NCBI GenBank assembly: GCA_003566775.1
Contig: PXBW01000079.1
Span: 18,635-82,634 of the forward strand
From: a candidate division WS1 bacterium
GTDB taxonomy: Bacteria > Armatimonadota > Zipacnadia > Zipacnadales > UBA5352
Length of the DNA stretch: 64,000 nucleotides
Reading direction: 5' to 3'
Positions 1 through 64,000 of this stretch are shown piece by piece. The notes beneath the pieces are model-generated. The model worked only from the letters and a program-made list of their open reading frames with translations. It ran no database searches and was not told the DNA's origin. How positions within the stretch are numbered: the first letter of the stretch is position 1; every line of letters begins with the position of its first letter. A program made the position numbers and the translations under genes.

Positions 1-458
1 ATAGCGTTCACACAGATCGGCGGCCTGTTCGATGCCGAGTTCCGTAAGATCGGCGAAGACAGGGATGCGTCGCTCCTGCAGCGCCTCGAAGAGCGGGCCG
101 CTCACCGCGTCGGTAAGGGGAAAGCCATGCATCTTCGGGGCGATGCGCGCGGAGCGGACGCCGCGTTCGAGCATCTCGGCGACAAGCTCATTCGGAGGAG
201 CCATCTCCTGGGTGTGATGGGGCATGACGATCCACTGTGGAACCAGCCCCGGATGGCCGTCGATCTCCTCCAGGAGCCTGCGGTTTCCGTAGTCCTGATG
301 ATACTCCAGAGCGGAGGCGTGGTACACGAGCGCCGCTCCGATGCCGTAGTAGAGGTGATCGCGCTCGAACTCGCAGGGGCTCCAGATAGTCTCCGGATGG
401 CGATTCGCCCGCCAGCCGATCATCGCACAGCCATCAAAGAAACGCAGTTTAGGCATGG
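1..458 (-). CDS. hypothetical protein, 5' portion only (C-terminus beyond window edge); possible metal-dependent TIM-barrel hydrolase-like
   Basis: I translated the reverse strand by hand: ATG at 456-458, open in frame to position 1 (MPKLRFFDGCAMIGWRANRHPETIWSPCEFERDHLYYGIGAALVYHAS...). Absent from the ORF track because it is open-ended. Sits directly downstream of queC on the same strand. No confident family assignment. Confidence 0.4.
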
Positions 459-466
459 GCTCCTCC

Positions 467-1132
467 TCATCCGTTCGAACCATTGTCGGCCTGCTTTAGT
501 CCCGGTCGGAGTCCCGGCTGATCGGCCTTCTGCAATGCTTCGCGGAGTCTTCGGCACGAGGGGCAGCTCCAGCAGTGCTCCGGACCGGAGCCGTAACAGC
601 TCCATACGAGATGCAACGGTGCTTTCAGTTGCAGCCCCAGCTTCACGATCTCGGGCTTCGTCAGGTCAAGGGTGGGAGAGACCAGCCGCGGGGCGTTCCG
701 GGTGGCAAGCTCGAGCACCGCATCGATGCGCCGCACGAACTCCGGCGAGTTGTCCGGGAAGGTGGCGGCCTCCTCAGCGTTGAAGCCGCAGACAATCGTG
801 TCACAGTCGAGAGCCTCAGCATGGGCTGCCGCGATGCTGACGAAGACCGCGTTGCGTGCGGGGACCCAGACGGAATCGTCGTCTGTGGCGGAGAGATCGG
901 AGGAGGCGTTCGTGAGGTGGCCGGGGGTGAGCCGGCGCATCCACGGGAGCTTGACGAGCCGATGGTCCACGTTCAGTTCCGCGGCTATCGCAAGTGCGGC
1001 CTCAATCTCACGCGGAGCCGCACGCTGGCCGTAGTCGAACGTCAGCGCGAGCCGGGGCGGGGCATCTTCTCGCGAGGCCCACGCCGCGACAGTAGAGTCC
1101 AGTCCACCTGAGAGCAGCAGGACGCTCGCCAT
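467..1132 (-). CDS. queC: 7-cyano-7-deazaguanine synthase QueC
   Basis: 221 aa. N-terminal SGGLDS PP-loop motif and a C-terminal CxxCxxC zinc cluster (CWSCPSCRRL). Length and order with queD are typical. Confidence 0.9.
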   Translation of the reverse strand: MASVLLLSGGLDSTVAAWASREDAPPRLALTFDYGQRAAPREIEAALAIAAELNVDHRLVKLPWMRRLTPGHLTNASSDLSATDDDSVWVPARNAVFVSIAAAHAEALDCDTIVCGFNAEEAATFPDNSPEFVRRIDAVLELATRNAPRLVSPTLDLTKPEIVKLGLQLKAPLHLVWSCYGSGPEHCWSCPSCRRLREALQKADQPGLRPGLKQADNGSNG

Positions 1133-1135
1133 TCG

Positions 1136-1546
1136 CTATGCACCACGCCCGGCAGCCGGGCCGCGATAGGTGACAGAACTCGTGGCCGACTCGAAGATCC
1201 TGATCGCCGAGACGCCCACACCCTCCGGTAGCCGCTCCGCCACGCACTCGAACAGATAACGCGCGAGATTCTCACTGCTGGGGTTGATCTCGTCGAAGGG
1301 CGGGACCTCGTTGAGGTGGTGATGATCGAGCCCCGCGAGGAGATCATCGAGTATCCGCTTGAGTTCTGCGAAATCCATCAACATGCCTCCGTCGTTTAGC
1401 TGCTCTCCCTCGACGGTAAGCAGAACGCGGTAGTTATGTCCGTGGAGTCGGGCACATTCGCCCGGATGACCCCGCATCGTGTGCGCCGCGGAGAAATCGC
1501 GTTCGATGGTAAGCTCGTACACGGCCATCTCCCGTTGCAGAAGCAT
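1136..1546 (-). CDS. queD: 6-carboxy-5,6,7,8-tetrahydropterin synthase QueD
   Basis: 136 aa. CxxxHGH zinc-binding motif (ECARLHGHNY) typical of the QueD/PTPS family. Lies 3 nt upstream of queC on the same strand. True start may be the internal Met (MAVYELTIERDF) near 1528. Confidence 0.85.
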   Translation of the reverse strand: MLLQREMAVYELTIERDFSAAHTMRGHPGECARLHGHNYRVLLTVEGEQLNDGGMLMDFAELKRILDDLLAGLDHHHLNEVPPFDEINPSSENLARYLFECVAERLPEGVGVSAIRIFESATSSVTYRGPAAGRGA

Positions 1547-1575
1547 CGGTGGTCTCGCTCGCGTGTCGGTGGAGG

Positions 1576-1606
1576 ATTATAGCACAGGCGTCGAATTCGC
1601 GGCAAA
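1576..1606 (-). promoter_or_regulatory. putative sigma-70-type promoter for queD-queC (TTGCCG -35, ~18-19 nt spacer, TATAAT -10 on minus strand)
   Basis: Reverse complement of 1576-1606 reads TTGCCGcgaattcgacgcctgtgcTATAAT, about 30 nt upstream of the queD start. Leader is too short for a preQ1 riboswitch. Confidence 0.3.
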
Positions 1607-1803
1607 TCTGCGGACGCGGCAGTAAGCATCGAGGTTCGGGCGTTGCGCCCAGGCACGTCCGCCTGCTCCACGACAGCTTGCCTCAGGCCACATGCGTATC
1701 CGGTGCTTTCACTCGTGTCCTGAATTGAGCGGCACCCGGAAGGGGCTTATGGGTCTTCCGCGAAGTACTATTTGCGGACAAGGACACCTGAAGGAGGTTG
1801 GTC

Positions 1804-2481
1804 ATGAATATCTGGAAACTGTTGCCTGCCACACTTCTAACGCTTGGAGTGATCACGATGGCCTGTCCACAGCAGCCAGCACCTGAGAGAGACGCAATCG
1901 ACCGCATCGAGCTTCCGGCTCCTGAGACCGACGGGGAGGTGGCCGTGGAGGCATCGATTGAGGAGCGCCGCTCCATCCGAAACTACACCGACGAGGCTCT
2001 AACACTCGAACAGATCGGGCAGCTTGCATGGGCCGCGCAGGGGATTACCGACGAGGGGCGCGGATTGCGGGCTACTCCGTCCGCGGGCGCGACCTATCCG
2101 CTCGAGATCTACCTCGTCACCGCCGAAGGGGTAGCTCACTATTTGCCCGACGAGCACGCGCTCGAGGTAGTAATCGATGAAGACCGTCGCCCGGCGCTGG
2201 CTGATGCGGCGCTCGGTCAGGACTGGGTGCGGAATGCCCCGCTCACGATTGCGGTGGCGGCCGTGTACGCGCGGACTGCGGGCAGGTACGGCGATCGGGC
2301 CGAGCGATACGTACACATGGAGGTCGGGCATCTGGGGCAGAACGTGCACCTGCAGGCGGTGGCGCTGGGGCTCGGATCTGTCCCGGTCGGCGCCTTTGAT
2401 GATGCCACGGTCAGTGCGGTTCTGGAGCTTCCCGGAGATGAAGAGCCACTCTACCTGATACCCGTCGGCCATCCGCAGTAG
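1804..2481 (+). CDS. nitroreductase-family protein (SagB-type dehydrogenase-like), probably a lipoprotein or secreted
   Basis: Nitroreductase-fold signature (RRSIRNYTDEALTLEQIGQLAWAAQGIT ... HMEVGHLGQN). Hydrophobic N-terminus ending in a Cys (TLGVITMAC). GGAGG RBS 6 nt before the ATG at 1804; the ORF track begins at an upstream TTG at 1798. Confidence 0.7.
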   Translation: MNIWKLLPATLLTLGVITMACPQQPAPERDAIDRIELPAPETDGEVAVEASIEERRSIRNYTDEALTLEQIGQLAWAAQGITDEGRGLRATPSAGATYPLEIYLVTAEGVAHYLPDEHALEVVIDEDRRPALADAALGQDWVRNAPLTIAVAAVYARTAGRYGDRAERYVHMEVGHLGQNVHLQAVALGLGSVPVGAFDDATVSAVLELPGDEEPLYLIPVGHPQ

Positions 2482-2536
2482 AGGCGGCGTCGCACAGATG
2501 GTTCCTGCGCGGGCGGTCAGCCGTTGCGGGGTAGCG

Positions 2537-2562
2537 GCCGGGCGGGGATGCGCCCGCCCGGC
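2537..2562. terminator. GC-rich hairpin between convergent genes (GCCGGGCGGG-gatgcg-CCCGCCCGGC), possible bidirectional terminator without U-tract
   Basis: Perfect 10-bp inverted repeat. Sits between the stops of the nitroreductase gene (+) and the 761-aa minus-strand gene. No T-run on either side, which is common in high-GC genomes. Confidence 0.3.
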
Positions 2563-2618
2563 CTCATATCATCGGCTGGCGTGAGTCAACCCACTTGTCT
2601 TCGTGGAGGAGATCACGC

Positions 2619-4904
2619 TCAGTCGTTCATCGCAAGTGCAGCAACCAGCAACTCAGACGGTGACAGGCTCAACACCACGCCGTCGCCCACCAGACGGAAC
2701 TGCTCCGGCTCGCCCACCAGCAACTCCGTGCCCCCAGCCTGCATCGTCAGGGGCATGTGCAGTTCCTGCTCCTCGCTATCGTAGCCAATCGCCACCAGAA
2801 ACCAGGTATCGTTTGCGCCGCGGATCGTGAGCACGCGAGCCTGTCCGGTGTTCAGGGACGGTCCTATGTGCCGGCCCGACCAGCACGCGGTCTCCTCAGA
2901 GTCGATTGCGGTCAGCAGAGCCAATGCCGAGTCTTCGATCAACGCCTCAGTGTACAGTTTCCTTGTGCGTTTGATGGAAGGATGCAGTAGCTCATGGTAG
3001 CAGAGGCTGTGTCCGGCTGCGCGTCTCTCCCCGTCGATCAGCAGAGTGAATCGCTCCTGACCATCGAGCGCGACTACTCCGAGCATGTCATCGACGTTGA
3101 TCCAGTGGCTGTTGATGATCATCTCCTCACGGGGACAGCCGGGGCCCGGTAGTTCATAGTGGGCTTCCTCGCAGGACAGTTCACGGGCGTTATCGTTGAA
3201 GATGTCGTTGGCGATGTTGAGGCACATTCCCTCGTTCAACAGCATCTCCACGGGTCGAACCGTGCGCGCCCGGCTGAGATAGACCGTTGTGCGGCCGTCT
3301 GGAAGTGCGGCGAAGCCCACCTGATGCTCTATAGCGCCATCACAGGCGGCGATTCTGCCGGAGGCGGCGCATCCGCCGTCAAAGACGCTCTCTCGGTGCT
3401 CCAGCACCCGGCGATTGCAGGGGGCCCCTCTTACCGTGAAGCGCGAGATCAGATTGCCCTCCCACTCAGCGAGGTGATCGCCCTCGCGCGGGAGCACGAC
3501 GCCCTGTGCGCCGCAGCGATGGGCGTTCCAGCTCCATCCGGCGAACCTCTCGGGCGAGCGGTGGAATACGAGCCCGCAGTCGGGTTCGATGAAGGGCTCG
3601 GTCAGTTCCTGATCCATCTGTCGCTCCGATACAGGCTCCACGGGTTCGCGGCGCTGATGCCACCGGTACGCGAGTGCCTGATAGTATGCCGGATCTACCT
3701 GACTGCGGTAGTACACTGAGGGGGCCGGACGGGTCGGGACGGCCAGATCGGGCCCTTCCTCAATTGCCTTTCTCCAGGCCTCAAGCCGAAGCGCGTTGAT
3801 GGAGCCGTCGCCGTTAGCCTGCTGCTCGCGGCGGAGCAGATCGGCGAGCCTCAGTTCGGCGCGACGCGCCACCGGATCATCAAGCTCATGCTGCACGAAG
3901 ACAAGCACCGGGAGCAGGTAGAGCAGGCCCCAACAGTAGCGCGGATAGTCGTCGCCCGCAGGATATGCGAGAGCGCCGTCCCAGAGGAGGAGCCGGCGCT
4001 GGACGTCCCACACCTCGGGGACATTGCGCAAGAGCGATTCCGGACGCTCGGCACCTGCGTCCTCGAAGGCGTACGCCGCGCTGGCGAGGGAGAGCAATGC
4101 GCGATTCACGTAGCCGGGATGGAAGAACCCGTGGTGTTCGAGTGCGAAGCTGGGGTGCAGATTCGCGCCCGCGTGCCAATCACGGATCGGCCGGCCGTCA
4201 ACGATTGTATCATCTTCGGCATCGGCGGGGGTCGATAGAGCGTTAGTCAGATACGTCAGCATGGCCTCATGCCATCTGTCGGCGCTGTCGTGGTCCGGGT
4301 CATTCAGCAGCGCTCGAGCGAGGATGCAGGCCCGCCACGCATTGCTTTCGGGATAAGACGTCCCGAAGCGCTCCGTCGGCACCGGTGGGCGCTTGCGGTA
4401 GAAGCCGTGATCCACGTGTTCGAGATGGAAGGGCAGCAGGGTGTTAGAATCGGCCTCGTGCTCGATGAGGCGCTTGAGTTGCTCCCGATCCTGATCTTCG
4501 AGGAAGTCGTCAAGCACCTCCGCGGCGAGTGCCATCTGATCGGCCATCTTCGGGGACATGCCGGTCCCACCCCACGCAGGTTCCTTCGGGAACTCGTCGG
4601 GATACGCCCTGTGGGTGTGAAGACAGTAGCGAAACGCGGAAAGTCCGCGATCCGCGCATTCATCGTGGGAAAGCGAGCAACTGTTGAGGTCAAACGTGTC
4701 GTCAGATGCGGCGAGTCCGTGGACGAATGCATAGAGCGAGGTGGCCTCGATTCCGAGCGGGCCGGCGCTGGTCGGCCCGAAGCGTCCGAGGTGCGATGGG
4801 TTCTCGAGGAAGTGGAAGTATCGGGATCCGAAGTCCAACCATTCTGTCACTGCTTCTGCGTAGTGAGGTCCAACCGTTCGGCTGCTACTCATAAGAACCC
4901 CCAT
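2619..4904 (-). CDS. large cytoplasmic hypothetical protein, possibly heparinase II/III-like (alpha/alpha-toroid plus beta-sandwich polysaccharide-lyase fold)
   Basis: 761-aa uninterrupted ORF with no signal peptide. Aromatic/His-rich N-terminal half and beta-rich C-terminal half resemble heparinase II/III-family lyases. Assignment by resemblance only. Confidence 0.4.
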   Translation of the reverse strand: MGVLMSSSRTVGPHYAEAVTEWLDFGSRYFHFLENPSHLGRFGPTSAGPLGIEATSLYAFVHGLAASDDTFDLNSCSLSHDECADRGLSAFRYCLHTHRAYPDEFPKEPAWGGTGMSPKMADQMALAAEVLDDFLEDQDREQLKRLIEHEADSNTLLPFHLEHVDHGFYRKRPPVPTERFGTSYPESNAWRACILARALLNDPDHDSADRWHEAMLTYLTNALSTPADAEDDTIVDGRPIRDWHAGANLHPSFALEHHGFFHPGYVNRALLSLASAAYAFEDAGAERPESLLRNVPEVWDVQRRLLLWDGALAYPAGDDYPRYCWGLLYLLPVLVFVQHELDDPVARRAELRLADLLRREQQANGDGSINALRLEAWRKAIEEGPDLAVPTRPAPSVYYRSQVDPAYYQALAYRWHQRREPVEPVSERQMDQELTEPFIEPDCGLVFHRSPERFAGWSWNAHRCGAQGVVLPREGDHLAEWEGNLISRFTVRGAPCNRRVLEHRESVFDGGCAASGRIAACDGAIEHQVGFAALPDGRTTVYLSRARTVRPVEMLLNEGMCLNIANDIFNDNARELSCEEAHYELPGPGCPREEMIINSHWINVDDMLGVVALDGQERFTLLIDGERRAAGHSLCYHELLHPSIKRTRKLYTEALIEDSALALLTAIDSEETACWSGRHIGPSLNTGQARVLTIRGANDTWFLVAIGYDSEEQELHMPLTMQAGGTELLVGEPEQFRLVGDGVVLSLSPSELLVAALAMND

Positions 4905-5192
4905 TCCGTCCGATCATCTATACATGTCAGACACGGGTTTACAGTAGGCCCTCAGTCTTCGAGGACGACATGATCGGGCGGGTCGCGGATCCATGAGAGC
5001 AGTTCCTGCATGATCCTCCGACACCGTGGCCCTCAGACAGGGGAATTGCCGTCTGCTGATGTCGCCCCGCACAAAGGTGTAACCTTCGGAAAAGCGAACC
5101 TGTTACCTGACCCTCCTTTCCACTGTCCTGAGATGTAATTCAGTCTTAAAGAAACACCAGCGGGCGCAATAAGTTCCAGGAGGAAAGATATC

Positions 5193-6830
5193 ATGCAAGG
5201 TGCAGAGGCACTTGTGCGGCAACTGCAATCTCGAGGCGTTCCGTTCATCTCGATGCTGTGCGGCAACGGTACCGAGCCGATTATCGACGCCGCCGCCAAG
5301 GTTGAATTGCCGCTGATACACACTCGTAATGAGCAGGCAGCAAGTTACATCGCCGACTCGTACGCGCGGCTCACGAGGCGAGTGGGAGTGTGCGTGGTCT
5401 CGAGCGGGATCGCTCACGTGAATGCGATGGCCGGGTTGCTCAACGCGCACTACGACGGCGGTCCGATGCTGCTGATCACCGGCGCGAACGAATCATACAC
5501 CCTCGGTCGCGGCGGCTTTCAGGACATCGATCATGTCGCGATGTGTGAGTCTTTCTGCAAGTACTCAGAGCAGGTCGATCGTCCTGAGCGTATCCCCCAG
5601 GCAGTGGCCGAGTGTTTCCACGCGGCCACCACCGGGCGTCCCGGACCCACGCACCTGACTATCCCGCGCGATATACTCAACGGAGAGATCGCTGATGGAC
5701 GCCCGATGCCGCCTGTCGGTAGTAGGGGGATGGTCGATCAGTCGGCGATGCCGATGGCGGATGATGTGAAGCAGGCCGCACAGATGCTGGCGCAAGCCGA
5801 GAGACCGCTCATTATCGCAGGCAGCGGATGCTTCTACGCCGACTCGGGTGCCGAGTTGATGGCGCTGGCGGAGACTGTGGGCGCCGCGGTCGTGACACCC
5901 ATCTGGGACCGGGGTGTGGTGAATGAGCCGAGCGAGCACTTCATGGGTGTGATCGGCGCGGCCACCGGGGAGCCGTCACTGCTGGAGGAGGCCGACCTGC
6001 TGCTGATCGCGGGCGCGGACGTCGACTATCGTCTGAAATACATGGACCGCTCGCCACTGCGCGATGATGTGCGAACGATTCGCATCGATGTCGATGCCCG
6101 CAGGCTCTACCAGGCAATCGCTCCGGATCTCGCAATGCTTGCGGATCCCGAGAGCGCGTTTTCCGCATTGAACCGGGAGTACGATGGCGGCGATCACAGT
6201 GACTGGATGTCAGCCGCGCGCGAGTTGCACGCGCGCTTTTATGCGGCGTGGGACGAGCGGCCGGATACTCCTGAGGGGGCGATGGTCGGATGGGACATCG
6301 CCCGCGCGGTGGGGGAGGTGCTCGATGAGGACATGGTGCTCGCGGTCGATGGCGGGAACATCGGTCAGTGGATGCACATGACGCTGTGCCGTAGCTCCTA
6401 TCCCGAGGCGCTGCTCACCTGCGGGGCGTCGGGCGTGATAGGCTACGGCGTGCCCGGTGCGATGGCGGCGAAGCTCGCATTTCCCGATCGGAAGATCCTG
6501 CTTGTAACCGGCGACGGTTCCCTCGGCTTCTGCGTGCCGGAGTTCCAGTCGGCGGTTCGCCACGAGATTCCTCTCGTCGCGGTGGTCGCTGATGATGAGG
6601 CGTGGGGCATTGTGGTTACCGGGCAGAAGGAGCGCGGCGCGGCCTGCATGGCCAGCGAACTGGGCGAGTGCGGCTGGGCCCGGACTGCGATGGGCTTCGG
6701 CGCGCGAGGCGTCCGGGTGTCTGCTCCCGAGGAGATAGCACCGGCGATCGAGGAGGGCTTTGCCTCAGGGCAGCCGACCCTTATCGAGGTCCCGCTGATG
6801 GTGAAATCGCCCGGTGAGTGTCGACCGTAA
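5193..6830 (+). CDS. thiamine-pyrophosphate-dependent enzyme, acetolactate-synthase large-subunit family (could be sulfoacetaldehyde acetyltransferase or benzoylformate-decarboxylase-like)
   Basis: 545 aa. N-terminal TPP-Pyr domain, central domain, and C-terminal TPP-binding motif GDGSLGF...N. GGAGG-like RBS (CCAGGAGGAAAGATATC) before the ATG. Confidence 0.85.
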   Translation: MQGAEALVRQLQSRGVPFISMLCGNGTEPIIDAAAKVELPLIHTRNEQAASYIADSYARLTRRVGVCVVSSGIAHVNAMAGLLNAHYDGGPMLLITGANESYTLGRGGFQDIDHVAMCESFCKYSEQVDRPERIPQAVAECFHAATTGRPGPTHLTIPRDILNGEIADGRPMPPVGSRGMVDQSAMPMADDVKQAAQMLAQAERPLIIAGSGCFYADSGAELMALAETVGAAVVTPIWDRGVVNEPSEHFMGVIGAATGEPSLLEEADLLLIAGADVDYRLKYMDRSPLRDDVRTIRIDVDARRLYQAIAPDLAMLADPESAFSALNREYDGGDHSDWMSAARELHARFYAAWDERPDTPEGAMVGWDIARAVGEVLDEDMVLAVDGGNIGQWMHMTLCRSSYPEALLTCGASGVIGYGVPGAMAAKLAFPDRKILLVTGDGSLGFCVPEFQSAVRHEIPLVAVVADDEAWGIVVTGQKERGAACMASELGECGWARTAMGFGARGVRVSAPEEIAPAIEEGFASGQPTLIEVPLMVKSPGECRP

Positions 6831-7056
6831 CCGCTCGGCATCTCCCCTCCGTGGGAAGCAGACACGGGTTATCATGCGCTGCTCGAACGGAGCGACAATA
6901 CGGCCAGCGGGGGGCGACGCTGGTCCGGCTGAACCGGCCTGCAGCCGGTCTTACGCACGATACTACGGTGTTGTCGCCGGGTGAGCGCGGGCCTGTGCGG
7001 ATGAGCGAATGGGCTGCGGAAGACGGATTGGAGGCCCGTCTCCCGCCGCCTCGTTA

Positions 7057-8577
7057 TCACCGATTACGCCCCCAGTCCGGATTCTTCACATGCTCCGGCA
7101 ATACACCGAGGAACGAGGTGTAAGCCGGCTCCATCGAGTGCAGCAGGCGATCCATCAGAAGCTCCGACATCTCGCGCCTGACATCGGCGTAACCGGGATC
7201 ATCCCACAGGTTGCGCGTCTCACCCGGATCCTCCTGCAGGTCATAGAGCTCCCCGATGTATTCGGTGCCGTAGTGAGCGTACTTGTACCGCTCGGTGGTG
7301 ATGAGCATGCCGCCGCATCTTCGAGTGTTGTCCACGTACTCGGTCAGGGCGTGGCCGCGCGAATCGCCGGTGCCCTCGAAGATCGGACGCAGACTCGGAG
7401 CCGCCATCTCCGGGGGAATGTCAACCCCGGCATAGTCCAGGGCGGTCGCGGACAGCGAGAAGTGCTCGATCACGTTGTCGTAGCGCGTCGGATAGGCCTC
7501 CGTGCGGAAGCGTTCGGGAAGGTATGCGAGCGTCGGCAAGTGTACCACCTGCTCGAGGAACACGCCCTTGCCCCACCGTCCCCAATCTCCGAGCATCTCG
7601 CCGTGGTCGGAGGTCGTTATGATGATCGTGTCCTCCGCCTGTCCGTTCGCGTCGAGGTCGCCGAGGATGTTACCGAGCATGTCATCGATCAGTGTGAGCA
7701 TCGCGTAGTAGTAGGCGATACGCGTCTGCACGAAGCGCCTCTCCTCCGGTGTATCCTGCTTTGCCGGGCGCTGCATGAACTCGGGACGTCCGGTGAGTTC
7801 GTGGGTGTATGTCTCGGGGAAGGGCATCTCCTCAGGATCGTACATCTCCGCGTACTCGCGTGGCGGATCGAATGGTCCGTGTGGCCCGCAGAAGCCCACC
7901 CACAGCATCCATGGCTCTTCGGGATTATCCGTACGCTCGCGGAGGAACTCGCGCGCCATCTCTCCGATGAAGTAGTCGATGTACTCCTCGGTCGGAAGCA
8001 CATTGATGAGCGTATTGTTATCGTACTCGGAGGTCTGCCGCTGATCGTATATCTCCCGGTATGCACCCGGACGCTTTTCCTCGAGCCAGCGGGCGTAGGC
8101 CTGTCCAAGCGGCGCCGGTCCGACCTGCTCCCCCCACATCTTGCGCCACCGCCCTCCCTTGCCGCCCGACAGCCGCGTCCAATCGTAGCCCTTCGGCTCG
8201 AGCATGTGTATCTTCCCCGTCGCACCGGTGTAATACCCCGACCCCTGCAGTCGCTCCATGAAGGTGGTCTCCCAGTGCGGCAGCACCGGTGTGGTGTCGA
8301 TCTCGCTTTCCATGTACTGCACCCCGTGCTGGTGAGTGTACCGGCCGGTGTGCAGACAGGCGCGGGAGGGGATACACACGGTATTCTGCGTATAACTGCG
8401 CGTGAAGAGCGTACCGCGCTCTCCCAGCGAATCGAAGTTAGGCGTCTGACAGATCTCGTTGCCGGTGATGCCGTAGGTATCGTAACGCTGCTCGTCGGTG
8501 GTTATGATCAGGATGTTGGGGCGTCCACAACGGTTGGGCATCTCTCTCATCTCCCGTTTGATGTTCGTGCTCTGCAA
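7057..8577 (-). CDS. sulfatase (formylglycine-dependent arylsulfatase family)
   Basis: 506 aa. Canonical sulfatase signature CIPSRACLHTGRY (C-x-P-x-R formylglycine motif) followed by GxxxHxG. N-terminal NILIITTDEQR metal-binding motif. Confidence 0.9.
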   Translation of the reverse strand: MQSTNIKREMREMPNRCGRPNILIITTDEQRYDTYGITGNEICQTPNFDSLGERGTLFTRSYTQNTVCIPSRACLHTGRYTHQHGVQYMESEIDTTPVLPHWETTFMERLQGSGYYTGATGKIHMLEPKGYDWTRLSGGKGGRWRKMWGEQVGPAPLGQAYARWLEEKRPGAYREIYDQRQTSEYDNNTLINVLPTEEYIDYFIGEMAREFLRERTDNPEEPWMLWVGFCGPHGPFDPPREYAEMYDPEEMPFPETYTHELTGRPEFMQRPAKQDTPEERRFVQTRIAYYYAMLTLIDDMLGNILGDLDANGQAEDTIIITTSDHGEMLGDWGRWGKGVFLEQVVHLPTLAYLPERFRTEAYPTRYDNVIEHFSLSATALDYAGVDIPPEMAAPSLRPIFEGTGDSRGHALTEYVDNTRRCGGMLITTERYKYAHYGTEYIGELYDLQEDPGETRNLWDDPGYADVRREMSELLMDRLLHSMEPAYTSFLGVLPEHVKNPDWGRNR

Positions 8578-8611
8578 AAAACCATGCGGCCGATCGGCGC
8601 TCCAACGCGGC

Positions 8612-9853
8612 CTATCTCAGTTCATCCACGTTATAGCGAATCTTCGCGATCGCCCCCAGCATCAGGTCCATGTCCTCGGTGCCGCCGAGGAAGAGGCGGT
8701 GCGTCAGCGAGACACCCTCCTCGGCGTGTATGCGGTCGCATTCAGGGGTATGCGCTGAGGCGTAGTCGGGCGGATCGTTGTCGCCGAAGCACGCCGGTCC
8801 CCAGTGGCGCTTCGTGAAGAGCGGGTTCTTCTGGATCGGCGCGAGGTGTCCGGTGCCCACGCTGAGGCCCTCCGCCGCCAGCGCCTCGCCGAACTGCTGC
8901 CGCGAGATGCCGCCGAACTCCTCGGAGTTGAACTTGAAGTGGTAGAAGTAGAAGTTCCAGCGCGTTACCCAGTCGGCGCGCTCAATCGGAGCGACGCCCT
9001 CGATCTCGCGCAGGCCCGCTTCGAGGTGTCTCGCGTTGCGGTCGCGCGTCTCCGCCTGCTCCTCGAGCCTGCCGAGGCCTCCCAGCAGCACCGCCGCCTG
9101 GAACTCGGTCATCCGCAGGTTGCTGGCGACGATGTGATGCTCGTAGAATGGTCGGCCCTCGAAGCGTCCGATGTGATGGAAGCTGAACAGCTTCTGCGCC
9201 AGGTCCTCGTCGCTGGTGAGGCAGATGCCGCCCTCCCCCGCGGTAAGCGTCTTGCCCATCTGCAGCGAGAAGCAGCCGATGTCGCCGATGGAGCCGCAGC
9301 CGTGACCGTTCCACGTCGAGCCATGGGCATGGGCGGCGTCCTCGATGATCCAGAGGCCGTGCCGCTCGGCGATCTCCCTCAGTGCGGCCATGTCCGCGGG
9401 GTAGCCGCCATAATGCACGGGAGCGATGCCCACCGTCCGCTCGGTGATCGCCGCCTCGACCGCCGCTGGATCGATCTGGTAGTTAGCCGGGTCGATGTCC
9501 ACGATGATCGGGATCGCGTTCACCAGGATGCAGGCGGTCGCGGTCGCGACGAAGGTCGCCGCCGGGCAGATCACCTCGTCACCGGGGCGGATGTCCAGCG
9601 CCTTCAGCGCGCACTCGATCGCCTGGGTGCCGTTGGTCAGCGCGACGCCGTGCTTCGCATCGTGGAAGTCGGCGAAGGCCTGTTCGAACTGGGCCACTCT
9701 CGAGGTCTCCGCGTCACCACCTCCGCGCCACCAGCGCCCGGACTCAAGCACCTCCAGCAGATTATCGCGTTCGGTCTGGTCGAAGATCGGCCAGTCCTTG
9801 CCAATCTGTCGGTCGATGGTTTTCGGGCCGCCGTTGATCGCCAGCTTTGCCAC
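8612..9853 (-). CDS. DegT/DnrJ/EryC1/StrS-family PLP-dependent aminotransferase (sugar aminotransferase)
   Basis: Conserved INGGxP start and PLP-lysine region (SLQMGKTLTAGEGG). Aspartate-aminotransferase fold type I. I place the start at the GTG at 9851-9853, which has an AGGGAGG RBS. The ORF track extends to 10024 with an implausible Arg-rich leader. Confidence 0.85.
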   Translation of the reverse strand: MAKLAINGGPKTIDRQIGKDWPIFDQTERDNLLEVLESGRWWRGGGDAETSRVAQFEQAFADFHDAKHGVALTNGTQAIECALKALDIRPGDEVICPAATFVATATACILVNAIPIIVDIDPANYQIDPAAVEAAITERTVGIAPVHYGGYPADMAALREIAERHGLWIIEDAAHAHGSTWNGHGCGSIGDIGCFSLQMGKTLTAGEGGICLTSDEDLAQKLFSFHHIGRFEGRPFYEHHIVASNLRMTEFQAAVLLGGLGRLEEQAETRDRNARHLEAGLREIEGVAPIERADWVTRWNFYFYHFKFNSEEFGGISRQQFGEALAAEGLSVGTGHLAPIQKNPLFTKRHWGPACFGDNDPPDYASAHTPECDRIHAEEGVSLTHRLFLGGTEDMDLMLGAIAKIRYNVDELR

Positions 9854-10218
9854 TGTTCGCGCCTCCCTTGACTGCTCGATGCTGCGGTGTGATGCTTTGC
9901 GGTCACACCGACGGTCCCCTTCTCCGCTGGCGCAGCGTATCCTGCATTGACGGTAATGCTGTTCCGGTTGTCCAACGACCCCCGGCGAGGGCGCCGGGGC
10001 CACAACGACAACGGCCGAACGCATACGGGTGGTCCGAGCGACGTTGCGCAGGAACGTTGGGAGGACCGGGAGGGCGCCGTGAGCCGTCGCACGAATCTTC
10101 TACCGGTGCAGGGTCACGGGCATCGAGAATGAATCGCCTGCAGTCCGCTCCGGGCGCAGGATAATCTCCCCGCGCGTGGAAGGGGGCGGGACGAACCGCA
10201 CAACTCAGGGGAACTTCT

Positions 10219-11436
10219 GTGGGAGGAGACAGAGCAGTGCAGCGCACTTACGCAGGTGATGATTCCGGACGGGCATGCGCGGTGACGCGCGGCCCGAAGC
10301 ACCATTGGTTCGGCTACTACGACAAGTGTCCGTGGAGCGCCGACGGGCGCTACATGCTGGCGATGGAAGCGGATTTCATGGATCGTCCGGGCCGCCCCGA
10401 TGATTCGATTCGCGTCGGCCTGGTAGATCTCGAGGAGGGCGACGGGGAATTCCACGCGCTCGACGAAACCCACGCGTGGTGCTGGCAGCAGGGCACGATG
10501 CTGCAGTGGCTCGGCACCGACCCGAATCGCCTGATCATCTACAACTCCGTGGAGGACGGGCGGTACGTCTCGATCATCCGCGACATTCACTCCGGCGAGA
10601 CGCGGACGATTCCGCGACCCATCTATGCAGTCAGTCCCGACGGGACACAGGCGATCGGCCTGAATTTCGCGCGCGTGAATCGGACCCGTCCGGGTTACGG
10701 CTACCGGGCCCTTCCTGACCCCACCGAAGGCGAGATGCATCCCGAGGACGATGGAATCTGGCATATTGACCTCGAGACGGGCGAGACTGAGCTTGTCATC
10801 ACCATCGATCAGATCGTCGGCATCGCTTATCGCCAGAGCATGGAGAACGAGAACTGGTTCAATCATATGCAGTTCTGCACCGATGGTAGCCGCTTTGTCT
10901 GGCTGCACCGCTGGTACCGACCGGGCGCCGCGAGCGACAAGTTCAGCGGTAAGGCGCGCTTCACCCGCATGTTCACCGCAAACCCGGACGGCTCGGACAT
11001 CTACCTGCTGGCCGACGACGATATGGTCTCACACTTCGACTGGCTCGATGAGCGGCATATCGTTGCGTGGGCGCAGCATCGGCAGATCGGAAGCCGGTAC
11101 TTCCTCTACCGCGATGAGAGCCCGTGGCTTTCGGTCGTCGGCGGCGACGTCTTCACCAGCGACGGGCATATGTCGTACTCACCAGGCGACCGGAGGTACT
11201 TGCTCACGGACACCTATTGGGACGCGGAGATGAAGCGCTCGCTTCTTATCTATGACACGGAGACCGGCGCGCGCGCGGACCTCGGGCGCTTCCTGTCGCC
11301 GAGGCGCTACTCCGAGGAGATTCGCTGCGACCTGCACCCGCGCTGGAATCGCGACGGCACGCAGGTGTGCTTCGACTCGATCCACGAGAGCACGCGGCAG
11401 ATGTACGTGATCGACCTCGAAGGCATCGTGGAGTAG
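10219..11436 (+). CDS. oligogalacturonide-lyase-family (TolB-like beta-propeller) protein
   Basis: About 400 aa. Repeated DG/SPDG blade motifs and a C-terminal CDLHPRWNRDGTQVCFDS motif typical of the Ogl family. Likely start is the in-frame GTG at 10237, 9 nt after a GGGAGGAG RBS. Confidence 0.55.
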   Translation: MGGDRAVQRTYAGDDSGRACAVTRGPKHHWFGYYDKCPWSADGRYMLAMEADFMDRPGRPDDSIRVGLVDLEEGDGEFHALDETHAWCWQQGTMLQWLGTDPNRLIIYNSVEDGRYVSIIRDIHSGETRTIPRPIYAVSPDGTQAIGLNFARVNRTRPGYGYRALPDPTEGEMHPEDDGIWHIDLETGETELVITIDQIVGIAYRQSMENENWFNHMQFCTDGSRFVWLHRWYRPGAASDKFSGKARFTRMFTANPDGSDIYLLADDDMVSHFDWLDERHIVAWAQHRQIGSRYFLYRDESPWLSVVGGDVFTSDGHMSYSPGDRRYLLTDTYWDAEMKRSLLIYDTETGARADLGRFLSPRRYSEEIRCDLHPRWNRDGTQVCFDSIHESTRQMYVIDLEGIVE

Positions 11437-11485
11437 GGCCGTCGGCTAACGCACAGCAACCCGCGTCGGTTGGGAGGCGCATTCG

Positions 11486-12178
11486 ATGATCTGTTACATA
11501 GTCACCGAGACGCGCGAGAAGTACGATGAGATGGACTGCCACGCAATCAAGCACGACCTCGAGAAGCTCAGCGGCGACCTGTGCCTGGTCATGCACTTCA
11601 GCCAGGTGACGCGCGAGTTTGTCGATGATGTACGGCCGTGGGCGATCTGCCACTCGGGAAAGTCCACGCCGCTGGCCGAGTACGACCTGATGGAGCATGA
11701 GCAATACCGGTGGCTCATCACCGAGTCCGGTGTTCCGCAGATCGGCTTCTGTGGTGGCAAGAACATCATCGTGGAGATGTTCGGCGGCTCCACCGGCAGG
11801 ATGCGCGAGCTGCGGCCCGATGAGCCGGACCTCGCGCCACAGTACCGCCAGGGCTGGTTCAAGGAGTGGGGCGTGTGGCCCATCGAGATCGTGGCCGACG
11901 ATCCGCTCTTCGCATGGCTCGACAGCCCGATCCGGGTCTGGGTCATGCACTGCGGCGAGACGACGATGATCCCCGAGGGCTTCCGGCTTCTCGCCTCGAG
12001 CGCCGACTGCCGGGTCCAGGCGCTGGTGCATGAGGAACTGCCGCTCTACGGCACACAGTTCCATCCCGAGAAGCGCCAGGAGGGCTATCCGGACGGTTTC
12101 CGGGTGCTCTCCAACTTCTTTGACATCGCGCGCGAGCACCATGCATCGCAATCACGGCCGCCGGGAGGCACCAGATGA
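11486..12178 (+). CDS. class-I glutamine-amidotransferase-like protein (peptidase C26 / PuuD-like gamma-glutamyl hydrolase family), copy 1
   Basis: 230 aa. Nucleophile elbow GFCGG and C-terminal YGTQFHPE (His-Glu of the Cys-His-Glu triad). Stop overlaps the next start (ATGA). Confidence 0.75.
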   Translation: MICYIVTETREKYDEMDCHAIKHDLEKLSGDLCLVMHFSQVTREFVDDVRPWAICHSGKSTPLAEYDLMEHEQYRWLITESGVPQIGFCGGKNIIVEMFGGSTGRMRELRPDEPDLAPQYRQGWFKEWGVWPIEIVADDPLFAWLDSPIRVWVMHCGETTMIPEGFRLLASSADCRVQALVHEELPLYGTQFHPEKRQEGYPDGFRVLSNFFDIAREHHASQSRPPGGTR

Positions 12179-12834
12179 TCTGCTATATCGTGACCGAGAC
12201 ACGCGAGAAGTACGACGAGATGGACTGCCACGCGATCAAGCACGACCTCGAGAAGCTCAGCGACGACCTGTGCCTGGTCATGCACTTCAGCCAGGTGACG
12301 CGCGAGTTCGTCGATGATGTACGGCCGTGGGCGATCTGCCACTCGGGAGGCTCGACGCCGCACGACGAGTACGACGTGCTTGAACGCGAGGATTACACCT
12401 GGCTGATCACCGAATCGGGCGTTCCGCAGATCGGTTTCTGCGGCGGGCATCAACTGATCGCGGAGATGTTCGGCTCCGAGGTGGGCACCATGCGCGAGCT
12501 TCGCGACGACGAAGCGGATCTCAATCCCGACTATCATCCGGGTTTGTTCAAGGAGTCGGGCGTCTGGCCGGTCAGGATCATAGCTGAGGACCCGCTGTTT
12601 GAGGGCCTACCCGAGCTAATCCGGGTGCGACAGTCCCATCGCAGCGAGGTCAAACAGCTTCCCGCGAGCTTCCGGCTATTGGCGTCGAGCGCCGACTGCG
12701 AGATCCAGGCGATAGTGCACGAAGAGATGCCGCTCTACGGAACGCAGTTTCACCCGGAGAGCCGCCTGGAGAACTATCCGGACGGCCATGCGATCGTGAG
12801 CAACTTCTTCGGCATTGCGCGAGAGCGCGGATAG
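12175..12834 (+). CDS. class-I glutamine-amidotransferase-like protein (peptidase C26-like), copy 2 (tandem paralog)
   Basis: 219 aa. First ~58 residues identical to copy 1 except one substitution, and the first ~170 nt are nearly identical. Same GFCGG and YGTQFHPE motifs. The remainder diverges to roughly 60% identity. Confidence 0.75.
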   Translation: MICYIVTETREKYDEMDCHAIKHDLEKLSDDLCLVMHFSQVTREFVDDVRPWAICHSGGSTPHDEYDVLEREDYTWLITESGVPQIGFCGGHQLIAEMFGSEVGTMRELRDDEADLNPDYHPGLFKESGVWPVRIIAEDPLFEGLPELIRVRQSHRSEVKQLPASFRLLASSADCEIQAIVHEEMPLYGTQFHPESRLENYPDGHAIVSNFFGIARERG

Positions 12835-12913
12835 CGGGCAACGAGCCGGGCGGTTGCCGTCCACTGTGCAGCTTGCCCGTCACTGCCGTCACCGTCTTGA
12901 AAGGACGATCCTC

Positions 12914-14314
12914 ATGCGCTTCATGGAGCCGGAGGACCTCGCGCGCATCAACGAGCGCAGCCTCGATCTGCTGGAAGAGATCGGACTGCGCATCGACCAC
13001 GAACTTGTGACCGAGAAGCTACTTGCCGCCGGCTGTCGCGAGCTTACCTCCGGGATGATCTCCTTCCCGCGCGAGCTTGTCGCCGCGTGTCTGGAGCAGG
13101 CGCCGTCGGAGGTGCTGCTTGCGCCGGTCGAGGGTGAGCCCGCTCGCATCGGCCCCGGCGGCGACACGGTCTTCTGGACCGGCAACGCGCTCAGCTACGT
13201 CGAGGGAACCGAGGCCCGCCCGATCAATGAGCCGGAATTCATCGCCCTGACCCGTGTCACCGACGCGCTGGAGCACGCACAGGCGGCGGTGGGCCCCACG
13301 ATCGACGATATCCCCGCGCAGTTCCGCGACTTCGTGGGATGCCGGATGCTTGCGCAGCACACGCGCAAGCACCTGCGCCCGTGCATATACACACCCCGCG
13401 GCGGGGCGGCGATCGTCGAGATGGGCCGCGTGCTGGCAGATCCGGATCCGCTGCGCGAGCGGCCGGTGGTCAGCTTCGGGTATACGTCGGTCAGTCCCCT
13501 GCACTGGACTGAGCCGGGGCTGGAGATGTTCGTGCAGACCTCCGGACACGGTGTGCCGATGATGATCAACTCCGAGCCGACCGCGGGCGCGACCTCACCC
13601 GTCACGCTCGGAGGAACGCTGATGCTCGCGAATGCTGAGGCGCTGTCGGGCGTGGTAATCGTGCAGACGCTCGAACCCGGTCGTCCGTGCGTCTTCAACC
13701 TCGGCTTCGCGCACACGATGGACATGCGCCACGCGATCACGCGCACCGGCGGGCCTGAGAACGGTATCATGGGCGCAATCGGCGCGGAGCTTGCGCGCAT
13801 GCACGGGCTGCCGAGCGCCTCATGGATGAGCACCGAGTCGATGGTGGTCGACGAGCAGGCGGCGTGGGAGAAGATGAACGTGGGCCTGATGCACGCGCTC
13901 GCGGGCGTCAATATCATCTGGGGCATGGGGCAGCTTGAGTCACAGCGCGTGCTGTCTCCGGAGATGATGGTGATCGACGACGAGATCGCGGGCGCCGCGC
14001 TGCGGGCGGCGAGAATGCCCGAGGTTGACGACGAATCGCTGGTATATGACGCGGTCGCGGAGATGGCCGCCGTGCCTGACTACCTCAGCCACCCGCACAC
14101 CCTCGCCTACTTTCGCACCGAGCTTTTCGAGCCGTCGCTGGGCTTCGTCGGGCGGCGTGAGGGCTGGGAGGCAGAGGGTGCGCGGTCCGCAGTGGAGAGG
14201 GCGCGCCAGCGAGTGGACGAGATCCTCGCGCGGCCAGAGCAGCCGCGTCTCGACGAGGACCGCGAGCGCGAACTGCTGCGCATAGAGTCGCGCTGGAAGG
14301 AGGAGCTTGCGTGA
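12914..14314 (+). CDS. MttB-family (trimethylamine / glycine-betaine:corrinoid methyltransferase superfamily, non-pyrrolysine) protein
   Basis: About 466 aa from the ATG at 12914, with a GAAAGGACG RBS. C-terminal family signature VPDYLSHPHTLAYFRTELFEPSL. Uninterrupted: no in-frame amber codon. The ORF track starts further upstream at 12815. Confidence 0.7.
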   Translation: MRFMEPEDLARINERSLDLLEEIGLRIDHELVTEKLLAAGCRELTSGMISFPRELVAACLEQAPSEVLLAPVEGEPARIGPGGDTVFWTGNALSYVEGTEARPINEPEFIALTRVTDALEHAQAAVGPTIDDIPAQFRDFVGCRMLAQHTRKHLRPCIYTPRGGAAIVEMGRVLADPDPLRERPVVSFGYTSVSPLHWTEPGLEMFVQTSGHGVPMMINSEPTAGATSPVTLGGTLMLANAEALSGVVIVQTLEPGRPCVFNLGFAHTMDMRHAITRTGGPENGIMGAIGAELARMHGLPSASWMSTESMVVDEQAAWEKMNVGLMHALAGVNIIWGMGQLESQRVLSPEMMVIDDEIAGAALRAARMPEVDDESLVYDAVAEMAAVPDYLSHPHTLAYFRTELFEPSLGFVGRREGWEAEGARSAVERARQRVDEILARPEQPRLDEDRERELLRIESRWKEELA

Positions 14315-14787
14315 CCGGTGACGCGGTGCATCGCGAGCGGCAGTGGGTTGGCTGGTGGGTGCATCTGGTCATGGCTGCGCTGCTGGTGGGCGGTGTCCTG
14401 ACGGAACTGGGCGTCGATGATGAGCCACAGTCATCTCTGCTTCTCGTTGTACTGGTGGTAATCATCGGACTGCTCTACCTCGTGCTGATGCCGATGGAGG
14501 TCGAGGTGGTCAATGAGAAGATGGAAGTTCGCTTCGGTCAGTTCGGTCGGCCTCGCTGGCGTTTCGATCTGGACCGAATACGAGGCGCGCGGCAGGTCGA
14601 GTTTTCCCCGCTGAAGGATTACGGCGGCTGGGGCATCCGCACGAGACGCGGGAAGGTATGTCTGAATCAGCGCGGAGATCGCGGGGTCGAGTTTGACTAT
14701 AACGAGCGGACCTACGTCGTTGGCAGCGATGATCCGGAGAGGCTGTTGGAAGCGCTGAGCGAGGCGGGTGCCGGCAGCGCGCAGTGA
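14311..14787 (+). CDS. membrane-anchored bacterial PH-domain (bPH) protein
   Basis: 158 aa. Two predicted TM helices, then a bPH-like motif (DYGGWGIRTRRGKVCLN...VVGSDDPERLLEAL). Start overlaps the MttB stop (GTGA). Confidence 0.55.
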   Translation: MTGDAVHRERQWVGWWVHLVMAALLVGGVLTELGVDDEPQSSLLLVVLVVIIGLLYLVLMPMEVEVVNEKMEVRFGQFGRPRWRFDLDRIRGARQVEFSPLKDYGGWGIRTRRGKVCLNQRGDRGVEFDYNERTYVVGSDDPERLLEALSEAGAGSAQ

Positions 14788-14911
14788 ATCTACCGAAGAG
14801 AGCCGTGGCGAACGGGATGACGTGGAAGCAATACAGGCCCAATGCTGAAGCGGGCGGCCCGAAGTCGGGCCGCCCGCGGTTTGCTGCAACTGACGCAACG
14901 ACAGGTTCGGC

Positions 14912-16582
<1,671 letters not shown>

Positions 16583-16599
16583 TTATCGTGTGCGGCTGA

Positions 16600-16887
16600 T
16601 CAGCCCTCGCGCACTGCGAGGATATCGCTCTCGGTGATGATGAGGTACTCCTCACCTTCGATCTCGACCTCCGTACCGCCGTATGACGCGTAGATCACGA
16701 TGTCGCCCTCGTCGACTGCGACACCCATCGGCTCACCGTCGTCACCGATTTCACCGGGACCGGCGGCAATAACTTTGCCTTCCCGCGGCCGTTCCTGTGC
16801 GGCCTCGGGCAGGATAATCCCGCCCGCGCTCGTCTCCTCTGCCTCGAGCGGCTGGACAAGCACCCGGGCACCAAGAGGCTGAAGCAT
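16600..16887 (-). CDS. groS: co-chaperonin GroES (Cpn10)
   Basis: 95 aa. [28 protein letters not shown] is classic GroES. Sits 44 nt upstream of groL. Confidence 0.95.
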
Positions 16888-16986
16888 TTGCAGACACCAC
16901 CCTTACTTACATCATGCTACCTGTGATTTTACCGAAATTCGTCCAATGCCCCTCTCTGTGGGGCGGAGCGGGCTTCTAAACCCGAG

Positions 16987-17013
16987 TTAGCACTCGTAAT
17001 ATGAGAGTGCTAA
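16987..17013. promoter_or_regulatory. CIRCE operator (HrcA binding site) TTAGCACTC-N9-GAGTGCTAA
   Basis: Perfect CIRCE consensus, TTAGCACTCgtaatatgaGAGTGCTAA. On the transcribed strand it lies immediately downstream of the groES promoter -10 element. Confidence 0.85.
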
Positions 17014-17021
17014 CCGGCAGT

Positions 17022-17049
17022 ATTATACACGACTCGTCTCTGCTGTCAA
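17022..17049 (-). promoter_or_regulatory. sigma-A/sigma-70 promoter of groES-groEL (TTGACA -35, 16-nt spacer, TATAAT -10)
   Basis: Reverse complement reads cggacTTGACAgcagagacgagtcgtgTATAATactgccgg, followed directly by CIRCE. Confidence 0.6.
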
Positions 17050-17273
17050 GTCCGTTTATCGCCGCGCGGGAGATCACGCTGAGCGTATGATGCAGTTCCG
17101 GCGAAGAAGGCCGGTCGCTCGAAGTTGGGATCCGAAGCAAACTCGACCGGCTAACGCAGGAACAGATTGAGCAATAATCTCCAATACTGGGGAGGGATCT
17201 CTCGCAGGCCGGGGAAATATCCAATGATAGCCCTTCCCGTCATGCGCAGACATGAAGAGAGGAGTGGAGTGTC

Positions 17274-17930
17274 ATGAAGACGAGGCGAGGATTCACGCTA
17301 ATTGAGCTACTGGTGGTGATCGCCATCATCGCCATCCTTGCGGCAATTCTGTTCCCGGTGTTCGCAAGGGCGCGCGAGAGGGCGAGGCAAACGAGCTGTC
17401 TGAGCAACGTAAAGCAGATTACTCTCGCTTTCCTCATGTACGCACAGGACTACAATGAAGTCATGGCACCACGTTACTATCGGTACGATCCTGACGTTGC
17501 AGGTGGCCCCCACTGGGACGTACTGCTGTATCCTTACACGATGAGCATGGACATATACGTCTGTCCGAACACCCGGGCGCAGTCTTACGGATACAATGAC
17601 CGCACATTGGCTTATGAGTCAATGGCCGAGGCAACTCGCCCGGCGGAACTGGTCATTCTGTGTGATGTTAAGATGGGCCAGCGTCCGGATGCATCACCGG
17701 GTTGGCCGCGACGCGTGGGACATCCATCCCAGTACGGTGATCCGCCCGCAGTGCCCGAAAACGACGAAGACCCTTATCCGCTGGATGGGGATCCATACTA
17801 CACCGGCCGAGCGCGGGGCGTGCATAACGGCGGAGCGAATGTGGGATACCTGGACGGTCACGCCAAATGGTCCCCCACCAGCCAGTTCTTCTATGGTCAG
17901 AATCCAACCAACAGGTTCTTCGAGTTCTGA
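17274..17930 (+). CDS. prepilin-type N-terminal cleavage/methylation-domain protein of the DUF1559 (H-X9-DG) family
   Basis: [31 protein letters not shown]-terminus (type IV pilin-like signal). C-terminal [14 protein letters not shown] (H-X9-DG). RBS AGAGGAGTGGAG. Confidence 0.85.
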
Positions 17931-18120
17931 GGTACCCATATGATGTAAGAACATCTGAAGGGGCAGCATTAGATCGGAGGCGGCACGGGATGCCGCCTCC
18001 GATACGTTTAACGAGGCCGCTTCGTCTGCCGATTACCTGTACAAGAATCAAATGCAGGATTCGCCGCATGTTGGTGGAAATATCGCCCGCCGCGCATCAT
18101 GGTACGAGGGAGATTAACAG

Positions 18121-19401
18121 ATGGCCAGGTTGAACGTCGGCACAGGCAGCGGCAACAGGAGCAGTGGGGGAGGTGGATGCGGTGGAGCCGTGCTGGGGGT
18201 GCTTCTGGGGTTGATAATGATTCCGGTGGGCTTTTACGTAGCGTACCATGGTGAAGCGAGGCTGGTGGATCACAGTAAGGTCTTCGAGAGCGTAGAGATG
18301 TCGTCGCCGGAAGCTGCCGTAGCGATGGACGGCGAACTGGTCAAGTTCTCCGGCGAGCCGCAGGGGCAGTTTCTCACTATCCCGCAGGCGGGTGGCGAGT
18401 TTCTATACTGGACGAGGCAGTTGGAGGAGTACGTTGAGGAAGAGGACTCGGATGGTAATGTCGAGTATCGATGGCGCTCGAGACAGAGTGAGACGCACTG
18501 GGTGGATGCTTTTGAGATCGGGTCGATAAGCGTGCGCCCCGACGGCGCTCACCCTGTGGGGCGGCGGGAGGTTTACTCCGCCTACAAGCGCCGGTATGAG
18601 ACCAGCTTCCGCGAGAGTACACAGCCCGGCACACCAGAGGTCGGCGACCAGCGTGAGACGATCGATGTGCTGCGGGCATCGACACCGGCGATAGTGCTCG
18701 GGGAGATGTCTAACGGTAGCGTGCAGGGCGGGAGCAGCTTCATAGTAAGCACGCTCAATGAACAGCAGACGCAGGAGACCCTCAGGAGCGAGTACGTGGC
18801 GGCCTACTGGGGTCTCAAGGCGGGAGCGGTTGCTCTGATCTTCTTTGGGATAATGTCGGTATTCGGCCCGCTGACCAAACTTGTCGGATACGTTCCGCTG
18901 GTGGGAGACGGCCTGTCATGCGCATTCTCCGCAGCCGCGTTCGTCTTTGCTGTTGTCTCGGTGACGATCATCACGGTGTTCATGCAGGCGTTCTGGGTGC
19001 TTGTTGCACTTGCGCTGTTGGCGGTAGCTTTCATGATCTTCCGCGGCGTGACAACACCGCGCAATCGTCCGGGCTCTGAGGCTGAGATCCCAGCACCGGA
19101 CAGTTCACCTTCGCCCGGCGGTGCGACACCGCCCCCTCCGACGGGAGTGGCGCCCGAAGATGAAGCATCCCGGGCTGTCCCCCGGCCGGTCGAAGCCTCA
19201 CAGCCGGCCAAGCCGGTTGAGGATACACCTTCAGCACCGGTCGCACCCCCGCCAGGGGTAGCGGAGGAGCAGTCTGAGGATAGCGCCCCGTCACCGGGGC
19301 AAGAGGGGGATTCGGCCGGTCCGAAGTTCTGCGCCGGTTGCGGTTCGCGGCTGGTGCCGGGCGGCAAGTTCTGCGGTTCGTGTGGGGAGAACGTGCAGTA
19401 G
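18121..19401 (+). CDS. TMEM43/DUF1625-like membrane protein with Pro-rich linker and C-terminal double zinc ribbon
   Basis: 426 aa. N-terminal Gly-rich segment plus TM, then an ~200-aa soluble domain, a cluster of 3-4 TM helices, a Pro/Ser-rich linker, and KFCAGCGSRLVPGGKFCGSCG (zinc ribbon). Confidence 0.5.
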   Translation: MARLNVGTGSGNRSSGGGGCGGAVLGVLLGLIMIPVGFYVAYHGEARLVDHSKVFESVEMSSPEAAVAMDGELVKFSGEPQGQFLTIPQAGGEFLYWTRQLEEYVEEEDSDGNVEYRWRSRQSETHWVDAFEIGSISVRPDGAHPVGRREVYSAYKRRYETSFRESTQPGTPEVGDQRETIDVLRASTPAIVLGEMSNGSVQGGSSFIVSTLNEQQTQETLRSEYVAAYWGLKAGAVALIFFGIMSVFGPLTKLVGYVPLVGDGLSCAFSAAAFVFAVVSVTIITVFMQAFWVLVALALLAVAFMIFRGVTTPRNRPGSEAEIPAPDSSPSPGGATPPPPTGVAPEDEASRAVPRPVEASQPAKPVEDTPSAPVAPPPGVAEEQSEDSAPSPGQEGDSAGPKFCAGCGSRLVPGGKFCGSCGENVQ

Positions 19402-19446
19402 AGGCGGGTGGGGCGGCCAGATTACAGCAGCAGGAAGGGGTCCGTG

Positions 19447-20130
19447 ATGGATTACCAGATTCGCGGCACGGTGATGCAGAGTGTAGAGATCACGCTGGAG
19501 CAGGGGGAGACGGTGTACACCGAAGCAGGCGGTATGTCATGGATGACCGCGAACATCGAGATGAACGCGGAGATGAAGGGTGGCCTGATGCAGGCGTTGC
19601 GGCGGAAGGCCTCAGGCGAGTCGATGTTCATGACTGATTACACCTGCACCTCGGGTACCGGCTTCGTCAACTTCACGCTCGAGGTGCCGGGCAAAGTCAT
19701 CCCGCAGCAGCTTGCGGAAGGACAGAGTCTCATCTGCCAGCGAGATTCATTCATGGTGGCGGAGGCTTCGGTGGGCCTGGATATGCATCTGCACCGGCGG
19801 CTGGGAGCCATGTTCTTCGGTGGCGAGGGGATGATCCTGCAGAAGGTAAGCGGTCCGGGGCTTGCGTTCTTTGAGATAGACGGTGAGGTGGTGGAGTACA
19901 ATCTTCAGGCCGGTCAGGGGCTGAGGATCGATCCGGGACATATCGCGATGATGGACCCCACGGTGGACTTCAACATAACGCGTGTATCAGGAGTGAGGAA
20001 CGTGCTGTTCTCGGGGGAGGGTCTGTTTCTTGCGACGGTGACCGGCCCCGGACGCGTCTGGTTGCAGACTATGCCTCTGGCGAGTCTCGCGATGCGCCTG
20101 ATTCCGTATATACCGAGTTCATCAAGCTGA
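19447..20130 (+). CDS. TIGR00266 / AIM24-family protein (DUF124)
   Basis: MDYQIRGTVMQSVEITLEQGETVYTEAGGMSWM is the characteristic N-terminus of the AIM24/TIGR00266 family. About 228 aa. RBS AGGAAGGGG before the ATG at 19447; the ORF track begins at 19408. Confidence 0.7.
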   Translation: MDYQIRGTVMQSVEITLEQGETVYTEAGGMSWMTANIEMNAEMKGGLMQALRRKASGESMFMTDYTCTSGTGFVNFTLEVPGKVIPQQLAEGQSLICQRDSFMVAEASVGLDMHLHRRLGAMFFGGEGMILQKVSGPGLAFFEIDGEVVEYNLQAGQGLRIDPGHIAMMDPTVDFNITRVSGVRNVLFSGEGLFLATVTGPGRVWLQTMPLASLAMRLIPYIPSSSS

Positions 20131-20226
20131 GAGCGGGGGACGCGGATCGCAGCCGCCAGAGCGCGATGTACGCCATGTTCTGAAGCAGGCCAAGCTGCGA
20201 CCGCCCCCATTGCCGCAAACCAGGAG

Positions 20227-20643
20227 CTACTCGTCTTCGGTGTCGAGGCCGAGAGCCTCGGACGCCGCCTCGAGGTCGGCATCGGCGAAGGTGAGCAGGG
20301 CGGCGTAGTTGCCTCCGGCGGAGAGCGCGGCCACGTCTTCGATGCTGATGCCTGCCTGCGCGATCTGCGCGGTGATCTCGCAGAGGGCACCCACGCGGTC
20401 TTCGCCCTCGATCAGAAAAACGGGTCTCATCTGCAGAGAGACACCATGTCGGGAAGCGAGTTTCCGCACAGCCTCAATGTCCTCGGGTACTGCAAGCAGC
20501 GCCGTTCCGTGTCGCCTGAGACTTGCGACTGCCACCATGCTGACACCCGCGCTGCGCAACTCACAGAGCGCCCGGTTAAGCACACCGACTTCGTCCTCCA
20601 CCTGCATGACGACCGCCGTGACCTGTCGTATTGTCTGTCGCAT
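20227..20643 (-). CDS. tandem ACT-domain protein
   Basis: About 139 aa. Two beta-alpha-beta-beta-alpha-beta ACT-like repeats (VMQVEDEVGVL ... LIEGEDRVGAL). Start at the ATG with a GGGAGGTG RBS at ~20643; the ORF track extends to 20694. Confidence 0.6.
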   Translation of the reverse strand: MRQTIRQVTAVVMQVEDEVGVLNRALCELRSAGVSMVAVASLRRHGTALLAVPEDIEAVRKLASRHGVSLQMRPVFLIEGEDRVGALCEITAQIAQAGISIEDVAALSAGGNYAALLTFADADLEAASEALGLDTEDE

Positions 20644-20714
20644 ACTGACACCTCCCGTTGGTTTCGCACACACCCTGTGATTCGCGATGCGCACACTACA
20701 AGCCTGCCGCTGGC

Positions 20715-21833
20715 TCAGAGATTGAACATCGGCACGTCGGTCGGCTCCGGTATTCCGTAGATCTCCCGCTTGGTGCGCAGGTAGAACAGGTAGTCATCGT
20801 AGCTCACATCCGGCGGCACACGGTGATCGACGTGGGGTATGAAGCCGCCCTCATCGACCAGCGGTTTGAGGCGCCTGACCTCCTCGACAATGGCGTCCGG
20901 GCCTGCAGCAAGCGCGCGCTTGTTTACCCCGCCCATCATCAGCACCTCCGGCCCCCAGCGCCGACGGATCTCGAGCGGATCGGAGCCTGCCGCGACCTCG
21001 ACCGGGAACATGCAGTTGACCCCACCCTCCAGCCAGCCATCGATGGAGTCGGTAATGTTGCCGTCGGAATCGACGTAACAGAGAGTCGCGCCCATCTGAT
21101 ACATCAGATCGGTGATGCGTGAGTAGCGCGGGGTCAGCCACTGATGAAACATCTTCGGCGAGATGATGCAGCCCTGCTTGAAGTTTATGTCCTCCCAGAA
21201 AGCGCCGCAGTCCACCTCGCAGCCGGCCTCCACCGCAGGCTCGATGACCGCGCAGGCAAGCTGACAGACGTGCTCGACCATCTCCTCGATAAGCTCCGGG
21301 TCGTCGTAGCACATCACTGCGATGCTCTCGAAGCCGATGTAGTTGCGCAGCTTGCCGAAGAGGCTGCCGCCGTGAATCTGCACGGGAAGCTCGGATTCGC
21401 GCGTGCGCCGCGCGATCTCATCCCAGTCATCGCGGTAGCGGGCCGGGTCGTCGATGCGCAGACGCTCGCGGAACTTCTCCCACGACGCGCGGTCCTTTAT
21501 GGGGAACTCGAGATAGCGCGGGATGGTGTCCTGTTCGTCGAGGTACATGATCTTCTTCACGCCCTCGGCGTCCTGCACAACCTTGTATTCGTCGGTCTGC
21601 TCGATGACGGTGGTCTCGAACGGCGGATGCAGACCGACTGCCGAGGGGACCGTCATTCTTCCCTCGAAGCCGAAGAACTCGTCGGCGACCTCGTTGTTGT
21701 CGATCTCCCCGGGAAGTCCCTCCTGGTGCCATCTCGTAAAGGTATCATCCCAGTAGCCGAACTCCCGGTCGGGTACGTGATCGACCGGCTCGTAACTCAT
21801 GCACGCCACGAAGCGCTGTCGCTGATTCATCAT
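20715..21833 (-). CDS. uroporphyrinogen-decarboxylase (URO-D)-family protein (MtaA/CmuA-like methyltransferase fold), function unknown
   Basis: 372 aa. URO-D-family TIM-barrel features and length. No corrinoid protein gene nearby. Confidence 0.7.
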   Translation of the reverse strand: MMNQRQRFVACMSYEPVDHVPDREFGYWDDTFTRWHQEGLPGEIDNNEVADEFFGFEGRMTVPSAVGLHPPFETTVIEQTDEYKVVQDAEGVKKIMYLDEQDTIPRYLEFPIKDRASWEKFRERLRIDDPARYRDDWDEIARRTRESELPVQIHGGSLFGKLRNYIGFESIAVMCYDDPELIEEMVEHVCQLACAVIEPAVEAGCEVDCGAFWEDINFKQGCIISPKMFHQWLTPRYSRITDLMYQMGATLCYVDSDGNITDSIDGWLEGGVNCMFPVEVAAGSDPLEIRRRWGPEVLMMGGVNKRALAAGPDAIVEEVRRLKPLVDEGGFIPHVDHRVPPDVSYDDYLFYLRTKREIYGIPEPTDVPMFNL

Positions 21834-22645
21834 CAGTTCCCTTCGACTGCGGCTATCTGACCGCGCAGGAATTCTACCACCTGCTCGATGTTGTCCTCTT
21901 TCGCGTACTCGATTATGAGGGGCACATCATCCAGCTCCATCAGGCGCTCGATGAAGCGCGCCCAGTCAACGTCGCCCTCACCCGCCGACGGGAAGCTCGG
22001 CTTCCCATCCTCATCGACTATGCAGTCCTTGGCGTGAGCGAGTACGATCTGCTCCCCCAACACATCGAAGGGGCGCTCGGTGGAGTCGTAGCAGAGGATG
22101 TTCGCGGGATCGAGCAGTACCCTGAGGTTGGGGCTGCCGACTTCCTCGATCAGGCCGCGCATCGTCCAGGAGTTGGGGATCGTCTGTCTGTATGACGGTT
22201 CGACGCAGACGGTGATACCCGCCTCCTCGGCGAGCGGCACGATCTCGCGGAAGGAGGCCACGCAGCGCTCGAAGCCGGCCACGCCCCGGCGTCCGGCCTC
22301 GGTCACTATCGTGTCACAGCCGAGGCCGGGGGCGATGGAGATCGCTCCCTTCATCGCCTCAACGGCCGCCTCGCGCGCGGCGTCGTCCGCGGCGCTCAGG
22401 TCATTGTAGGAGTCCAGCGCCCAGGTATCGAGGCCCGCGTCGTTGAATGCGGTGGCGATCTTCGCGATGACCTCGTCCGGGAACGCGGCTGGATTCATGT
22501 TCGGATGGCGGCTGGAGTATTCGGGGTACTCCTGATATGTCGTTGGCACCGCCACACCCTGGAGGCCGAGAGCCGCAATCCTGGGGGCGGCCTCATCGAC
22601 GGGATGATTGCGCGTGAAGATGATGGCTCTTACGCCCAGTCTCAC
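21833..22645 (-). CDS. sugar phosphate isomerase/epimerase (xylose-isomerase-like TIM barrel)
   Basis: AP-endonuclease-2 / xylose-isomerase-like TIM-barrel motifs (VCVEPSYRQT, LDPANI, AHAKD). I place the start at the GTG near 22645, which has a GGAGTGAG RBS. The ORF track extends to 22900 with an Arg-rich leader. Confidence 0.7.
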   Translation of the reverse strand: MRLGVRAIIFTRNHPVDEAAPRIAALGLQGVAVPTTYQEYPEYSSRHPNMNPAAFPDEVIAKIATAFNDAGLDTWALDSYNDLSAADDAAREAAVEAMKGAISIAPGLGCDTIVTEAGRRGVAGFERCVASFREIVPLAEEAGITVCVEPSYRQTIPNSWTMRGLIEEVGSPNLRVLLDPANILCYDSTERPFDVLGEQIVLAHAKDCIVDEDGKPSFPSAGEGDVDWARFIERLMELDDVPLIIEYAKEDNIEQVVEFLRGQIAAVEGN

Positions 22646-22650
22646 TTCAC

Positions 22651-23442
22651 TCACTCCGCTTCCACATCGGCAATAGACTCTCCGTTGAGGAGTTGCACGA
22701 CCGCTTCGGCAAGCTCCGGCATCACTGACCCCGCGGTTGCGCGCAGGGTGATCTCCGCGACCTCGCTGAGGACAGTTGGGCTCGGATTGATCTCGATCAG
22801 TTCGGCGCCCGACTGAAGCGCAAGCACCGGAAGAGAGGCGGCCGGTTGCACGGTCGCGGAAGTGCCGATCATCAGTAGAACTGCGGCCTTGCGGGCCCAT
22901 TCCTGCGCCTCATCGAACGCTTCGCGGGGAAGTTGCTCGCCGAACCAGACGACATCGGGGCGCAGCAACTCGCCGCACTCGCAGCGCGGCGGCAGTTCAT
23001 CGAACTCACGCGGCAGGTCATCGCCGGCGAAGTCGCATTCGAGACAGCGCACGCGGTGGGCACTCCCGTGTATCTCGATGACCTCACCACTTCCTGCCGC
23101 CTGATGCAAACCATCGATGTTCTGCGTGATTACGGCGGTGTCTGTATCAGGGCTGAGAGCCGCCTCAATCCACGCGAGCGAGAGGTGGGCGACGTTGGGC
23201 GATCCTGCGAGGCAGATCTGTCTCAGTTGCTCGTGAAAGCGCCACCCACGCGTGGGATCGCTCATGAAGCCCTCCGGTGTTGCGACCTCCTCCGGATCGT
23301 GCTTCCGCCAGATACCCGCCCTGCCACGGAAGGTAGGTATGCCGCTTTCCTCCGAAATGCCCGCACCGGTGAAGAATACCACAGGCATGTTCATGCGGGC
23401 GGGTTTTGCAACAATCCGTGCCGCCTCTTCAACCGCACTCAT
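22651..23442 (-). CDS. cobB: NAD-dependent protein deacylase, Sir2 family (CobB-type sirtuin)
   Basis: GAGISEESGIPTFRG NAD-binding motif. Zn ribbon CLECD...CECG. Catalytic H in HGS. Probable start MSAVEEAAR at 23442, overlapping the bioY stop by 1 nt. The ORF track extends to 23475. Confidence 0.85.
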   Translation of the reverse strand: MSAVEEAARIVAKPARMNMPVVFFTGAGISEESGIPTFRGRAGIWRKHDPEEVATPEGFMSDPTRGWRFHEQLRQICLAGSPNVAHLSLAWIEAALSPDTDTAVITQNIDGLHQAAGSGEVIEIHGSAHRVRCLECDFAGDDLPREFDELPPRCECGELLRPDVVWFGEQLPREAFDEAQEWARKAAVLLMIGTSATVQPAASLPVLALQSGAELIEINPSPTVLSEVAEITLRATAGSVMPELAEAVVQLLNGESIADVEAE

Positions 23443-24023
23443 CAAGAAGCGGGCTCCCGCAGGGCTCTTCGCCACAGACCCGCACCCGCGCGCCAGACCA
23501 TCACTGCGGCGGCCAGCTTAATCACATCACCGGGAAGGAACGGCAGCACTCCGAGTGTCAGCGCCTCCATCGCGGAGAGATTCAGCACGAGAGAAATCCA
23601 GGCGGCTCCGGTAAGCAGCAGAAGAACGTTTCCGGCCAACATTGCGCCACCCACTGCGAGGACGCTGTCGGTACGTCGCGCAACCGTTCCGATGAGAGCG
23701 GTGGCCAGCACGAAGCCGATCAGATAGCCGCCCGTGAGGCCCGAGAACGATCCCCCGGCGAAGATCGCAAGACCGGTCGCGCCGAGGCCGATGAAGAGTA
23801 CCTGGCTCAGCGATCCGGCGAGAGGGCCGAGGAAGGCGCCTGAGAGCAGTACGACGATCGTCTGCGCGGTCACAGGAACGGGCGAGAACGGAAGGGGAAT
23901 GCGCACGTAGGTCGCCAGTGCCGTCAGTACGGCGAAGCCGACCACGGCTGAGGCGGTCAGCGCCTGGCGTCGAGTGAGATTCCCGAGGCGTATACTGGAG
24001 GCAATCGTAGTGCTTCGCGGCAT
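23442..24023 (-). CDS. bioY: biotin transporter BioY (ECF-transporter substrate-specific component)
   Basis: Multi-TM protein with the BioY signature (IPLPFSPVPVTAQTIVVLLSGAFLGP ... LTGGYLIGF). Probable start MPRSTTIAS at ~24023; the ORF track extends to 24089. Confidence 0.75.
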   Translation of the reverse strand: MPRSTTIASSIRLGNLTRRQALTASAVVGFAVLTALATYVRIPLPFSPVPVTAQTIVVLLSGAFLGPLAGSLSQVLFIGLGATGLAIFAGGSFSGLTGGYLIGFVLATALIGTVARRTDSVLAVGGAMLAGNVLLLLTGAAWISLVLNLSAMEALTLGVLPFLPGDVIKLAAAVMVWRAGAGLWRRALREPAS

Positions 24024-24159
24024 ATGAATCAGTCCTTCTTTGCAGGCATCGAGATGGTACATCTGGAACTCTCGCGTGACGCGAATCACGCTCGGGCATC
24101 AGTCCCCTACAGCCGCAGAGTATAACACACAATGCCCGCGCTGCAAGGTGGAGATTACC

Positions 24160-25104
24160 ATGCCGGCCGACAGTTTCGTATTCCGCGGCACGACGCAGCG
24201 CCCCTCCTGTCACTGCGCATCGATCACCGAACTCACAGACGGGGGAATGCTCGCCACCTGGTACGCGGGCTCGCGCGAGGGCGCGGAGGACGTTGCGGTT
24301 ATGAGCGCGCGCTTCGACGGTGAAGACTGGGGGGAGGTGCGGGTGATGCTCGATCCGCCGGGGCGACCGGGGGGGAACACCGTCGTCTATCGGCACGATG
24401 AGATGCTCTGGCACTGGGTTGACGTGATTGAGGGCGATGGTTGGCAGTCCGCGCTTCTCTATCTCATGAGGTCCGGCGATGAGGGAGAGACGTGGACGGA
24501 GCCGGAGGTCTTCGATGAAGAGCCGGGTATGATGGTGCGGCACCGACCTGTCCGGCTCTCCTCCGGGCGCATCCTTCTGCCCGCCTACGATGAGAAGGAC
24601 TGGCGCGGTTTCGCGTATATCAGCGATGATAACGGAGCCTCGTGGCGAAGGTCGGGCTGGATGCGTGCAGACACCGGTTGCATTCAGCCTGCGGTGATAG
24701 AACGCGACGACGGATCGCTGCACGCCCTGTTGCGCTCAGATCGCGAAGTAAGTCATTCGTGGGAGTGCGCGTCCGAAGACGGCGGTGAATCCTGGACAAA
24801 ATGCGGGCCGTCTCAGTTGCATAATCCCAACTCGGGTGCGGACATGATACGTTTGCGATCGGGCGAGACAATCGCGTGTTTCAACGACACCCCGGAGGGT
24901 CGCACGCCTCTGACAGTGGCGCTGTCGCGTAATGGTGGAGAGACCTGGATCGCGAGTCGCGACGTTGAGGCCGATCCAGGAGAGTACTCTTATCCCACGC
25001 TCATGGAGGGCGGCGACGGCAGCGTTCACCTCGTATATACCTGGCGTCGCGAGCGCATCAGGTGGATCAACTTTGAGCCCGATTGGATAGCGGAGGCACA
25101 GTAG
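24160..25104 (+). CDS. BNR-repeat sialidase-like (GH33-like beta-propeller) protein, cytoplasmic
   Basis: Four Asp-box / BNR motifs (SGDEGETW, SDDNGASW, SEDGGESW, SRNGGETW). No signal peptide. RBS AAGGTGGAG before the ATG at 24160; the ORF track starts at 24040. Confidence 0.7.
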   Translation: MPADSFVFRGTTQRPSCHCASITELTDGGMLATWYAGSREGAEDVAVMSARFDGEDWGEVRVMLDPPGRPGGNTVVYRHDEMLWHWVDVIEGDGWQSALLYLMRSGDEGETWTEPEVFDEEPGMMVRHRPVRLSSGRILLPAYDEKDWRGFAYISDDNGASWRRSGWMRADTGCIQPAVIERDDGSLHALLRSDREVSHSWECASEDGGESWTKCGPSQLHNPNSGADMIRLRSGETIACFNDTPEGRTPLTVALSRNGGETWIASRDVEADPGEYSYPTLMEGGDGSVHLVYTWRRERIRWINFEPDWIAEAQ

Positions 25105-25256
25105 AGATGAGCCCGGTGCAATCTCTGGGGTTCTCCGGCAGGAGAACAGCGGGCGGCGTCAAAGTACAGTGACGTAAAAGTCGATCCGTCTGACCCGCGG
25201 TGCCACTGCAGGGGTCGGAAAGCCCGTATCGCAGAGAGAGGGGTTGGAGCAAGAAA

Positions 25257-25805
25257 ATGCTGCCCATCGGGCCATTGATGAAGGAACACCGTAAGATTGA
25301 GCGCATGGTGGCGTTGATTACACAGGAGGCAGAGCGACTCACTGAAGACGAGAGCGCAGAGCCGGATCCTGACTTCATCGACACCGCGCTGACCTTCATG
25401 CGCGAGTACGCCGACGAGTGTCATCACGGCAAAGAGGAGGATATTCTCTTCGCGGAGTTGGAGGAGCGGGAGATCAGCGGTGAACACAGCCAGATCATGG
25501 AGCGGCTGCGGAACGACCACCACCAGGGTCGGGAACTGTGTGCAGATCTCGAGGCGGCTACGGATGCCTACGTTGAAGGTGACGAAGAGGCGCGGGAGGT
25601 CATTGTCGAGGCACTGGGCGGGCTTGCGGACCTCTACCCCGATCACATCGCCACTGAAGATGATCGCTTCTTCATACCGGTGATGGACTATCTCTCCGAG
25701 CAGGACAAAGAGGCCATGATGGAAGACATGTGGGACTTTGACCACGAGTTGCTGACGACACTCTACGAGGATTGCATCACGCGGTACGAAGAGAATGATG
25801 ATTGA
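25257..25805 (+). CDS. hemerythrin-like (HHE cation-binding domain) protein
   Basis: MLPIGPLMKEHRKIERM start and further H/E ligand motifs (ECHHGKEEDILF, DHIATEDDRFF). RBS GGAGCAAGAAA. The ORF track starts at 25200. Confidence 0.8.
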   Translation: MLPIGPLMKEHRKIERMVALITQEAERLTEDESAEPDPDFIDTALTFMREYADECHHGKEEDILFAELEEREISGEHSQIMERLRNDHHQGRELCADLEAATDAYVEGDEEAREVIVEALGGLADLYPDHIATEDDRFFIPVMDYLSEQDKEAMMEDMWDFDHELLTTLYEDCITRYEENDD

Positions 25806-26623
25806 GGCAGGAAGTCCATCCCCGGTGTCAAAGACTGAGTCAGTCGAACGTGCTCAGGGACTGGAGCAACCGGCGGAGGTGGCGGAAGGTGGACCGGCGT
25901 GAATTCGTGAGATGGGCTGGAGCGATAGGCGTGGCCGGGATGGCGTTCATCGTCGCCGGCGAAGGGGCGGAAGCAGCACCGCCCGGAGTCGATCAGATCA
26001 AGACAATCAGCAGAGGAGAGATCGGAGCTATGGCATTCACACTGCCCGAACTGCCTTACGATTACGACGCACTGGAGCCGTATCTTGGTGAGCAGACAAT
26101 GCGTCTGCATCACGATAAGCACCATCAGGGCTACGTGAAGGGGCTCAACGAGGCTGAGGAGAAGATCGCCGAGGCACGTGAGGCGGGTGACTTCTCAGCG
26201 GTGCGGGCGCTCTCGGACGCCCAGGCCTTCAACTACTCGGGCCACCTGTTTCACACCATATTCTGGAACTGCATGAGTCCCGACGGAGGCGGTGAGCCGG
26301 AGGGGCCGCTTGCCGAGCAGATCGAGCAGGACTTCGGCGGCTTCGATGCATTCCGGAGTCACTTTGTTGCCGCTTCGAATGCGGTGCAGGCATCCGGCTG
26401 GGGCGTTCTGGCCTGGCAGCCGCTGGGGGAGAAGCTTGTGATTCTTCAGGCTGAGAAGCATCAGAATCTGGCGCAGTGGGGCGCGCCACCGCTGATGGTA
26501 CTCGATGTGTGGGAGCACGCATACTATCTCGACTATCAGAACGAACGCCCGCGCTTCACCGAGGGCTTCTTTGATGTCGTGAACTGGGATTACGTCGCGG
26601 AGCAGTTCATGGCGAGCCGGTAA
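25802..26623 (+). CDS. sodA: Fe/Mn superoxide dismutase with twin-arginine (Tat) signal peptide
   Basis: Conserved SOD motifs (LPELPYDYDALEPY, HHDKHH, DVWEHAYYLDYQN). N-terminal RREFVRWAGAIGVAGMAFIVAG Tat-type signal. Probable true start is a GTG near 25890 (VDRREFV) after a GGAGGTGG RBS. Overlaps the hemerythrin gene's stop. Confidence 0.9.
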   Translation: MRQEVHPRCQRLSQSNVLRDWSNRRRWRKVDRREFVRWAGAIGVAGMAFIVAGEGAEAAPPGVDQIKTISRGEIGAMAFTLPELPYDYDALEPYLGEQTMRLHHDKHHQGYVKGLNEAEEKIAEAREAGDFSAVRALSDAQAFNYSGHLFHTIFWNCMSPDGGGEPEGPLAEQIEQDFGGFDAFRSHFVAASNAVQASGWGVLAWQPLGEKLVILQAEKHQNLAQWGAPPLMVLDVWEHAYYLDYQNERPRFTEGFFDVVNWDYVAEQFMASR

Positions 26624-26652
26624 TCACACGCGCATGCCACAACGAACACGAG

Positions 26653-26688
26653 CGGAAGGGTCCCTGGTGGCCGACCCTTCCGCTTTTT
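26653..26688 (+). terminator. rho-independent terminator after sod (GCGGAAGGGTC-loop-GACCCTTCCGC-TTTTT)
   Basis: 11-bp perfect stem, 9-nt loop, then a T5 run, 30 nt after the sod stop. Confidence 0.7.
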
Positions 26689-26719
26689 CGTATTAGGTGC
26701 GTCATGGGCAGGCGCGATC

Positions 26720-29700
26720 TCAGTCGATCGATATCGTTCGCAGGAGTCTCGTGCCGGACACCTCGATCTCGAACCTGGTGGCTCGTGCCGCGAGTATCTC
26801 ACCCGAGACAAGGTCGATTACGCGGGTAGGGCGGTCGAACTGCAGAGTCTCGATTCGCGGTGATGCAGAGTGCAGGCCCACGAAGTTCCTGCTCACGTAG
26901 CTCGGTCCGGTGCCTGCGACGCGGATCGCGATGTCCGCCTCCGAACAGATACGCTTGAGCAGCGTAGGGGAGAGGACAGGCCCGGCGGAGTACACACTCG
27001 TCCAGTCATCGTGTCGTCCAACCGCAATCGCGGGTTCGCCTCCATCCTCCCAGCGCGCGACGACCTCAATGCCATCCTCTTTCGGGACAAAGATCGGCCC
27101 GATCTCTATCCCGGGCTGAACGCCCTCCTCTGCAGGAATATCCACCGCCCATGGATGGTCGCTGACGAGGCTGCTGCGCCATGGGCGAGTCTGCGCTATC
27201 TCTTCGAAATCCATCCCGGTAAGCTCGGATATCCGCGTGACGTCGAGGTCGTCGGCGATGTATCCCGGGGCATACAGCCAGGCGAGCAGCCTGCCTTCAG
27301 ACTTCAACTCCTCATCGATGAACGCGCGCTCATCGCGGGTCATGCGGAAGCAGTTGAGAAAGAAGTAAGCACGCTTCCTCGGCACGCGGCCCGCCACTAC
27401 ATCTTCGAGCAGATAGACGTTCCAAGGTGCGCCGACACGTTCGAAGACCGACTTCTGCCTCTGGAGCAGCCAGTACATGGCTTCAATCTGATGGTTGAGG
27501 TAGGCGAAGGGCGTCTCTTCGTCCACCACTACCGCGATGCCCTCAGGATCGGGTGAGCGATCCCAGTTGACCCAGCGACCTGCGATACTGCGCAGTCGGC
27601 CGATCATCTGCGTCTGACGCGGGTCGCTTGCGAGCCAGCCCCTGTCGAGGTCGTTCCAGCCTACCGCCGCACCTCTCGATACCGCGGCTGCCAGGGATCT
27701 CTGGAGTGAACTGATCGTGGCGGGCAGATCGCCCGAAGTTCTGAGGCGATGCTCCCGATCGTACTTCAATGGGTGAGGGTACGGACCGGCCTCCACCGCC
27801 CAGAGTTTGCCGTTAACTAGTGCAGAGCCAGACGCCCCGTAGAGTGTGGTCGCTTCATCCCTCGTATCCATTGCGCCACCCCATGGTGAGATGAGGAAGT
27901 CGCACAGGTCAGACTCAAGCAGCCGCGAGAGGGCCATGTTGCCGGACACGCCCGTGTGGTAGGTTCCGACACGTGCAGGCTGTGGGCCTGCATCTTTGAT
28001 GACCCCAAAGTAATGCAGAATGCTGTTGGTCGTCATCTCCCGGTGGAAGACGTGGAAGTCTATGACGTCACGAGAGGTCTGCGGATCGCGGAAGAGCATG
28101 TGATCCACCGCCTCCTGTCGCTCGGCTGACGGGATGGTGACCGTCTCAAAGCTCATCTCCGGCATCTGCCATGCTTCGCGAAGCTGCACTTCAGTCTCGT
28201 AACGGTCGCGGAGCCATTCGCGGAAGGCTTCATGCATCGGTTCTGAGTAATCTGCCAGAGGGAAGCCCTCAGCTGATTCAGGTCGGGCCTGCTCCCGCGG
28301 AGCGCCAAAGGCAGGAAGATAGCCGAGGATCCGAGTCGCGTATGGCGCGGAACTGCAGTGCATGACGAATCTCCGCAGGGCGTCGCTGCTGCGCCTGCGC
28401 CAGCGTCGTGATGCAAGAGAGATGATTGGCTCTTCGTCGTCATCGAGTTGTGGATCGCCCGCCTCGGCCTGTGCAACTTCCTCAGGGTGCCGTGCTGACC
28501 ACCACGGTTGACTCCGGCCGCAGAGCATGAAGGTCGGAACGATCATCGCCTTCGGATCGTGCAGCAGCAATCGCGTGACCTTTGCATCCCATGCGGAATA
28601 ATCGAAGGTATCGGTGTCCCTCCATCCGATGTCCTCAGCATCGAGGAAGTAGATGTGCAACCCCGCGTCGGCAATGTTGCCTATCTGGCGGTCGATCACG
28701 GATGAAGTCTGATAGTGGAGAAAAGGATGCGGACGATCGTTGATATGCAGGGTTGGAAGACCGCCGTGCTCGGCGATGCTGATCCGCGGCGTGCGTTCGC
28801 TCTCCGCGGGGGACCGGACGCGGAGTTCAGCCACCTCGATACCTTCGTGTTCCACGTAGCGCATGTGGGGGAAGCCCAGTGCGACGGAGTAAGTGGCAGG
28901 CGCAAGGAAGCGCGAGAGGTGAACGGTTATGGGCCCTATTCTGACGCCGTTGGAAAGCTCCCTGGTCACCCGCTCGACCGGCCGCGACCACCTGAGTATC
29001 TCCCGGCCGTCGCGGCGCAGGCTCAGATGCAACGGCTTCTCAGTCGCACTCTCGGGAAGAGCGGAGACCCTCGCCGAGATCTTAAGGTCACTGCCCGCAC
29101 GTAGCGCCGTCGGCAGCTCAATCGCGCGCAACTCGATCTCCTCACGCCGTCCCTCGTATGTGTACGGGAGGTATCCCCACGGCTCCTCGCCTGCTTCCGC
29201 AATGATAGCCGCTGCGGGCCAGCGCCTGTCATCGAAGTCCGGCGCGGCCCAGTCTTCTTCGGCCTCGCCGACTGCCCGCCATGTGTCGTCGGTGATCACG
29301 GTGATCTCACCGCGCGGCCAGAGTATCGCGGCCTCGGCAAGCAGCCCCCGTGACCCGCTCAGATGGTGCGTCTCCACGGCTATGGTGTTCGATCCCCGCA
29401 CGAGGTGAGGCTGAAGATCGAATCGATCCGGTTCTCGCCAGCCCTCCTGTTCCCGGTTACGACCGACGCGCTCGCCATTGACCCGAAGGGTGTACTGATC
29501 GTCGGCGGCTATCTGCAGGATGGCGCTCGTCACCCGCTCAGGATCGGCGGGAAGCCTGAAGCTGCGGCGAAAGTAAGCCGCCCCCCCGTCTTCCTCGCGG
29601 GTGGCTTCCGCCCAGATCCAGCACGCGCGCCACGTCTCCAGCGGCCTTTCGGTGGGATGAGGAATCTCACGCCGATGGCGCAACTGCACGGCATCCCACC

Positions 29701-30286
29701 AGGCGCGCGCCCGGTCTGAACGAACCTCGAGGCTGAGTGTCGCCTCCGCCGCGAGTCGAGGGACCTCTATGGGGGCACGGATGTGCCGTACCCGGCCCTC
29801 ACCGCGTTCCACTCGCTCCAGTGTGATTGCCTCATCCGCAAGCCTCTGTCCGAAGACATCGTAGAAGCCTATTGTCACGGAGAGGCGCGCTCGTCCCTCT
29901 GTGCGCGGGATCGCGACATCGAAGTCGTAGAGGCCGGTACGGTCGATGGGAAAGCGGGTGGTGGCGGTCGCAGACGGATGATCCGGGCCACGCGCCGCGA
30001 TCATCAGCGAGTGCCTGCCCTCGACGACGTCTTCCTCGGACAGCACGGCCTCAGCGGCGCTGATCTGCCAGTGTTCCGGAAGGCCGTCGGCATCGGAGTA
30101 GCTTTCGAAGCGCGGGTTCGGCACGATATTGCGGGCATCAGCGGTTATGCGCAGTGCGTTGTCGTTGAGATGCACCACCGGGAGACGGTCAGGGGCCTCG
30201 TCTGCGCTAGTGCGTCGGCTGAGAGGCCCGATCGCACTTGCGATTGCCAGAGCTATAACGGCCATGATGGTCAGAGCGCGGCGCAT
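26720..30286 (-). CDS. large secreted multi-domain glycoside-hydrolase-like protein (CBM-like N-terminal domains, rhamnosidase/GH2-type sugar-binding domain, GH42/GH35-like TIM-barrel region)
   Basis: 1188 aa. Signal peptide MRRALTIMAVIALAIASAIG. WRACWIWAE...YFRRSFRLP...TLRVNGERVG motif typical of galactose-binding-like N-domains of GH2/GH78. Central region resembles beta-galactosidase-type (beta/alpha)8 domains. Exact GH family not determinable by eye. Confidence 0.5.
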   Translation of the reverse strand: MRRALTIMAVIALAIASAIGPLSRRTSADEAPDRLPVVHLNDNALRITADARNIVPNPRFESYSDADGLPEHWQISAAEAVLSEEDVVEGRHSLMIAARGPDHPSATATTRFPIDRTGLYDFDVAIPRTEGRARLSVTIGFYDVFGQRLADEAITLERVERGEGRVRHIRAPIEVPRLAAEATLSLEVRSDRARAWWDAVQLRHRREIPHPTERPLETWRACWIWAEATREEDGGAAYFRRSFRLPADPERVTSAILQIAADDQYTLRVNGERVGRNREQEGWREPDRFDLQPHLVRGSNTIAVETHHLSGSRGLLAEAAILWPRGEITVITDDTWRAVGEAEEDWAAPDFDDRRWPAAAIIAEAGEEPWGYLPYTYEGRREEIELRAIELPTALRAGSDLKISARVSALPESATEKPLHLSLRRDGREILRWSRPVERVTRELSNGVRIGPITVHLSRFLAPATYSVALGFPHMRYVEHEGIEVAELRVRSPAESERTPRISIAEHGGLPTLHINDRPHPFLHYQTSSVIDRQIGNIADAGLHIYFLDAEDIGWRDTDTFDYSAWDAKVTRLLLHDPKAMIVPTFMLCGRSQPWWSARHPEEVAQAEAGDPQLDDDEEPIISLASRRWRRRSSDALRRFVMHCSSAPYATRILGYLPAFGAPREQARPESAEGFPLADYSEPMHEAFREWLRDRYETEVQLREAWQMPEMSFETVTIPSAERQEAVDHMLFRDPQTSRDVIDFHVFHREMTTNSILHYFGVIKDAGPQPARVGTYHTGVSGNMALSRLLESDLCDFLISPWGGAMDTRDEATTLYGASGSALVNGKLWAVEAGPYPHPLKYDREHRLRTSGDLPATISSLQRSLAAAVSRGAAVGWNDLDRGWLASDPRQTQMIGRLRSIAGRWVNWDRSPDPEGIAVVVDEETPFAYLNHQIEAMYWLLQRQKSVFERVGAPWNVYLLEDVVAGRVPRKRAYFFLNCFRMTRDERAFIDEELKSEGRLLAWLYAPGYIADDLDVTRISELTGMDFEEIAQTRPWRSSLVSDHPWAVDIPAEEGVQPGIEIGPIFVPKEDGIEVVARWEDGGEPAIAVGRHDDWTSVYSAGPVLSPTLLKRICSEADIAIRVAGTGPSYVSRNFVGLHSASPRIETLQFDRPTRVIDLVSGEILAARATRFEIEVSGTRLLRTISID

Positions 30287-30302
30287 GTAATCCCTGCCTC
30301 CA

Positions 30303-31415
30303 TCAACTGCCCAGGCGATCGAGGAGTCCCCGGCAGTACTCCTCGGAGTAACGCAGGCAGCGGTAGATGCTGCGCAGCGACCCCTCCATGCGGTAGGGGT
30401 TTATGAAGTCCCAGACGATCTCGCCCTTACGCGTCACCTCGAAGAGGTGTTCACTGCCGCCCTCGCAGATGAGCGTGTTACCGTTGGGCAGACGCTGGCC
30501 GCCGGAGATATACGGCGAGAAGAAGTCGCCTGGATCCTGCGCCCGGTACTCCCAGACTATCGCTTCCGAGCCATCATCATCGATTGCCAGCGGATCGATC
30601 TCCATAACACGCGAGAAGCCGCGCAGTGTTCCGTTGTCGAAGAGCATAATGTTACCGTTCGGCAGCATGTGCGGTTTGTGCTGGCCGTCGAGGACGCCCG
30701 GCCCCCACGCCCAGACGATCTCGGATGTCGCCCGGTCGATCACACCGATTACGTCGAGGCTGCGGTAGGAGAAGACGATGTTGCCGGGCCGAAAGATCTC
30801 TGTGTGCCCCTCGGCACGCTCCTTCTCCCAGGTCTGATTCGGCGGGATAACCTGCAGCGTATTGTTGTGCGCCCAGTCGAAGGCGTATTCCTTCGCGATG
30901 CGCAGGCGCACATGCTCCCACCCATCCTCGGGCAGCATCCTCTGCAGTTCCTCAATATGATGCTCACCATGCCACTCCCAGAGAAGCTCCCTGTCACGGT
31001 TGATCTCAATAATGTATGGGCAGCGCTTCAGCTCTGCGCCCAGTTGTGGCCAGAGATGATCGCGGATGGTGTGCATAAGGATGCGGCCATCATCGAAGAC
31101 CTCGAAGTCATGGTCGATGCGGCAGTGAAATGACCACACGACCTCGCTGTCGGGAGTAAGTTCCCGGAGACCGGCCTGGAAGATATTCGACCGATCGCGG
31201 GTGGGATAGATCAGATTCCCGTTTGGGAGCAGCCTGCAGAAGGATTGCAGGGCGGTCTCCACGTACCAGCGATGCACGATCTCCCCGCTCATGTCGATGA
31301 GGCATATCTCGCCCTTGCCCTCAGGGGAATGCGAAGGATCCTCCCAACTATTGCAGTAGAGCGTATATCCCTGCCATGCCAGTTGCTGATCGTGCTTGAT
31401 AAGCCCCGTCTTCAT
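30303..31415 (-). CDS. arylsulfotransferase (ASST)-like beta-propeller protein
   Basis: 370 aa. Repeated LPNGN motifs (LLPNGNLIY, MLPNGNIMLF, RLPNGNTLI) characteristic of the ASST / Arylsulfotran_2 beta-propeller. No signal peptide. Confidence 0.5.
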   Translation of the reverse strand: MKTGLIKHDQQLAWQGYTLYCNSWEDPSHSPEGKGEICLIDMSGEIVHRWYVETALQSFCRLLPNGNLIYPTRDRSNIFQAGLRELTPDSEVVWSFHCRIDHDFEVFDDGRILMHTIRDHLWPQLGAELKRCPYIIEINRDRELLWEWHGEHHIEELQRMLPEDGWEHVRLRIAKEYAFDWAHNNTLQVIPPNQTWEKERAEGHTEIFRPGNIVFSYRSLDVIGVIDRATSEIVWAWGPGVLDGQHKPHMLPNGNIMLFDNGTLRGFSRVMEIDPLAIDDDGSEAIVWEYRAQDPGDFFSPYISGGQRLPNGNTLICEGGSEHLFEVTRKGEIVWDFINPYRMEGSLRSIYRCLRYSEEYCRGLLDRLGS

Positions 31416-31613
31416 CTGCGCGTCCTCCCCGGGCGAACCGCTACCCTGTGTGAGTCAGTTGGGACAGACCTTAGGCGCTCAGGAGGAAGCTTCGCAGCCG
31501 ATGGTGAGTTCTCCTCCCTGCGGCTCCCCAACGAACGGACAGGTGCCCGGGGCGCGCATGGAGAATGACCTCCGCGGCACCGGAACCAAGATCCCTCGCA
31601 GGAGGCGATCCTC

Positions 31614-33074
31614 ATGACCGACGTGATCTTCGGCTACGATGTCGAGGACGTGTACTGCCCGGCCTCGGATGACGCGCTGCTTGAGATCTGCCGCGTACAT
31701 ATCGAGGAAGGGGTCCCCGCCTCGATGCTGGTCGCTGGCGAGAAGGCGCGCTGTATGCGCGAGCGCGGGCGCAGGGATGTGCTGGACGCCCTCGCACAGC
31801 GCGATATCATCGAGATCAGCTACCATGGGAATTACTGGGGCGACTTCCCCGAGCCTGCGACGAAGTACGGCGCCGAGATGCCCTTCGACGAGGCGGTCGA
31901 GTTTGCCCTGCATGTCGAGAGCAGCGGCCTTCACGATGTCGCGGAGATCTGCGGGCAGTTCCCGGTCGCATGGTGCTGCCACCAGGCGCAGCAGTCGCTG
32001 CCGATGCAGTACGCGATGAAGCTCGCGGGAGTGCGCTGCTGGGCCGGCGGGCCGCGCGGGTGGATCATGAATTGGCTTAGCTGGCCGCGCTCCAACTGCG
32101 TGGTCTCCAGCCAGGGAAGCTGGAACATGGAGTACGATCCGCTCAGGCCCGATGAGACGAAGCCCACCGCCGACCGCGAGGCCGACCTGCGAAGCGCGCA
32201 GGAGGACTTCGAGCGCATCGCCGCAGGCACCGACTTCGTCAGCTTCGTCGGCCACCCGGTCTGCTGGGCGGTGCGCGAGTGGAGCGGCCTCTGGGAGTAC
32301 GCGACTCTCTTCCGCCATGGCAGCGCCGGAGCGTACCCGCGGCCGCGTATCACAACCTCCCCGCGCCTGCGCGCAGCCGAGGACCGGCAGGCCGCGCTGG
32401 ACCATCTGCGCGATCTGCTGCGCTGGCTGAAGACCCGCGATGACGTGAACCTGACCAACTACGCGGCCCTGTGCGACCGCGACGAGGAGCCTGGACAGCA
32501 GTGGATCACCTGGGAGCAACTCGTCTCACTCGCGCGGCGGATGACCGAGGACCTGGATGCGATCGTGGACTTCGGCACCAGCTTCTCGCCTGCGGATGTG
32601 ACGGGGATGCTGATCTTCGCGGTGCAGTACTGTTATGAGTACAATGCTTGGCCGCGGGAGATTCCGGTGCAGCGCGTCCTCGGGCCGGTGGAGGAGCCGA
32701 TGAATCAGCCCGACGGCGTCACCGCCGACCGGCGCAGCATCTTCGCCGGATGCCGGGCCGCGTACGCCATCATGCAGGACGATCGGCGGCTGCCGGGTAA
32801 GCTGCGCGCGTCCTTCCTCGACGTGGGGCCCGCTGAACTGCTGCACCTCGCCGCGGGCCTTGTGCTCGGCTTCGAGGAGACGGGAGAGCTTCCCGCCGAG
32901 GTCACGACCGGCCCGCTGCAGATGCTGCCGGGGGTGATCGAAACACCCACCATCACCGACCGGCGCTTCGGCTCATCGAACATGCCGCCCGACTTCGATC
33001 TTGACCCGCTCTGGGACCTGCTGCACTGGCAGGCGTGGAGCTACCGCCCGGCGGTGCCGGGAGCAAATGGGTAG
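31614..33074 (+). CDS. hypothetical protein (486 aa)
   Basis: Long uninterrupted ORF with ~200-nt spacing to neighbours. No family I can name; the N-terminus loosely resembles polysaccharide-deacetylase / GH57-like folds. The overlapping antisense ORF 31479-32519 I judge to be a GC artefact. Confidence 0.45.
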   Translation: MTDVIFGYDVEDVYCPASDDALLEICRVHIEEGVPASMLVAGEKARCMRERGRRDVLDALAQRDIIEISYHGNYWGDFPEPATKYGAEMPFDEAVEFALHVESSGLHDVAEICGQFPVAWCCHQAQQSLPMQYAMKLAGVRCWAGGPRGWIMNWLSWPRSNCVVSSQGSWNMEYDPLRPDETKPTADREADLRSAQEDFERIAAGTDFVSFVGHPVCWAVREWSGLWEYATLFRHGSAGAYPRPRITTSPRLRAAEDRQAALDHLRDLLRWLKTRDDVNLTNYAALCDRDEEPGQQWITWEQLVSLARRMTEDLDAIVDFGTSFSPADVTGMLIFAVQYCYEYNAWPREIPVQRVLGPVEEPMNQPDGVTADRRSIFAGCRAAYAIMQDDRRLPGKLRASFLDVGPAELLHLAAGLVLGFEETGELPAEVTTGPLQMLPGVIETPTITDRRFGSSNMPPDFDLDPLWDLLHWQAWSYRPAVPGANG

Positions 33075-33176
33075 CCGTGAAGCGGCATCGATCCGCACGG
33101 ATGAAGGACCCGCGCATCCCAGCACCGAAGAATCCTGCTCCGTGTGGAATCTCATCTCTCGTTGAGGAGACAGGCC

Positions 33177-34598
33177 ATGAACATCGTCGCCATCGTGCTG
33201 GACACGTTCCGCAGAGACATAGTCGGCCCCGGGAAGAAGTTCAGCCATGTACGGACCCCGTGGCTCGATGACTTCTACGCTCGTTCTGTGAGCTTCGAAG
33301 GCGCGTACGGCGAGGGACAGCCAACCCTGCAGATGCGCCGCGCGTTCTTCACCGGGCATCGAACCTTCCCATGGAGCTTCAACTTCGACCGTCGCGGTCA
33401 CTGGCATCATCAGCCCGGCTGGCACAAGATTCCGCCACATCAGGACACGCTTGCCGAGGTGCTGCTGGCGCGCGGATATTACACCGGTCTGGTCTCTGAC
33501 GTCTATCACATGTTCAAGCCGACGATGAACTACTCGCGGGGCTTCGCGACACTGGACTTCATCCGCGGCCAGGAGTCGGATAACTGGAAGCCGGTCAACA
33601 CCGATATGATCGCGGGTCAGATGAAGCGCCATGTGCGTGAGCCTATCGACTGGAAGCGCCACGCCACCCTGTCGCAGTACCTCGCGAACATGGTCGGGCG
33701 GGAGAGCGAGGACGATTACCTATGCGCGCGCGTGGCTTCCAGCGCCTTTGAGTGGCTTGACGCCGCGTATCGCAGTTCCCCGTTCATGCTCTGGGTTGAG
33801 ATGTTCGACCCACACGAGCCGTGGGACCCGCCCACGAGGTACGCCGACGAGTATGTCCCAGCCTGGGATGACATCGACCCGGTCTTCCCCGGTGCGGCGT
33901 GGGAGGGTGGCGAGCCCTCAGAGGATATGATCGAGCGTATTCGCGCCCTCTACCAGGGTGAGGTCACCTTCGTGGACAGGCAGGTCGGGCGCATCTTCGA
34001 GAAACTGGAAGACCTCGGCCTGTGGGATGACACGATCGTGCTGGTTCTGTCCGATCACGGGACGGAACTGCTCGATCATACCAGGTTTGGCAAGGGCAAT
34101 GGGAACATGCGCAGCTACAACACGGGCTTCGTGTGGTACATGTGCCACCCCGATGGCCCGAATGGAAGAGTGGTTGGCTCCTACGTTCAGAGCCACGACG
34201 TGATGCCGACACTGCTGACAATACTCGATGTCCCGCATCAGTGCGAGGGGATCGATGCCTGGCCGCTTGCGACCGGTGAGGCGGAGGTCTTGCGCCCCTG
34301 GGTGGTGAACGGCTGGGCCGGGCATTCAAGTGGTCCCGCCTCGGGCTGGGCCTCAATGATGGATGATCGGTGGATGTACTGCTGCCCGGTGGGCCGAGGA
34401 GACACCGCGCCGGAACTCTTCGCGCTGCCCGACGAGGATGAGAACGTGAATGAGGACCATCCGGAGGTGGTCACGAGCGCGCGCAGACGCATTGAGGAGG
34501 TTGTCGGGCGGCCACTGGAGGATCTACGGTTCAACGAGGTTTGCGATCCCGCGCCCGCCCCGTATATCGGCTGGCTGAACGCCCGTGGCGTTGAGTGA
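33177..34598 (+). CDS. sulfatase-like hydrolase/transferase (alkaline-phosphatase superfamily) lacking the canonical C-x-P-x-R motif
   Basis: N-terminal NIVAIVLDTFRRD metal-binding motif and downstream sulfatase-fold blocks (VLVLSDHG). No CxPxR. Start at the ATG at 33177, after a GAGGAGACAGGCC RBS. Confidence 0.65.
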   Translation: MNIVAIVLDTFRRDIVGPGKKFSHVRTPWLDDFYARSVSFEGAYGEGQPTLQMRRAFFTGHRTFPWSFNFDRRGHWHHQPGWHKIPPHQDTLAEVLLARGYYTGLVSDVYHMFKPTMNYSRGFATLDFIRGQESDNWKPVNTDMIAGQMKRHVREPIDWKRHATLSQYLANMVGRESEDDYLCARVASSAFEWLDAAYRSSPFMLWVEMFDPHEPWDPPTRYADEYVPAWDDIDPVFPGAAWEGGEPSEDMIERIRALYQGEVTFVDRQVGRIFEKLEDLGLWDDTIVLVLSDHGTELLDHTRFGKGNGNMRSYNTGFVWYMCHPDGPNGRVVGSYVQSHDVMPTLLTILDVPHQCEGIDAWPLATGEAEVLRPWVVNGWAGHSSGPASGWASMMDDRWMYCCPVGRGDTAPELFALPDEDENVNEDHPEVVTSARRRIEEVVGRPLEDLRFNEVCDPAPAPYIGWLNARGVE

Positions 34599-34681
34599 GG
34601 ACAGGGGGTAAGACGACAGTTCGCCGCGCTCGTCTCGGGACGGCGCGATCCATCAACTGACCGACGCAGGAGGCAACACCA

Positions 34682-35719
34682 ATGAGCTTCAAAGTCGCAT
34701 TTCTTGGGTGCGGCTCGCGCATGAACGCTCACGCGCGGGTCTATCCGAACATCGAAGAGGGCGTGCCGGTCGCATGCTGCGACCTCGTCGAGGAGAAGGC
34801 GGTCGAATTCGCGGAGAAGTACGACATCCCGCAATGCTATCTCGATCTCGACGAGATGGTCGAGAAGGAGCAGCCGGACCTCGTTCACATGTCAATGCCG
34901 CCCACGATTCGTTACTCGCTGATGAAACGGCTCTCGGATCACGGTGTCCCCGCGGTGAACGTCGAGAAACCTGTCGCCATCGGCGCGCGTGACTACCATC
35001 AACTGCGCGATCTTGAGGCCGCGAGCGAGACGAAGTTCACCGTAAACCATCAGCTTCGCTATCACGAACTCACTCTCGAGTTTCTCGACCGCGTGGCACA
35101 GGGAGAGATCGGCAACGTGCGCTGCCTCGACGCCTCGGCGAAGCTGCCCATGAACGGGCAGGGCGTGCACGTGCTCGACCTCATGTACTCATATGCGGGG
35201 TACACGGATGTACGCTCGGTGCACGCCGCCTGCTCCGGCTTCGATGACATCAAGGGCACGCATCCGAGTCCGGAGACTGCGTCGGCCCTGATCACCTTCG
35301 TCGATGAGAAGCGCGGGGTGCTTCAGTCGGGCGAGGGCGTGCCGGAGATCGCGCAGGATGTCCCGCGACACATGCACAAGCGCATCGCGGTGTACGGAGA
35401 GACCGGCTACCTGCATTGGAAGATGAATGGCTGGGAGATGGGCATCCACGGTAAGCACACCAGCGGCGAGCATGTCTACGGTGAGGTCGATGACGTCGGA
35501 CAGGCGAACCTGGTGCGCGCGGTCTTCGAGTGGCTGCGAGGTGGCGAGCCCGCGCCGACGAATCTCTCGATCGCTCTCGACGAGTGGCTGATCATCCTCG
35601 CGTGCTATGCCAGCACCGTGGAGCAGAGGCCGATCGAGTTCCCCTGGGATCCGCCCGATGACCTGCTCGAGCGGTATATCGACTTCACAGGCGCAGAGTG
35701 GGAGAACCCGCACCGTTAA
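34682..35719 (+). CDS. Gfo/Idh/MocA-family NAD(P)-dependent oxidoreductase
   Basis: VAFLGCGSRMNAHARVY Rossmann start, EKP motif (VEKPVA), and a C-terminal alpha/beta domain. 345 aa. Confidence 0.85.
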   Translation: MSFKVAFLGCGSRMNAHARVYPNIEEGVPVACCDLVEEKAVEFAEKYDIPQCYLDLDEMVEKEQPDLVHMSMPPTIRYSLMKRLSDHGVPAVNVEKPVAIGARDYHQLRDLEAASETKFTVNHQLRYHELTLEFLDRVAQGEIGNVRCLDASAKLPMNGQGVHVLDLMYSYAGYTDVRSVHAACSGFDDIKGTHPSPETASALITFVDEKRGVLQSGEGVPEIAQDVPRHMHKRIAVYGETGYLHWKMNGWEMGIHGKHTSGEHVYGEVDDVGQANLVRAVFEWLRGGEPAPTNLSIALDEWLIILACYASTVEQRPIEFPWDPPDDLLERYIDFTGAEWENPHR

Positions 35720-35906
35720 CTGCGCACCTGTCAGGAAAACCGCATCCGCGGGATCGGCCGATTGGCTCAAATCGGCCCGCAGAACGCCCAATCGCAGGCC
35801 AGGCGGTTTGCACCCGGGTCGAGCCATAAGCATGGTTCAACGGGGGCGTGAACGGGAACTTCGTGCGCCCGGCAGGATGGCCTGCAAACTGGTGGATGCA
35901 CCTGAG

Positions 35907-35936
35907 CGCCCCACGATGCGGCCGCATCGTGGGGCG
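35907..35936. repeat. perfect 30-bp palindrome CGCCCCACGATGCGGCCGCATCGTGGGGCG (hairpin / possible terminator or protein-binding site)
   Basis: Exact reverse-complement symmetry, 12 nt downstream of the stop of the minus-strand TPR-thioredoxin gene. No U-tract. Confidence 0.5.
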
Positions 35937-35948
35937 CGGTCCTGTGTC

Positions 35949-36959
35949 TCAGTCGGCCTTAGCACGAATGTGCTGCAGCAGGCCCAGCGCCTGCGGTGTC
36001 CACTCGCTGTCGAAATAAGGAGAGTTTCTGTCATCGGTCTCGAAATCCGAGAGAATTCGGCTTGCGGCATCATGATCTTCCGAGACGTAATGAGCAACAG
36101 CCCGGTAATACTGGATCTCCAGGCTGCGCTCACCCTCTTCCTCCTCGGCAAGCCGACCCAGGGTATCCAGCGCTCCCCTGGGGTTGTCCGGCAGCCGCAG
36201 GATGGCGAGGTCAACTCGCGCATCGAAGTTGGCTCCAGTGGCATTATCGGGATCACGCTGTATCGCCTTCTCGAGGTTGCGGATCGCCGCGCGGTAGAAG
36301 CGATCACCGCGTGAGAAGTCCATCTCCATGTAGGCTCTGCCGAGATTGCGCAGGAGTACCGGATCCTCGGGATCTTCGACAACCTCCCGGAGCTTCTCGA
36401 AGAGATTTGTCGCGCGAACGAGTTGAAGCTCGTACGCTTCAGGCGGCAGGTAGCCGTGGCGGCGGAAAAGCTCGTCACCGTTTGCGTCAAGGAAGAGTGT
36501 TATGGGATAGACACCCACACGCTCCTGTTGCTCATCGTTGGTCCTCACCACCGGTGAGACCTTGAGCCTCTGTCGCGCTTCATCATTGTCCTTGAGGCGA
36601 ATGTCGAGCATCACCGGTTCGAAAGCCCGCGCCGCCTCCTGCACCCCGGGGGACTTCAGCGTCGTGTCAATCATGCGTCTGTGATCGACCGCCTGCCTCT
36701 CTCGTGCCGCCCTGCTGCCCGGCAGGGTGATCCGCTCCTGCACCCCCTCATAGTCATCTGTTTCGGTGCCAAGATAAACGAACACGAGTATTGGCTTGCG
36801 CGATTCTCTCGCCGCTTCGAGAGCGTCTTCAAAGCTGGTGTACCAGTCAACTTCGCGCGCACTCACAGGGAGTGCTATCGCAAGGATCGCGGCGGCCACG
36901 AGCAACGGCACAATACCGCGGAGCAGGTTGCATTTGCGCGACGTCGGTCGGGATAGCAT
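35949..36959 (-). CDS. secreted thioredoxin-fold protein with C-terminal TPR repeats
   Basis: Signal peptide LLVAAAILAIALPVSA. Thioredoxin-like segment KPILVFVYLG (no CxxC seen). TPR-like helical repeats at the C-terminus. Confidence 0.55.
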   Translation of the reverse strand: MLSRPTSRKCNLLRGIVPLLVAAAILAIALPVSAREVDWYTSFEDALEAARESRKPILVFVYLGTETDDYEGVQERITLPGSRAARERQAVDHRRMIDTTLKSPGVQEAARAFEPVMLDIRLKDNDEARQRLKVSPVVRTNDEQQERVGVYPITLFLDANGDELFRRHGYLPPEAYELQLVRATNLFEKLREVVEDPEDPVLLRNLGRAYMEMDFSRGDRFYRAAIRNLEKAIQRDPDNATGANFDARVDLAILRLPDNPRGALDTLGRLAEEEEGERSLEIQYYRAVAHYVSEDHDAASRILSDFETDDRNSPYFDSEWTPQALGLLQHIRAKAD

Positions 36960-36986
36960 CTAACTACGCACCTCCGCACCTTCCGT

Positions 36987-37475
36987 TCACAATCGCTTCG
37001 CGTCCTCAGTCTTCATAATGTAATGTATCTGACGCACGATCTCCTCGAAGCCGAAGCGTGGATAGAGGCCCTGCCCCGGCTCATTGGTGGCCAGCGTCTC
37101 TATCTTGATCAGGTCCATTCCCGCGTCTTCAAAGCGGTCGATCGCGGCGTTGATGAGGCTTGTGCCGATACCCTGTCCCTGGGTCTCGGGCGCAACCGCG
37201 AGATTTGGAATGCGTCCGATGCCGGAGAGTTCATCGGTGATCGTGGTTATGTATCCGAGTACTTCACCGTCTTCATTCTCCGCGACAAGCACCCCCTCGG
37301 GTTCCGCCTCGATATCCGCGTCGATCTCGACGCACTTGCGCTCCGCCCATGTCGTTCCACGGAGCTTGCCGTACATTCCCTCGAGCTTGCCGTGAATCGA
37401 TGCGTCACGGAACGAGCTTGAGGTAATTTCGTGCAGCCTCTCACGGTCTTCTTCCCGGTACTGCCTTATGTGCAT
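36987..37475 (-). CDS. GNAT-family N-acetyltransferase
   Basis: Acetyl-CoA binding motif (QGQGIGTSLINAAIDRFEDAG). Start MHIRQYREED with a GGAGG RBS at 37475. The ORF track extends to 37550. Confidence 0.8.
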   Translation of the reverse strand: MHIRQYREEDRERLHEITSSSFRDASIHGKLEGMYGKLRGTTWAERKCVEIDADIEAEPEGVLVAENEDGEVLGYITTITDELSGIGRIPNLAVAPETQGQGIGTSLINAAIDRFEDAGMDLIKIETLATNEPGQGLYPRFGFEEIVRQIHYIMKTEDAKRL

Positions 37476-37774
37476 CGTAATCCTCCTCGTGCAGATCGAC
37501 GGCATGGGGGGAACTCTATCGCGGAACTCGTCCCAATCGTACCGTGGCAAATCATTGCTGTCAAGATCGTGGCGGTGGGGGGGAGCTTGCGGGACCTCCT
37601 CAATGACAGCATCGGCCGCAAACTACGGCAGGTGATCGGCCAAAGCACGCGCTCACGAACGACACAATCGGCACCGGGAGCGGGACAGTCCTCCGGGCGT
37701 GTGGGGGCGACGCAGAAGAAAGCCAGCATTCGTTCGCTGCACCGCATCCAGAGCTGATGCGGATTGCGGAGTTG

Positions 37775-37803
37775 TTGACTCGACCACGCCGCTGTGCTAT
37801 CTT
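37775..37803 (+). promoter_or_regulatory. putative sigma-70 promoter (TTGACT -35, 17-nt spacer, TATCTT -10) driving the homocysteine-biosynthesis operon, followed by a ~250-nt leader
   Basis: TTGACTcgaccacgccgctgtgcTATCTT seen directly. The long untranslated leader contains SAM-riboswitch-like sequence fragments; see findings. Confidence 0.45.
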
Positions 37804-38056
37804 CCCAGTAGTGACATAATCCCCGTTGACAGCACATATTCCGCTTAACGGTGGCGGAGAAGATGAGATCGGTCAGGCCGCATATTCCGCAGATTGAGGT
37901 GAAGCAACCAACGGTTGAGCTTCCAGGCCGACCGCTGGTTCTGATGCCTCAGGATTAGAGGGGCCCCGCCCGGTCGATTTATCCGCGACTACGGGCAATG
38001 GGGCCTTCTATCGTGTACGGGAACGTTGGCTTGCACTTGAGGACAGGTCGGACAGG

Positions 38057-39358
38057 ATGCAGAGGGCCGCTTCAAGCCGGGCGATGCTTGAGCGATGCGA
38101 GACCTCCTCTGCTGTCCAGGTGGATGAGAGAGTGATCGAGGTGCCGAAGACTTACGAAGAGATCAACGCAAAGATAGGCGCTGGCGACGTGGTGGTGGTC
38201 ACCGCCGAGGAGATGGTGGATGTCGTCGATGACCTCGGAGCCGAAGAGGCCGCGGAGAAGATCGACGTGGTCACCACCGGAACCTTCGGCCCGATGTGTT
38301 CATCGGGGGCCATGATCAACGTCGGGCACGCAACGCCCCGGATCCGCATCTCGCGCGCGTGGCTGAACGACGTGCCTGTCGGCTGCGGTCTGGCGGCGGT
38401 AGACCTGCACATCGGTGCGACCGAGGTGGCCGAGGGAGATCCGCTCAACCGCGAGCATCCGGGCCTGTTCGAGTATGGCGGTGCGCACGTGATAGAGGAC
38501 CTGATAGCCGGTAAGGACGTCCGGCTTAAGGCGCTATCCTACGGGACTGACTGCTATCCGCGGCGGGAGCTTGACACCTGGGTGAATATAGCGGACCTGA
38601 ACGAAGCCTACATGCTCAATCCACGCAACGCATATCAGAACTATAATGTGGCGGTCAACAAGTTCGCCGACCGCGACATATACACCTACATGGGCGTGGT
38701 GAAGCGGGGCCTTGGCAGCGCGAACTACTGCTCGGCGGGACAGCTAAGCCCGCTGCTCAATGATCCACACTACCGGACCATAGGAATCGGTTCAAGGATA
38801 TTCCTCGGCGGCGCTCAGGGCTTCGTCTACTGGCAGGGAACCCAGCACGATCCTACCTGTGAGCGTACCGAGGGGGGAGTGCCCACCGGCGGCGCCGGGA
38901 CTCTCGCGACCGTTGGTGACCTCAAGCAGATGGACAAGCGCTATGCGATGGGAGTGAGCATGTACGGCTACGGGGTCTCCCTTGCACTGGGGATCGGCAC
39001 GGTGATTCCGATCCTTGATGCCGAGATGGCGCGGTTCACCGCCGTCAGCGACGCAGAGATCGTGGCTCCGGTCATAGATTACAGCCATAACTACGGACAT
39101 AACGAGGGCGAACCTCTCGCACATGTCTCCTACGCAGAACTGAAGAGCGGGGCGATCGAACTCGAGGGAAAGACCGTGCCCACCACGCCTCTGTCCAGTT
39201 ACGTGCGCGCAAGAGAGATCGCACAGAAGCTCAAAGAGTGGATCGAGCAGGGGCAGTTCATGTTGAGTGAGCCGGTGCAGGCGCTCCCGTCGGCGGAGGA
39301 ATCCGCGGGATTCCGCCCGCTGAAGCATCGTCCGGTCAAACAGGAAGGCGGCGAATGA
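38057..39358 (+). CDS. homocysteine biosynthesis protein, COG1900/DUF39 family (methanogen-type sulfur-incorporation enzyme, MA1821-like)
   Basis: 433 aa, full-length similarity pattern to DUF39. Immediately followed by its canonical NIL-ferredoxin partner. True start may be an internal Met (MLERCE). Confidence 0.8.
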   Translation: MQRAASSRAMLERCETSSAVQVDERVIEVPKTYEEINAKIGAGDVVVVTAEEMVDVVDDLGAEEAAEKIDVVTTGTFGPMCSSGAMINVGHATPRIRISRAWLNDVPVGCGLAAVDLHIGATEVAEGDPLNREHPGLFEYGGAHVIEDLIAGKDVRLKALSYGTDCYPRRELDTWVNIADLNEAYMLNPRNAYQNYNVAVNKFADRDIYTYMGVVKRGLGSANYCSAGQLSPLLNDPHYRTIGIGSRIFLGGAQGFVYWQGTQHDPTCERTEGGVPTGGAGTLATVGDLKQMDKRYAMGVSMYGYGVSLALGIGTVIPILDAEMARFTAVSDAEIVAPVIDYSHNYGHNEGEPLAHVSYAELKSGAIELEGKTVPTTPLSSYVRAREIAQKLKEWIEQGQFMLSEPVQALPSAEESAGFRPLKHRPVKQEGGE

Positions 39359-39359
39359 G

Positions 39360-39776
39360 ATGGCTGAGAAAGCTGAGACAAGGGTGGTCCTGCATTTTCC
39401 GAAGGCGCTGCTGGACAAGCCGTTGACATCAACCGTGGTACGGCGATTCAATCTCGACTTCAACATATTGCGGGCCGATGTCGGGCGCGACCAGGAGGGA
39501 CTGATGGTGCTCGGCCTCGTGGGTGCCCCTGAGAGCATCGAAGGCGCCATCGAGTGGATGCGCGAGCAGGGAGTGCGCGCGCAGCCGCTGGAACAGGATG
39601 TTCTGCGGGATCGCGATCGCTGCACAGACTGCGGGGCGTGTATCGTGATCTGCCCGACCGACGCACTTGTGATCGACCCTCAGACAGGCGAGGTCATCTT
39701 CAACGCCGACGAGTGCGTGGCCTGTGGCATCTGTGTCCCGGTCTGTCCACCTCGCGCGATGTCGATCAAGTTCTGA
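39360..39776 (+). CDS. NIL-domain plus 4Fe-4S ferredoxin protein (COG2122-type partner of COG1900, MA1822-like)
   Basis: 138 aa. N-terminal NIL-like domain, then two CxxCxxCxxxCP ferredoxin motifs (CTDCGACIVICP, CVACGICVPVCP). 2 nt after the upstream gene. Confidence 0.85.
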   Translation: MAEKAETRVVLHFPKALLDKPLTSTVVRRFNLDFNILRADVGRDQEGLMVLGLVGAPESIEGAIEWMREQGVRAQPLEQDVLRDRDRCTDCGACIVICPTDALVIDPQTGEVIFNADECVACGICVPVCPPRAMSIKF

Positions 39777-39814
39777 GTCGGTGCCGCTGGTGCCTCCGGA
39801 TGGACAATAAATAA

Positions 39815-39837
39815 GCCCGCGGCTCGAAGCCGCGGGC
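39815..39837. terminator. bidirectional intrinsic terminator hairpin GCCCGCGGC-tcgaa-GCCGCGGGC
   Basis: Perfect 9-bp stem between convergent genes. T-rich flank on the minus-strand side (TTATTTATTGT) and CATTTGTCAT on the plus side. Confidence 0.6.
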
Positions 39838-39871
39838 CATTTGTCATCCTGGCTCCTGTGCATTGCGCCTC

Positions 39872-40294
39872 TCAGATCTCCCAGACGGTCTCTCCTTCAT
39901 CTTCGAGACCCGGCCCACCGTCCTCCATGCTCTGGAAGATTCGCTCAACGAAGGTAAGAAGCTCTCTCGGATTGAACGGCTTGGTGAGGTAAGAGCTTAC
40001 CCCTGAAGACCAGCCACGGAAGATGTCCGCATCCTGAGCCTTCGCGGTGAGCATGATCACCGGAATGTCCTGTGTATCCGGATCAGCCTGAAGGCGCTTT
40101 AGCGCCTCGAAGCCGTCCATGCGGGGCATCATCACGTCGAGCACGATCATGTCGGGTTCTTCTTCCTCAACCTTCTCGAGTGCCTCCACGCCGTCGTAGG
40201 CGGTCACAACGTCGTAGCCGGCCCGGGTCAGGTTGACCTCCACCAACCGCACGATATGTCGCTCGTCATCAACTACGAGAATCTTCTTCGCCAT
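39872..40294 (-). CDS. single-domain response regulator (CheY-like receiver)
   Basis: KKILVVDDERHIVRLVEVNL...DMIVLDVMMPRMDGFE...LTAK: receiver domain with phospho-acceptor Asp and conserved Lys. 140 aa, no output domain. Confidence 0.85.
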   Translation of the reverse strand: MAKKILVVDDERHIVRLVEVNLTRAGYDVVTAYDGVEALEKVEEEEPDMIVLDVMMPRMDGFEALKRLQADPDTQDIPVIMLTAKAQDADIFRGWSSGVSSYLTKPFNPRELLTFVERIFQSMEDGGPGLEDEGETVWEI

Positions 40295-40468
40295 GTACAG
40301 CCGCTCCCTCCGTTAGCTCCACCCGTGGGAACTGCGTCCTGCTGCCTATCAGACGCTACGCGGGCTTCGGGGCCATTCGGTGTGCCGCGATTATATCAAA
40401 GCCCCTGGGCCCTGTCAAACCACGCTGGGCGTTGCCTTATGTCGTGATTCAGCCATCCATTGTGCTGC

Positions 40469-42013
40469 TCAGCCATCGGTCGACTCAACCAGCGCCGCGG
40501 TGGTGTCGAACTCGGGCTTAAGTCGTGCATACAGGTTCTGATAAAGCTCGTGGTAACGCGCGTACAGCCCGTGCGCACTCTCGTCGACTCCCGGAGTGTC
40601 AACGAGATCGATGGTGCGCTCACAGGCCTCCGGCACGCCGTCGTAAATTCCCGCCGCGACGGCTGCGAGCAACGCCACGCCGTAGGCCGGACCTTCATCG
40701 ACGTTGATGGTGCTGTGCGGGTGGCCGGTGACATCGGTCTGGATCTGCCGCCAGAGTTCGCTGCGAGCACCGCCACCGGAGGCGCGCACCTCATCGATCG
40801 ACACGCTCATGCTCTCAAGTATTTCGAACGAGTCGCGCAGGCCGAATGCGACACCCTCCAGCACCGCCCGGATCATGTGCGGGCGTTCGTGCCGCAGGCT
40901 CAGTCCGAAGAATACACCGCGCGCATTAGGATTGGGGTAGGGCGTACGCTCACCTGACAGATAGGGGAGAAAGATCAACCCCTCGCTGCCGACCGGCGCC
41001 TGTGCGGCCTCCGCGGCCATCAGTTCGTAAGCATCAACGCCCATGTTGCGGGCGACATCGATCTCCCCCGGGCAAAGGGTGTCACGCAGCCACCGGAGCG
41101 ATCCACCGGCGGAGAGCATCACGCCCATCACATGCCACGTTCCCGGCACCGCGTGGCAGAAGGTATGTGTGCGCAGTTGCTCGTCCACCTTCGGCTCATC
41201 AAGGTGCGCGAAGACCACGCCGGAGGTGCCGGTGCTTACCGAGACGACACCGCCGCGCACGATCCCGTTACCGACCGCGCCCGCCGCCTGGTCGCCGCCG
41301 CCGCCGACCACCGGCGTCCCGGCAGCGAGGCCGGTAAGCTCTGCCGCCTGCGCGCTGATGGTGCCGGTAACCTCGGGCGATTCGTACACCCGTGGCATCC
41401 ACTCCCGCGGCAGTTCGAGGCGATCGAGCATCACCTCGGACCAGCGCCGCTTTGGAACGTTGAATAGCGACGTGCCGGAGGCGTCGGAGACCTCTGTGGC
41501 GTACTCCCCGGTGAGTCGCAGCCGCACGTAGTCCTTGGGCAGCAGCACTTTCTGAACTCGCGCGTAGTGCTCCGGCTCCTCATCGCGCAGCCAGATGATC
41601 TTCGGCGCGGTAAAGCCGGTGAGCACCGGGTTCAGCGTCTCGGCGATCACGTCTTCCTCGCCGACTGTCTGGGTGATGGTGCGACACTGTCGGGCGGTGC
41701 GCTGATCGCACCAGAGGATCGCCGGACGGATGATGTCGTCGTGACTGTCGAGGAAGACTGAGCCGTGCATCTGACCGGAGAGTCCCACGCCGACGATGTC
41801 CTCCGGATCGATCTCCGCCGCCTCTATCGCCGCCGGCACGCTTACGCAGGTGGCGTTCCACCAGTCATCGGGATCCTGCTCCGCCCATCCGGGCCGTGGC
41901 GTGGAGAGGTCGTACTCCGTCGCGTGGCTGGCGACGACCGCGCCGTCTTCGTCAATCAGCAGCGCGCGGGTGCTGGTCGTGCCCACGTCGATGCCGAGCA
42001 GGTAAGTCATTGT
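40469..42013 (-). CDS. xylB: xylulokinase (FGGY carbohydrate kinase family)
   Basis: MTYLLGIDVGTTSTRALL start and the FGGY N- and C-terminal domains (GGGARSELWRQI). GGAGGGAGG RBS. The ORF track extends 7 codons upstream. Confidence 0.85.
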   Translation of the reverse strand, partial: TMTYLLGIDVGTTSTRALLIDEDGAVVASHATEYDLSTPRPGWAEQDPDDWWNATCVSVPAAIEAAEIDPEDIVGVGLSGQMHGSVFLDSHDDIIRPAILWCDQRTARQCRTITQTVGEEDVIAETLNPVLTGFTAPKIIWLRDEEPEHYARVQKVLLPKDYVRLRLTGEYATEVSDASGTSLFNVPKRRWSEVMLDRLELPREWMPRVYESPEVTGTISAQAAELTGLAAGTPVVGGGGDQAAGAVGNGIVRGGVVSVSTGTSGVVFAHLDEPKVDEQLRTHTFCHAVPGTWHVMGVMLSAGGSLRWLRDTLCPGEIDVARNMGVDAYELMAAEAAQAPVGSEGLIFLPYLSGERTPYPNPNARGVFFGLSLRHERPHMIRAVLEGVAFGLRDSFEILESMSVSIDEVRASGGGARSELWRQIQTDVTGHPHSTINVDEGPAYGVALLAAVAAGIYDGVPEACERTIDLVDTPGVDESAHGLYARYHELYQNLYARLKPEFDTTAALVESTDG

Positions 42014-42040
42014 CTGCCTCCCTCGCGCATGCAAGCTCTC

Positions 42041-42418
42041 TCAGGCGCGCTCGACCCTGACGGTCTCTCCGGCGCTGACCGATTTCAGCGCGTCGAAGTC
42101 ACCCTCCATCCTGCCAATGACCATCACCGGACTCGCCGGACGGATCTCCTCGGCGGTGCTCATCGGCGTCATGCCGAAGAAAATGCAGAAAGCGGAACCC
42201 GGCGGCCAGTAGCCGAGATCACCGAGTTCGACCGCCGACTGCATGTCCTCGGCGGGAGCGTCCACATCGATGCTGAAGTAGATCTCCTCGCCCCAGGTAC
42301 TGGCCGATGCCTCGACCGGCAGTGCCTCGGCGATCTGCTGCGCGCAATCACTGTCGTTGAGCTGTGCTTCGACTTCCACATCTCCGACCGTGATACGTAT
42401 CGGAACGGACACATTCAT
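42041..42418 (-). CDS. cyclophilin-like-fold protein (DUF369 / PF04126 family)
   Basis: About 125 aa. Motifs WGEEIYF, GDLGYWPPGSAFCIFFG, PASPVMVIG match the cyclophilin-like DUF369 family. Confidence 0.55.
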   Translation of the reverse strand: MNVSVPIRITVGDVEVEAQLNDSDCAQQIAEALPVEASASTWGEEIYFSIDVDAPAEDMQSAVELGDLGYWPPGSAFCIFFGMTPMSTAEEIRPASPVMVIGRMEGDFDALKSVSAGETVRVERA

Positions 42419-42467
42419 CCCTCCTCGCTTCATCCCCGACAACTGCGGATCTGCGGGTGTTCACTGC

Positions 42468-43340
42468 TTACGCGAACAGTCTAAGGTACTGGAGCCCTCG
42501 CGTAAAGCCTTCCTCACGGCCGAGGGCTCGATCCTCATGCTCGATGCTCAGGACACCGTCGAAGCCGTTGTCGCGCAGGCGCGCGACGTAAACGCCCCAG
42601 TCGATCTCACCGAAGCCGGGTATAACGTAACGCCACCAGCTTCGCCCGTCGCGGTTCCCCAGCCAGCGCAGCTTATGCTGCACGATCTCGGTGTCCTTGG
42701 CATGCGTGTGGAAGATGCGATCGGCGAAGACCTCAACGGCGTGAAGGTGGTCGATCTGCTGGTGGTACAGGTGCGATGGGTCGAAGTTGAGCCCGAAGTT
42801 CTCATGTGGGACTGCCTCGAAGATGTGCTCGAAGTGCCCGAGGTGCATGATGTTGGTCGCGAACCAGTTCTCCATCGCGAAGCGCACCCCCATCTCCGCC
42901 GCCCGCGGACAAAGGTCGTTATAGAAGGGTGCGGCGATCTCGTCGATCGTCTCGTAGCGGTCCATCTCGCCGCAGGGCTTGCCCGCGAGGCAGCCCACGT
43001 TCTGCACGCCGTTGGCCGAGGCCATCTCGACGGCCGCGCGCAGGACGTCCTGATTCCTCTCGCGCTCGCTCTCGTCCGCATCGCTGATATCCACGTAGCA
43101 GGCGATCTGACTGATCTGCAATCCAGCGTCGCGTACGCGCTCGATGATCGCCTCGGCCTCGCCCGCCTCCATCTCAACGTTCAGGTGCTCGCAACCGGGT
43201 CTTACGTCGATCTCCAGAGCATCGAAACCGGCCTCGCTTGCGAACTCGACTATCGTGTCCATCTTCTCACCGCGGAAGGGCGCAGTGAGCATTCCCACCT
43301 GCATCTCACTCATCTCCTGTAGCTGCTGTCTCAATCGCAC
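42468..43340 (-). CDS. sugar phosphate isomerase/epimerase (xylose-isomerase-like TIM barrel)
   Basis: AMENW, FDPSHL and HAKD metal-ligand motifs of the xylose-isomerase-like TIM-barrel fold. 290 aa. Confidence 0.75.
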   Translation of the reverse strand: MRLRQQLQEMSEMQVGMLTAPFRGEKMDTIVEFASEAGFDALEIDVRPGCEHLNVEMEAGEAEAIIERVRDAGLQISQIACYVDISDADESERERNQDVLRAAVEMASANGVQNVGCLAGKPCGEMDRYETIDEIAAPFYNDLCPRAAEMGVRFAMENWFATNIMHLGHFEHIFEAVPHENFGLNFDPSHLYHQQIDHLHAVEVFADRIFHTHAKDTEIVQHKLRWLGNRDGRSWWRYVIPGFGEIDWGVYVARLRDNGFDGVLSIEHEDRALGREEGFTRGLQYLRLFA

Positions 43341-44479
43341 TGCTTGCCCGCGAGGAAGCAGCGCACCATCTGTTCGGAGGTGAACGCTATCATAGCCTTC
43401 GCCCTCTCGGGCTCCATCGCCTCCGTGAGAGTCATCGGACCGGTCAGGACCGAAGCGAGTGCGTGGAAGCCACGCTCATGCAGTTTGACGGCATCGAGCG
43501 AGACGCCGCCTCCGATAGCTACCACCGGGATGCTTTGTCTTCCGGCCACCGAGGCAACCCCGGCGGGAGTTTTGCCGAATGCTGTCTGAGTGTCAATCGC
43601 ACCCTCGCCGGTTATGCACAGGTCGGCCTCGCGCATCGCCTCCGGAAGATCCACCGCGTCGATCACGATCTCGACACCGGGTTCGAGATTCGCTCCGCAG
43701 AACGCCACGAGGCCCGCGCCGAGGCCGCCCGCGGCGCCTGCACCCGGAATGTCGCGTACATCGAGACCAAGGTCGCGCTGCACGACATGCGAGAATCTGC
43801 GCAGGTTGCGGTCGAGCACCTCGACATCCTTGGACGCTGCACCTTTCTGCGGTCCATAGACGAATGCCGCGCCGTTTTCACCGTAAAGAGGATTGTCCAC
43901 GTCACAGGCCACGCGAATCTCGGCGTCCTCGAGTCGCGGATCGGCGTCGGCCATCTCGATGGTCGCGAGGCGGCCGAGTTCGGCGCCGCCGAAACCGATC
44001 TGCTCGCCGTCCTCGTCCAGGAGGCGCACTCCGAGAGCCGCGGCCATGCCCGCTCCGGCATCCGTGGTCGCGCTGCCGCCGATGCCCACTATGAGCTTGC
44101 GCCGTCCCTCGTCGAGCGCCGCCCGGATAAGTTCGCCCGTGCCGAAAGTCGTCGTCTTTAGCGGATCGCGCCGGTCTTCCGGCACCAGTGGCAGCCCCGA
44201 CGCGGCGGCCATCTCGATCACGGCGGTCTCATCGTCCCCCAGCAGGCCGTAGGTGGCCTCAACCGCTTCTCCCAGCGGCCCGGTGACGCTCTCGGTCACC
44301 AGTTTACCGTCTGTCGCATCAACCAGGGACTGCACGGTACCCTCGCCGCCGTCCGCCATGGGGACCTGCGCGATCTCGAACTCGGGGTCGATCCTCTCGA
44401 TGCCGGCGGCGGCGGCCTCGCAGACCTCAAGGGCGGTGAGACAGCCCTTGAAGGAATCGGGCGCGATGACGATTCTCAC
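43331..44479 (-). CDS. glycerate kinase (GlxK/GarK family)
   Basis: VRIVIAPDSFKGCLTA start, a GTG with an AGGAGTG RBS at 44479. GxGGSATTDAG and downstream motifs of the glycerate kinase I family. The ORF track extends to 44515. Confidence 0.85.
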   Translation of the reverse strand: MRIVIAPDSFKGCLTALEVCEAAAAGIERIDPEFEIAQVPMADGGEGTVQSLVDATDGKLVTESVTGPLGEAVEATYGLLGDDETAVIEMAAASGLPLVPEDRRDPLKTTTFGTGELIRAALDEGRRKLIVGIGGSATTDAGAGMAAALGVRLLDEDGEQIGFGGAELGRLATIEMADADPRLEDAEIRVACDVDNPLYGENGAAFVYGPQKGAASKDVEVLDRNLRRFSHVVQRDLGLDVRDIPGAGAAGGLGAGLVAFCGANLEPGVEIVIDAVDLPEAMREADLCITGEGAIDTQTAFGKTPAGVASVAGRQSIPVVAIGGGVSLDAVKLHERGFHALASVLTGPMTLTEAMEPERAKAMIAFTSEQMVRCFLAGKQCD

Positions 44480-44560
44480 GGATCTCAGCACTCCTGTTGA
44501 AGCCGCGGCAGCCACCCGGTGGCGGCCGCCGCGGCCGTTGGTGTCGCTGGATGATGCGTC

Positions 44561-45508
44561 TTACGCACCGAGCATCGCCCACGCCTGCTGGAAGGCGCGC
44601 TTGGTGCCTGCGATCAGCAGGTCGGAATCCTCATCACCGACCGGTGCTACCTCAAAGGTCACGATCGGCCTGTCAGTCGGAAGCTCCTTGTCGAAGTAGC
44701 CCACGTATATCAGCGTCTCGAGGAAGCGCACCAGATCCTCGACGTCGTTCTCGCTGCCCGGATAGCCGAAGCCGGGGTGCTTGTCACCGTAGGCATCATG
44801 GTGCTCGTCTTCCATCAAGGCGTTGCCCACGTGGATGTGGATCAGGTGATCGACGGTGGGCGCGAGGAACTCCTGCGCGCTCTCGCTCAGAAGCGGCATG
44901 TGTGAGAGGTCCTGCGTCAGACCGAAGTTGTGCACCTGCTCCTTGACGCGATCCGCAAGCTCGACCGCGCGCGGCGTGGGCCCGATGAGCGAGCACTTGT
45001 CGATCGTGTCATCGAACTGCTCAAGCGAGAGCCACACCGGCTCCCCGTCGCCCGCCTTGCTCTGCGAGTACTCGCAAAGCTCCACGCACGAATCCACCAT
45101 CGCAGCCATCGCGCTGTCGCGGTCCTCCGGGTTGTCCGGTCCGGAGAGGAAAGCACAGATCCGGCAGCCCAGTTCGTACGCCTGATCGATCGAGTTCTTC
45201 ACTGCGTCCACGGCCTTCTTCCGCTCGCCGTCATCAAGCGAGTTGATGTCGAGTTGGTTGATAAGCAGCGGCGGCTGTGAGCCCATCCCGAGCTTGATGT
45301 GGCTGGTCATTGCGATCTGCTTGAGCCCGTCAATTACCCCCTGATGCTGACTGGGGCGGACCTCCAGCACCTGAAAGAAATCGTCGAGGGCGATCTTCCT
45401 TGCGGTCTCGAGGATCATGTCAGGGTCATCGTCCTGGATGATCGGGTAGGCCATGAAGTGAACGATCCCGAGGTCCATCATGTCGCGCCAGTGTTTGTCG
45501 CTGTACAT
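44561..45508 (-). CDS. sugar phosphate isomerase/epimerase-like TIM-barrel protein
   Basis: 315 aa. Xylose-isomerase-like TIM-barrel pattern (FEVAPVGDED, HIHVGN). Confidence 0.65.
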   Translation of the reverse strand: MYSDKHWRDMMDLGIVHFMAYPIIQDDDPDMILETARKIALDDFFQVLEVRPSQHQGVIDGLKQIAMTSHIKLGMGSQPPLLINQLDINSLDDGERKKAVDAVKNSIDQAYELGCRICAFLSGPDNPEDRDSAMAAMVDSCVELCEYSQSKAGDGEPVWLSLEQFDDTIDKCSLIGPTPRAVELADRVKEQVHNFGLTQDLSHMPLLSESAQEFLAPTVDHLIHIHVGNALMEDEHHDAYGDKHPGFGYPGSENDVEDLVRFLETLIYVGYFDKELPTDRPIVTFEVAPVGDEDSDLLIAGTKRAFQQAWAMLGA

Positions 45509-45809
45509 AACTATCCTCCCGTGCGCCGTGAGTGCGGCGCCGAACGTTACTTACACACGGAGTGGGCCCGCAAGCGGGCGCCGATGCTCCGGAGTTGTTG
45601 CCGGTACCAGTTATTCTCCGATGCACCGGCAATTCCTCCACCGATCTCACATTCCTGCGGCAACTCCTCGGCAGAAAGCGGGGTTCTCACCAGCGACTTC
45701 TCCGGTGGGCCTTCACCGGACGGTGGCGGAATCCCGATGCAGGTCATGGGGCATCGACGGAGAAATGCCCCCCAGGCTCTGTATCAACGGAAGGAGAGCT
45801 ACCTTGAAG

Positions 45810-47105
45810 ATGAACCGGCTGGTCATGATGGCTGCGGCGATGTCTCTGTGTACGGCCGTTATCGCGCAGGACAATCCCTCGCCCCCTGAGGAACCGTCCC
45901 GCGTGCTGGCCATCGTCGAGGACACTGAGATTAGCTCTGATGACCTCTGGTGGTTTATGGAGCAGACGCGCGGGGGCGATATACTCGATGAACTGATACT
46001 GAGCCGACTGCTTGACGCAGAGGCGAAGCAGAAGCAGATCAACATCGGGGAGCCGGATGTGGACGAGGCGCTCGCCCGGTTGCGGGAGCAGTATGCCACT
46101 GAGGAGGAATTCAGCCGCTGGCTGGCAGAGAGCGGTCAGACACTCAAGGGGCTCAGGATGCAGTTGCAGCAGGAGCTTCTCATCGACCGCCTGCTGGAGG
46201 AGCGCATGGGGCTCACCGATGAGGGTATCCGAAGATACTACGAATCACATCCGCACGAGTTCACCGAGGAACCGCGCGTACGTCTGCTGGACATAGTGAC
46301 AGACACGATCGCCGACGCCTTCGCGGCGCGTGAGCGGCTGGCCGCTGGGGAATCTTTCGCCGAAGTTGCGCGCGAGATGTCGCAGGACCCAACCGCCAAG
46401 GAGGGCGGCGATCGTGGCTGGCTCACGCCCGAGGACGTTCGCAATGCGGATCTGCGTGAAGTCATATTCGAGTTGCAGGAGGGCGAGGTCTCCGATCCGA
46501 TCGAAGCGGTGGATCACTTTCACGTGCTCTATGCGCGGGAGGCAGTTCCCGGCCGCCTGCCGGATCTGGAGGAGGTGCGCCCGCAGGTGATTGAGCGTAT
46601 CCGTGAGCGGCGTGGCATCTCGGAGGAACTCTTCCTGGCACTGCTCAAGCGCCGTGCCGAGATCGAGGTCAGATGGCCCGAGCATCAACATCTAAACGAC
46701 TACTACGCCGATCTGAGCAGAATCAAGGTCGTTGTCGATGATCGGCGCGTCGAGGTTCCGGTGGAGCCGCGTCTGCTGCCGAACTCGAATCTGATAGTGC
46801 CGGCTCAGCCTCTTCTCGAGGCGATGGGCGCTGACGTGGCGTGGAGCGAGGAGGCCGGTGTGCTGGAGGTGCGGCGGGATGGCGTCACTCTCCGCATGGT
46901 CCAGGGCCTCGATATAATGGCCACGGGTGAAGAGGAGCGACGGATGCCGGAGCCGGCGCGACGGGAGGACGGCGTGCTGATGATCTCGCCGCGCGCGCCC
47001 GTATCTGCACTCGGCGGCGAGCTTTTCTGGAACCGCGCGGACAATACTTTGTATGTTAACTCGTACATCGACGATACGGTCGGAGAGATGAACGAACTCC
47101 CGTAG
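45810..47105 (+). CDS. secreted SurA/PrsA-like parvulin peptidyl-prolyl isomerase with C-terminal Cu-amine-oxidase-N-terminal-like domain
   Basis: Signal peptide MNRLVMMAAAMSLCTAVIAQ. SurA-like chaperone N-domain. PpiC/parvulin motif (VAREMSQDPTAKEGGDRGWL). C-terminal domain (IVPAQPLLEAMGADVAWSEEAGVLEV) resembling the Cu_amine_oxidN1 beta domain. AAGGAGAG RBS before the ATG at 45810; the ORF track starts at 45480. Confidence 0.65.
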   Translation: MNRLVMMAAAMSLCTAVIAQDNPSPPEEPSRVLAIVEDTEISSDDLWWFMEQTRGGDILDELILSRLLDAEAKQKQINIGEPDVDEALARLREQYATEEEFSRWLAESGQTLKGLRMQLQQELLIDRLLEERMGLTDEGIRRYYESHPHEFTEEPRVRLLDIVTDTIADAFAARERLAAGESFAEVAREMSQDPTAKEGGDRGWLTPEDVRNADLREVIFELQEGEVSDPIEAVDHFHVLYAREAVPGRLPDLEEVRPQVIERIRERRGISEELFLALLKRRAEIEVRWPEHQHLNDYYADLSRIKVVVDDRRVEVPVEPRLLPNSNLIVPAQPLLEAMGADVAWSEEAGVLEVRRDGVTLRMVQGLDIMATGEEERRMPEPARREDGVLMISPRAPVSALGGELFWNRADNTLYVNSYIDDTVGEMNELP

Positions 47106-47277
47106 CCACATCGGGCGCAGGGGAGTCGTCGGGGATGGGCGGCCTCTGCAGCGGCAGGGGCCGCGCTCTGTGACCGAAGGCATTCAGTACATGACACCAG
47201 ACACTACTGCCGAGGGACTGCGCAACTGGCTTATGTCCGTGGCGAGGCCGCAGGGAAGCCCTGTCTGAGGGAGATTA

Positions 47278-48729
47278 TTGGCCCACTCCAGCCCCCAACC
47301 AGCGGAAGTACCGGTCCTGCGTATACTGCACGAGCGCCCGGACGAGTGCGCCCACCGCACGCTTACGCGGGGGCAGGCACTCGCTGTCCTCTTCATCCTC
47401 GCTCTACTGATCGCTCTGATCGCCTGGCGGCCGCTTGCGAGCCTGATCGTCCTGAACGCTCTCGCCATCATCTTCTACGTTGTGCACTCGCTATACAAGT
47501 TCTACCTCGTATATGTCTCGCTCGAGCGTCCAGTCCTGTTCGACGCAACTGAGGATGAACTACGCGATCTCGACGAGGCGACGCTGCCCACCTACACCCT
47601 GCTGATTCCCCTGTATCGCGAGGCCGCGGTACTGCACAGACTCGTTCAGGGCGTCAGAAACCTCGACTACCCCGTCGAGAAGCTTGACGTGATGCTTCTG
47701 CTGGAAGAAGACGACACTGAGACGATCGCTGCCGCGGAGGCCATGGATCTTCCCCCACACATTCGGCCCGTGGTCGTGCCCGACAGTGAGCCGAAGACCA
47801 AGCCGAAGGCCTGTAACTACGGGCTCTTCACCTGTGAGACCGATCTGCTGGTCATCTACGACGCCGAGGATCGGCCTGAGCCGGATCAGCTCAAGAAGGC
47901 GGCCATCGCATTCCGTCGCGCGCCCGATGACGTGGTATGCATTCAGGCGAAGCTCAACTACTACAACCAGCGGCAGAATCTGCTCACCCGCTGGTTCACC
48001 GCCGAGTACTCCGTCTGGTTCGACCTCTTCCTGCCCGGACTGACGGCCTCCGGCGCGCCCGTGCCCCTTGGTGGCACCAGCAATCACTTCCGCGTCGATG
48101 TGCTGAAGGAGCTTGGCGGCTGGGACCCGTTCAACGTGACCGAGGACTGCGACCTCGGCGTGCGCCTGCACAAGCACGGCTGGCGCACCGCGATGCTCGA
48201 CTCGACCACCTGGGAGGAGGCGAACGGGGCGTTCTTCTCGTGGTTCCGCCAGCGCTCGCGCTGGGTCAAGGGTTACCTGCAGACATGGCTTGTGCATACG
48301 CGCAGACCGCTTCGAATCATCAGCGAACTCGGGCTCGCGGGCTGGTTCTCTTTTCAGATGACTATCGGCGGCTCGCTCGTATGTTTCCTGATCAACCCGA
48401 TCTACTGGGCGATGACGATCTACTGGCTGTTCACACACGCAGGCTTCATCAGCGTCCTCTTTCCGCCCGCGATCTACCTGCTGGGCAGTTTCTGCCTCTT
48501 CGGCGCCAACTTCGTCTTCGTGTATATGGCCGTCGCCGGATGCATGCATCGGGGGTACTACGACCTCGTGAAGTACTCCCTGCTCACTCCCGTTTACTGG
48601 CTGATGATGAGTATAGGGGCGTACAAGGCCTTCGCGCAGATCATCGTACGCCCGCATTACTGGGAGAAGACCGACCACGGTATCTTCGAATTCGAGGATG
48701 CCGGGTTCGACGACGGTGATTCCGCATGA
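47278..48729 (+). CDS. membrane-embedded family-2 glycosyltransferase (processive, cellulose/chitin-synthase-like, QxxRW motif)
   Basis: N-terminal TM helices. GT-A catalytic core with DAED (DxD) and TED. FRQRSRW (QxxRW) motif. Several C-terminal TM helices. 483 aa. Confidence 0.8.
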   Translation: MAHSSPQPAEVPVLRILHERPDECAHRTLTRGQALAVLFILALLIALIAWRPLASLIVLNALAIIFYVVHSLYKFYLVYVSLERPVLFDATEDELRDLDEATLPTYTLLIPLYREAAVLHRLVQGVRNLDYPVEKLDVMLLLEEDDTETIAAAEAMDLPPHIRPVVVPDSEPKTKPKACNYGLFTCETDLLVIYDAEDRPEPDQLKKAAIAFRRAPDDVVCIQAKLNYYNQRQNLLTRWFTAEYSVWFDLFLPGLTASGAPVPLGGTSNHFRVDVLKELGGWDPFNVTEDCDLGVRLHKHGWRTAMLDSTTWEEANGAFFSWFRQRSRWVKGYLQTWLVHTRRPLRIISELGLAGWFSFQMTIGGSLVCFLINPIYWAMTIYWLFTHAGFISVLFPPAIYLLGSFCLFGANFVFVYMAVAGCMHRGYYDLVKYSLLTPVYWLMMSIGAYKAFAQIIVRPHYWEKTDHGIFEFEDAGFDDGDSA

Positions 48730-50294
48730 CCGAGCAGCGACATGGACCGGCTGCAAGCTCCGCACCGGAGCGGCCGGAAGCACGTCTGCGCCGCTTCGAG
48801 CTTCCGATCGTCTTCCTTCTGGGCGTGGTGCTTACACTCGCGGTCGGGTTGCGCGGTCGCCTCGTAGACCTCCAGGTCAACTGGGACGCCCTCGCAGCGG
48901 TCGCGCATGCCTATGACGTATTTAACGCACAGGACTACGCGAATCTCGCCATGATCGGTTTCGTCCAGCCACCGCTCCCCACGCTGTTGCAGCTTCCGCT
49001 GGTGCTGATGGCGCCCTCACTCGCAACGTCGGGCGTCGCGGCGAACGTTCTCGGAGCGATCTACGCCGGGACGTCGGCTGCGCTTATGCTTGGCCTCGCG
49101 GCGGAGTGCGGTCTGTCCCGCGCCCTGCGCTGGCCATTGGTGGCGCTCTTCGCGCTCCACCCGCTTGTGCTCGGCCCGGCTGCGTCAGGAGCCCCGATGG
49201 CTCTGCTGACCACCCTGCTTCTCGGCGCGTCGTGGAGCATGCTGCGCTGGGCGCGCACTGAGGCTCTGCGAGACCTTATCGCCTCCAGCGCTCTCCTCTC
49301 CGGCGCGGTCATCACCCGCTATGAGTCCGTATTCGTGGTCGTGGGCGTCCTGATCTACCTCGCCTGGTGCACATGGCGAAAGGACAGGTCGGGCAGGAAG
49401 CTTGAGGGGACATTGATTGCCTTCACCTTGCCCATCGCATACGTCGCGGGCGTCTGGATCATGTCCAACTGGGCGATTATGGGCGATCCATGGCACTTCC
49501 TCCGTGAGACTTTTGATGCTCGCGTGGTGCCTCCGGGGGCCAGAGTGTTCTCTATTGTCGTAAGCACGTCGCTGCTGGCGTTCTTCCCGGTGCTTGCCCT
49601 GATCTACCATCAGATGCATGGAGCATGTCGATATCCGGCGGACGCGCGGCCGGTGGCATGGATGGTGCTTTCCGTGCTCGTGGCCCCGATGGTCTTCCCC
49701 GCGGCATTCGTGCTGCCGGGCGCGGACGGCCACTGGGCAAGCCTCTCCACCGTTCTCGCCATGGTCCTTGCGGGCGGCTATGTGATGCTTGCCTCCATCA
49801 TCGGCGATCTCATGCAGGGAAGAGGGAGACGGGCGCTGGGCATCAGCGCTGTGGTTCTGGTGGCCGGACTCGGAGCAGCCGCATGGCTCTACGCCGGTGG
49901 AGCCGCCGCTGCTCTCTCGCCCGCGCGCATTCTGGCCGGTCACAGCCCGCTGGCCGACACGGCGCGTGCCGAGATCGAGGCGGCAGATCTTCTCCGGGAT
50001 ACGACGCTTCCCCCGGGACAGAAGCACCTCATCGCAGGATGGCCGGGCTTCGCGGTTGTGCTCTTCGCCGGGAGGACGGGCGAGATGGTGGTGATCCGAA
50101 CTCCTGAATTGCTGGAACGCATCGACGCCCTCTGGGCGGGCAGCCGTCTGGTGCTGCTCGTCACCGATGAGCCCGGCGCGGTGCCGCCCGCCGCTGTCGA
50201 CGCAGACCTTGGTCTCCCCCCTGATCTCACGCTGCAGCGCGAGTGGGTAGCGGGACCCTGGCACTGCTACCGGGTGGTGAGAGCGGCCCCGTAG
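48726..50294 (+). CDS. polytopic integral membrane protein (possible GT-C-type glycosyltransferase or polymer-export partner of the upstream GT2)
   Basis: 522 aa, 10 or more predicted TM helices. Start overlaps the GT2 stop (ATGA). The coincident antisense ORF 49185-50348 I judge to be an artefact. Confidence 0.5.
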   Translation: MTEQRHGPAASSAPERPEARLRRFELPIVFLLGVVLTLAVGLRGRLVDLQVNWDALAAVAHAYDVFNAQDYANLAMIGFVQPPLPTLLQLPLVLMAPSLATSGVAANVLGAIYAGTSAALMLGLAAECGLSRALRWPLVALFALHPLVLGPAASGAPMALLTTLLLGASWSMLRWARTEALRDLIASSALLSGAVITRYESVFVVVGVLIYLAWCTWRKDRSGRKLEGTLIAFTLPIAYVAGVWIMSNWAIMGDPWHFLRETFDARVVPPGARVFSIVVSTSLLAFFPVLALIYHQMHGACRYPADARPVAWMVLSVLVAPMVFPAAFVLPGADGHWASLSTVLAMVLAGGYVMLASIIGDLMQGRGRRALGISAVVLVAGLGAAAWLYAGGAAAALSPARILAGHSPLADTARAEIEAADLLRDTTLPPGQKHLIAGWPGFAVVLFAGRTGEMVVIRTPELLERIDALWAGSRLVLLVTDEPGAVPPAAVDADLGLPPDLTLQREWVAGPWHCYRVVRAAP

Positions 50295-50391
50295 CTGTGA
50301 AAGGCAATCGTGGCAAAGCGTCTTTCTGTATTGCGTTGCTCGGAACACCTCACTCTTCCAACGAGCATATCGGATAAGAGGGATGATCGGA

Positions 50392-51792
50392 ATGAGCGAT
50401 CAGTTGCTCGCAGGAGTCGCAAAGATAGACATCACGCCACCGCTTGGCCTCACCATGGCCGGCTACGGCGGTCGCACCGAGACCTCCGATGGTATAGAGG
50501 ATCCGCTCTTCGCACATGCGCTGGTGCTGGAGCAGGGGGATGAGGCCTGCGGTATCGTCGTCGGCGACGTCATAGGCCTCCCACGTCCGCTCACCGAGAT
50601 GCTCCGCGAGCGTGTCACCGAGCTTTGCGGCATTCCGGGCGAGAAGGTTCTCGCCAGTGGTACGCACACGCACTGGGGTCCCGCGCTGAAGAGCACCGGA
50701 TACCTCAGCGATCGTCTCAATGAGGCGGTCTGCGAGGATTACGCAATCACCTGCGTCCGGCAGATGGCGGGAGCGATCTCCGAGGCCTGGCGGAGGCGTG
50801 AACCGGCCGTGGCCCTTGCGGGAACAGGTGAGGCCGATCTCGTTAAGTTCAACCGCCGTCCGGTCAATGTCGAGGGATGCACCGAGATGAACATGCGGTT
50901 GCCGCTCGATCAGGCGCTGGTCGCCTCGCGCGTCGGCGCTGAACTCGCCGACACGTGGGAGAAGGGTGGGCCGCCAGGAGAGCGTCTCAGTACGCCACAG
51001 GAAGGGGTTCAGGGGCTGCGCGTCGGTCCCGCGAACCCTCATCTTCCTCTGCTGAAGCTTTCCACCTCTGATGGAAAGCCGCTCGCAGCGATGGCCGCGT
51101 TTGGCTGCCATCCAGTCTGCGGCGGCGATCCGGAGACGACCTTCTACCGCTATTCAGCCGACTGGCCGGGCTACGCGCGCAGGGTGCTCGAACTTGCCCT
51201 CGGCTGTCCGGCGGTCTTCCTGCTCGGCGGGGCTGGAGATCAGGTACCCTTGCGCCGCACCGGCGACTCGCGCAGGCGCATTGGACACTCGATCGGCGGT
51301 GAGGCGTTACGCGTCTGGGAACTGCTCGACGGGGAGAGCATCGGCCCACTGCGTGTGGCGAGTCGCCGTGTGAATCTGCCCCTGCGGGACCTGCCGACCG
51401 TCGCCGACGCGAGGCGGGCGCTTGACGAAACCGACGATCCAACCGGCGCAGGAGCGTCTCGGGAGCGCCACGAACTTACACTTGCGGAAAGGTATGAGGG
51501 CCGGGACAGTGTGAGTGTGGAGATATGGGCGATGGCGCTGGGCGATCGCTGGGGCCTCCTCGGAGTGCCGGGGGAGATACTGTGCGAGATCGAACTGCAG
51601 ATACGTCAGCGCTCGGCATTCGCGAATACGTGCGTGATCGAACTCGCGCTTGACGCGCCAGGGTACATGCCGACCGATGCGGCCATCGATGAGGGTGGCT
51701 ACGAGTCCGGATGGTCGCCCTTCGGCCACGGCACGGAGGCCGCGCTGGTAGAAGCCGCTTCGGCGCTGCTCGACTCCGTTGGTGGTGGCTGA
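50392..51792 (+). CDS. neutral/alkaline ceramidase-like (PF04734-like) hydrolase
   Basis: N-terminal pattern GVAKIDITPPLGLTMAGYGGR...GIEDPLFAHALVL matches the ceramidase-family N-terminal consensus (G.AK.DITP...M.GY...S.GI.D.L.ARALV). About 466 aa. AGAGGG RBS 9 nt before the ATG at 50392. Confidence 0.55.
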   Translation: MSDQLLAGVAKIDITPPLGLTMAGYGGRTETSDGIEDPLFAHALVLEQGDEACGIVVGDVIGLPRPLTEMLRERVTELCGIPGEKVLASGTHTHWGPALKSTGYLSDRLNEAVCEDYAITCVRQMAGAISEAWRRREPAVALAGTGEADLVKFNRRPVNVEGCTEMNMRLPLDQALVASRVGAELADTWEKGGPPGERLSTPQEGVQGLRVGPANPHLPLLKLSTSDGKPLAAMAAFGCHPVCGGDPETTFYRYSADWPGYARRVLELALGCPAVFLLGGAGDQVPLRRTGDSRRRIGHSIGGEALRVWELLDGESIGPLRVASRRVNLPLRDLPTVADARRALDETDDPTGAGASRERHELTLAERYEGRDSVSVEIWAMALGDRWGLLGVPGEILCEIELQIRQRSAFANTCVIELALDAPGYMPTDAAIDEGGYESGWSPFGHGTEAALVEAASALLDSVGGG

Positions 51793-51983
51793 AGACGCAT
51801 CGCGGGTTCCTCGCAGTCACGGGCGGTCTTTGGTGCTGAGCGAGATGCGGCGTCGATGTTCCACCGGAGAAAGGTGCGTTCCTCCATCCAACAGCGCCGC
51901 CGGTGGCGACGGCAGCGGCATCTGCGCAATGCCCTGCTGCCGCATACAGCATGTAGCGAAGTGGTAGAGACAGGAGAAGTAAG

Positions 51984-52544
51984 ATGTCGGACAACGCGAG
52001 ACAGACCGGGGGTAATCTCGAATGCTACTCACGGCTCGCCGGCGAAGATGACCTCCCAGTGTTGGCAATCTTCGAACGCGAACTGGCTAAGATGTCTTTT
52101 CCCGAGGATCCGATCCTCGATCTGCAGTATCACACCGAGAAACTGCAGCGGGCGATGGATCGCGAGCCGGAAGGGATGATCGTGCAGGCGGTCTCCGCGG
52201 ACGACGCGCCGGTGGGCGACGAGATCGCGGCGTGGCTCTGGCTGGAGACGAAGACCACCCTGGCGACTTCTGAGCCATACGGTGTACTGCGCAGCATCTA
52301 CGTTCGTCGCCGCTACCGCCGCCACGGTCTTGCCCTGAGCCTGGCTGAGTACGCCATTCGTTACTTCGCCTCCCGCGATGTCAAGAAGATCATGGCGAAG
52401 GTCCATGCCGAAAACAGACCGGCGATCCAGGTACTCCGGCAGATCGGCTTCGATCCCCTGCATACAACCCTGCAGTTCCGCCTCGAACCCGGCGCGCCGT
52501 ACGTTTTCGATGAGGAAGACGAAGAGCGCCCGAACGAAGGCTGA
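51984..52544 (+). CDS. GNAT-family N-acetyltransferase
   Basis: RRRYRRHGLALSLAEYAIRYF (acetyl-CoA binding R/Q-x-x-G-x-G/A) and GNAT fold length (186 aa). Confidence 0.7.
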   Translation: MSDNARQTGGNLECYSRLAGEDDLPVLAIFERELAKMSFPEDPILDLQYHTEKLQRAMDREPEGMIVQAVSADDAPVGDEIAAWLWLETKTTLATSEPYGVLRSIYVRRRYRRHGLALSLAEYAIRYFASRDVKKIMAKVHAENRPAIQVLRQIGFDPLHTTLQFRLEPGAPYVFDEEDEERPNEG

Positions 52545-52672
52545 GCCCTCGTCCGGACGCTCCGGATCCCTCCCTAACGGATCGCGCGGCACTCCCCTCA
52601 TCCTGCCCGCGATCCTGTGCGTCTCCTGCGCCCTGCGTCCATCGGCGCAGAATCACCGCACTCCTGATGCAC

Positions 52673-54688
52673 CTACTCGCGAACCAGTGCGGGAGCGGGC
52701 GCGAAGTAGTGTATGATGATCCAGATCGTCAGGATGACGCTCACCCCGAGGATCAGGCCGAAAGCGATCGGCCGCAGCTTCTGGAAGCCCCGATAGCCTG
52801 CAACGCGAACAACCAGGACCTTCCAGAGCCACCCGAGGAAGATCGACATCCAGTAGCGATCGGTCGGCCAGCCAAGCCACGCGATATACCCCAGCGGATG
52901 CAGCGGCCACCAGACGAATCTTCGTCGGAGGGCAACAAGACCCCAGGTGAGTAGAGCGCCTCCACCCATCGCCGCCCACTCAACAGGTGCCATGGTCGTG
53001 GGGGACTGAATGTACCGCACCAGCATGTTTGTGGTGTTCAGGGATGCGCCACTCGGCCACCAGCCAAGCTTCGGCACTCCCCAGGAGTAGATGATGTGAA
53101 GCGAGGTCACATGGCTTGCAAGGATCGCCACGACCACCGCCGCCATCCCCGCGAAAATGATCTTGCGGCGATCCGCTCCCATCACCGAACCGATCTTGAG
53201 GCCCTGGGCTACGGCGCCCATGTTCATCGTTGCTGTGGAGCGAATCTGAGTCCAACTCGTCATGGTCATCAGCGTCATGTTCTGAGCCCCGATGCGCTCC
53301 GGACCGGCAATCTCGAAGATCGCCTCGTTGATCCTGAACGGTGTTGAGTATATGAACATGCCGCCCTCGGCGACCACTCGGGCCACGACCATTCCCGCCA
53401 GCGGGAAGGCTATGTACTGAGCCAGCGCCCATGTCAGGTCCATGCCCACCCAGGTGCACCACCAGATGATGAAGATGAAGGCACCCACAAAGCCGAGCAC
53501 CGCAAGCCGATAGGGTTCATCGGCGTCGGCCGCACCCTCGCGGGGTCTAATCGCACCGATCGCGATCCTTACGGCTCGCCGTACGTGATCCCGTGCCGAC
53601 CAGAGCAACGCGCCGGCCATTAATATGTAGGCTCCTATCGTCTGAAAGCGGAAGAATTGCGCGTGCCCCGTGTCAACTCCCACGCTCATCCGAACGAACT
53701 CCTGTATACGCCGGAACCAGTAGAAGAACCAAAGCGAGAAGCCGACCTCGGACGTGAGAAGATAAGCGACCCCTACCATCTCCGGATACAGATGGATGGG
53801 TATGCGGTTGAATGCGGCCCAGGGGCCTCCCAGCGTCGCTTCAGTCGTTCGCTGCAGGTCGATATCCGGCAAAGCAGGCCAGTAACCGTGCAGGCCCTTG
53901 ATCGTAAACAGAATCACTGGCACTGCGAATGCCACCCACATCATGGGGCTGCGGATCAGTTGCGAGGCGACTGCAGGCTCACCCTCGACCGTCTCCACCG
54001 GTACCTCTACCAGCGGATACAGGAGGCGCTCCTCTCTTTCCCAGCGATGTGCCAGTATGGCCATGAAACACAGCACCAGCCAGTACACCGCCAGTATGAA
54101 TGGCGTCCAGACGGTTAGGGGCGTGATCCACGCTCGCCACGGAACGCTTTGCCCGGGCGGCAATCCCTCGAACGCCCAGCGAATCGCCGGGGCCTGCGGG
54201 TTCGTGTCCGGCACCAGCATCGGGTTGAGCTGCTCCAGATACAGCTCCGGTGGAGCAATCTCGGGAGTTGCGTAGTAAACAATGCCGAGCGTGTTGAGGT
54301 AGAAGTGCTGGGCGAACTCCTGACCCGCGATGGCGCCCGCCACCATCAGCATCAGGAACACCAAGAGCAACTCGCGGGCGGTGAGCTTCCATCGCCGCGT
54401 TACCCGTCCGACCAGGCGCAGCGCGGCATTCCCACCGAGCAGGGCGAGAAGTATGAAGACTGCGCCACGCGGCAGGTAGCCGGTTCCTATGATCTCGTAG
54501 CGCAGGAATACACCAAAGCAGCCCACCACGGTGAAGGCAACCACCATCACCAGTCCTACAGTTATCGCGCGAACCGTTACGCCTGTGTGTTCAGTGCCGT
54601 GAACTTCCTCACGCGCGGTTCGCGACAGCTCTACCTTATCCTGAGTTGACAGACCCGACACCTCACTTGTGACATCGAGCTTTGGCAA
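52673..54688 (-). CDS. large polytopic membrane protein of unknown function (671 aa)
   Basis: About 16 predicted TM segments rich in Trp/Tyr. No recognisable family motif. Confidence 0.55.
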   Translation of the reverse strand: MPKLDVTSEVSGLSTQDKVELSRTAREEVHGTEHTGVTVRAITVGLVMVVAFTVVGCFGVFLRYEIIGTGYLPRGAVFILLALLGGNAALRLVGRVTRRWKLTARELLLVFLMLMVAGAIAGQEFAQHFYLNTLGIVYYATPEIAPPELYLEQLNPMLVPDTNPQAPAIRWAFEGLPPGQSVPWRAWITPLTVWTPFILAVYWLVLCFMAILAHRWEREERLLYPLVEVPVETVEGEPAVASQLIRSPMMWVAFAVPVILFTIKGLHGYWPALPDIDLQRTTEATLGGPWAAFNRIPIHLYPEMVGVAYLLTSEVGFSLWFFYWFRRIQEFVRMSVGVDTGHAQFFRFQTIGAYILMAGALLWSARDHVRRAVRIAIGAIRPREGAADADEPYRLAVLGFVGAFIFIIWWCTWVGMDLTWALAQYIAFPLAGMVVARVVAEGGMFIYSTPFRINEAIFEIAGPERIGAQNMTLMTMTSWTQIRSTATMNMGAVAQGLKIGSVMGADRRKIIFAGMAAVVVAILASHVTSLHIIYSWGVPKLGWWPSGASLNTTNMLVRYIQSPTTMAPVEWAAMGGGALLTWGLVALRRRFVWWPLHPLGYIAWLGWPTDRYWMSIFLGWLWKVLVVRVAGYRGFQKLRPIAFGLILGVSVILTIWIIIHYFAPAPALVRE

Positions 54689-55021
54689 TAGGGAATGACC
54701 CTATTCTCCTCCAGCCACCGCGCGACCTCCTCCAGAATACCGGAAAGGGATAATCCGCGCAACGGCGAATAGGTCACACACTATTCGCCCGCAGGGAGAT
54801 GTTATGACCGGCCGGACGATCCGGAGACAGGCGGATTGAGCCTTCGGCGGAAACACTGTTCGGTATCGGGATCCTCATGGCAATACCGTTTATGAGCGGC
54901 CCGCAGCATTTCGCGACACGGAGAACGTCTTCCTCCTTAAAGAGCCTCCGAGCGGAGGGTTCGCCTCATCTGCTGTCTCCGCCTCTGTCGGCCGATGCCG
55001 GCGATTAATGGGAGCCCGAAG

Positions 55022-55222
55022 ATGACTGAGAAGCCCCGATGGCACGAAGGTCAACGGGTAGCTTTGAAGAAACCACATCCATGTGGTACGAACGCGTGGG
55101 AGATCATGCGTATGGGGATGGATGTGAAGCTGCGGTGTGAGGGCTGCCGACATATAGTACGCCTCCCGCGCAATCAGTTCGAGCGCCGTGCGCGCGGCGT
55201 TGTCGAAGAGGAAGAGGGCTGA
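55022..55222 (+). CDS. DUF951-family small protein
   Basis: KKPHPCGTNAWEIMRMGMDVKLRCEGCRHIVRLPRNQFE matches the DUF951 consensus (HPCG...W...R.G.D....C..C.H.....R..FE). GGAG RBS before the ATG at 55022. Confidence 0.65.
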   Translation: MTEKPRWHEGQRVALKKPHPCGTNAWEIMRMGMDVKLRCEGCRHIVRLPRNQFERRARGVVEEEEG

Positions 55223-55291
55223 GGTGACCTTCGCGACCGTCTTCATCCGGGTGGCACATGATTCCTCACCGTCTCGTGCCGGGGTTGCGAC

Positions 55292-55729
55292 ATGATTACG
55301 CCAGTGAGGACGACTGAAGAAGCTCGTTGGCTGCGTGAGACATACGGTCAAATGCCCGACCTTTACTGCAGTGGCTGCACGGACTGCGCGAGCCGCTGCA
55401 TGGCCAATCTCAAGATAACATGCTCTGAATTCGAGGCGATCTGCGACTATCTTGGCGGAGTGGTCTTCCGGCCGACGCTACGCCGCGCGCGGCAGATGGC
55501 TGCGCCCTGCGAATTCAGCGCTCCGGACAGTCGGCTCTGCCTGATCTACCCGGTGCGTCCCCTCGTGTGCAGACTCTTCGGGATCGTCGAGTGGCTGCCC
55601 TGTCCGCGCGGCCGGATTCCTACGCTCGTGCAGGACGGCCCGCGCATCATGGAGAAGTATCGCCGCTACCCGCGCAGGTCTTTTCGCGAATGGATGCGGG
55701 AATACCGAACAGACGAAAGCGGCGCATAA
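55292..55729 (+). CDS. YkgJ-family cysteine-cluster protein (CxxCxxCC Fe-S/Zn domain, PF03692-like)
   Basis: CSGCTDCASRC ... C-x-x-x-P-V-R-P-x-x-C-R-x-F motifs typical of the YkgJ/UPF0153 family. Confidence 0.7.
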   Translation: MITPVRTTEEARWLRETYGQMPDLYCSGCTDCASRCMANLKITCSEFEAICDYLGGVVFRPTLRRARQMAAPCEFSAPDSRLCLIYPVRPLVCRLFGIVEWLPCPRGRIPTLVQDGPRIMEKYRRYPRRSFREWMREYRTDESGA

Positions 55730-55766
55730 CACATCGCCGAAATGGGAAGGATACGAATACGGCATC

Positions 55767-56225
55767 ATGGCCACAGTCGAGAGTGCAGTTCGAATCGAAG
55801 CACCCGTTGAAGAGGTCTATCAGATCGCCCGCGACATCGAACGCTTTCCGGAGTTCATGGATGATGTGATCGAAATCGAGATCATCGAGCAGACCGAGGA
55901 GCGACAGGTGAGCCGCTGGGTAGGGCAGATCGAGGAGTTCAACCGCACGCTTGAGTGGACTGAAGAGGACTTCTGGAACGAGGACGAGCGCTGCTGCCGC
56001 TTCGAGATGATCGAGGGGGATTTCACCGCCTATGGGGGAACGTGGACATTCGAGGAGGATAACGGGGGCACGCTGGCGAAACTCACGATTGATTATGAGT
56101 ACGCGATCCCGCTCATCGGTCCTTTGATCAAGAAGCTTCTGCATCGCAAGGTCCAGGAGAATTGCGATAACATGCTGGAGGCCATCAAGGCTGAGGCAGA
56201 GAAACAGCAGTCAGCCGACAGCTAA
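55767..56225 (+). CDS. SRPBCC-superfamily protein (polyketide cyclase/dehydrase-like, START fold)
   Basis: IEAPVEEVYQIARDIERFPEFM start (the V-W/Y-xxxxD-xxxxP-xW motif class). 152 aa. Confidence 0.7.
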   Translation: MATVESAVRIEAPVEEVYQIARDIERFPEFMDDVIEIEIIEQTEERQVSRWVGQIEEFNRTLEWTEEDFWNEDERCCRFEMIEGDFTAYGGTWTFEEDNGGTLAKLTIDYEYAIPLIGPLIKKLLHRKVQENCDNMLEAIKAEAEKQQSADS

Positions 56226-56338
56226 CGGGAGCTTCATTTCCGAGTGCAGTTGACCTTGAGGCCGCAGGCCGGATTATGTTATACTCCGGCGCGGGATCAT
56301 GAAGTTCGGCCGTCGATTACTGAGAGGTGAGGTGCGAG

Positions 56339-57160
56339 ATGGAGATCACCCGCAGTCACCGCACTGCTGTGCCGATCATTGTAGCCCTTCTATGCTGCCT
56401 GCTCGTAACGGGCGTGGTGGAGGCGCGGGAGGTTCAGCTCGCCGGTATGAGACTGGGCCAGCACGCGGTCAACCTCCTCGATATCTACGGCCAGCCCGAC
56501 GGCATCGGAACCGCACAGGGTGAGGCGTACGCAGTCGGCGCTCCCGGTGTTGGAGTGGATCCCGGCATGGAACCAATGAACGGGATGCCGATGGAGGATC
56601 CCGGCATGCCGATGGAGCCGATGGATGACCTTGGCCCCGGCGCCTTCCCCGAGGATGACATGCCGATGGATATGGAGCCGGGTGTTCCGGACGCTCCGGC
56701 CCCTGCAGTGGCGGGAGTGCAGCGCAATCCCTATCCGATGTGGGCGCTTCCTGTCTGGGTGGACCTCGGGGCGAACGAAGTCCAGTGGCTCTACCATGTG
56801 AAGGGTTCTGTGCTCGGCTTCGTTCTTGACCGTGACGGTTACATCCAGTCGATCGCGATCGCCGGTGAGAAGTCCGACTTCGCCCGCACCAGCCTCTGGC
56901 AGCCGCATCGGTACGTGCAGCTTGGAGACAGCTACAGTCGCGTCATCTACCGCTACGGTTGGCCGGACGAGACGCTGACCTATCACTCCACCGGACCGGG
57001 CGCGGTAGGCACCGGTGGCGGACAGATCGCCGTGAGCTTCGGGGGCACCGTCCGCGAGTTCTCACGAGACAGCATCCTGCGCTACACCGAGTACAACAAC
57101 ATTGAGTTCACCTTTCACAATATGCGCTGCGTCCGGATTCACATCTGGATGCACGAGTAG
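56339..57160 (+). CDS. secreted protein with Met/Pro-rich low-complexity region (MxM/MPM motifs, possible Cu(I)-binding) and conserved C-terminal domain
   Basis: Signal peptide TAVPIIVALLCCLLVTGVVEA. Region MEPMNGMPMEDPGMPMEPMDD...DMPMDMEP. GAGGTGAGG RBS 7 nt before the ATG at 56339; the ORF track begins at a GTG at 56327. Confidence 0.6.
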   Translation: MEITRSHRTAVPIIVALLCCLLVTGVVEAREVQLAGMRLGQHAVNLLDIYGQPDGIGTAQGEAYAVGAPGVGVDPGMEPMNGMPMEDPGMPMEPMDDLGPGAFPEDDMPMDMEPGVPDAPAPAVAGVQRNPYPMWALPVWVDLGANEVQWLYHVKGSVLGFVLDRDGYIQSIAIAGEKSDFARTSLWQPHRYVQLGDSYSRVIYRYGWPDETLTYHSTGPGAVGTGGGQIAVSFGGTVREFSRDSILRYTEYNNIEFTFHNMRCVRIHIWMHE

Positions 57161-57184
57161 GATTATCGCAGTGAGGTAGATCAA

Positions 57185-57215
57185 AGCCCCCGGATACCCC
57201 TCCGGGGGCTTTCTG
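57185..57215 (+). terminator. rho-independent terminator (AGCCCCCGGA-tacccc-TCCGGGGGCT-TTCT)
   Basis: 10-bp GC stem followed by a T-rich tract, 25 nt after the stop of the Met-rich protein gene. Confidence 0.65.
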
Positions 57216-57234
57216 CTGCAGAGGAGTGTTAGGC

Positions 57235-57648
57235 GTGAAGTTCGCCACGAAGTATCTCTGGTTCGAGACGAAGAGCAAGCGCGAGTACATCAACATCACC
57301 GATGAGGTCGCGGGGGTGGTCGCCGAGAGTGGGGTGCAGGAGGGAATGGTGCTGGTCTCGGCGATGCACATTACCGCGGGAGTCTATGTCAATGACGCCG
57401 AGTCGGGAATAATCGCCGACATCGACGAGTGGGTTGAGGAACTCGCGCCCTACCGCGAGGACTACCGCCATCATCGCACCGGGGAGTCCAACGCGGACGC
57501 CCACCTCAAGAGCCTGCTGATCCACCACGAGGTGATCGTCCCGATCACCGACGGCGCGCTGGATCTCGGCACCTGGCAACAGATATACTACGCTGAGTTC
57601 GACGGCATGCGCCGCAAGCGCGTAATCGTGAAGGTCATGGGTGAGTGA
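57235..57648 (+). CDS. YjbQ-family protein (secondary thiamine-phosphate synthase enzyme, UPF0047)
   Basis: [17 protein letters not shown]...[19 protein letters not shown]...[17 protein letters not shown] matches the YjbQ/UPF0047 consensus. GAGGAG RBS 9 nt before the GTG at 57235. Confidence 0.8.
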
Positions 57649-57718
57649 TATTCGTGAGACTACCGCGGGGGGAGGCTCTCACGGTCTCGCCCCCAACCTT
57701 TAGGGATACGATTGTCCT

Positions 57719-60133
57719 CTAAGATCTCTGTTCGGTAGGCCACCGCCAGTCCCTGATCTCAGGCATGTCCTCGCCGTGCATGGATATGTATTCCCGGTGG
57801 TCTATGATCCGGTGACGCATCTGCTGCCGGACATGGGCCGCCCTCTCCCCGAGGTCGGGTACGCGATCGATAACGTCCATCACGAGATGGAAGCGATCGA
57901 TATCGTTCCGCACCGCCATGTCGAAGGGCGTGGTTGTTGAGCCTTCCTCCTTGTACCCGCGCACATGCAGATTCGGGTGATTCGTGCGCCGATACATCAG
58001 CCTGTGCAGCAACCAGGGATAGCCGTGGAATGCGAAGATTATCGGTTTACTGGTGGTGAATATCGTATCGAAGTCCCGATCTGAGAGTCCATGCGGGTGC
58101 TCCTCCTCCGGCTGCAGCTTCATCAGATTCACCACGTTGACAACGCGCACTTTCAACTCCGGCAGGTACCGGCGCAGCAGGTCCACGGCGGCGAGTGTCT
58201 CGATGGTAGGGACATCGCCCGCGCAGGCCATCACAACATCGGTATCTCCGTCGTGATCGTTGCTGGCCCAATCCCAGATGCCCAGGCCCGCGGTGCAATG
58301 CTTCACCGCCATGTCCATGTCCAGCCACTGAGGTTGATCGTGCTTGGCCGCTACGATCACATTCACGTAGTTGCGACTGCGAAGACAGTGATTCGCCACC
58401 GACAGCAGCGTGTTGGTGTCGGGGGGAAGATATATCCGAATCACGTCTGCCTTCTTGTTGACCACAAGATCGAGAAAGCCCGGATCCTGGTGGCTGAAGC
58501 CGTTGTGATCCTGCCGCCATACATGTGAGGTCAACAGGTAGTTGAGTGAGGCGATCGGGCGGCGCCAGGGCACCTCGTCGCGCGAGACCTTGAGCCACTT
58601 GGCGTACTGATTGAACATGGAACCGACGATATGCACGAATGCTTCATAGCACGAGAACCACCCGTGACGGCCGGTCAGCAGGTACCCCTCGAGCCATCCC
58701 TGGCAGGTGTGCTCGCTGAGCATCTCCATTACGCGCCCGTCGGGCCCGAGATGTACGTCGAAGTCCTCCGCCTCAGCCATCCAGGTCAGGTCCGTGACAT
58801 CGAACAGCGCGTCGAGGCGGTTTGAAGACGTCTCGTCAGGTGCGAACACTCGAAAGCTGCGCTGATCGGCATTCAACTCCATCGTGTCGCGCAGAAAGTA
58901 TCCCAGCACTCGCGTCGCCTCGGCGTCAATCGCGCCGGGTTCAGGAAGGTCCAGAGCGTAATCGCGAAAGTCTGGCAGTTCGAGATCCGTCAGCAGCAAG
59001 CCGCCGTTTGTATGCGGATTGACGCCCATCCGGCGCTCGCCCTCCGGCGCAAGTGCGAGCAGCTCAGCCACCGGTCGCCCGTCCTCATCGAAAAGCTCCT
59101 CAGGCCGGTAGCTCTGCATCCACTCGGTAAGCCGGCGCATATGCTCTTCGTTGCCGCGCACGTGTTTCATCGGAACCTGGTGGGAGCGGAAATGCCCCTC
59201 GACCTTCTCGCCGTCTATCTCCTCGGGTCCGGTCCAGCCTTTGGGGGTTCGCAGCACGATCATCGGCCAGCGCGGGCGCTCCACCAGGCCTTCGTCGCGC
59301 GCCCGGCGCTGGACAGCCTGAATCCGCTCGACTGCGCGATCCAGCGCCGCCGCCATCTGCTGATGCACATGGGCGGGTTCATCCCCCTCTACGAAGTAAG
59401 GCTCGTGTCCGTAACCGCGCATCAGGCACGCCAGTTCATCATCGCTGATCCGGGCAAGGATCGTCGGACTGGCTATCTTGTACTCATTGAGATGCAGAAT
59501 CGGCAGCACCGCACCGTCGCGTGCCGGATTTAGAAACTTGTTCGAATGCCAGGAGGTCGCCAGCGCTCCGGTCTCCGCCTCGCCGTCACCGATTACACAG
59601 GCTACGATAAGATCGGGATTGTCGAACGCGGCGCCGTATGCGTGTGAGAGACTGTACCCGAGTTCTCCACCCTCGTGCATCGAACCGGGGATCTCCGCTC
59701 CGGTGTGACTCGGTATCCCGTAGGGCCACGAGAACTGTCGGAACAGGCGGCACATCCCCTCTTCGTCCTGCTTCACTGCGGGGTAAAGCTCCGAGTAACT
59801 GCCCTCAAGCCAGGTGGCTGCGACGACTCCGGGTGCGCCGTGCCCCGGACCGGTTATGTAGATCATGTCGAGATCCCGGGACTTGATCACACGGTTCAGG
59901 TGCGCATAGATCAGGGTGAGTCCCGGCACACTGCCCCAGTGACCGAGCAGGCGCGGTTTGACGTGCTCGTCCTTGAGAGGCTCCCGTAAGAGCGGGTTTC
60001 CCATCAAGTATATCTGTCCGACCGCCAGATAGTTGGCGGCCCTCCACCACGCGTCTATTGTGCTAAGCTCCTCATCATCCAGCGGTGTACCAGAAATGTG
60101 TCGCGAGGTCTCCTCACGTTGGTTCTGATCCAT
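57719..60133 (-). CDS. xfp: xylulose-5-phosphate/fructose-6-phosphate phosphoketolase
   Basis: About 805 aa. Full-length phosphoketolase pattern: N-terminal WRAANYL...GHWG, TPP-binding GDGE, and the C-terminal XFP domain. Start MDQNQ near 60133. Confidence 0.92.
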
Positions 60134-60338
60134 CACTGCTCCCTCCTCCAATTCGCATGTACGACCCGGCGGGCGTTACTAAACGATTCTGTGTCATCGC
60201 CGACGTTCCTCGTGCCGATTTCTGCGATTCAGTCAGATGTCGCCTCTAATGGGGAGGGGATGCCGGTAGGAGGAGCGAACTTCTCGCATCAAGGAAATCG
60301 GTGCAGACAACCGAGAATGCCGCCAGGGGAGGCTCATC

Positions 60339-61403
60339 ATGAGCTATCAGATCCAGCTACCTGATGGAGCATACCACGTCGTTACCGCGCCGGAGCACTG
60401 CGCGTGGCCAAACCTTACGCTGATGCCGAATGGAGAGATCGGCGCGGTGATCTACAGCAAACCCAGCCACGGCTGGGACGAGGGCGATCCGGAACTCTGG
60501 GTCAGCTCAGACGGCGGATTCACCTGGGGCTGCCGCAGCGAGGTAACGCAACATCATCCTCCCACGGTGCGCATGAACGTGGCGGCGGGGCTCAATCCGG
60601 ACGGGCACCTCGTCGCGCTGGTGAGCGGCTGGACGCTCGGCGAGGAACGCGACGGCCGCGGCGTGGTGCTCAAGCCATGGGTGAGCATCTCCACCGACAA
60701 CGGGCACACGTGGGAGCACGCGGGCGAGGTCGCGCCGTCAGAGATTGAGGGCTTCGAGGGCGAGCCGGTCCTGATCCCCTTCGGCGACGTCTGCGTGACT
60801 GGCGACGAGTGCGTGGTAAGCTGCTACGGCTCGTCAAGCTGGGAGCAGGACATCGCCCACCACTCGGTTCTCCTGCGCAGCAGCGACGGCGGCCGCACAT
60901 GGGGCGACGTGTCGGTAATCGGCGCGGAAAACTACAACGAGACCGACCTGCTGATCCACTCAAGCGGACGCTGGCTGGCGCTGGCGCGGACAAAGAGCGT
61001 CATCAGCGAGGACACCGGGGGCGCACACGGAGCAAATGTGCGTCTGATGGTCTCCGAGGACGAGGGCCGGACATGGGAGTTCGCGCTCGAACTGAGCCGG
61101 CCGAGCCAGCATCCCGGACATCTGCTGGAGCTTGCGGACGGGCGCATCCTCGCGAGCTACGGGAACCGCATCCCGCGCTTCCGCGGCGTGATGGGCCGCA
61201 TCAGCGACGACGCGGGTGAAAGCTGGTCGGCGCCCTTCGTGATCGTCGGCGGGCTGCTGGAGGGCGACTGCGGCTATCCGTCGAGCGTGCAGGTCGAGGA
61301 CGGGGAGATCGTCACCGCGTATTATACCAACGCCGCGCCGTGGCATCAGCGCTATCACATGGGAGTGGTGCGCTGGAGCCTCGATGCTGTTCCTTGTGAT
61401 TAG
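60339..61403 (+). CDS. BNR-repeat sialidase-like (GH33-like beta-propeller) protein, cytoplasmic, second copy in window
   Basis: Five Asp-box motifs (SSDGGFTW, STDNGHTW, SSDGGRTW, SEDEGRTW, SDDAGESW). No signal peptide. GGGGAGG RBS. Confidence 0.7.
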   Translation: MSYQIQLPDGAYHVVTAPEHCAWPNLTLMPNGEIGAVIYSKPSHGWDEGDPELWVSSDGGFTWGCRSEVTQHHPPTVRMNVAAGLNPDGHLVALVSGWTLGEERDGRGVVLKPWVSISTDNGHTWEHAGEVAPSEIEGFEGEPVLIPFGDVCVTGDECVVSCYGSSSWEQDIAHHSVLLRSSDGGRTWGDVSVIGAENYNETDLLIHSSGRWLALARTKSVISEDTGGAHGANVRLMVSEDEGRTWEFALELSRPSQHPGHLLELADGRILASYGNRIPRFRGVMGRISDDAGESWSAPFVIVGGLLEGDCGYPSSVQVEDGEIVTAYYTNAAPWHQRYHMGVVRWSLDAVPCD

Positions 61404-61431
61404 ATAGGCTATTGTCGCTTCGCCCGCGTCG

Positions 61432-62400
61432 CTAACCTCGCCGGAAGGGACGCGGGCGAGGAATCAGGTCATCGGAGTCCGGCGGACCCTCCAGCCCCTC
61501 GGGAGCATCATATTGCACGAACATATTTCGGAACCGCAGGTAGTGCTCGTGCCAGCGGTCATATGTTGTCATGCCGTCGTGACGGACCCCGAGAACGTAG
61601 TTGATGTCCTGCTCGGGCAGGCGGACTTCAACCCATGAACGCACGTAACTGTCGGCGGGACCCGCCACGTCCGTGAAGCTGGTCTCCCGCCTGTTGCGAC
61701 CTGTGCCTTCAGTGAATGACTCGCTTCCCATGAGGCTCTCTCCCGGAGCGAGCTTCGTCCATCCCGGCTCGCCCGACCGTCGCGGGGAGTAAACGTAGAA
61801 CTCGATCGCTCCGCTCGGCGTGCCGAAGGACATTCCATCCGCATCATAGCTGTCCGACTCGGGTGCGGAATCATAGCCGAGCGGTTGGAACTCCACCGGA
61901 TAGTCGATGTCGAACCATGGCCCGCGGTAGGTAAGCCAGCCGTCACCGAGCACCGCTACGCGAAGCTCCATTCCATCACCACCTTCAGGTGGCTTCAGGG
62001 TGAGGCTCCTTTGCCGGAACTCGACGGTCGTGCCGAATGCCTCGGCCACGAAGCGGGCCGGAACGTAGGTGATCTGGGCCAGCGTCAACGGCGCGCTGTC
62101 GAGCACTATTGAACGCCCGTTGATGGACGCGGTGCTTGATCCCGGCTGCAGTCGCACCGTTCTGTCAGCGCTCTCAATGATGATAGTTCTCTCCTGCGGT
62201 TCCCAGCCGACCTCGGCTCCCAGCCACTCGGCGGCTGCGCGAATCGGTATCAGGGTGTGTCCGCCATCGAGAACGGCGATCGCCGATCCATCGTCGTTGG
62301 CGGCGAAGAGGGGTAGCGAGACGATCAGCAGTGCGACGATAACCAGACCTGACCCTGCGCGCACGGCGGGCACCTCCCGTTGATCTGTCGCTTCCCCCAT
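61432..62400 (-). CDS. secreted protein: Cu-amine-oxidase-N-terminal-like domain plus conserved C-terminal domain of unknown function (paralog A)
   Basis: Signal-peptide-like LVIVALLIVSLPLFAA. Cu_amine_oxidN1-like segment (AIAVLDGGHTLIPIRAAAEWLGAEVGW ... ITYVPARFVAEAFG). C-terminal block YRGPWFDIDYP...EFYVYSP shared with the downstream paralog. Confidence 0.6.
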   Translation of the reverse strand: MGEATDQREVPAVRAGSGLVIVALLIVSLPLFAANDDGSAIAVLDGGHTLIPIRAAAEWLGAEVGWEPQERTIIIESADRTVRLQPGSSTASINGRSIVLDSAPLTLAQITYVPARFVAEAFGTTVEFRQRSLTLKPPEGGDGMELRVAVLGDGWLTYRGPWFDIDYPVEFQPLGYDSAPESDSYDADGMSFGTPSGAIEFYVYSPRRSGEPGWTKLAPGESLMGSESFTEGTGRNRRETSFTDVAGPADSYVRSWVEVRLPEQDINYVLGVRHDGMTTYDRWHEHYLRFRNMFVQYDAPEGLEGPPDSDDLIPRPRPFRRG

Positions 62401-62503
62401 CCGCGATTGCTCATTTTCCGGCGGTCCGGGCAGCGGCCCCGGCGAGACGGACGGCCTGCCTCATTTGCGCCCGGCAACGGCCGCATCAGGCGCAACGATC
62501 GGC

Positions 62504-63367
62504 TCAATCGGCGTACTGCACCAGAGAATTGCGAAAACGACGGTAGTCGTCGCGCCAGCGTTCGTACGTCGCAAGCGTGTCGTAACGGATGCCGAGATAG
62601 TACTTGACGTTAAGCTCGGGCTGATGCACTTCGATCCAGGACCGCGTGTAGTCATCGGTCGGCCCGGTGACAGTCACCCAGGTGAGCTTCTTCCGCTCGG
62701 GCCCGTGACCCTCAGTGGTCGAGTTGCGGTCGAAGAGCATCTCGCCCGGTGCGACCTTCGGCCACTGCGGATCGCCGGACCACTGAGGCGAGTACACGTA
62801 GAACTCGACCTTTCCGTCGGATGACCCGAAGCGCATCCCGTCCTCGTCGTATCCATTCGATTCTGATGCGCGATCGAAACCGAGGGGGCGGAAGCTCGCC
62901 GGGTAGTCTATGTCGAACCACGGTCCACGATAGGTCAGCCAGTCATCCTTGAGCAGGGCCACCCGCAGTTGCATCTGCTGCCCTCCGGTGGGGGGATAGA
63001 GTGTCAGCAGCCCGTCGTCGAAATCAGGCGTGGCCCCGAATGCCTCAGTCACAAAGCGAACCGGCACGTAGGTCACGCCGGCGAGGACCTTCGGAGGGGT
63101 GTCAAGCTCTACCTCCTCTCCGTTGACCTGTGCCGTCTCTGAGTCAGGCCGCAGCTTCACCATAGTGTTCGCGCGCCCTATCTCGACCGTATCGTTCTCA
63201 GCGTCCCAGGAGACGCCGGCACCCAGCCACTCGGTAACGGCCCGGATCGGCGCGAGAGTGCGACCGCCATCGAGGACGGCCACCGCGGAGCCGTCCTCGT
63301 TTGCGGCGAGAGTGGTGGTGGGGGGAAGCAACAGCATCACACCGATTAGAGCTGAAGCGAAGCGCAT
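62504..63367 (-). CDS. secreted protein: Cu-amine-oxidase-N-terminal-like domain plus conserved C-terminal domain of unknown function (paralog B)
   Basis: Start at the ATG at 63367 (MRFASALIGVMLLLPPTTTLAA) with a GGAGGTG RBS. About 50-55% identical to paralog A over the full length. The ORF track extends to 63757 through an implausible leader. Confidence 0.6.
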   Translation of the reverse strand: MRFASALIGVMLLLPPTTTLAANEDGSAVAVLDGGRTLAPIRAVTEWLGAGVSWDAENDTVEIGRANTMVKLRPDSETAQVNGEEVELDTPPKVLAGVTYVPVRFVTEAFGATPDFDDGLLTLYPPTGGQQMQLRVALLKDDWLTYRGPWFDIDYPASFRPLGFDRASESNGYDEDGMRFGSSDGKVEFYVYSPQWSGDPQWPKVAPGEMLFDRNSTTEGHGPERKKLTWVTVTGPTDDYTRSWIEVHQPELNVKYYLGIRYDTLATYERWRDDYRRFRNSLVQYAD

Positions 63368-63524
63368 GGCACAGCACCTCCGTGTCTTCGAACAGTCCCC
63401 CCGGAGTGATTGTTCCACCTCCAGCGAGAATCTCCTCGTGCAGATCCGAGGTGCCTTCGCGCTCTGCGTCGAACTGCCGCTGCGTTGCAGATGGATCACG
63501 CAGTTTGATTCGGAGGCGCGGCAA

Positions 63525-64000
63525 TGTCTGAGTTTCTTGTACAGGACGGTCAGACGTACATCTTCCAGGGTGACTCGATCACGGACGCCACCCGCCGTGG
63601 GGCCAATGCGCCCTTCGGTACCGGCTACGCGAAGTTGACCGTGGATCTGATTACCGCGCAATACCCCGAGCGCAGGATTCGATGGATCAACAAGGGGATC
63701 GGGGGGAATCGCGTAACGCAGCTTGCCGAGCGCTGGACCGATGATGTGATTCGCCACGAGCCTGACTGGGTCTCAATCCTCATCGGTATCAACGACGCGC
63801 ACTCGATGCTGCGCCGGATGGAGCCGATCGTACCAGTGGAGCTTTATCGGGAGAAGTACGACGAGATAGTCTCCCGCACCATCGCCGAGACCGGAGCGCA
63901 GGTGCTGATTATCGACCCCTTCTACATGAGCATCGACGGCTCCGGACAGGACTGGCGCACGGTGGTCCTCGAGGCCCTGCCGCGGTACATCAAGGTCGCG
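63525..64000 (+). CDS. SGNH/GDSL-family hydrolase (N-terminal part; continues beyond window)
   Basis: ATG at 63525 after a GGAGG RBS. YIFQGDSITD block I (catalytic Ser), GIGGN block II, and GIND block III of the SGNH family. Open to the window end, hence absent from the ORF track. Confidence 0.7.

Follow-up and report, generated by a model that had tools for sequence, protein, structure and literature searches.

A lineage-specific gene string around a non-pyrrolysine MttB homologue in an uncultured Armatimonadota bacterium, possibly two tighter gene pairs rather than one five-gene machine

Do five tightly packed, co-directional genes of an uncultured Armatimonadota bacterium, found at positions 10219/10237 to 14787 on the + strand of a 64,000-nucleotide stretch of its DNA (hereafter, the window), form one functional unit? 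They encode a cytoplasmic seven-bladed beta-propeller with an oligogalacturonate-lyase (PL22)-like fold (10237..11436, 399 aa), two class I glutamine-amidotransferase-like proteins, namely GAT1 (11486..12178, 230 aa) and GAT2 (12175..12834, 219 aa), a non-pyrrolysine homologue of the MttB methyltransferase superfamily (12914..14314, 466 aa), and a small DUF3093-like, possibly PH-like membrane protein (14311..14787, 158 aa). The propeller gene likely starts at 10237 rather than at 10219, and the MttB gene likely starts at the ATG at 12914 rather than at the TTG at 12815. Two 4-nt start/stop overlaps, ATGA between GAT1 and GAT2 (12175..12178, + strand) and GTGA between the MttB and membrane protein genes (14311..14314, + strand), are seen directly in the sequence and are both preceded by a GGAGG-like ribosome-binding site, which in the first case is a GGGAGG located 8-13 nt upstream. 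The other junctions measure 49 nt (propeller-GAT1) and 79 nt (GAT2-MttB), and no terminator-like site was found in any intergenic gap of the string. All five genes display the pattern of genuine genes in this genome (GC3 of 0.72-0.85 vs GC2 of 0.38-0.47) and are also called on the NCBI contig SLON01000143.1 (GCA_007132485.1). The gene order and the two overlaps given in the preliminary description are genuine. Five co-directional genes by themselves would be expected by chance in about 1 case in 16; what lifts the string above chance is the presence of the overlaps and the fact that relatives conserve them. Downstream lies groEL (14912-16555, - strand); a further ORF at 14784-15137, which overlaps the end of the string, is antisense to groEL and without family match, and is thus probably no gene.

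The assignment of the fourth gene to the non-pyrrolysine MttB proteins is well supported, as its product matches Pfam PF06253 (E 3e-73) and aligns over its full length to the solved MtgB and MttB structures. A single-sequence search of the PDB retrieves MtgB (9yce/2qne, E 1e-42), and the subfamily profile retrieves the pyrrolysine-containing MttB (Pyl-MttB; 7xcl, E 2.6e-74), whereas the score of 275 bits against TIGR02369 lies under the cutoff of 525. MttB proteins are TIM barrels (2qne, 7xcl, 9yce). Full-length homology extends to all the characterised members considered, MtgB, MtpB, MtcB, MtyB, and Pyl-MttB (PF06253; PDB E values from 1e-42 to 3e-74), although identity to them is low. The position of Pyl334 is occupied by an invariant Ser306 (AGC at 13829-13831), and the gene contains no in-frame amber codon. 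Besides, the residues by which MtgB binds glycine betaine, Y97, R312, H348, and F356 (PMC13080624), are not conserved, being replaced here by Asn, Ala, a gap, and Gln, respectively. The substrate would be neither glycine betaine nor TMA in the pyrrolysine-dependent manner. The protein falls in a distinct subfamily of proteins about 467 aa long, marked by invariant aromatic and polar residues not shared with the others; its members come from Armatimonadota and, according to source records, also from Latescibacterota, Terriglobia, and Planctomycetota. The subfamily is uncharacterised and most likely corrinoid-dependent.

The preliminary description also pointed out the lack of a corrinoid partner. 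Within the 64 kb, this is correct: neither Pfam analysis of the 52 called genes nor a scan of the six-frame translations for the motif DxHxxG..SxL..GG detected a B12-binding domain, and no corrinoid protein, pterin-type methyltransferase, or RamA-type activase was seen. The window does contain a weak URO-D-family gene (20715-21833, - strand), a family to which the MT2 enzymes MtaA and MtbA belong. However, the view that an "orphan" MttB is unusual does not hold. One relative (L102), which shares 50% identity with the MttB homologue and is placed inside its subfamily, has a canonical corrinoid protein gene (PF02607+PF02310) directly downstream, the only such case in about 85 loci of the subfamily. 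In Eubacterium limosum, which has 42 MttB homologues, the three that have been characterised (MtpB, MtcB, and MtyB) all use MtqC/MtqA (PMC8604678), while the mtgB, mtgC, and mtgD genes of Ruegeria pomeroyi are dispersed (PMC12478193); most of the E. limosum homologues, R. pomeroyi MtgB, and the MttB described here are alike in that their genes do not stand beside a corrinoid gene. The corrinoid partners of characterised MttB enzymes are frequently encoded at another place in the genome, so that the "orphan" status is weak evidence. A corrinoid gene was not seen in the 64 kb, and one adjoins MttB in only 1 of about 85 loci; we therefore infer corrinoid dependence in this organism by analogy with the superfamily.

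The gene overlapping that of MttB was previously described as encoding a membrane PH protein, of which the membrane part stands. Two N-terminal transmembrane helices are followed by seven strands and a C-terminal helix, an arrangement common to DUF3093 and bacterial PH-domain proteins, which combine two such helices with a small beta-rich domain and a final helix. The PH domain itself is unproven: the weak match to DUF3093 (E 4.9e-6) covers residues 7-73 only, i.e. the transmembrane part, and the single-sequence AF2 model, in which the secondary structure follows a PH-like order, is of low confidence (pLDDT 58) and gave no significant structural match. DUF3093 is likewise weakly matched by 11 of 13 orthologues, and bPH_6 by 1 of 40 wider relatives, in a family of 2065 cluster representatives at E<=1e-3.

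GAT1 and GAT2, which are 74% identical, are class I amidotransferases with a Cys-His-Glu triad, as initially proposed. Both match Pfam PF00117 (E 4e-14 and 1.3e-23, respectively), and GAT1, which has the motifs GFCGGKN and HCGET, conserves Cys89, His193, and Glu195. In contrast, their proposed proximity to PuuD was not borne out. The best solved relative of GAT2 is the GMP synthase subunit A of Pyrococcus horikoshii (2d7j, also 1wl8), with 92.7 bits vs 23-24 bits for C26/PuuD-type structures in the PDB, and this subunit also provides the best NCBIfam model. PuuD and the peptidase C26 hydrolases share the fold and the triad, Peptidase_C26 is matched above threshold by both proteins (27.6 and 36 bits; E 7.8e-9 for GAT2), and some source records label homologues as "gamma-glutamyl-gamma-aminobutyrate hydrolase family"; nevertheless, this match is much weaker than those to the GATase (84 vs 36 bits) or GuaA-type models, and no puu genes lie nearby. 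The likeness to GMP synthase subunit A, with its common triad and GxCxG nucleophile elbow, also has its limits: the proteins score far under the equivalog cutoff (101 vs 198 bits), there is no ATP-pyrophosphatase subunit near their genes, and they possess a conserved N-terminal extension and an insertion of about 17 residues, specific to their family, in which some positions are invariant. GAT1 is an accessory paralogue. After the catalytic Cys it carries Lys-Asn instead of the family's His-Gln, and its orthologues (P0263, P0266, P0267, and P0268; 76-81% identical) occur in some lineages only, whereas the GAT2 type is kept in every locus with any GATase.

Concerning the first gene, the Ogl-like propeller of the preliminary description was recovered, since the seven-bladed fold is closest to oligogalacturonate lyase (PL22; 3c5m, 3pe7). 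However, identity amounts to only 16-17%, no sequence similarity to this lyase was found in Pfam (E<=10) or in a PDB profile search, and no pectin-utilisation genes lie near the propeller gene. The family of the protein is large and highly conserved.

The five-gene string is confined to one Armatimonadota ("Zipacnadia"-type) clade in which MttB is at least 67% identical. All four kinds of gene occur together in 7 of the 12 clade loci with both flanks. Of the 14 distinct loci that extend far enough upstream, about 11 show the order propeller-GATase-MttB, including L115 at 67%. Two junctions stand out. The propeller|GATase junction (9-132 nt, with a 4-nt overlap in L115) is never broken among 15 loci. 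At the other, MttB|membrane protein, the genes overlap by 4 nt ([AG]TGA) in 12 of the 15 distinct loci compared, and the overlap persists while identity of the membrane protein falls to 42-52%. The GATase|MttB junction is looser than these two and in L016 reaches 643 nt. A second GATase is found in the window, L038, and L042, whereas other lineages have an M14-like gene instead, which lies in the junction in L029, L035, and L040 and directly upstream of MttB in L041; the extra hydrolase-like genes of L040 are co-oriented with their neighbours, at gaps of 3-5 nt. Neither propeller nor GATase is present in L003/L008, L004, L011, L036, and L037, and in the MttB tree the loci without them are nested among loci having both; the membrane protein is absent from L010, L016, L018, L040, and L115. 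Outside the clade, MttB relatives of 45-58% identity occur at about 70 loci, none of which has a partner gene, nor were partners present at three propeller loci (about 55% identity) and three GATase loci (50-57%), and the GATase homologues adjoin unrelated genes (proB/proA-like, URO-D-like, MFS). The expected co-localisation in related genomes is seen within one clade and not beyond it, and while the operon-like layout stands, a conserved five-gene unit does not, each accessory part being missing in some lineages.

We lean, without great assurance, towards a lineage-specific and probably co-transcribed string composed of two tighter pairs, rather than one fixed five-gene machine. The first pair would associate the PL22-like propeller enzyme with a stand-alone Cys-His-Glu amidotransferase-like hydrolase, here present as two paralogues; in the second, the MttB homologue would be translationally coupled to the two-helix membrane protein, for which a tethering or regulatory role may be envisaged. 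The MttB homologue would most likely behave as all its characterised relatives do, demethylating an amine-type substrate with the Co(I) of a corrinoid protein as methyl acceptor. This protein, presumably encoded elsewhere in the genome, would then be unloaded by a second methyltransferase. Functional coupling at least within the pairs is indicated by the retained MttB/membrane-protein overlap and the unbroken propeller|GATase junction, while the repeated hydrolase-like insertions (GAT1-type, M14-like) between GATase and MttB hint at a shared theme and would favour a functional operon; the amidohydrolases and MttB may possibly act in one pathway. As this set of genes is restricted to a single lineage and does not hold together even within it, it represents a modest lead and not a new pathway.

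The hypothesis of the preliminary description, in essence that the string is a genuine operon for the catabolism of one substrate, appears distinctly less probable than the two-pair reading. In such an operon, the GATase/C26-like hydrolases, the PL22-like enzyme and, in some lineages, the M14-like carboxypeptidase would cleave a conjugate, for example a gamma-glutamyl, other amide-linked, or glycan-linked one, and the methylated amine or amino compound thus freed would be demethylated by MttB via a distant corrinoid protein. None of the present findings speaks specifically for a gamma-glutamyl amine. Consistent with this are the short same-strand gaps kept down to 67% MttB identity, the overlap in L115, the closely spaced insertions in L040, the lack of internal terminator-like sites, and the trio remaining together, same-strand and tight, in L010, L012, and L016, where the DegT/groEL flanks are rearranged. 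However, at least two sublineages (L003/L008/L011 and L036/L037) retain the MttB and membrane protein genes but have neither propeller nor GATase, and L029 has a degraded MttB next to an intact propeller-GATase pair, a type of loss that is under-sampled because all loci were anchored on MttB. Moreover, the three families never co-occur outside the clade, the GATases resemble glutaminase subunits and not PuuD-type hydrolases, and the whole block from the divergent DegT gene upstream to groEL is syntenic, so that shared ancestry explains much of the conservation. This synteny, which reaches DegT and groEL/groES in most loci, would also suit a juxtaposition without functional meaning, in which unrelated neighbours are passed on together within a shallow clade and the overlaps stem from nothing more than compact genome organisation. 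Although the dispensability of each accessory part in some lineage and the lack of association beyond the clade point the same way, this is improbable given how the two tight junctions have persisted.

Least probable is a corrinoid-independent novelty, in which the GATase would dock on the MttB-like TIM barrel and supply it with ammonia, on the model of HisH with HisF and PdxT with PdxS; the MttB homologue would then be a glutamine-dependent synthase and not a methyltransferase. The similarity of the GATases to a dissociable glutaminase subunit, their lack of a fused or obvious synthase partner, their insertion with invariant residues, the barrel fold of MttB proteins, and the lack of a nearby corrinoid gene are in line with it. 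Nevertheless, GATase is found at none of the roughly 70 more distant loci of the MttB subfamily and its homologues stand beside other genes, several clade members have MttB without GATase, an M14-like gene can sit between the two, and L102 couples the MttB subfamily with a corrinoid protein.

The five genes described in the preliminary account were recovered, all on the forward strand between positions 10219/10237 and 14787. As called from open reading frames, they code for a propeller protein (10219/10237-11436, the likelier start being 10237), the tandem class I amidotransferase-like paralogues GAT1 (11486-12178) and GAT2 (12175-12834), an MttB homologue (12815/12914-14314) and a small membrane protein (14311-14787). 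For the MttB homologue, the ATG at 12914 is the likelier start, giving a protein of 466 residues that matches the public record. The five reading frames have GC3 values of 0.72-0.85 and GC2 values of 0.38-0.47, typical of genuine genes at the overall GC content of 63%, and the same gene order, with identical or 99% identical genes, is found on SLON01000143.1 (GCA_007132485.1) and on an ENA contig. Both reported start/stop overlaps were read, namely ATGA between GAT1 and GAT2 (12175-12178) and GTGA between the MttB homologue and the membrane protein (14311-14314), each with a GGAGG-like site upstream; the remaining gaps come to 49 and 79 nt, and nothing resembling a terminator was detected in the gaps of the string. 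A single strand, short gaps or overlaps, the absence of an internal terminator and an order kept in relatives are the marks by which operons are recognized, and the string, which is probably transcribed as a single unit judging from these sequence features, bears them all. Downstream lies groEL on the reverse strand (14912-16555). An ORF of 117 codons on the forward strand (14784-15137) overlaps the stop of the membrane protein gene by 4 nt; since it lies antisense to groEL, at the 3' end of that gene, and has no match in any family, it was not counted as a sixth gene and is probably spurious.

The assignment of the fourth protein to the MttB superfamily is well supported. It matches Pfam PF06253 with 247 bits (cutoff 25, E 3e-73) over residues 23-496 of the long ORF, and the solved MtgB structures 9yce/2qne with an E-value of 1e-42 over residues 7-455. 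In the same way, the profile of its subfamily aligns with the pyrrolysine-containing MttB 7xcl over positions 2-462 (E 2.6e-74), so that by sequence the homology appears to span the whole TIM-barrel chain of the solved members. Two known activities were considered and set aside. A pyrrolysine trimethylamine methyltransferase is disfavoured by a TIGR02369 score of 275 bits, below the cutoff of 525, and by the codon aligned with Pyl334, which is AGC and encodes Ser306, a serine that is invariant across the subfamily. Besides, the four residues by which MtgB binds glycine betaine, Y97, R312, H348 and F356 (PMC13080624), correspond to Asn91, Ala302, a gap beside Trp336 and Gln344, respectively, which argues for a substrate other than glycine betaine. 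A relaxed E-value Rfam scan, covering positions 9700-15200 only, returned a single sub-threshold match, PYLIS_3 on the forward strand (13829-13928; 20.4 bits, the gathering score being 38; E 0.56); it starts exactly at the Ser306 codon and is mttB coding homology rather than a functional element. In the MttB tree, relatives with 45-100% identity cluster tightly as one subfamily, and a long branch sets them apart from actinobacterial homologues that are 31% identical. This subfamily of proteins of about 467 residues is widespread and coherent, has its own conserved pocket residues, and is hosted by non-methylotrophic heterotrophs, chiefly Armatimonadota. The protein is a new, uncharacterized member of a known superfamily.

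The same protein had been presented as an unusual orphan, on the grounds that neither a corrinoid protein nor a methyl-corrinoid methyltransferase is encoded in the 64 kb. Regarding the corrinoid protein, the observation itself stands: Pfam finds no B12-binding domain (PF02310/PF02607) among the 52 called genes of the window. No riboswitch, cobalamin riboswitches included, reaches the Rfam gathering thresholds in the window either. As for the methyltransferase, none was accepted within the 64 kb, although the claim has to be qualified by a gene of the URO-D family on the reverse strand (20715-21833), which adjoins a xylose-isomerase-like gene; its Pfam match is weak, it has no sequence match in the PDB and relatives show no synteny between it and MttB, and it was rejected as the methyltransferase on these grounds. 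In addition, a COG1900-type homocysteine biosynthesis (HcyBio) gene, followed by a NIL-ferredoxin gene (38057-39776, forward strand), is of possible relevance, as split methionine synthase/MtgB systems use homocysteine as a methyl acceptor (PMC12478193).

The inference of unusual chemistry does not follow from this observation. A six-frame search for the corrinoid motif over 1.25 Mb, comprising the window and the comparison loci, gave one positive, L102, and tblastn with the L102 corrinoid protein added no further one. In L102, a canonical corrinoid protein carrying PF02607 (B12-binding_2), PF02310 and the DxHxxG..SxL..GG motif (as DLHDIG) is encoded on the forward strand at 2724-3257, 13 nt past the stop of an MttB gene whose product shares 50% identity with the window protein and falls inside the subfamily. 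A corrinoid protein gene does therefore occur beside a relative, as the preliminary description had proposed to check, but at this one locus among about 85 subfamily loci, and such adjacency is thus rare. Nor is adjacency obligatory in characterized systems: E. limosum encodes 42 MttB homologues, of which the three characterized to date, MtpB, MtcB and MtyB, use a single MtqC/MtqA pair (PMC8604678), and in Ruegeria pomeroyi MtgB, MtgC and MtgD are encoded at separate loci (PMC12478193). The missing corrinoid gene in 64 kb is consequently no evidence of unconventional chemistry.

The two GATases are, as first described, class I amidotransferase-like proteins with a Cys-His-Glu triad, since PF00117 is matched with 53 bits by GAT1 and 84 bits by GAT2 (cutoff 22.8) and Cys89, His193 and Glu195 are invariant among 16 aligned members. 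Their supposed resemblance to PuuD has to be abandoned, however: Peptidase_C26 is matched more weakly (27.6 and 36 bits), and in the PDB C26 chains score 23-24 bits against 92.7 bits for subunit A of GMP synthase, which provides the closest solved and curated relatives (101.6 bits in NCBIfam). An identity with GMP synthase subunit A itself was likewise rejected, the scores against the equivalog NF001975 (84.9 and 101.6 bits) being below its cutoff of 198; Pfam detects no gene for a GuaA-B-type ATP-pyrophosphatase partner in the string. By sequence, both proteins are divergent class I amidotransferases and not PuuD-like. The tandem arrangement is not unique to the window genome: orthologues of the accessory GAT1 type, which are 76-81% identical and carry the motifs GFCGGKN and HCGET, are found in L038, L042 and other contigs, and most lineages hold the GAT2 type alone. 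At the DNA level, the first 175 nt or so of the two genes (11486-11660 against 12175-12349) are about 93% identical, with 53, 59 and 55 identities of 60 in successive windows, and the remainder about 68%. Since the GAT1/GAT2 orthologue pairs of other lineages resemble each other less at the N-terminus, this pattern suggests gene conversion between the tandem paralogues. In L034 (8001-10078), a homologue of the URO-D-like gene (34% identical) abuts a GATase gene whose product is 50% identical to GAT2, its start lying on the last base of that gene; sequence comparison thus hints that the partners of this GATase family vary from lineage to lineage.

The propeller protein is predicted to adopt a seven-bladed fold, most similar to oligogalacturonide lyase (Ogl; PL22, PF14583), and its family has many invariant His, Arg and Asp residues. 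The YeOGL structure of Abbott et al. 2010 reportedly holds a Mn2+-binding His/Gln cluster and a catalytic His. The reported Ogl-family membership holds for the modelled fold but not for the sequence, as no match to PF14583 or to Pfam at large was obtained even at E<=10 and sequence and profile searches of the PDB found no Ogl; the resemblance to PL22 is one of fold only. Some 34 kb from the propeller gene, a trio on the forward strand (45480-50294) codes for a rotamase/Cu_amine_oxidN1 protein, a GT2 glycosyltransferase and a PMT_2-like membrane protein. The same trio follows a propeller homologue in the WS1 genome of L032 (9273-13868), with 68% identity between the GT2 proteins, and may reflect a neighbourhood in which envelope and glycan genes are loosely linked by function.

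For the small membrane protein, a single-sequence AF2 model of low confidence (pLDDT 58) places two transmembrane helices ahead of seven strands and a closing helix, with strands and helix in PH-like order, and Foldseek with this poor model retrieved nothing at E<=0.001. A weak match to DUF3093 (E 4.9e-6) covers residues 7-73, the transmembrane part only; DUF3093 is matched by 11 of 13 orthologues and by 13 of 40 wider relatives, and bPH_6 by one of these 40. A PH-like domain in this protein is plausible as far as the model goes.

Conservation of the string was assessed by tblastn across 116 loci anchored on MttB, propeller or GATase; those of the main comparison were all MttB-anchored, so that propeller-GATase pairs lacking MttB are under-sampled. 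According to the source records, the window and its closest relatives belong to the Armatimonadota, several of them to 'Candidatus Zipacnadia'. The order propeller, GATase, MttB, membrane protein on the forward strand, between DegT and groEL on the reverse strand, is confined to loci whose MttB shares 67% identity or more. The expected co-localization in related genomes is accordingly true within one clade, but it is unstable there and absent outside. Within this clade, 7 of the 12 distinct loci with sufficient sequence on both sides contain every one of the four kinds of gene. The junction between propeller and GATase measures 9-132 nt in all 15 loci showing both, with a 4-nt overlap in L115. 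At the junction between MttB and membrane protein, a 4-nt [AG]TGA overlap is present in 12 of 15 distinct loci and is kept despite divergence of the membrane protein to 42-52% identity. The GATase/MttB junction is variable: about 11 loci have a tight one of 55-213 nt, and L016 has one of 643 nt. A gene for an M14-like protein lies between GATase and MttB, on the same strand, in L029, L035 and L040, and directly upstream of MttB in L041. The copy in L040 (242-1348, forward strand; gaps of 3-5 nt) encodes a zinc-carboxypeptidase-like protein of 368 residues with an HxxE motif and a Pfam E-value of 3.7e-4, slightly below threshold.

Propeller and GATase are both absent upstream of MttB in L003/L008, L004, L011, L036 and L037, and the membrane protein is absent in L010, L016, L018, L040 and L115. 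A gene of 399 codons upstream of MttB in L003 was considered as an inverted propeller homologue and proved unrelated. Since the loci without propeller and GATase are nested in the MttB tree among loci with them, at least two separations of this pair from MttB have to be assumed. In L029 (MAG UBA5352), intact propeller, GATase and groEL genes accompany a degraded region (3346-5040), in which the M14-like gene seems frameshifted and MttB is in fragments (59% identity over part), a state due either to decay or to poor assembly. Further away, in about 70 loci where MttB is 45-58% identical, no homologue of propeller, GATase or membrane protein lies nearby. GATase and MttB are both absent from three loci whose propeller is about 55% identical, and the neighbours in three GATase loci (50-57% identity) are an MFS transporter, proB/proA-like genes or a URO-D-like gene.

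Taken together, these data slightly favour a lineage-specific, probably co-transcribed string made of two tighter pairs, propeller with GATase and MttB with membrane protein, in which MttB is a corrinoid methyltransferase with partners elsewhere; corrinoid dependence, co-transcription and a metabolic link between the pairs are what we infer. Under this model, the MttB homologue would act as a substrate:corrinoid methyltransferase on a substrate of the methylated-amine type, its partners being encoded elsewhere, and the translationally coupled membrane protein might tether or regulate it. The GATase-like proteins would be Cys-His-Glu amidohydrolases, either glutaminases or amide hydrolases, and the propeller a lyase-like enzyme. 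The idea originally put forward, that all five genes form the operon of a single pathway, is a possible but rather doubtful alternative: the tight packing outlasts rearrangements of the flanks and further hydrolase-like genes have been inserted at the GATase/MttB junction, both in its favour, whereas either pair can be lost independently and the genes do not co-occur elsewhere. That the arrangement merely reflects inherited synteny with no functional meaning seems unlikely.

A corrinoid-independent enzyme built from a GATase and the TIM barrel is most improbable. Hardly more credence is given to the broader proposal that one or both GATases cooperate with the MttB barrel without corrinoid, through either HisH/HisF-like ammonia channelling or a new route of amide cleavage plus demethylation; the latter would act on a glycan- or peptide-derived methylated amine and would involve the PL22-like propeller and, in sister lineages, the M14-like peptidase. 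If either corrinoid-free version were true, the large 'orphan' branch of the MttB superfamily would gain a non-canonical function for the first time. Coming back to the favoured reading, a corrinoid methyltransferase with partners elsewhere, finding the substrate of the MttB subfamily would widen the range of corrinoid-dependent demethylation to include new compounds as well as new ecological groups in sediments. The neighbours within the clade, namely the GuaA-like amidohydrolase, the PL22-like propeller, the M14-like peptidase and the coupled membrane protein, are candidate clues to this substrate, weak ones since the association fails outside one lineage. So far as could be found, this combination of genes is new; it belongs to one lineage only and is unstable within it. 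At present, the string is a reasonable target for expression studies rather than evidence for a new kind of system.

Finally, the distant MttB members (45-58% identity) have recurrent neighbours of their own. The literature searched offered nothing relevant on DUF6785, on DUF3093, on MttB or cobalamin in Zipacnadia, or on MttB in Armatimonadota. A DUF6785/DUF6784 membrane protein gene neighbours MttB, usually divergently, in ten such loci (L055, L063, L070, L073, L076, L077, L079, L091, L097 and L101), and a gene for a ceramidase_alk-like protein in six (L021, L051, L053, L054, L064 and L066). These two are the most recurrent neighbours of the distant members, a putative association since the loci possibly stem from few lineages; a GT-C-like membrane protein of about 555 residues likewise recurs. 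The window itself carries copies of the DUF6785/DUF6784 type (52673-54688, reverse strand) and of the ceramidase_alk type (50383-51792, forward strand), 36-40 kb downstream of MttB.

Follow-up and report, generated by a model that had tools for sequence, protein, structure and literature searches.

Evidence for a short, recent gene conversion between anciently duplicated tandem GATase-fold paralogs in a candidate division WS1 bacterium

The window, as the whole analysed stretch of 64,000 nucleotides (contig PXBW01000079.1 of a candidate division WS1 bacterium) is called here, contains two tandem genes of the class I glutamine-amidotransferase (GATase) fold, A and B, whose 5' parts are far more alike than the remainder. 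This pattern is very probably the product of a short, recent gene conversion between two paralogs that were duplicated long ago. A tree of codons 21-58 groups A and B by genome, whereas the remainder of each gene groups with its paralog type, and it is only in codons 21-58 that synonymous divergence collapses; partial gene conversion, one of the possibilities raised in the preliminary description of this DNA, is thereby supported. The hallmarks of gene conversion are present, as over one segment the paralogs are closer to each other than to their orthologs, at synonymous sites as well, the trees of different segments are incongruent, and the tract is longer than expected by chance.

The gene pair, its protein family and its neighbourhood

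As seen in Table 1, A and B lie on the same strand, and the starts of the direct repeat are 689 bp apart. Both open reading frames and their overlap were found as previously described, with the ATGA in which A stops and B starts. The start of A also reads ATGA (ATG ATC). The overlap of A and B is an ordinary operon start/stop overlap, a type of arrangement often linked to translational coupling, and the A-B spacing varies among the tandem pairs from a 4-nt overlap or a 1-nt gap to gaps of 5, 8, 8 and 26 nt. The sequence GGGAGGC, which matches the ribosome-binding site of B, is also found upstream of A at 11472-11478; its presence before both genes is consistent with a duplication unit that may have included the ribosome-binding site. 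Searches of the window with tblastn and blastn for a third copy or an external donor yielded no more than A and B themselves.

Table 1. Features of the A/B locus, in positions of the window
Feature	Position	Strand	Details
Upstream neighbour, 399-aa beta-propeller with oligogalacturonate-lyase-like fold	10237..11436	+	AF2 pLDDT 90; Foldseek 3pe7/3c5m, TM 0.63-0.68
Gene A, A-type class I GATase-fold paralog, 230 aa	11486..12178	+	ORF; PF00117 E=4e-14
First 20 codons of A	11486..11545	+	Protein identical to B 12175-12234; 7 synonymous differences
Tract copy in A (gene nt 61-174, codons 21-58)	11546..11659	+	112/114 identical to B copy
Codon 59 of A (AAG, Lys), 3' edge of tract	11660..11662	+	B counterpart GGC (Gly) at 12349-12351
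Shine-Dalgarno GGGAGG of B, within region coding the C-terminal tail of A	12163-12168	+	Followed by ATGA at 12175-12178
Gene B, canonical-motif GATase-fold paralog, 219 aa	12175..12834	+	ORF; PF00117 E=1.3e-23
Tract copy in B	12235..12348	+	Mismatches at gene nt 89 (G30D) and nt 135 (synonymous)
Downstream neighbour, MttB-superfamily methyltransferase homolog, 466 aa	12914..14314	+	Uninterrupted ORF; PF06253 E=3e-73

The PF00117 scores are 53.1 bits for A and 84.1 bits for B, at a gathering cut-off of 22.8. Cys89 (in GFCGG) and His193-Pro-Glu195 (in QFHPE) are present in both proteins and invariant in 34 family members, and these catalytic-triad motifs align at the sequence level with their counterparts in 2d7j. 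Where B carries the SGG loop and GGHQ, all 8 A-type sequences, A included, carry SGK and GGKN. Residues 92-93 are accordingly Lys-Asn in A and His-Gln in B, and MHCGET in A takes the place of SHRSEV in B. The roles of the oxyanion-loop S-G-G and of the His-Gln that follows the nucleophile are established for GMP synthase and CPS. For the AF2 model of B (pLDDT 95.4), the top Foldseek matches are all GATase subunits (E=6e-18, TM 0.75/0.87). The match to Peptidase_C26 (PF07722) is weaker than that to PF00117 (E=8e-9 vs 1e-23) and spans residues 78-195, half of the profile.

The nearest solved relatives by both sequence and fold are archaeal GMP synthase subunits A (GuaAA; 2d7j, 1wl8, 7d97), with E=2e-25 for 2d7j. 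The SGG loop, the G-x-C-x-G-H-Q nucleophile elbow and H-P-E are common to this subunit and B, whereas A is without the second Gly of SGG and without His-Gln. In contrast to GMP synthase subunit A, the A/B family has an insertion of roughly 20 residues around 106-125, and A and B have as neighbours a beta-propeller and an MttB homolog rather than an adjacent GuaAB/ATP-pyrophosphatase. A and B score below every NCBIfam equivalog cut-off; the best match, GMP synthase subunit A (NF001975, cut-off 198), gives 84.9 bits for A and 101.6 for B. No recognisable synthase partner gene adjoins the pair. Since the score is below the cut-off and the partner gene is absent, A and B are, judged by sequence, class I GATase-fold proteins and not GMP synthase subunit A. 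Homologs carry the label Peptidase C26 or gamma-glutamyl-GABA hydrolase (PuuD-like) in several database sources; unlike that family, A and B have no polyamine-pathway genes nearby.

The upstream 399-aa protein had no match in Pfam or PDB sequence searches and was placed by fold search only. A homologous gene of about 400 aa, also without a Pfam match, lies directly upstream wherever the contig reaches (the window, L001, L002, L163, L166, L168, L169, L171 and L175). The best PDB match of the downstream MttB homolog is glycine betaine methyltransferase (9yce/2qne, E=1e-42), and an MttB gene follows the GATase gene or genes in L001, L002, L163, L164, L166-L168 and L174. Among the loci that extend far enough, L175 is the exception, with a gene lacking a Pfam match at this place instead of MttB. 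Across nine loci the conserved neighbours are the beta-propeller, the MttB homolog and a DUF3093-like protein, with no GuaAB ATP-pyrophosphatase. Relatives carry the label Armatimonadota.

Extent of the tract and age of the duplication

Over residues 1-58, A and B are identical at 57 of 58 positions, G30D being the sole difference, which agrees with the single differing position of the preliminary description. Over residues 59-219 the identity is 103/161 (64%), close to the roughly 60% given there. At the nucleotide level, nt 1-174 are identical at 165 of 174 positions (94.8%), with 8 synonymous differences and 1 non-synonymous difference, and nt 175-657 are 68% identical; the overall divergence between the genes corresponds to a dS of about 1 and a dN of about 0.3. 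The near-identity once attributed to the whole of the first 170 nt or so holds for nt 61-174 (112/114) but not for nt 1-60, where 7 of the 8 synonymous differences fall and divergence is at the background level. In these first 60 nt, 88% of positions are identical, with a pS of 0.70 and a pN of 0.00, and codons for the same amino acid differ about as often in codons 1-20 (7/18) as in codons 59-219 (43/99; Fisher P=0.80). Because the synonymous sites have diverged to background while the protein is identical, codons 1-20 lie outside the recent tract and are conserved by purifying selection on the protein. The functional constraint proposed earlier thus explains the first 20 identical residues (pN 0, pS 0.70), but it does not extend to a separate N-terminal module, for residues 1-58 form part of a single GATase domain (its strands b1-b3 and helices a1-a2). 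Residues 1-58 are alike for two different reasons: selection accounts for codons 1-20, and conversion for codons 21-58.

A very different picture is seen in codons 21-58, where only 1 of 35 codons for the same amino acid differs, against the 43/99 of codons 59-219 (Fisher P=2e-6). The pS in this segment is 0.04 within the window pair and 0.32-0.49 for A vs B between genomes, and nucleotide identity is 98% within the pair and 75-83% between genomes; with a segment of only 114 nt, Nei-Gojobori estimates such as these, and neighbour-joining (NJ) bootstraps, are noisy. Nucleotide alignment with sliding windows confirmed that divergence is not uniform, the pS trough being confined to codons 21-60. 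Within the genome pS falls to 0.00-0.16 only where codons 21-60 are covered, while between-genome A-vs-B values there are 0.31-0.46, and elsewhere the two curves coincide. In a GENECONV-like permutation, restricted to polymorphic sites and otherwise ignoring site-rate heterogeneity, nt 61-174 gave the lowest P value that the test allows (P<=2e-4). Among the cross-genome controls, most were non-significant and one reached P=0.004. The perfect-match runs within the tract are 28, 45 and 39 nt long. Additionally, the variable patch at residues 44-50, which differs between genomes, reads EFVDDVR in both window copies. In the NJ tree of codons 21-58, the A and B of the window (W_A and W_B) are joined with 100% bootstrap and those of L163 with 86%; in a protein tree of 50 family members, residues 1-58 join W_A and W_B with 91%, and the A-type N-termini are not a clade. 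The GC and GC3 of the tract (0.61 and 0.87-0.89) are not distinctive and give no sign of biased conversion.

It could be supposed that no recombination took place, and that very strong purifying selection on both protein and nucleotides, through an embedded RNA or DNA element or through codon or translation-initiation constraints, has kept the segment alike. The N-terminal third is indeed the best-conserved protein part of the family, with a within-pair pN of 0-0.02 and many invariant columns. However, codons 21-58 show a pS of 0.32-0.49 in every between-genome comparison and residues 44-50 change, and as between-genome synonymous divergence there is ordinary, nucleotide-level constraint cannot explain the identity. 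Moreover, codons 1-20 encode equally conserved protein and nevertheless have a within-pair pS of 0.70, and a translation-start constraint would be expected at the very start of the gene rather than in codons 21-58. Constraint without recombination is therefore highly improbable.

The duplication itself is old and predates the compared lineages. Look-ups of exact proteins gave six further tandem pairs (L163, L164, L169, L171, L177 and L178), with A upstream of B in every pair, and single-copy loci (L166/L167, L168, L174 and L175). The copy present alone in related genomes is B, with single-copy orthologs in L166, L168, L174 and L175. Pattern scans of genome and metagenome contigs with universal motifs returned generic GATases and no close relatives. 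Among the homologs of B, the A type, marked by Lys59, Lys-Asn92-93 and HCGE, is present in at least 6 other lineages. In an NJ tree of codons 59-219 from five genomes, the A-type and B-type copies form two clades, both at 100% bootstrap, and in the protein tree of 50 family members, residues 59-219 place the seven A-type lineages in one clade, also with 100%. The dS between A orthologs is 0.55-1.15, and A-A and B-B orthologous comparisons together span 0.4-1.2. It is the two clades and the ortholog dS that place the duplication before the compared lineages. With a dN/dS among orthologs of 0.16 for A and 0.21 for B, both genes are kept by purifying selection and neither is decaying. Segment-wise trees are needed for this family, as the duplication would be dated wrongly from whole genes or from N-termini.

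These findings contradict the recent duplication that was also considered in the preliminary description, since the A type forms a separate clade in at least 6 other lineages with a dS of 0.55-1.15 between its orthologs. A version of that idea, in which one copy of a recent duplication diverged very fast by neofunctionalisation over its 3' two-thirds and the 5' end is a remnant, would fit the unusual catalytic-motif substitutions of A (Lys59, Lys-Asn92-93 and HCGE). It is scarcely credible given that the 3' synonymous divergence of about 1.0 is as large as between orthologs of different genomes, that the same diagnostic residues unite the A type of at least 6 other lineages in a 100% clade, and that the first 60 nt are at background synonymous divergence too.

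As the sequences are metagenome assemblies, an artefact in which reads of the paralogs were merged to a consensus in their most similar region was also considered, and is very unlikely. The tandem pair is base-for-base identical in L001 (GCA_007132485.1) and L002 (ENA ERZ27301263). These two assemblies share 8 SNPs and may come from the same sample; each differs from the window by 15 SNPs, all outside the pair, and the three assemblies represent at least 2 haplotypes. The window haplotype thus differs from that of L001 and L002, and the pair is nonetheless identical. Furthermore, the perfect runs of at most 45 nt are much shorter than a read or than the k-mers of the ENA assembly (k=141), the tract still contains two copy-specific mismatches, and unconverted pairs are about 80% identical in the same stretch, too divergent for collapse by an assembler.

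Course of the conversion and comparison among tandem pairs

The following course of events would account for the pair. A stand-alone class I GATase-fold gene was duplicated in tandem long ago, within the conserved propeller-GATase-MttB cluster, and A and B then diverged while purifying selection kept each. In the lineage of the window, a recent non-reciprocal homologous recombination between the direct repeats would have copied about 114 nt (codons 21-58) from one gene into the other. To judge from what is generally known of gene conversion in bacteria, the mechanism was most likely RecA-type homologous recombination or gap repair.

The transfer was probably from B to A. W_A has His37 and Phe38, as W_B does; His37 is found in 31/31 B/C-type proteins, and the A-type lineages have Asn or Ser at position 37 in 4 of 7 cases and Tyr at position 38 in 5 of 7. 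These residues in W_A weakly favour a transfer from B to A. The call of direction rests on two residues, and the N-termini of the A type are mosaics in their own right. No direction emerges from nucleotide identity with other genomes, every comparison lying at 75-83%. Among the 18 gene copies compared at the nucleotide level, Asp30 is present in W_B only, so it probably arose after the conversion event; Asp30 also occurs in the distant B-type homolog P0011. Given its two internal mismatches, the tract may have arisen in a single event with later mutations, or in two or three events side by side.

The 3' boundary of the tract may have been set by selection, by the loss of homology, or by both. 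At codon 59, where the similarity of the sequences breaks down as well, A and B first differ in a type-specific residue of a catalytic motif. This residue is Lys in 8/8 A-type and Gly in 28/31 B/C-type proteins (P0002, P0012 and P0025 are offset by one residue), and in the alignment with GMP synthase subunit A 2d7j, Gly59 of B falls on the second Gly of the SGG loop. In the E. coli GMP synthase, this position (Gly59) is known to contribute to the oxyanion hole. Mapped on the AF2 model of B, the tract runs from the last part of helix a1 through strand b2, helix a2 and strand b3 as far as residue 58. The tract of the L163 pair likewise ends within three codons of residue 59.

When the orthologous tandem pairs were searched for the same mosaic, as had been suggested, tracts were found in 3 of 7 pairs including the window, at varying positions. 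In L163 the tract is shorter (gene nt 123-160; permutation P=4e-4). Both of its copies read ERIEEIE at residues 44-50, and the similar A-type sequence of L164_A suggests a transfer from A to B in L163. The L164 pair has no 5' tract and has instead a tract in the 3' third (nt 491-558; permutation P=2e-4), with a dS of 0.13 in codons 162-200 against 0.5-0.85 in other comparisons. In L169, L171, L177 and L178, whose B copies are cut by the contig end, no tract was found in the part compared, 5' of the cut. Because the six other pairs comprise one with a shorter 5' tract, one with a tract in the 3' third and four with none, in this sample of 7 pairs including the window (four with incomplete B copies), conversion in A/B pairs is recurrent but sporadic. 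Nor is it inherently restricted to the 5' segment, as had been supposed for the window pair.

Selection might also have maintained the similarity through concerted evolution, if A and B share an N-terminal surface for a partner or for each other and conversions that reach the active site are purged. The A-type N-termini never group as one clade, and each tends to be like that of its partner copy (bootstrap support of 91-100% for the window and 46-86% for L163), L169_A (=P0024) groups at 41% with P0022, a relative of its partner, and both 5' tracts, in the window and in L163, end within three codons of residue 59. On the other hand, 4 of the 7 pairs are without an N-terminal tract and the tract of L164 is in the 3' third. 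The same pattern is equally expected if conversion just needs the best-conserved DNA as its substrate, and selection-maintained concerted evolution is judged unlikely.

A more specific proposal of this kind is that A is a catalytically remodelled subunit, with Lys for the oxyanion-loop Gly and Lys-Asn for His-Gln, that partners B in a hetero-oligomer or meets it on a shared partner. Repeated conversion of b2-a2-b3 would then be selected because this part would serve both subunits as a docking surface, and conversion that enters the active-site motifs would be removed by selection. Candidates for the shared partner are the MttB-like methyltransferase and the PL22-like propeller encoded next to the pair. 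This proposal is quite unlikely to be right. If it were true, the mosaic would mark a functional boundary within one domain of an uncharacterised enzyme system, which appears, judged by few source labels, to be widespread in Armatimonadota and related uncultured phyla.

Relation to known gene conversion in bacteria

Short, recent gene conversion between old tandem paralogs remains the favoured explanation of the window pair. On this reading, the pair is a neat textbook case, on a small scale, of the conversion of a short tract between tandem paralogs that have diverged in function. The pair also draws attention to an uncharacterised A-type GATase paralog with altered catalytic motifs in a conserved propeller-GATase-MttB cluster of uncultured bacteria. 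The literature search found nothing on this gene pair or its cluster.

Among bacterial paralogs, tufA/tufB and the rRNA operons are examples of gene conversion, and gene conversion in bacteria has reportedly been reviewed by Santoyo and Romero in 2005. Concerted evolution and gene conversion between bacterial paralogs are well documented, and recurrent cases have been catalogued (Wang & Chen 2018, PMC6053082). The A/B pairs resemble the known cases in the segment-limited similarity within genomes, the incongruent segments, the homogenised synonymous sites and the occurrence in more than one lineage. They reveal no new mechanism; the conversion seen in this uncharacterised GATase subfamily is short, partial and sporadic. 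Compared to the known cases, the 114-nt tract in the window is very short, taking up a sixth of the gene, and the functionally diverged paralogs are otherwise intact. Also, in contrast to long-lasting homogenisation of whole genes, conversion between A and B is sporadic, being seen in 3 of the 7 pairs.

Conversion-Like Tracts in Related Pairs

As seen in the table, shared tracts are displayed by two other tandem pairs of the amidotransferase paralogs A and B. The tract of L164, a related metagenomic contig, lies in the 3' third of both genes and does not involve the 5' end; it is significant by permutation (P=2e-4), and its dS is 0.13 vs 0.5-0.85. The tract of L163, a related locus in GCA_018400775.1, is a second 5' tract, independent of that in the window. 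The patch ERIEEIE (residues 44-50) is common to A and B of L163 and, because it resembles the A-type sequence of L164, suggests a direction of transfer from A to B.

Coordinates of the tracts, genes and reading frames discussed
Feature	Position	Strand	Remarks
Upstream neighbour gene	window 10237-11436	+	399-aa product; no Pfam hit; beta-propeller in AF2 model
Antisense ORF, 301 aa	window 11246-12151	-	opposite gene A; from ORF listing
MttB-superfamily gene	window 12914-14314	+	directly 3' of B; best PDB match 9yce/2qne
URO-D-family gene	window 20715-21833	-	about 6 kb from MttB-superfamily gene
A/B conversion-like tract, L164	757-824 and 1449-1516		gene nt 491-558; FRLLASSADCR...
A/B tract, L163	1577-1614 and 2268-2305		gene nt 123-160; perfect match
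C-type gene, L174	137-805		single copy
C-type gene, L175	6001-6666		single copy
C-type gene, L169	2045-2473		partner of A

A Third Type and the Tail of A

Apart from the A and B types there is a third amidotransferase type, C, in which HQ or CQ follows the nucleophile and which shares the motifs VWEMH and EKRQEGY with A. Since the C type was grouped with the A clade (80% bootstrap), A may derive from a C-type-like ancestor. At its C-terminus A has an additional tail (..HHASQSRPPGGTR, window 12140-12178), which overlaps the ribosome-binding site of B and, in the strain variant P0020, contains a Pro-to-Ser change. As GGGAGGC is found 5' of both starts (window 11465-11489 for A and 12140-12178 for B), the tail may represent read-through into a once-intergenic spacer.

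Neighbouring Genes

The MttB-superfamily gene contains no in-frame stop, and no corrinoid-protein gene adjoins it; the top PDB match of its product is a glycine betaine methyltransferase (E=1e-42). The URO-D-family gene is possibly of the methyltransferase-2 type. SNPs between the window and two other assemblies carrying its pair (L001, L002) are clustered within the MttB-like gene, with 4 in 10 nt (13207-13216) and 3 in 19 nt (14238-14256), suggesting strain-level recombination or local hypervariability. The ORF opposite gene A is one of the long antisense ORFs in the window, which commonly arise in coding sequence of 62% GC; no evidence supporting their status as genes was found.

The propeller gene is conserved and lies immediately 5' of the amidotransferase gene or genes at all loci whose contig extends far enough: the window, L001, L002, three related tandem loci (L163, L169, L171) and three single-copy loci (L166, L168, L175). 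Among at least 6,920 homologs of its product, none bears an informative name. The predicted propeller (pLDDT 90) has as its top PDB fold match oligogalacturonate lyase (PL22; 3pe7, 3c5m), with a TM of 0.63-0.68 and 15-17% identity.

Follow-up and report, generated by a model that had tools for sequence, protein, structure and literature searches.

Do a membrane protein that ends in a zinc ribbon and the AIM24 protein that is encoded directly behind it act together in bacteria, and if so, through which of their parts? The question is raised by two neighboring genes in a 64,000-nucleotide stretch of DNA from a candidate division WS1 bacterium (we call the whole stretch the window). The membrane protein, ORF1, belongs to the TMEM43 family; we know of no bacterial member of this family whose function is known, and to our knowledge no study has addressed its bacterial homologs. 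No bacterial AIM24 protein has a known function either (PMC6677890). With this pair, both families would gain a first bacterial partner that can be tested. Human TMEM43 is a disease gene, and its molecular activity is still debated.

A TMEM43-family membrane protein with a predicted zinc-ribbon tail

ORF1 (18121..19401, + strand; 426 amino acids) encodes a membrane protein with four predicted TM helices whose C-terminal part consists of a Pro-rich linker and a predicted zinc ribbon, as judged from the list of open reading frames, Pfam, homologs, and an AF2 model (mean pLDDT 79). The TMEM43 family of Pfam (PF07787, formerly DUF1625) matches ORF1 with 34.4 bits (E = 1.9e-8), which is above the gathering threshold of 23.3 bits and bears out the initial annotation of a TMEM43/DUF1625-like protein. 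The alignment is partial and covers only residues 167-287 of ORF1, or positions 116-242 of the 250 in the model; the N-terminal half, where TM1 and most of the loop domain lie, goes unrecognized by this HMM. We found 37 homologs of ORF1 with at least 39% identity, and homologs score up to 57.9 bits against PF07787. A comparison of the ORF1 profile to the sequences in PDB gave only noise.

ORF1 has the order of domains that had been read from its sequence at the outset: a TM helix, a soluble domain, a TM cluster, a Pro-rich linker, and a CxxC-x10-CxxC ribbon. The N-terminal segment (residues 1-22; 18121..18186, + strand) is Gly-rich and predicted to be cytoplasmic. It contains 2 Lys or Arg and no Asp or Glu, has pLDDT below 50, and includes a G19-C20-G motif; G19, C20, and G22 are invariant among the 12 closest homologs. 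TM1 (residues 23-43; 18187..18249, + strand) is apparent from hydropathy and corresponds to an AF2 helix at 21-47. It is followed by an all-beta, OB-fold-like domain (residues 44-227; 18250..18801, + strand), which AF2 models with confidence and which is predicted to lie outside the cytoplasmic membrane. The TM2-TM4 cluster (residues 228-307; 18802..19041, + strand), which we identified from hydropathy, Pfam, and AF2, shows the strongest conservation within ORF1 and is also the part that the Pfam model aligns to. Its hydropathy segments lie at about residues 228, 265, and 291, and the AF2 helices span 214-255 and 265-311. Because AF2 merges TM3 and TM4 into a single helix of 47 residues (with pLDDT of 58 for the preceding stretch, 250-270), the count of four TM helices rests on hydropathy and on analogy to the family: four hydropathy segments are present in ORF1 and in most of 110 TMEM43-like representatives.

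After the cluster come an RGVTTPR anchor, predicted to be cytoplasmic, and a Pro-rich acidic linker that appears to be disordered, given its composition and its pLDDT of about 50-57 (residues 308-400, or about 90 amino acids; 19042..19320, + strand). There are three Arg directly after TM4. Residues 323-400 include 20 Pro in 78 residues, along with 13 Asp or Glu versus 3 Lys or Arg, and among the homologs the linker is 69 to 152 residues long. The enrichment of Lys and Arg at the N-terminus and just after TM4 is a charge bias that fits an N-in/C-in topology. Hydropathy and charge bias together suggest that both termini of ORF1 are most likely cytoplasmic, and hence that the ribbon is inside, as the initial annotation had it.

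The predicted ribbon itself (KFCAGCGSRLVPGGKFCGSCGENVQ; 19321..19398, + strand) has its cysteines at C404, C407, C418, and C421 (C-x2-C-x10-C-x2-C). All four are invariant among the 12 closest homologs, the CxxC-x10-CxxC spacing is found in 33 of 37 family members, and AF2 models the ribbon with short strands at a pLDDT of about 90. In the window's protein, the zinc-ribbon HMMs (PF13240 and PF12773, or DZR) remained below threshold, with only DZR giving a score (17 bits versus 27.3 required), so we rely on motif, conservation, and pLDDT for this call. PF13240 (Zn_Ribbon_1; cut-off 25 bits) does pass in relatives of ORF1: P0135 scores 47.5 bits, P0181 scores 25.1 bits, and P0164 scores 25.3 bits. 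The tail of P0135 has two ribbons and matches the double-zinc-ribbon model DZR with 38.6 bits. The tail of ORF1 is thus a predicted zinc ribbon with putative metal binding. Such zinc-ribbon tails are a very common feature of bacterial proteins.

An AIM24 protein encoded 45 nucleotides downstream

ORF2 (19447..20130, + strand; 227 amino acids) is an AIM24/TIGR00266 protein and is predicted to be cytoplasmic. Its listed start was a GTG at 19408, while the start that is conserved is an ATG at 19447, which is preceded by a ribosome-binding site (GGAAGGGG; 19433-19440). From the conserved ATG, the intergenic spacer is 45 nucleotides (19402..19446, + strand), the distance given by the initial annotation, which had also assigned the family correctly: AIM24 (PF01987) matches ORF2 over the whole model (1-205 of 205; 227.6 bits), and TIGR00266 matches it with 125.8 bits (cut-off 96.6). 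A profile of ORF2 finds 1YOX (E = 5.9e-60) and 1PG6 (E = 5.2e-31) in PDB, and the AF2 model (pLDDT 78) has TM-scores of 0.70-0.86 to these two structures and does not match other PDB folds. ORF2 is 58-63% identical to orthologs that are named as from Anaerolineae/Anaerolineales and from archaea. In a neighbor-joining (NJ) tree of tandem AIM24 copies, ORF2 is placed with the clade's paralog type B. We also considered whether the window's single AIM24 gene might be an unequal-crossing-over hybrid of tandem paralogs, but this was unsupported: its sliding identity is mostly type-B-like, with no switch point.

Each of the two genes has its own ribosome-binding site. A 12-bp GC-rich hairpin lies between a DUF1559 pilin gene and ORF1 (17973..18003, + strand). 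The region around it (17931-18030) folds with a minimum free energy of -44.2 kcal/mol (z = -4.3), and none of 200 shuffled sequences was as stable. A scan for consensus terminators did not flag this hairpin, because its U-tract is weak. It is likely a terminator and would therefore mark the 5' boundary of a two-gene unit. The immediate neighbors of the pair in the window are the DUF1559/prepilin-type pilin, which is upstream, and an ACT-domain protein; the gene downstream of ORF2 is convergent. The initial annotation had pointed to the pilin-like gene beside the pair. It is indeed there in the window, but it is missing beside the pair in other loci (where ileS is upstream) and the strong hairpin separates it from ORF1, so we rejected it as a part of the module and consider it to be an incidental neighbor. 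We also rejected readthrough or a split fusion gene: ORF1 and ORF2 are in frame in the window, but in the other loci all three frame relations (0, 1, and 2) occur.

Conservation of the gene pair

The AIM24 gene starts 32-49 nucleotides behind the membrane gene in every one of the 14 Armatimonadota-type loci that have downstream DNA (the window, L001-L003, L005-L013, and L025), and in the truncated locus L004 AIM24 starts in the same place. At 11 of the 14 loci, AIM24 is present as a tandem pair. The common flank is ileS-dksA-lspA-lgt; the window, L025, and L005 differ in their flanks yet keep the pair. Most of these loci share one syntenic block (their IleS proteins are 78-82% identical) and are not independent, so the independent support amounts to about three contexts plus a more distant locus, L104. 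The membrane protein of L104 (P0181) is just 21% identical to ORF1 and has the same TMEM43 and zinc-ribbon architecture; the AIM24 protein that follows it is 43% identical to ORF2, and in this locus both proteins carry a ribbon. The setting is different as well, with GC content of 57% versus 62% and with HicAB and UDP-sugar genes in the flanks.

Among homologs of ORF1, the presence of the tail is linked to adjacency to AIM24. Behind the tail-less homologs P0155 (L015/L016) and P0157 (L017), the next gene encodes a PilS-like kinase instead of AIM24. For P0171, the contig ends right at the gene. In L105, the membrane protein (P0164) has a ribbon, but the genes behind it are for a membrane protein outside the AIM24 family and for a Tad pilus. 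Overall, the two-component module that was suggested at the outset is real, and it is restricted to uncultured Armatimonadota-like lineages and at least one other lineage.

Zinc ribbons fused to AIM24

We surveyed the neighborhoods of 80 loci of close AIM24 orthologs and found a TMEM43-like/zinc-ribbon partner in just one of them. The initial statement that zinc-ribbon membrane proteins are frequent neighbors of AIM24 proteins therefore does not hold as a general rule, and L105 illustrates that the ribbon can also occur without AIM24. About 60 of the 80 orthologs lack both a ribbon and any obvious partner in the membrane, which implies that AIM24 does not require a partner of the ORF1 type. 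The orthologs that we sampled as standing alone are from Anaerolineales, Altiarchaeales, and one further lineage.

The link between ribbon and AIM24 instead takes the form of a fusion: in 9 of the 80 loci and also in L104 (L063, L069, L075, L077, L080, L086, L089, L093, L098, and L104), AIM24 itself has the ribbon at its N-terminus. These proteins have a CxxC-x10-CxxC ribbon, with PF13240 scores of 32-35 bits, and a Pro/Ala-rich linker. Judging from the sequences, the fusions are a Rosetta-stone link between parts that are split over ORF1 and ORF2. In addition, in about 9 AIM24 loci, one of them archaeal, a small protein with 1-2 TM helices is encoded directly downstream, and these proteins share a C-terminal motif, DYxLxQGxE. 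We count this recurrent pairing of AIM24 with membrane anchors in favor of the membrane-anchored complex proposed below.

As for a more general partner of AIM24, clustering the neighbors across the 80 loci gave lineage-specific synteny only (purine salvage, ATP synthase b/c, DegV, and Rho). On a Deinococcus plasmid, the AIM24 gene is divergent from an adjacent NfeD-SPFH operon. A passage of PMC5822837 cites Aravind and colleagues as having linked AIM24 to TerD neighborhoods; we found no Ter genes (TerD, TerB, TerC, or TelA) near AIM24 in the Pfam neighbor tables of L001-L003 and L104.

A proposed role for the pair

On balance, we lean towards a reading in which ORF1 and ORF2 form a two-gene unit dedicated to a membrane-anchored complex, with AIM24 recruited by the tail of ORF1. 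ORF1 would span the membrane four times and expose its OB-like beta domain (about 185 amino acids) outside the cytoplasmic membrane, and on the inside it would extend a flexible tether (about 90 amino acids, Pro-rich and acidic) that ends in the zinc ribbon. ORF2 would be a soluble AIM24 beta-protein. Since the tail is predicted to be inside and ORF2 is leaderless, the ribbon and AIM24 would both be in the cytoplasm. There the tail may bring AIM24 to the membrane, with the zinc ribbon or a part beside it as the most probable contact; most relatives would bring in two AIM24 paralogs, probably joined as a hetero-oligomer. Through the complex, the domain that faces outward would be coupled to AIM24 acting as a scaffold or effector in the cytoplasm. 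We speculate that its role is most likely to organize or stabilize a membrane or envelope complex, or to signal its state. There is precedent for such contacts: in plants, the Hrd1 complex contains the membrane protein EBS7, whose soluble domain is bound by the AIM24 domain of PAWH1/2, and yeast Aim24 is tightly associated with the inner mitochondrial membrane (both PMC6677890).

The two genes might also cooperate without the ribbon being the dock for AIM24, and we give this a smaller but real chance. The ribbons could be generic tags that pair in trans (a "double zinc ribbon") or that bind a third factor, and AIM24 could contact ORF1 elsewhere or act downstream without stable binding. The two tail ribbons of P0135, the ribbon in L105 without an AIM24 neighbor, and the lack of a ribbon on the window's AIM24 would all fit. 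The ribbons on both partners in L104 could equally well pair with each other, bind the same third target, or reflect binding of AIM24 to the ribbon. Two observations count against this reading: the window and 13 related loci have the ribbon on one partner only, so ribbon-ribbon pairing is not a general mechanism, and the tail-less homologs lack the AIM24 neighbor. A different possibility, which we consider improbable, is that ORF1 oligomers work as a channel or pore for cations, an activity proposed for mammalian TMEM43, with AIM24 as a cytoplasmic gating or regulatory subunit. A review of TMEM43 (PMC12295021) describes self-oligomerization, a pore-forming residue in TM3 and loop 2, and links to K+ conductance, and the strong conservation of the Pfam-matched TM2-TM4 cluster is consistent with this.

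Could the adjacency instead be inherited synteny without functional coupling? Most of the supporting loci do come from a single syntenic block in related Armatimonadota, and elsewhere close AIM24 orthologs have unrelated housekeeping neighbors. We disfavor this explanation and see little chance that it is right: the pair persists in three differing flank contexts and recurs amid the unrelated flanks of L104, the short same-strand spacers between the membrane gene and AIM24 are conserved, and with 1-3 AIM24 genes per genome, we roughly estimate that an immediate neighbor would arise by chance about 1 time in 1000 or less. We also disfavor, as very improbable indeed, an anti-phage or toxin-type module that disrupts membranes. 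A two-gene cassette with a membrane protein, which in L104 adjoins the HicAB toxin-antitoxin pair, could bring such a system to mind. But no family in PADLOC-DB 2.0 matched ORF1 or ORF2 at E ≤ 0.01, tblastn of ORF1 against plasmids gave no match, the flanks contain housekeeping genes (ileS, lspA, lgt, and groESL) rather than defense islands, and the high conservation of AIM24 is unlike that of fast-evolving defense genes.

Recruitment of AIM24 by the tail thus remains our preferred reading, and the conserved operon, the tail-dependent association, and the domain fusions make it a cheaply testable idea that AIM24 is a cytoplasmic partner recruited via short tails. A bolder version is that the TMEM43 and AIM24 families are ancient physical partners, and that ribbons on either subunit or on both serve to dock an AIM24 oligomer onto a four-TM protein whose sensing domain faces outward. 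We think that this is unlikely. If true, it would give a first mechanistic handle on both bacterial families, as well as testable leads for TMEM43 of eukaryotes, which is linked to cardiomyopathy and hearing loss and is found in the RNF26 ER-ligase complex, and for the AIM24/PAWH proteins in MICOS and in the Hrd1 ER-ligase complex. The practical value is limited, as the module is confined to the lineages described above.

Comparison with known systems

Eukaryotic TMEM43 (LUMA) resembles the predicted topology of ORF1: it has TM1, a large non-cytoplasmic loop domain, and three more TM helices, with both termini in the cytoplasm (this 4-TM, N-in/C-in layout is reported in PMC12295021). Bacterial homologs of LUMA were noted long ago (PMC3198171). 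Relative to TMEM43, ORF1 aligns only with the C-terminal half of the Pfam model, it has AIM24 as an operon partner, and it adds a Pro-rich tether and a terminal ribbon, as do only 6 of the 110 TMEM43-like cluster representatives among the best 150 listed. We found no paper in the searchable literature that names the TMEM43 and AIM24 families together.

Two other systems are built along similar lines. GIDE/MUL1 (PF12483) has a TM helix, a beta loop domain, another TM helix, and a cytosolic C-terminal zinc-binding domain. This model does not match ORF1 itself, and relatives of ORF1 come near its threshold (22.3 bits versus 23.6 for P0181, and E = 0.021 for P0135). In contrast to GIDE/MUL1, the module of ORF1 is a four-Cys ribbon, not a RING, and we saw no sign of ubiquitin-like chemistry. 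We view the similarity as an architectural analogy and possibly as remote homology, rather than as membership in the family. In NfeD-SPFH (stomatin) operons, an OB-fold membrane protein is encoded beside an oligomeric scaffold partner. The OB domain of NfeD is cytoplasmic and binds its partner, whereas the OB-like domain of ORF1 is predicted to be outside; there is no sequence relationship, so this is an analogy only.

Like ORF1 and ORF2 together, the zinc-ribbon-AIM24 fusions combine the same CxxC-x10-CxxC spacing and FCxxCG signature with a Pro/Ala-rich linker and a TIGR00266-type domain. They differ in that the ribbon is on AIM24 instead of on the membrane protein, and several are followed by the small TM protein, with no TMEM43-like gene. 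The fusions also share an extra Gly-rich C-terminal tail, so they are probably a single clade.

Finally, ORF2 shares its family, AIM24, with PA3696 of P. aeruginosa (1YOX), SpyM3_0169 of S. pyogenes (1PG6), yeast Aim24, and PAWH1/PAWH2 of plants, and it has the fold of 1YOX and 1PG6. Over 93% of the family are single-domain proteins, and they mostly stand alone, while AIM24 in the pair described here goes with one particular membrane partner and in most loci is duplicated in tandem. In eukaryotes, AIM24 proteins are peripheral partners of membrane complexes, namely MICOS and the Hrd1-EBS7 ERAD complex (PMC6677890), and this matches the role that we propose for ORF2.

ORF1 and ORF2 encode a TMEM43-family protein and an AIM24 protein

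The membrane protein gene ORF1 (18121-19401, 426 aa) is followed on the same strand by ORF2 (227 aa). The listed start of ORF2 is a GTG at 19408; the start in every homolog is the ATG at 19447, which is preceded by a ribosome-binding site (GGAAGGGG). From this ATG, ORF2 runs to 20130 and the spacer measures 45 nt, just as the initial annotation had it. By the curated threshold for TMEM43 (PF07787; 34.4 bits, threshold 23.3), ORF1 belongs to the family that was proposed for it, though across half the model only (its residues 167-287 cover model positions 116-242 of 250). ORF2, as also proposed, is an ordinary, textbook member of the AIM24/TIGR00266 family: it matches PF01987 across the full model (227.6 bits) and TIGR00266 with 125.8 bits (cut-off 96.6). 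When its fold was compared to the PDB, the only matches were 1YOX and 1PG6.

The upstream neighbor of ORF1 is indeed the expected DUF1559/prepilin-type gene, and a gene for an ACT-domain protein lies convergently downstream of ORF2. Between the pilin gene and ORF1 is a strong, GC-rich hairpin (17973-18003; perfect 12-bp stem, z = -4.3), which the consensus terminator scan did not flag because its U-tract is weak. Because of this hairpin and the convergent downstream gene, we consider ORF1 and ORF2 to be a two-gene transcription unit. Some 1.2 kb upstream of the pair, the opposite strand carries a groES-groEL operon (14912-16887), which is ordinary housekeeping context; its GroEL has a C-terminal GGM repeat tail. 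By the names that its homologs carry, the window comes from Armatimonadota or a lineage close to it.

Architecture of ORF1

Hydropathy and charge analysis divides ORF1 into a glycine-rich N-terminal segment that carries a conserved G-C-G motif; TM1 (residues 23-43); a hydrophilic domain some 185 residues long; a cluster of three hydrophobic segments (residues 228-307); an RGVTTPRNR stretch; a linker (residues 323-400) with 20 prolines, 13 acidic residues, and 3 basic residues; and the terminal zinc-ribbon sequence KFCAGCGSRLVPGGKFCGSCGENVQ. Lysine and arginine are enriched at the N-terminus and directly behind TM4. Given this enrichment, the cysteine-rich zinc site, and the published topology of TMEM43, which is in line with this layout (PMC12295021), we infer that ORF1 has four TM helices with both termini inside. 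In the AF2 model, TM3 and TM4 form a single long helix and the preceding stretch (250-270) has low confidence. Compared to BFVD, the model resembles uncharacterized giant-virus proteins of 211-270 aa (from Klosneuvirus, Satyrvirus, Hyperionvirus, and Harvfovirus), with Foldseek E values of 1e-9 to 3e-5 and low TM-scores (0.2-0.45).

The G-C-G motif lies directly before TM1 (residues 19-22; 18175-18186). G19, C20, and G22 do not vary among the 12 closest homologs, and the sequence GCGGGCG is found here in many homologs; C20 is a conserved cysteine on the predicted cytoplasmic side. The four cysteines of the tail are invariant in the same 12 proteins, and 33 of 37 family members have the CxxC-x10-CxxC spacing. 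The Pro-rich tails of several ORF1 homologs (P0006, P0007, P0008, P0009, and P0010) contain one or two copies of (S/T)-(E/D/A)-F-M-R-P-A-(E/Q)-P (columns ~425-470 of alignment A1), which may be a linear docking motif; ORF1 itself lacks it in this alignment.

The pair is conserved

ORF1 belongs to a small family with sharp limits: a word-indexed search found 37 proteins with at least 39% identity, and an exhaustive search yielded 14 clusters with E ≤ 1e-30 and 261 with E ≤ 1e-10. As the initial annotation anticipated, the pair recurs. In all 14 clade loci with downstream DNA (the window, L001-L003, L005-L013, and L025), AIM24 starts 32-49 nt behind the membrane gene, and in the truncated L004 AIM24 begins in the same way. 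A second, tandem AIM24 is present in 11 of the 14 (L001-L003, L005-L009, and L011-L013; for example L001:6335-7739); the window and L010 each have a single copy. In a neighbor-joining tree, the AIM24 copies of Armatimonadota loci form two paralog types, and ORF2 is the retained type B.

These loci are not independent of one another: in most of them a common, divergent ileS-dksA-lspA-lgt block is present, and their IleS proteins are 78-82% identical. (The window, L025, and L005 deviate from this; the window has the pilin and groESL upstream.) The strongest single observation for conservation of the pair is a far relative's locus, L104 (57% GC; flanked by HicAB and sugar-nucleotide genes). Its membrane protein P0181 is 21% identical to ORF1 and has the same architecture, ribbon included, and it is followed by an AIM24 gene whose product is 43% identical to ORF2. 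Pure synteny is an unlikely explanation for the adjacency, as is a defense module.

The zinc ribbon is linked to AIM24

The tether-plus-ribbon extension is uncommon, with a ribbon in just 6 of 110 TMEM43-like cluster representatives within the top-150 list. Three of these six are at L104, with AIM24; at L105 (the locus of P0164), without it; and at L103, where the contig ends at the gene. In the regions L015:6001-9484 and L016:6001-9484 (P0155) and L017:734-2662 (P0157), the membrane protein is a tail-less family member and the gene behind it encodes a 6-TM PilS-like histidine kinase, not AIM24; this kinase may be an alternative cytoplasmic partner of the same membrane scaffold.

We also examined 80 loci of metagenome AIM24 orthologs (52-78% identical to ORF2). 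The initial annotation held that AIM24 is frequently beside zinc-ribbon membrane proteins, which did not hold as a general rule: a TMEM43-like partner was present in just one locus (L025). In nine of the 80, AIM24 itself begins with M-x-CxxCG-x10-CxxCG and a Pro/Ala-rich linker, and the fused ribbon matches Zn_Ribbon_1 from Pfam (32-35 bits, cut-off 25). When the L104 AIM24 is read from the true start, it too has this N-terminal ribbon. This fusion subfamily of TIGR00266 (L063:3851-4714, L086:3779-4732, L098:147-1049, L104:5279-6157, and six more loci) probably reflects one fusion event, as its members share a Gly-rich C-terminal tail (GG-L/I-N-x-x-x-G-x-L-x-GG). At L100, GYGPP repeats stand in place of the ribbon. 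Ribbon and AIM24 are thus fused in one subfamily and encoded side by side in another. This is a classic sign of a functional connection, but it is no proof of binding between AIM24 and the ribbon.

AIM24 and other membrane proteins

In about nine loci from diverse lineages (one labelled Altiarchaeales), AIM24 is directly followed, often with an overlap or within 10 nt, by a protein of 56-105 aa with one or two TM helices (L020:5681-5914, L027:4734-5051, L061:4681-4914, L069:1072-1277, L072:1081-1299, L075:1085-1288, L089:4745-4921, L096:1766-1969, and L098:1050-1265). These proteins share a C-terminal motif, (D/H)Y-x-L-(E/D)-Q-(G/S)-x-E, and had no match in a Pfam search; they look like a membrane partner of AIM24 that has so far escaped annotation. 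The AIM24 orthologs sampled from Anaerolineales and from one other lineage are solitary. Plasmid-borne contexts vary: beside an SPFH-NfeD operon, behind an M48 protease, or before a membrane protein. On a Deinococcus plasmid (NZ_CP092192.1; L106:1340-3681), TIGR00266 is divergent to the adjoining SPFH-NfeD membrane-scaffold operon, and a Flammeovirga plasmid has three tandem AIM24 copies behind an M48 metallopeptidase (L109:2069-4124). Frequent tandem duplication of AIM24 suggests hetero-oligomers.

A proposed membrane-anchored complex

Building on the family membership, architecture, conserved adjacency, tail-partner link, and fusions that we observed, we propose that the ORF1-ORF2 unit builds a membrane-anchored complex. 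The OB-like domain of ORF1 would be exposed on the outer side of the cytoplasmic membrane, and on the inner side ORF1 would hold out a long flexible tether bearing the ribbon, to which the leaderless AIM24 would be recruited; we infer that the two are in physical contact. In the main rival reading, the two genes are still functionally linked and the ribbons are mutual or third-party docking tags, which fits L104, where both partners bear ribbons, and P0135, a family member with two. Another reading, after the literature on mammalian TMEM43 (PMC12295021), is that ORF1 might be a channel and AIM24 its regulator.

Among the papers searched, none names both AIM24 and TMEM43, or both AIM24 and "zinc ribbon." With this pair, two uncharacterized families gain a clean partnership that can be tested, although its phyletic spread is narrow. 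According to PMC6677890, none of the bacterial AIM24 proteins has a known function. Our guess, which is based on eukaryotic precedents, is that the pair might act in scaffolding or signaling of a membrane or envelope complex. Near-threshold matches to the GIDE/MUL1 loop-domain family come from relatives of ORF1, and that parallel is architectural. In the plant proteins PAWH1/2, it is the AIM24 domain that binds EBS7, a membrane protein, at its soluble part and stabilizes the Hrd1 complex; the same paper describes yeast Aim24 as tightly attached to the inner membrane of mitochondria (PMC6677890).

Follow-up and report, generated by a model that had tools for sequence, protein, structure and literature searches.

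A conserved, unclassified regulatory leader with a short open reading frame precedes the HcyBio and NIL-ferredoxin genes of an Armatimonadota bacterium

The window, by which we mean the whole stretch of 64,000 nucleotides that was analysed, carries two adjacent genes which a sequence-only reading had taken for a HcyBio/DUF39 and NIL-ferredoxin pair. Pfam profile searches bore this out. The HcyBio/DUF39 protein encoded within 38057-39358 matched PF01837 (E 1.7e-146), and its partner at 39360-39776 matched PF09383 (E 1.1e-15) and PF00037 (E 5.8e-14). A PF01837 protein adjoining a NIL plus 4Fe-4S ferredoxin protein is the arrangement of the MA1821/MA1822-type homocysteine pathway, whose role has been described (PMC5764234), and the pair was present in all relatives examined. 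The features of the locus are as follows.

37775..37803, + strand: sigma-70-type promoter (promoter scan; alignment of relatives)
37850..37865, + strand: ribosome-binding site GGTGGCGGAG and ATG start (37863-37865) (equivalent element in relatives)
37863..37958, + strand: leader open reading frame (ORF) of 31 codons plus TAG, MRSVRPHIPQIEVKQPTVELPGRPLVLMPQD followed by the stop (frame conservation)
37886..38020, + strand: conserved leader core of about 135 nt (covariance model R1)
37896..37950, + strand: hairpin P1/P2 inside the leader ORF (fold stability; compensatory changes)
37959..38013, + strand: terminator-like hairpin GGGGCCCCGCCCGG...CGGGCAATGGGGCC with U-rich tail TTCTATCG (fold stability; covariation)
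38011..38020, + strand: invariant block TCGTGTACGG 3' of the hairpin (alignment)
38021..38140, + strand: spacer between the putative attenuator and HcyBio, including the HcyBio ribosome-binding site (alignment and translation of the cysK-HcyBio spacers of relatives)
38141..39358, + strand: HcyBio/DUF39, L-aspartate semialdehyde sulfurtransferase type, 405 aa from GTG 38141 (PF01837)
39360..39776, + strand: NIL domain and two 4Fe-4S ferredoxin motifs, MA1822 type (PF09383, PF00037)
39815..39837, + strand (bidirectional): intrinsic terminator, operon end (terminator scan)

The database gene model places the HcyBio start at ATG 38057. Because its homologues are 404-408 aa long and begin with MPKTY, the start is, by comparison of the sequences, most likely GTG 38141. 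The leader is therefore approximately 330 nt long. It had previously been described as some 250 nt of non-coding sequence; a long leader is indeed present, but it is longer than that and is not non-coding throughout, as the 31-codon ORF at 37863-37958 lies within it. At the other end of the operon the terminator at 39815..39837, with 10-11 pairs and T-rich tails on both strands, is common to the operon and a convergent response-regulator gene. Upstream, 37476-37774 forms a divergent intergenic region adjoining a GNAT gene, which likely starts at ATG 37475 on the minus strand. The absence of a convincing ORF upstream of the promoter, asserted earlier, agrees with our data, since this region contains no ORF matching Pfam.

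The promoter already noticed in the sequence, TTGACT-17-TATCTT, was found again by the promoter scan (9/12 matches, TG upstream of the -10 element). Its -35 element TTGACT is located at 37775-37780 and the extended -10 element TGTGCTATCTT at 37793-37803. The promoter is kept in 14 related loci, which align as TTGACA-N12-TGTGCTATCNT. Transcription is predicted to start near 37810.

Among the relatives the operon is ordered leader, cysK, a second Met-rich upstream ORF (uORF), HcyBio and NIL/Fer. Judged from this gene order, cysK and the second uORF have been lost from the operon of the window, and the 3' end of the spacer (..GAGAGAGTGATCGAG, with the stop TGA at 38133-38135) aligns as a remnant of the second Met-rich uORF that is intact in the relatives. 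There, this uORF carries MxMAM and has its own covarying hairpin. Two different translational sensors for one pathway may exist at the locus of the relatives.

SAM-I/SAM-IV-like fragments had been listed in the leader, and a divergent riboswitch of the SAM-I/SAM-IV type had been proposed on this basis. At the gathering score, the Rfam 15 covariance models gave no matches in the whole window or in 15 related loci. They include those for SAM-I (RF00162), SAM-IV (RF00634), SAM-I/IV (RF01725), SAM-II (RF00521), SAM-III/SMK (RF01767), SAM-V, SAM-VI, SAM-SAH and SAH. At E<=10, no SAM, SAH or T-box match was obtained in 37400-38200; the sole matches of this segment, three to C/D snoRNA models, were at chance level (E 1.8-5.9). 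As positive controls, SAM-I was detected with 86-95 bits upstream of HcyBio at six other loci, from Bacillota and relatives, and the T-box RF00230 with 134 bits before HcyBio in locus L007. For the leader studied here RF00230 showed no match at E<=10; a T-box sequence is missing, and there is no overlap of the conserved element with the terminator arm. The listed motifs are not conserved, and the leader does not resemble the core of any SAM riboswitch. The supposed GCAACC box sits in a hairpin arm whose sequence varies among the relatives. Two copies of CATATTCCGC exist as reported (37835-37844 and 37881-37890), the only two in the window, where 0.08 would be expected by chance, but they are absent from the relatives and hence not conserved. 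The identity of the leader as a SAM riboswitch is not supported; it is instead a conserved unclassified regulatory leader. The fallback offered by the sequence-only reading, a different cis-regulatory RNA, fits the covarying conserved structure with a terminator-like hairpin.

The conserved core of the leader was described by the covariance model R1, which scores 120.4 bits (E 1e-25) on the window. R1 has one match per locus, only in close Armatimonadota relatives and always 5' of the first gene of the operon, so that the element is restricted to one operon. Loci left out of model building were recovered (L107 with 114 bits, L106 with 63 bits), and 79 HcyBio loci of other lineages gave no matches. 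The other R1 match in the window, at 22439-22504 (E 1.2), falls inside a coding region. Promoter, ORF, hairpins and the TGTACGG block are kept together in 13 loci, the most distant of which has 76% identity in HcyBio; the comparison covers approximately 13 distinct leader sequences from one narrow clade. Within TCGTGTACGG, TGTACG is identical in 15/15 relatives. In a metagenome pattern scan true loci amounted to 4/16.

A GGUG or GGAG Shine-Dalgarno-like element lies 3-10 nt 5' of an in-frame AUG or GUG in 12/14 relatives and in L109, and in the same number of loci Shine-Dalgarno element and start are positioned about 31 codons upstream of the stop. Across the 12 ORF-bearing relatives the leader-ORF frame contains no stop in 360 codons, compared with 37 and 12 stops in the other two frames. 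Insertions and deletions within the ORF are of 3 or 6 nt only, AUU/AUC substitutions are synonymous, and UAA, UAG and UGA are all found at the stop position. A protein-database search with the leader peptides revealed that gene callers had annotated the ORF in three public contigs. Its length is 30-33 codons in 10/13 ORFs; L087/L091 (26 codons) and L106 (approximately 22 codons) have shorter versions, and L081 and L083 have lost the ORF while keeping hairpin and operon. Variability by codon position (0.80, 0.87 and 0.90) shows almost no three-base periodicity. A short leader ORF with ribosome-binding site, start and a frame conserved in relatives is, as far as sequences can tell, what would be expected of an attenuator.

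At the peptide level, P(-16), G(-10), R(-9) and M(-5/-4) recur at a fixed distance from the stop and most other positions vary freely. Tandem Met codons (MM or MMM) occupy -5/-4 in 11/13 ORFs, the peptide of the relatives ending in MMSQL followed by the stop; one Met only occurs in L084 and in the window, where the single codon near the end of the ORF is at 37944-37946.

Two hairpins in the core exceed shuffled sequences in stability; the whole-leader fold of the window does not (z -0.5). Hairpin P1/P2 has an MFE of -25.6 kcal/mol (z -3.7; as stable in 0/200 shuffles). On its 5' side it carries the invariant, Shine-Dalgarno-like GAGGTGA (37896-37902), on its 3' side the Met codon region, and four of the five pairs of the inner stem show compensatory changes. 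In every relative 40, 37 or 34 nt separate GGUGA from GAUG. At the nucleotide level neither GAGGUGA nor AUGAUG varies, third codon positions included; the invariance of GAGGUGA exceeds what coding would need and hints at a function of this segment at the RNA level. The terminator-like hairpin (MFE -28.8 kcal/mol, z -2.7) also shows compensatory changes among relatives, for example GGCUCC/GGAGCC in L106. Over both hairpins, double changes occur in 10 pairs, a number reached in 0/500 shuffles. The stop codon is located 2-4 nt 5' of the terminator-like stem in all ORF-bearing loci, and in the window the stem begins 2 nt 3' of it. The U-rich tail of the window is weak and failed the terminator scan; the U runs of the relatives are stronger (UUUUUU, UGUUUU) and were flagged by it. 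A GC-rich hairpin that covaries, is followed by a U-rich tail and lies between leader ORF and first structural gene has the sequence features of a candidate attenuator terminator.

Some other interpretations of the conserved segments were discarded. A K-turn or C/D-like reading of GGUGA...UGAUG, made by eye, was rejected, as the segment is, in frame, a Shine-Dalgarno-like sequence and Met codons. A five-codon mini-ORF (MMSQL and stop) started by GAGGUGA from the other side of the hairpin gave way to the 31-codon ORF, which has a ribosome-binding site of its own; initiation inside this ORF may also occur. The idea that the first 60-125 nt of the leader form a conserved aptamer was dismissed, the relatives differing there in length and fold, and a long-range helix from the 5' region to TCGTGTACGG was, by eye, inconsistent between sequences.

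On balance we lean towards the view that the leader is a ribosome-dependent transcription attenuator, and one that is probably Met-related. The conserved part is an open frame (no stops versus 37 and 12), which favours attenuation by the ribosome over a classical metabolite aptamer. Transcription would begin a few bases 3' of the conserved promoter, and a ribosome would translate the ORF through hairpin P1/P2 and past one Met codon (two or three in relatives), to halt 2-4 nt before the long GC-rich hairpin with its U-rich tail. If no ribosome is at the end of the ORF when the polymerase completes this hairpin, the hairpin would form and transcription would stop before HcyBio or, in the relatives, ahead of cysK and of the second uORF, HcyBio and NIL/Fer that follow it. 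With a ribosome at the stop codon or on the codons just before it, some 8 nt in the 5' arm of the stem would be covered, and the polymerase would read through. Through such occlusion of the stem, expression would depend on the manner and speed of leader translation. For occlusion of the pyrE/pyrBI type the ORF should end inside the terminator stem or no more than some 10 nt from it, and the 2-4 nt seen in all ORF-bearing loci agree with this.

The clustered Met codons, tandem in 11/13 ORFs and reduced to one in the window and L084, suggest the supply of Met-tRNA(Met) as the likely input. Moreover, SAM-I or a T-box precedes HcyBio in other phyla, so that control by the Met pathway would be expected in the lineage of the window as well. 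The predicted direction of the response is less simple. Starvation at the Met codons would leave the ribosome 4-6 nt away from the terminator stem, whereas at the stop codon it would cover the stem; with this geometry, Met shortage would lower rather than raise expression of a Met-pathway operon. We also searched for an antiterminator helix between the arms of the ORF hairpin and those of the terminator and found none. RNAduplex energies of the A:C, A:D and B:C arms gave z-scores of -2.2 to +1.9 against shuffles, mostly around 0, and the best partners were not at homologous positions among the relatives. This result and the geometry count against the attenuator, as do the single Met codon of the window and L084, the near absence of codon periodicity, the excess invariance of GAGGUGA, the loss of the ORF in L081 and L083, the weak U-rich tail of the window and the small, narrow sample of leaders.

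The logic of an off-switch would be easily explained by a new metabolite-binding riboswitch, in which GAGGUGA, the hairpin and AUGAUGNCGCA form a binding site for SAM, SAH, Met, homocysteine or O-acetylserine that governs the terminator. It could do so without an intermediary, or it could slow or block the ribosome or an internal start at AUGAUG; the open frame would be secondary. The nucleotide-level invariance of GAGGUGA and AUGAUG fits this reading, as does RNAalifold, which pairs the two in a helix enclosing the covarying hairpin, and in other phyla SAM-I is found in front of the same genes. However, the P1 helix has no convincing covariation (the variable pair is AU in 7, GC in 1, GU in 1 and mismatched in 3 sequences), the aptamer-sized 5' part is 61-126 nt long and shares no fold among the relatives, and the element matches no Rfam family, does not overlap the terminator arm and has no antiterminator. 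The preserved frame, with indels in multiples of three and mixed stops, would moreover be unexpected for a pure RNA element, and we consider such a riboswitch unlikely. That the leader is a divergent member of a known SAM class (SAM-I, SAM-IV, SAM-I/IV, SAM-II, SAM-III, SAM-V, SAM-VI or SAM-SAH) is suggested by gene context alone, namely SAM-I before HcyBio in other phyla; given the missing matches both at E<=10 (37400-38200) and at the gathering score (window and 15 loci), and the lack of conservation of the listed fragments, it is hardly credible. A ligand-dependent arrest peptide of the TnaC/SpeFL type, i.e. a 31-aa peptide that together with a small molecule stalls the ribosome at or near the stop so that it masks the terminator, would account for the near-constant ORF length (30-33 codons in 10/13, approximately that of the exit tunnel), for the residues at fixed distances from the stop and for the hairpin abutting the stop codon. 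Most peptide positions are nevertheless free to vary, codon periodicity is missing and the ORFs of L087/L091 and L106 are shorter, which leaves this reading with little probability.

A rather unlikely combination of these ideas is a new metabolite sensor inside the translated ORF, where either the GAGGUGA-hairpin-AUGAUG RNA or the nascent 31-aa peptide binds a sulfur-pathway metabolite. If true, SAM, Met, homocysteine and O-acetylserine would be the candidates to be sensed, and binding would decide whether the ribosome masks the terminator in time; this would be an undescribed hybrid in which occlusion attenuation is joined to a riboswitch or to an arrest peptide. Finally, the ORF could be a small-protein gene in its own right, ended by a terminator of its own, or in this genome a decaying non-regulatory remnant, HcyBio being expressed by read-through or from another promoter. 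L081 and L083, which have no ORF yet retain the operon, the weak U-rich tail of the window and the missing cysK and second uORF, signs of a region in flux, point in this direction. Against it stand the joint conservation of promoter, ORF, hairpins and TGTACGG in 13 loci, a peptide too variable for a structural small protein, and the hairpin-cysK gap of the relatives, which measures only 45-60 nt and in which no promoter was found. We regard this explanation as quite improbable.

HcyBio/DUF39 was linked to methionine metabolism partly through SAM riboswitches. A ribosome-dependent attenuator would add a third, unclassified control route for HcyBio genes, beside SAM-I and T-box. Its layout is unusual, the stop codon abutting the predicted terminator and no antiterminator having been found, and would make it a compact test case for gating of intrinsic termination by ribosome position alone. 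The host clade, within the Armatimonadota, is uncultured and narrow, which limits the practical reach.

Compared with known systems, the leader resembles trpL, hisL, leuL, thrL and actinobacterial leaders in having a promoter, a short ORF led by a ribosome-binding site, a hairpin in the ORF and a predicted intrinsic terminator before a biosynthetic operon. The E. coli trpL leader peptide ends in WWRTS and the stop; there the regulatory codons, like the candidate ones of the relatives (MMSQL and stop), are followed by three codons and the stop. In contrast to the classical attenuators, no 2:3 antiterminator was found in the leader, its stop lies 2-4 nt from the terminator stem, which leaves no room for one, and starvation is predicted to act on it in the wrong direction. 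To our knowledge Met-codon attenuators are almost unknown, and we know of no characterised example. TnaC and SpeFL are strongly conserved leader peptides of similar length (24-34 aa), in which a ribosome held at the stop controls downstream termination, as may be the case here; that termination is Rho-dependent and concerns catabolic operons. Unlike these, the leader studied here has a weakly conserved peptide and faces a predicted intrinsic terminator.

E. coli pyrE (rph-pyrE) and pyrBI share with this leader an ORF that ends just before or inside a terminator or terminator-like hairpin; in the two E. coli systems a closely following ribosome prevents hairpin formation, as is proposed here. 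In pyrE, moving the upstream stop codon nearer to the attenuator loop improved pyrE expression (PMC4166923). The pyrE/pyrBI signal is UTP-dependent polymerase pausing, whereas our leader belongs to a sulfur amino-acid operon and no U-rich pause region was identified in it. In Streptomyces lividans a metL leader peptide of 29 aa, its Met codons close to the C-terminal end, has been predicted upstream of metNIQ (PMC8079986), and in mycobacteria ribosomes stalled on polycysteine Cys uORFs block regulatory RNA structures and control downstream expression (bioRxiv 10.1101/834739). These are likewise short uORFs with C-terminal Met or Cys codons before sulfur amino-acid genes; they are leaderless, unrelated in sequence and involve sequestration of the ribosome-binding site or no clear terminator, whereas the present ORF is led by a Shine-Dalgarno element and a terminator-like hairpin abuts its stop. 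SAM-I (RF00162) and the Met T-box (RF00230) before HcyBio occupy the same position and precede the same genes, with no match to our leader in sequence or structure; by analogy, all three probably serve the same physiological purpose.

Pfam searches matched the ORF at 38057-39358 to the full HcyBio profile (PF01837, E 1.7e-146) and found a NIL domain and two 4Fe-4S motifs in the ORF at 39360-39776, which bears out the COG1900 plus NIL-ferredoxin pair named by the sequence-only reading. Genetics in Methanosarcina and Desulfovibrio link homologous DUF39 and NIL/ferredoxin proteins to the synthesis of homocysteine from aspartate semialdehyde (PMC5764234). The closest database homologues of HcyBio carry the names Armatimonadota or Armatimonadia. 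As the homologues comprise 404-408 aa and begin with MPKTY, the most likely start of HcyBio is GTG 38141, 28 codons 3' of ATG 38057, the start taken earlier, and the public gene model (P0001, an identical database protein of 433 aa starting at ATG 38057) is probably too long by these 28 codons. A strong bidirectional terminator was detected by terminator scan at 39814-39838 (GCCCGCGGCTCGAAGCCGCGGGC). It has a T-rich tail on either strand and separates the NIL/ferredoxin gene from the response-regulator gene at 39872-40294, which is convergent.

Loci of the nearest HcyBio proteins (76-86% identity) and four loci obtained by scanning metagenomes for the pattern were used for comparison. The usual gene order is gltX, promoter, a leader of ~200 nt, cysK (TIGR01139, 426 bits), a small uORF, HcyBio and NIL/Fer, with a convergent response-regulator gene and one for an FGGY kinase beyond. 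Both cysK and most of the uORF are missing from the window and the related locus L081, which brings the leader almost up against HcyBio. The promoter proposed from the sequence was recovered by promoter scan and aligned across all loci compared (TTGACA-N12-TGTGCTATCNT). Upstream, a GNAT acetyltransferase gene runs in the opposite orientation with its likely start at ATG 37475; 37476-37774 is therefore a divergent intergenic region. None of its ORFs has a Pfam match, in line with the earlier statement that 37476-37770 holds no convincing ORF. The interval from gltX to the operon promoter holds, intact in relatives only, a structured and conserved RNA of ~150 nt. It reads GUGAACAU..GCGCGUCA.. 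and then UUUGGUGGGGGANGAGGGUGCUGUCCCCGCCAGCACCCAANUCCCCCGCCGU with a U-rich tail, its inner stem shows three compensatory changes (L084, L102, L103), and it has no Rfam match; possible readings are a 3'UTR or terminator element of gltX and a small RNA.

Features of the leader region (window coordinates)
~37693-37730: degraded remnant of the gltX-side RNA (relatives: L082:1430-1560, L085:1450-1590, L102, L103, L106 and others)
37775-37803: promoter-like site TTGACT-17-TATCTT, with TG
37863-37958: leader ORF, peptide MRSVRPHIPQIEVKQPTVELPGRPLVLMPQD and stop
37896-37950: inner hairpin, -25.6 kcal/mol, z -3.7
37959-38005: long GC-rich hairpin, then U-rich tail, z -2.7
38100-38135: remnant of the second uORF (relatives: L082:2838-3005, L001:3833-4016, and 5' of HcyBio in L004 and L002)

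The leader had been thought to carry fragments reminiscent of SAM-I/SAM-IV cores. The suggested cmscan, run against Rfam 15, gave no match at gathering score across the 64-kb window and, at E<=10, only three chance-level C/D snoRNA matches in 37400-38200; fifteen related loci gave no match. As a positive control, the same scan of 18 HcyBio loci from other phyla found SAM-I upstream in six (86-95 bits; annotated Bacillota, Clostridia or related taxa) and, in L007, a T-box immediately 5' of HcyBio (134 bits). Thus, HcyBio genes are commonly governed by Met/SAM-responsive leaders, and the window leader belongs to none of those described. The fragments themselves correspond to no SAM core: GGTGGCGGAGA is the ribosome-binding site belonging to the leader ORF and GCAACC sits within one arm of a variable hairpin. 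The two copies of CATATTCCGC are genuine and improbable by chance, and are confined to the window genome. They flank the Shine-Dalgarno sequence and start codon of the leader ORF (37835-37890); in this genome only, each can pair with the Shine-Dalgarno GCGGAG, giving two alternative small hairpins.

The leader had also been described as non-coding. One frame, however, holds the block CAG AUU/AUC GAG GUG A.., a hairpin, and AUG AUG NCG NNN NNN stop. Within 30 codons upstream of the conserved stop, 12 loci contain no in-frame stop versus 37 and 12 in the other frames. GGUGA-to-GAUG spacing is 40, 37 or 34 nt, so that length changes by whole codons, and UAA, UAG and UGA all serve as stop at one and the same position. 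These 12 loci and L109 have a GGUG/GGAG-type Shine-Dalgarno 3-10 nt upstream of an in-frame AUG or GUG, ~31 codons before the stop, and three public contigs have the ORF annotated by gene callers. The peptides can be aligned gap-free (..IEV(K/T)xPxIxxxGRSxxMM(S/T)xx, then stop); conservation is loose and variability nearly flat over codon positions (0.80, 0.87, 0.90), which fits a leader peptide constrained in its frame, its structure and a few codons. In 11 of 13 ORFs, two or three Met codons in a row precede the final three codons and the stop, against a single Met codon in the window and L084. Two close relatives (L081:2727-3000 and L083:135-366; HcyBio identity 83% and 86%) kept promoter and terminator-like hairpin and lost the ORF, with AUCGACA in place of AUGAUG and no open frame.

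While length and predicted fold of the first 60-125 nt after the promoter differ between relatives, there is conservation across the last ~135 nt (window 37886-38020). The distinct sequences number ~13 and come from a single narrow clade. A covariance model built on 11 sequences matched once per locus among relatives and recovered loci outside the building set (L107, 114 bits; L106, 63 bits). No match came from 79 HcyBio loci belonging to other lineages, and its sole other match in the window lies inside a coding region (E 1.2). Changes on both sides occur in 10 of 25 pairs (reached by none of 500 shuffles), and 93.5% of cells are paired versus 28-48% in slid registers, in an alignment fitted to the model and hence biased towards the proposed structure. 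RNAalifold predicted the same helices on a plain MAFFT alignment, and L106 has GGCUCC/GGAGCC where others have GGCCCC/GGGGCC. The terminator scan flagged the U runs that follow the hairpin in relatives (UUUUUU, UGUUUU), but not the weaker window tail UUCUAUCG. TCGTGTACGG, 3' of this hairpin, is invariant. Relatives among L102, L109, L095, L103 and L101, but not the window, carry CCACCUC or CCCACCUU in the apical loop of the terminator hairpin, a sequence that resembles an anti-Shine-Dalgarno and could pair with the invariant GAGGUG as its complement; the L101 loop holds a second copy of GAUGAUGUCGCA.

The second small uORF, between cysK and HcyBio in relatives, carries a conserved motif, ..V(V)M(R/P)MAM(R/P)(Q/E)RPG... 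Five nt after its last AUG follows a covarying hairpin of 7-8 bp (AGCGUCCC-N5-GGGACGCU), to which L004 adds UUUUU. In 10 loci, some of them relatives at 69% identity that have no main leader, this AUG lies 108-121 nt upstream of the HcyBio start. The arrangement resembles a separate attenuator based on Met codons, whose hairpin would be covered by a stalled ribosome. Of all this, the window retains only the last codons.

Since the parts would amount to a translated leader ORF followed by an intrinsic terminator, we somewhat favour a ribosome-dependent attenuator. This modest preference concerns the attenuator only; the signal and its sign are not part of it. An antiterminator was sought, and arms of the ORF hairpin paired with terminator arms no better than shuffled controls, with best partners at non-homologous positions, whereas both hairpins stood out in this test. 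Only 2-4 nt separate the leader stop codon from the terminator stem, and as this leaves no room, occlusion is the simplest working model: a ribosome on the last codons or stop would cover ~8 nt of the 5' arm, judging from standard footprint sizes, and prevent termination.

The leader Met codons, together with the MxMAM of the second uORF, suggest that the input is the supply of Met-tRNA. A ribosome starved for Met at the leader Met codons would, however, halt 4-6 nt before the stem, so that under pure occlusion Met shortage should lower expression. Either the input is not Met-tRNA, or the kinetics depart from the simple occlusion picture. Candidates for another input are a metabolite that acts on the invariant GAGGUGA/AUGAUG hairpin or on the nascent peptide, and regulated initiation at the leader ORF, whose Shine-Dalgarno can pair in the window with either UUCCGC copy.

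Among known systems, Streptomyces has a proposed metL leader whose Met codons lie close to its end (PMC8079986), and Cys-codon uORFs of mycobacteria were shown to act via stalled ribosomes (bioRxiv 10.1101/834739). Occlusion as proposed here follows the principle of the pyrE attenuator, where expression improves as the upstream stop codon moves nearer the attenuator loop (PMC4166923). SAM-I and T-box leaders on the same genes respond to Met shortage in the direction opposite to that predicted here by pure occlusion.
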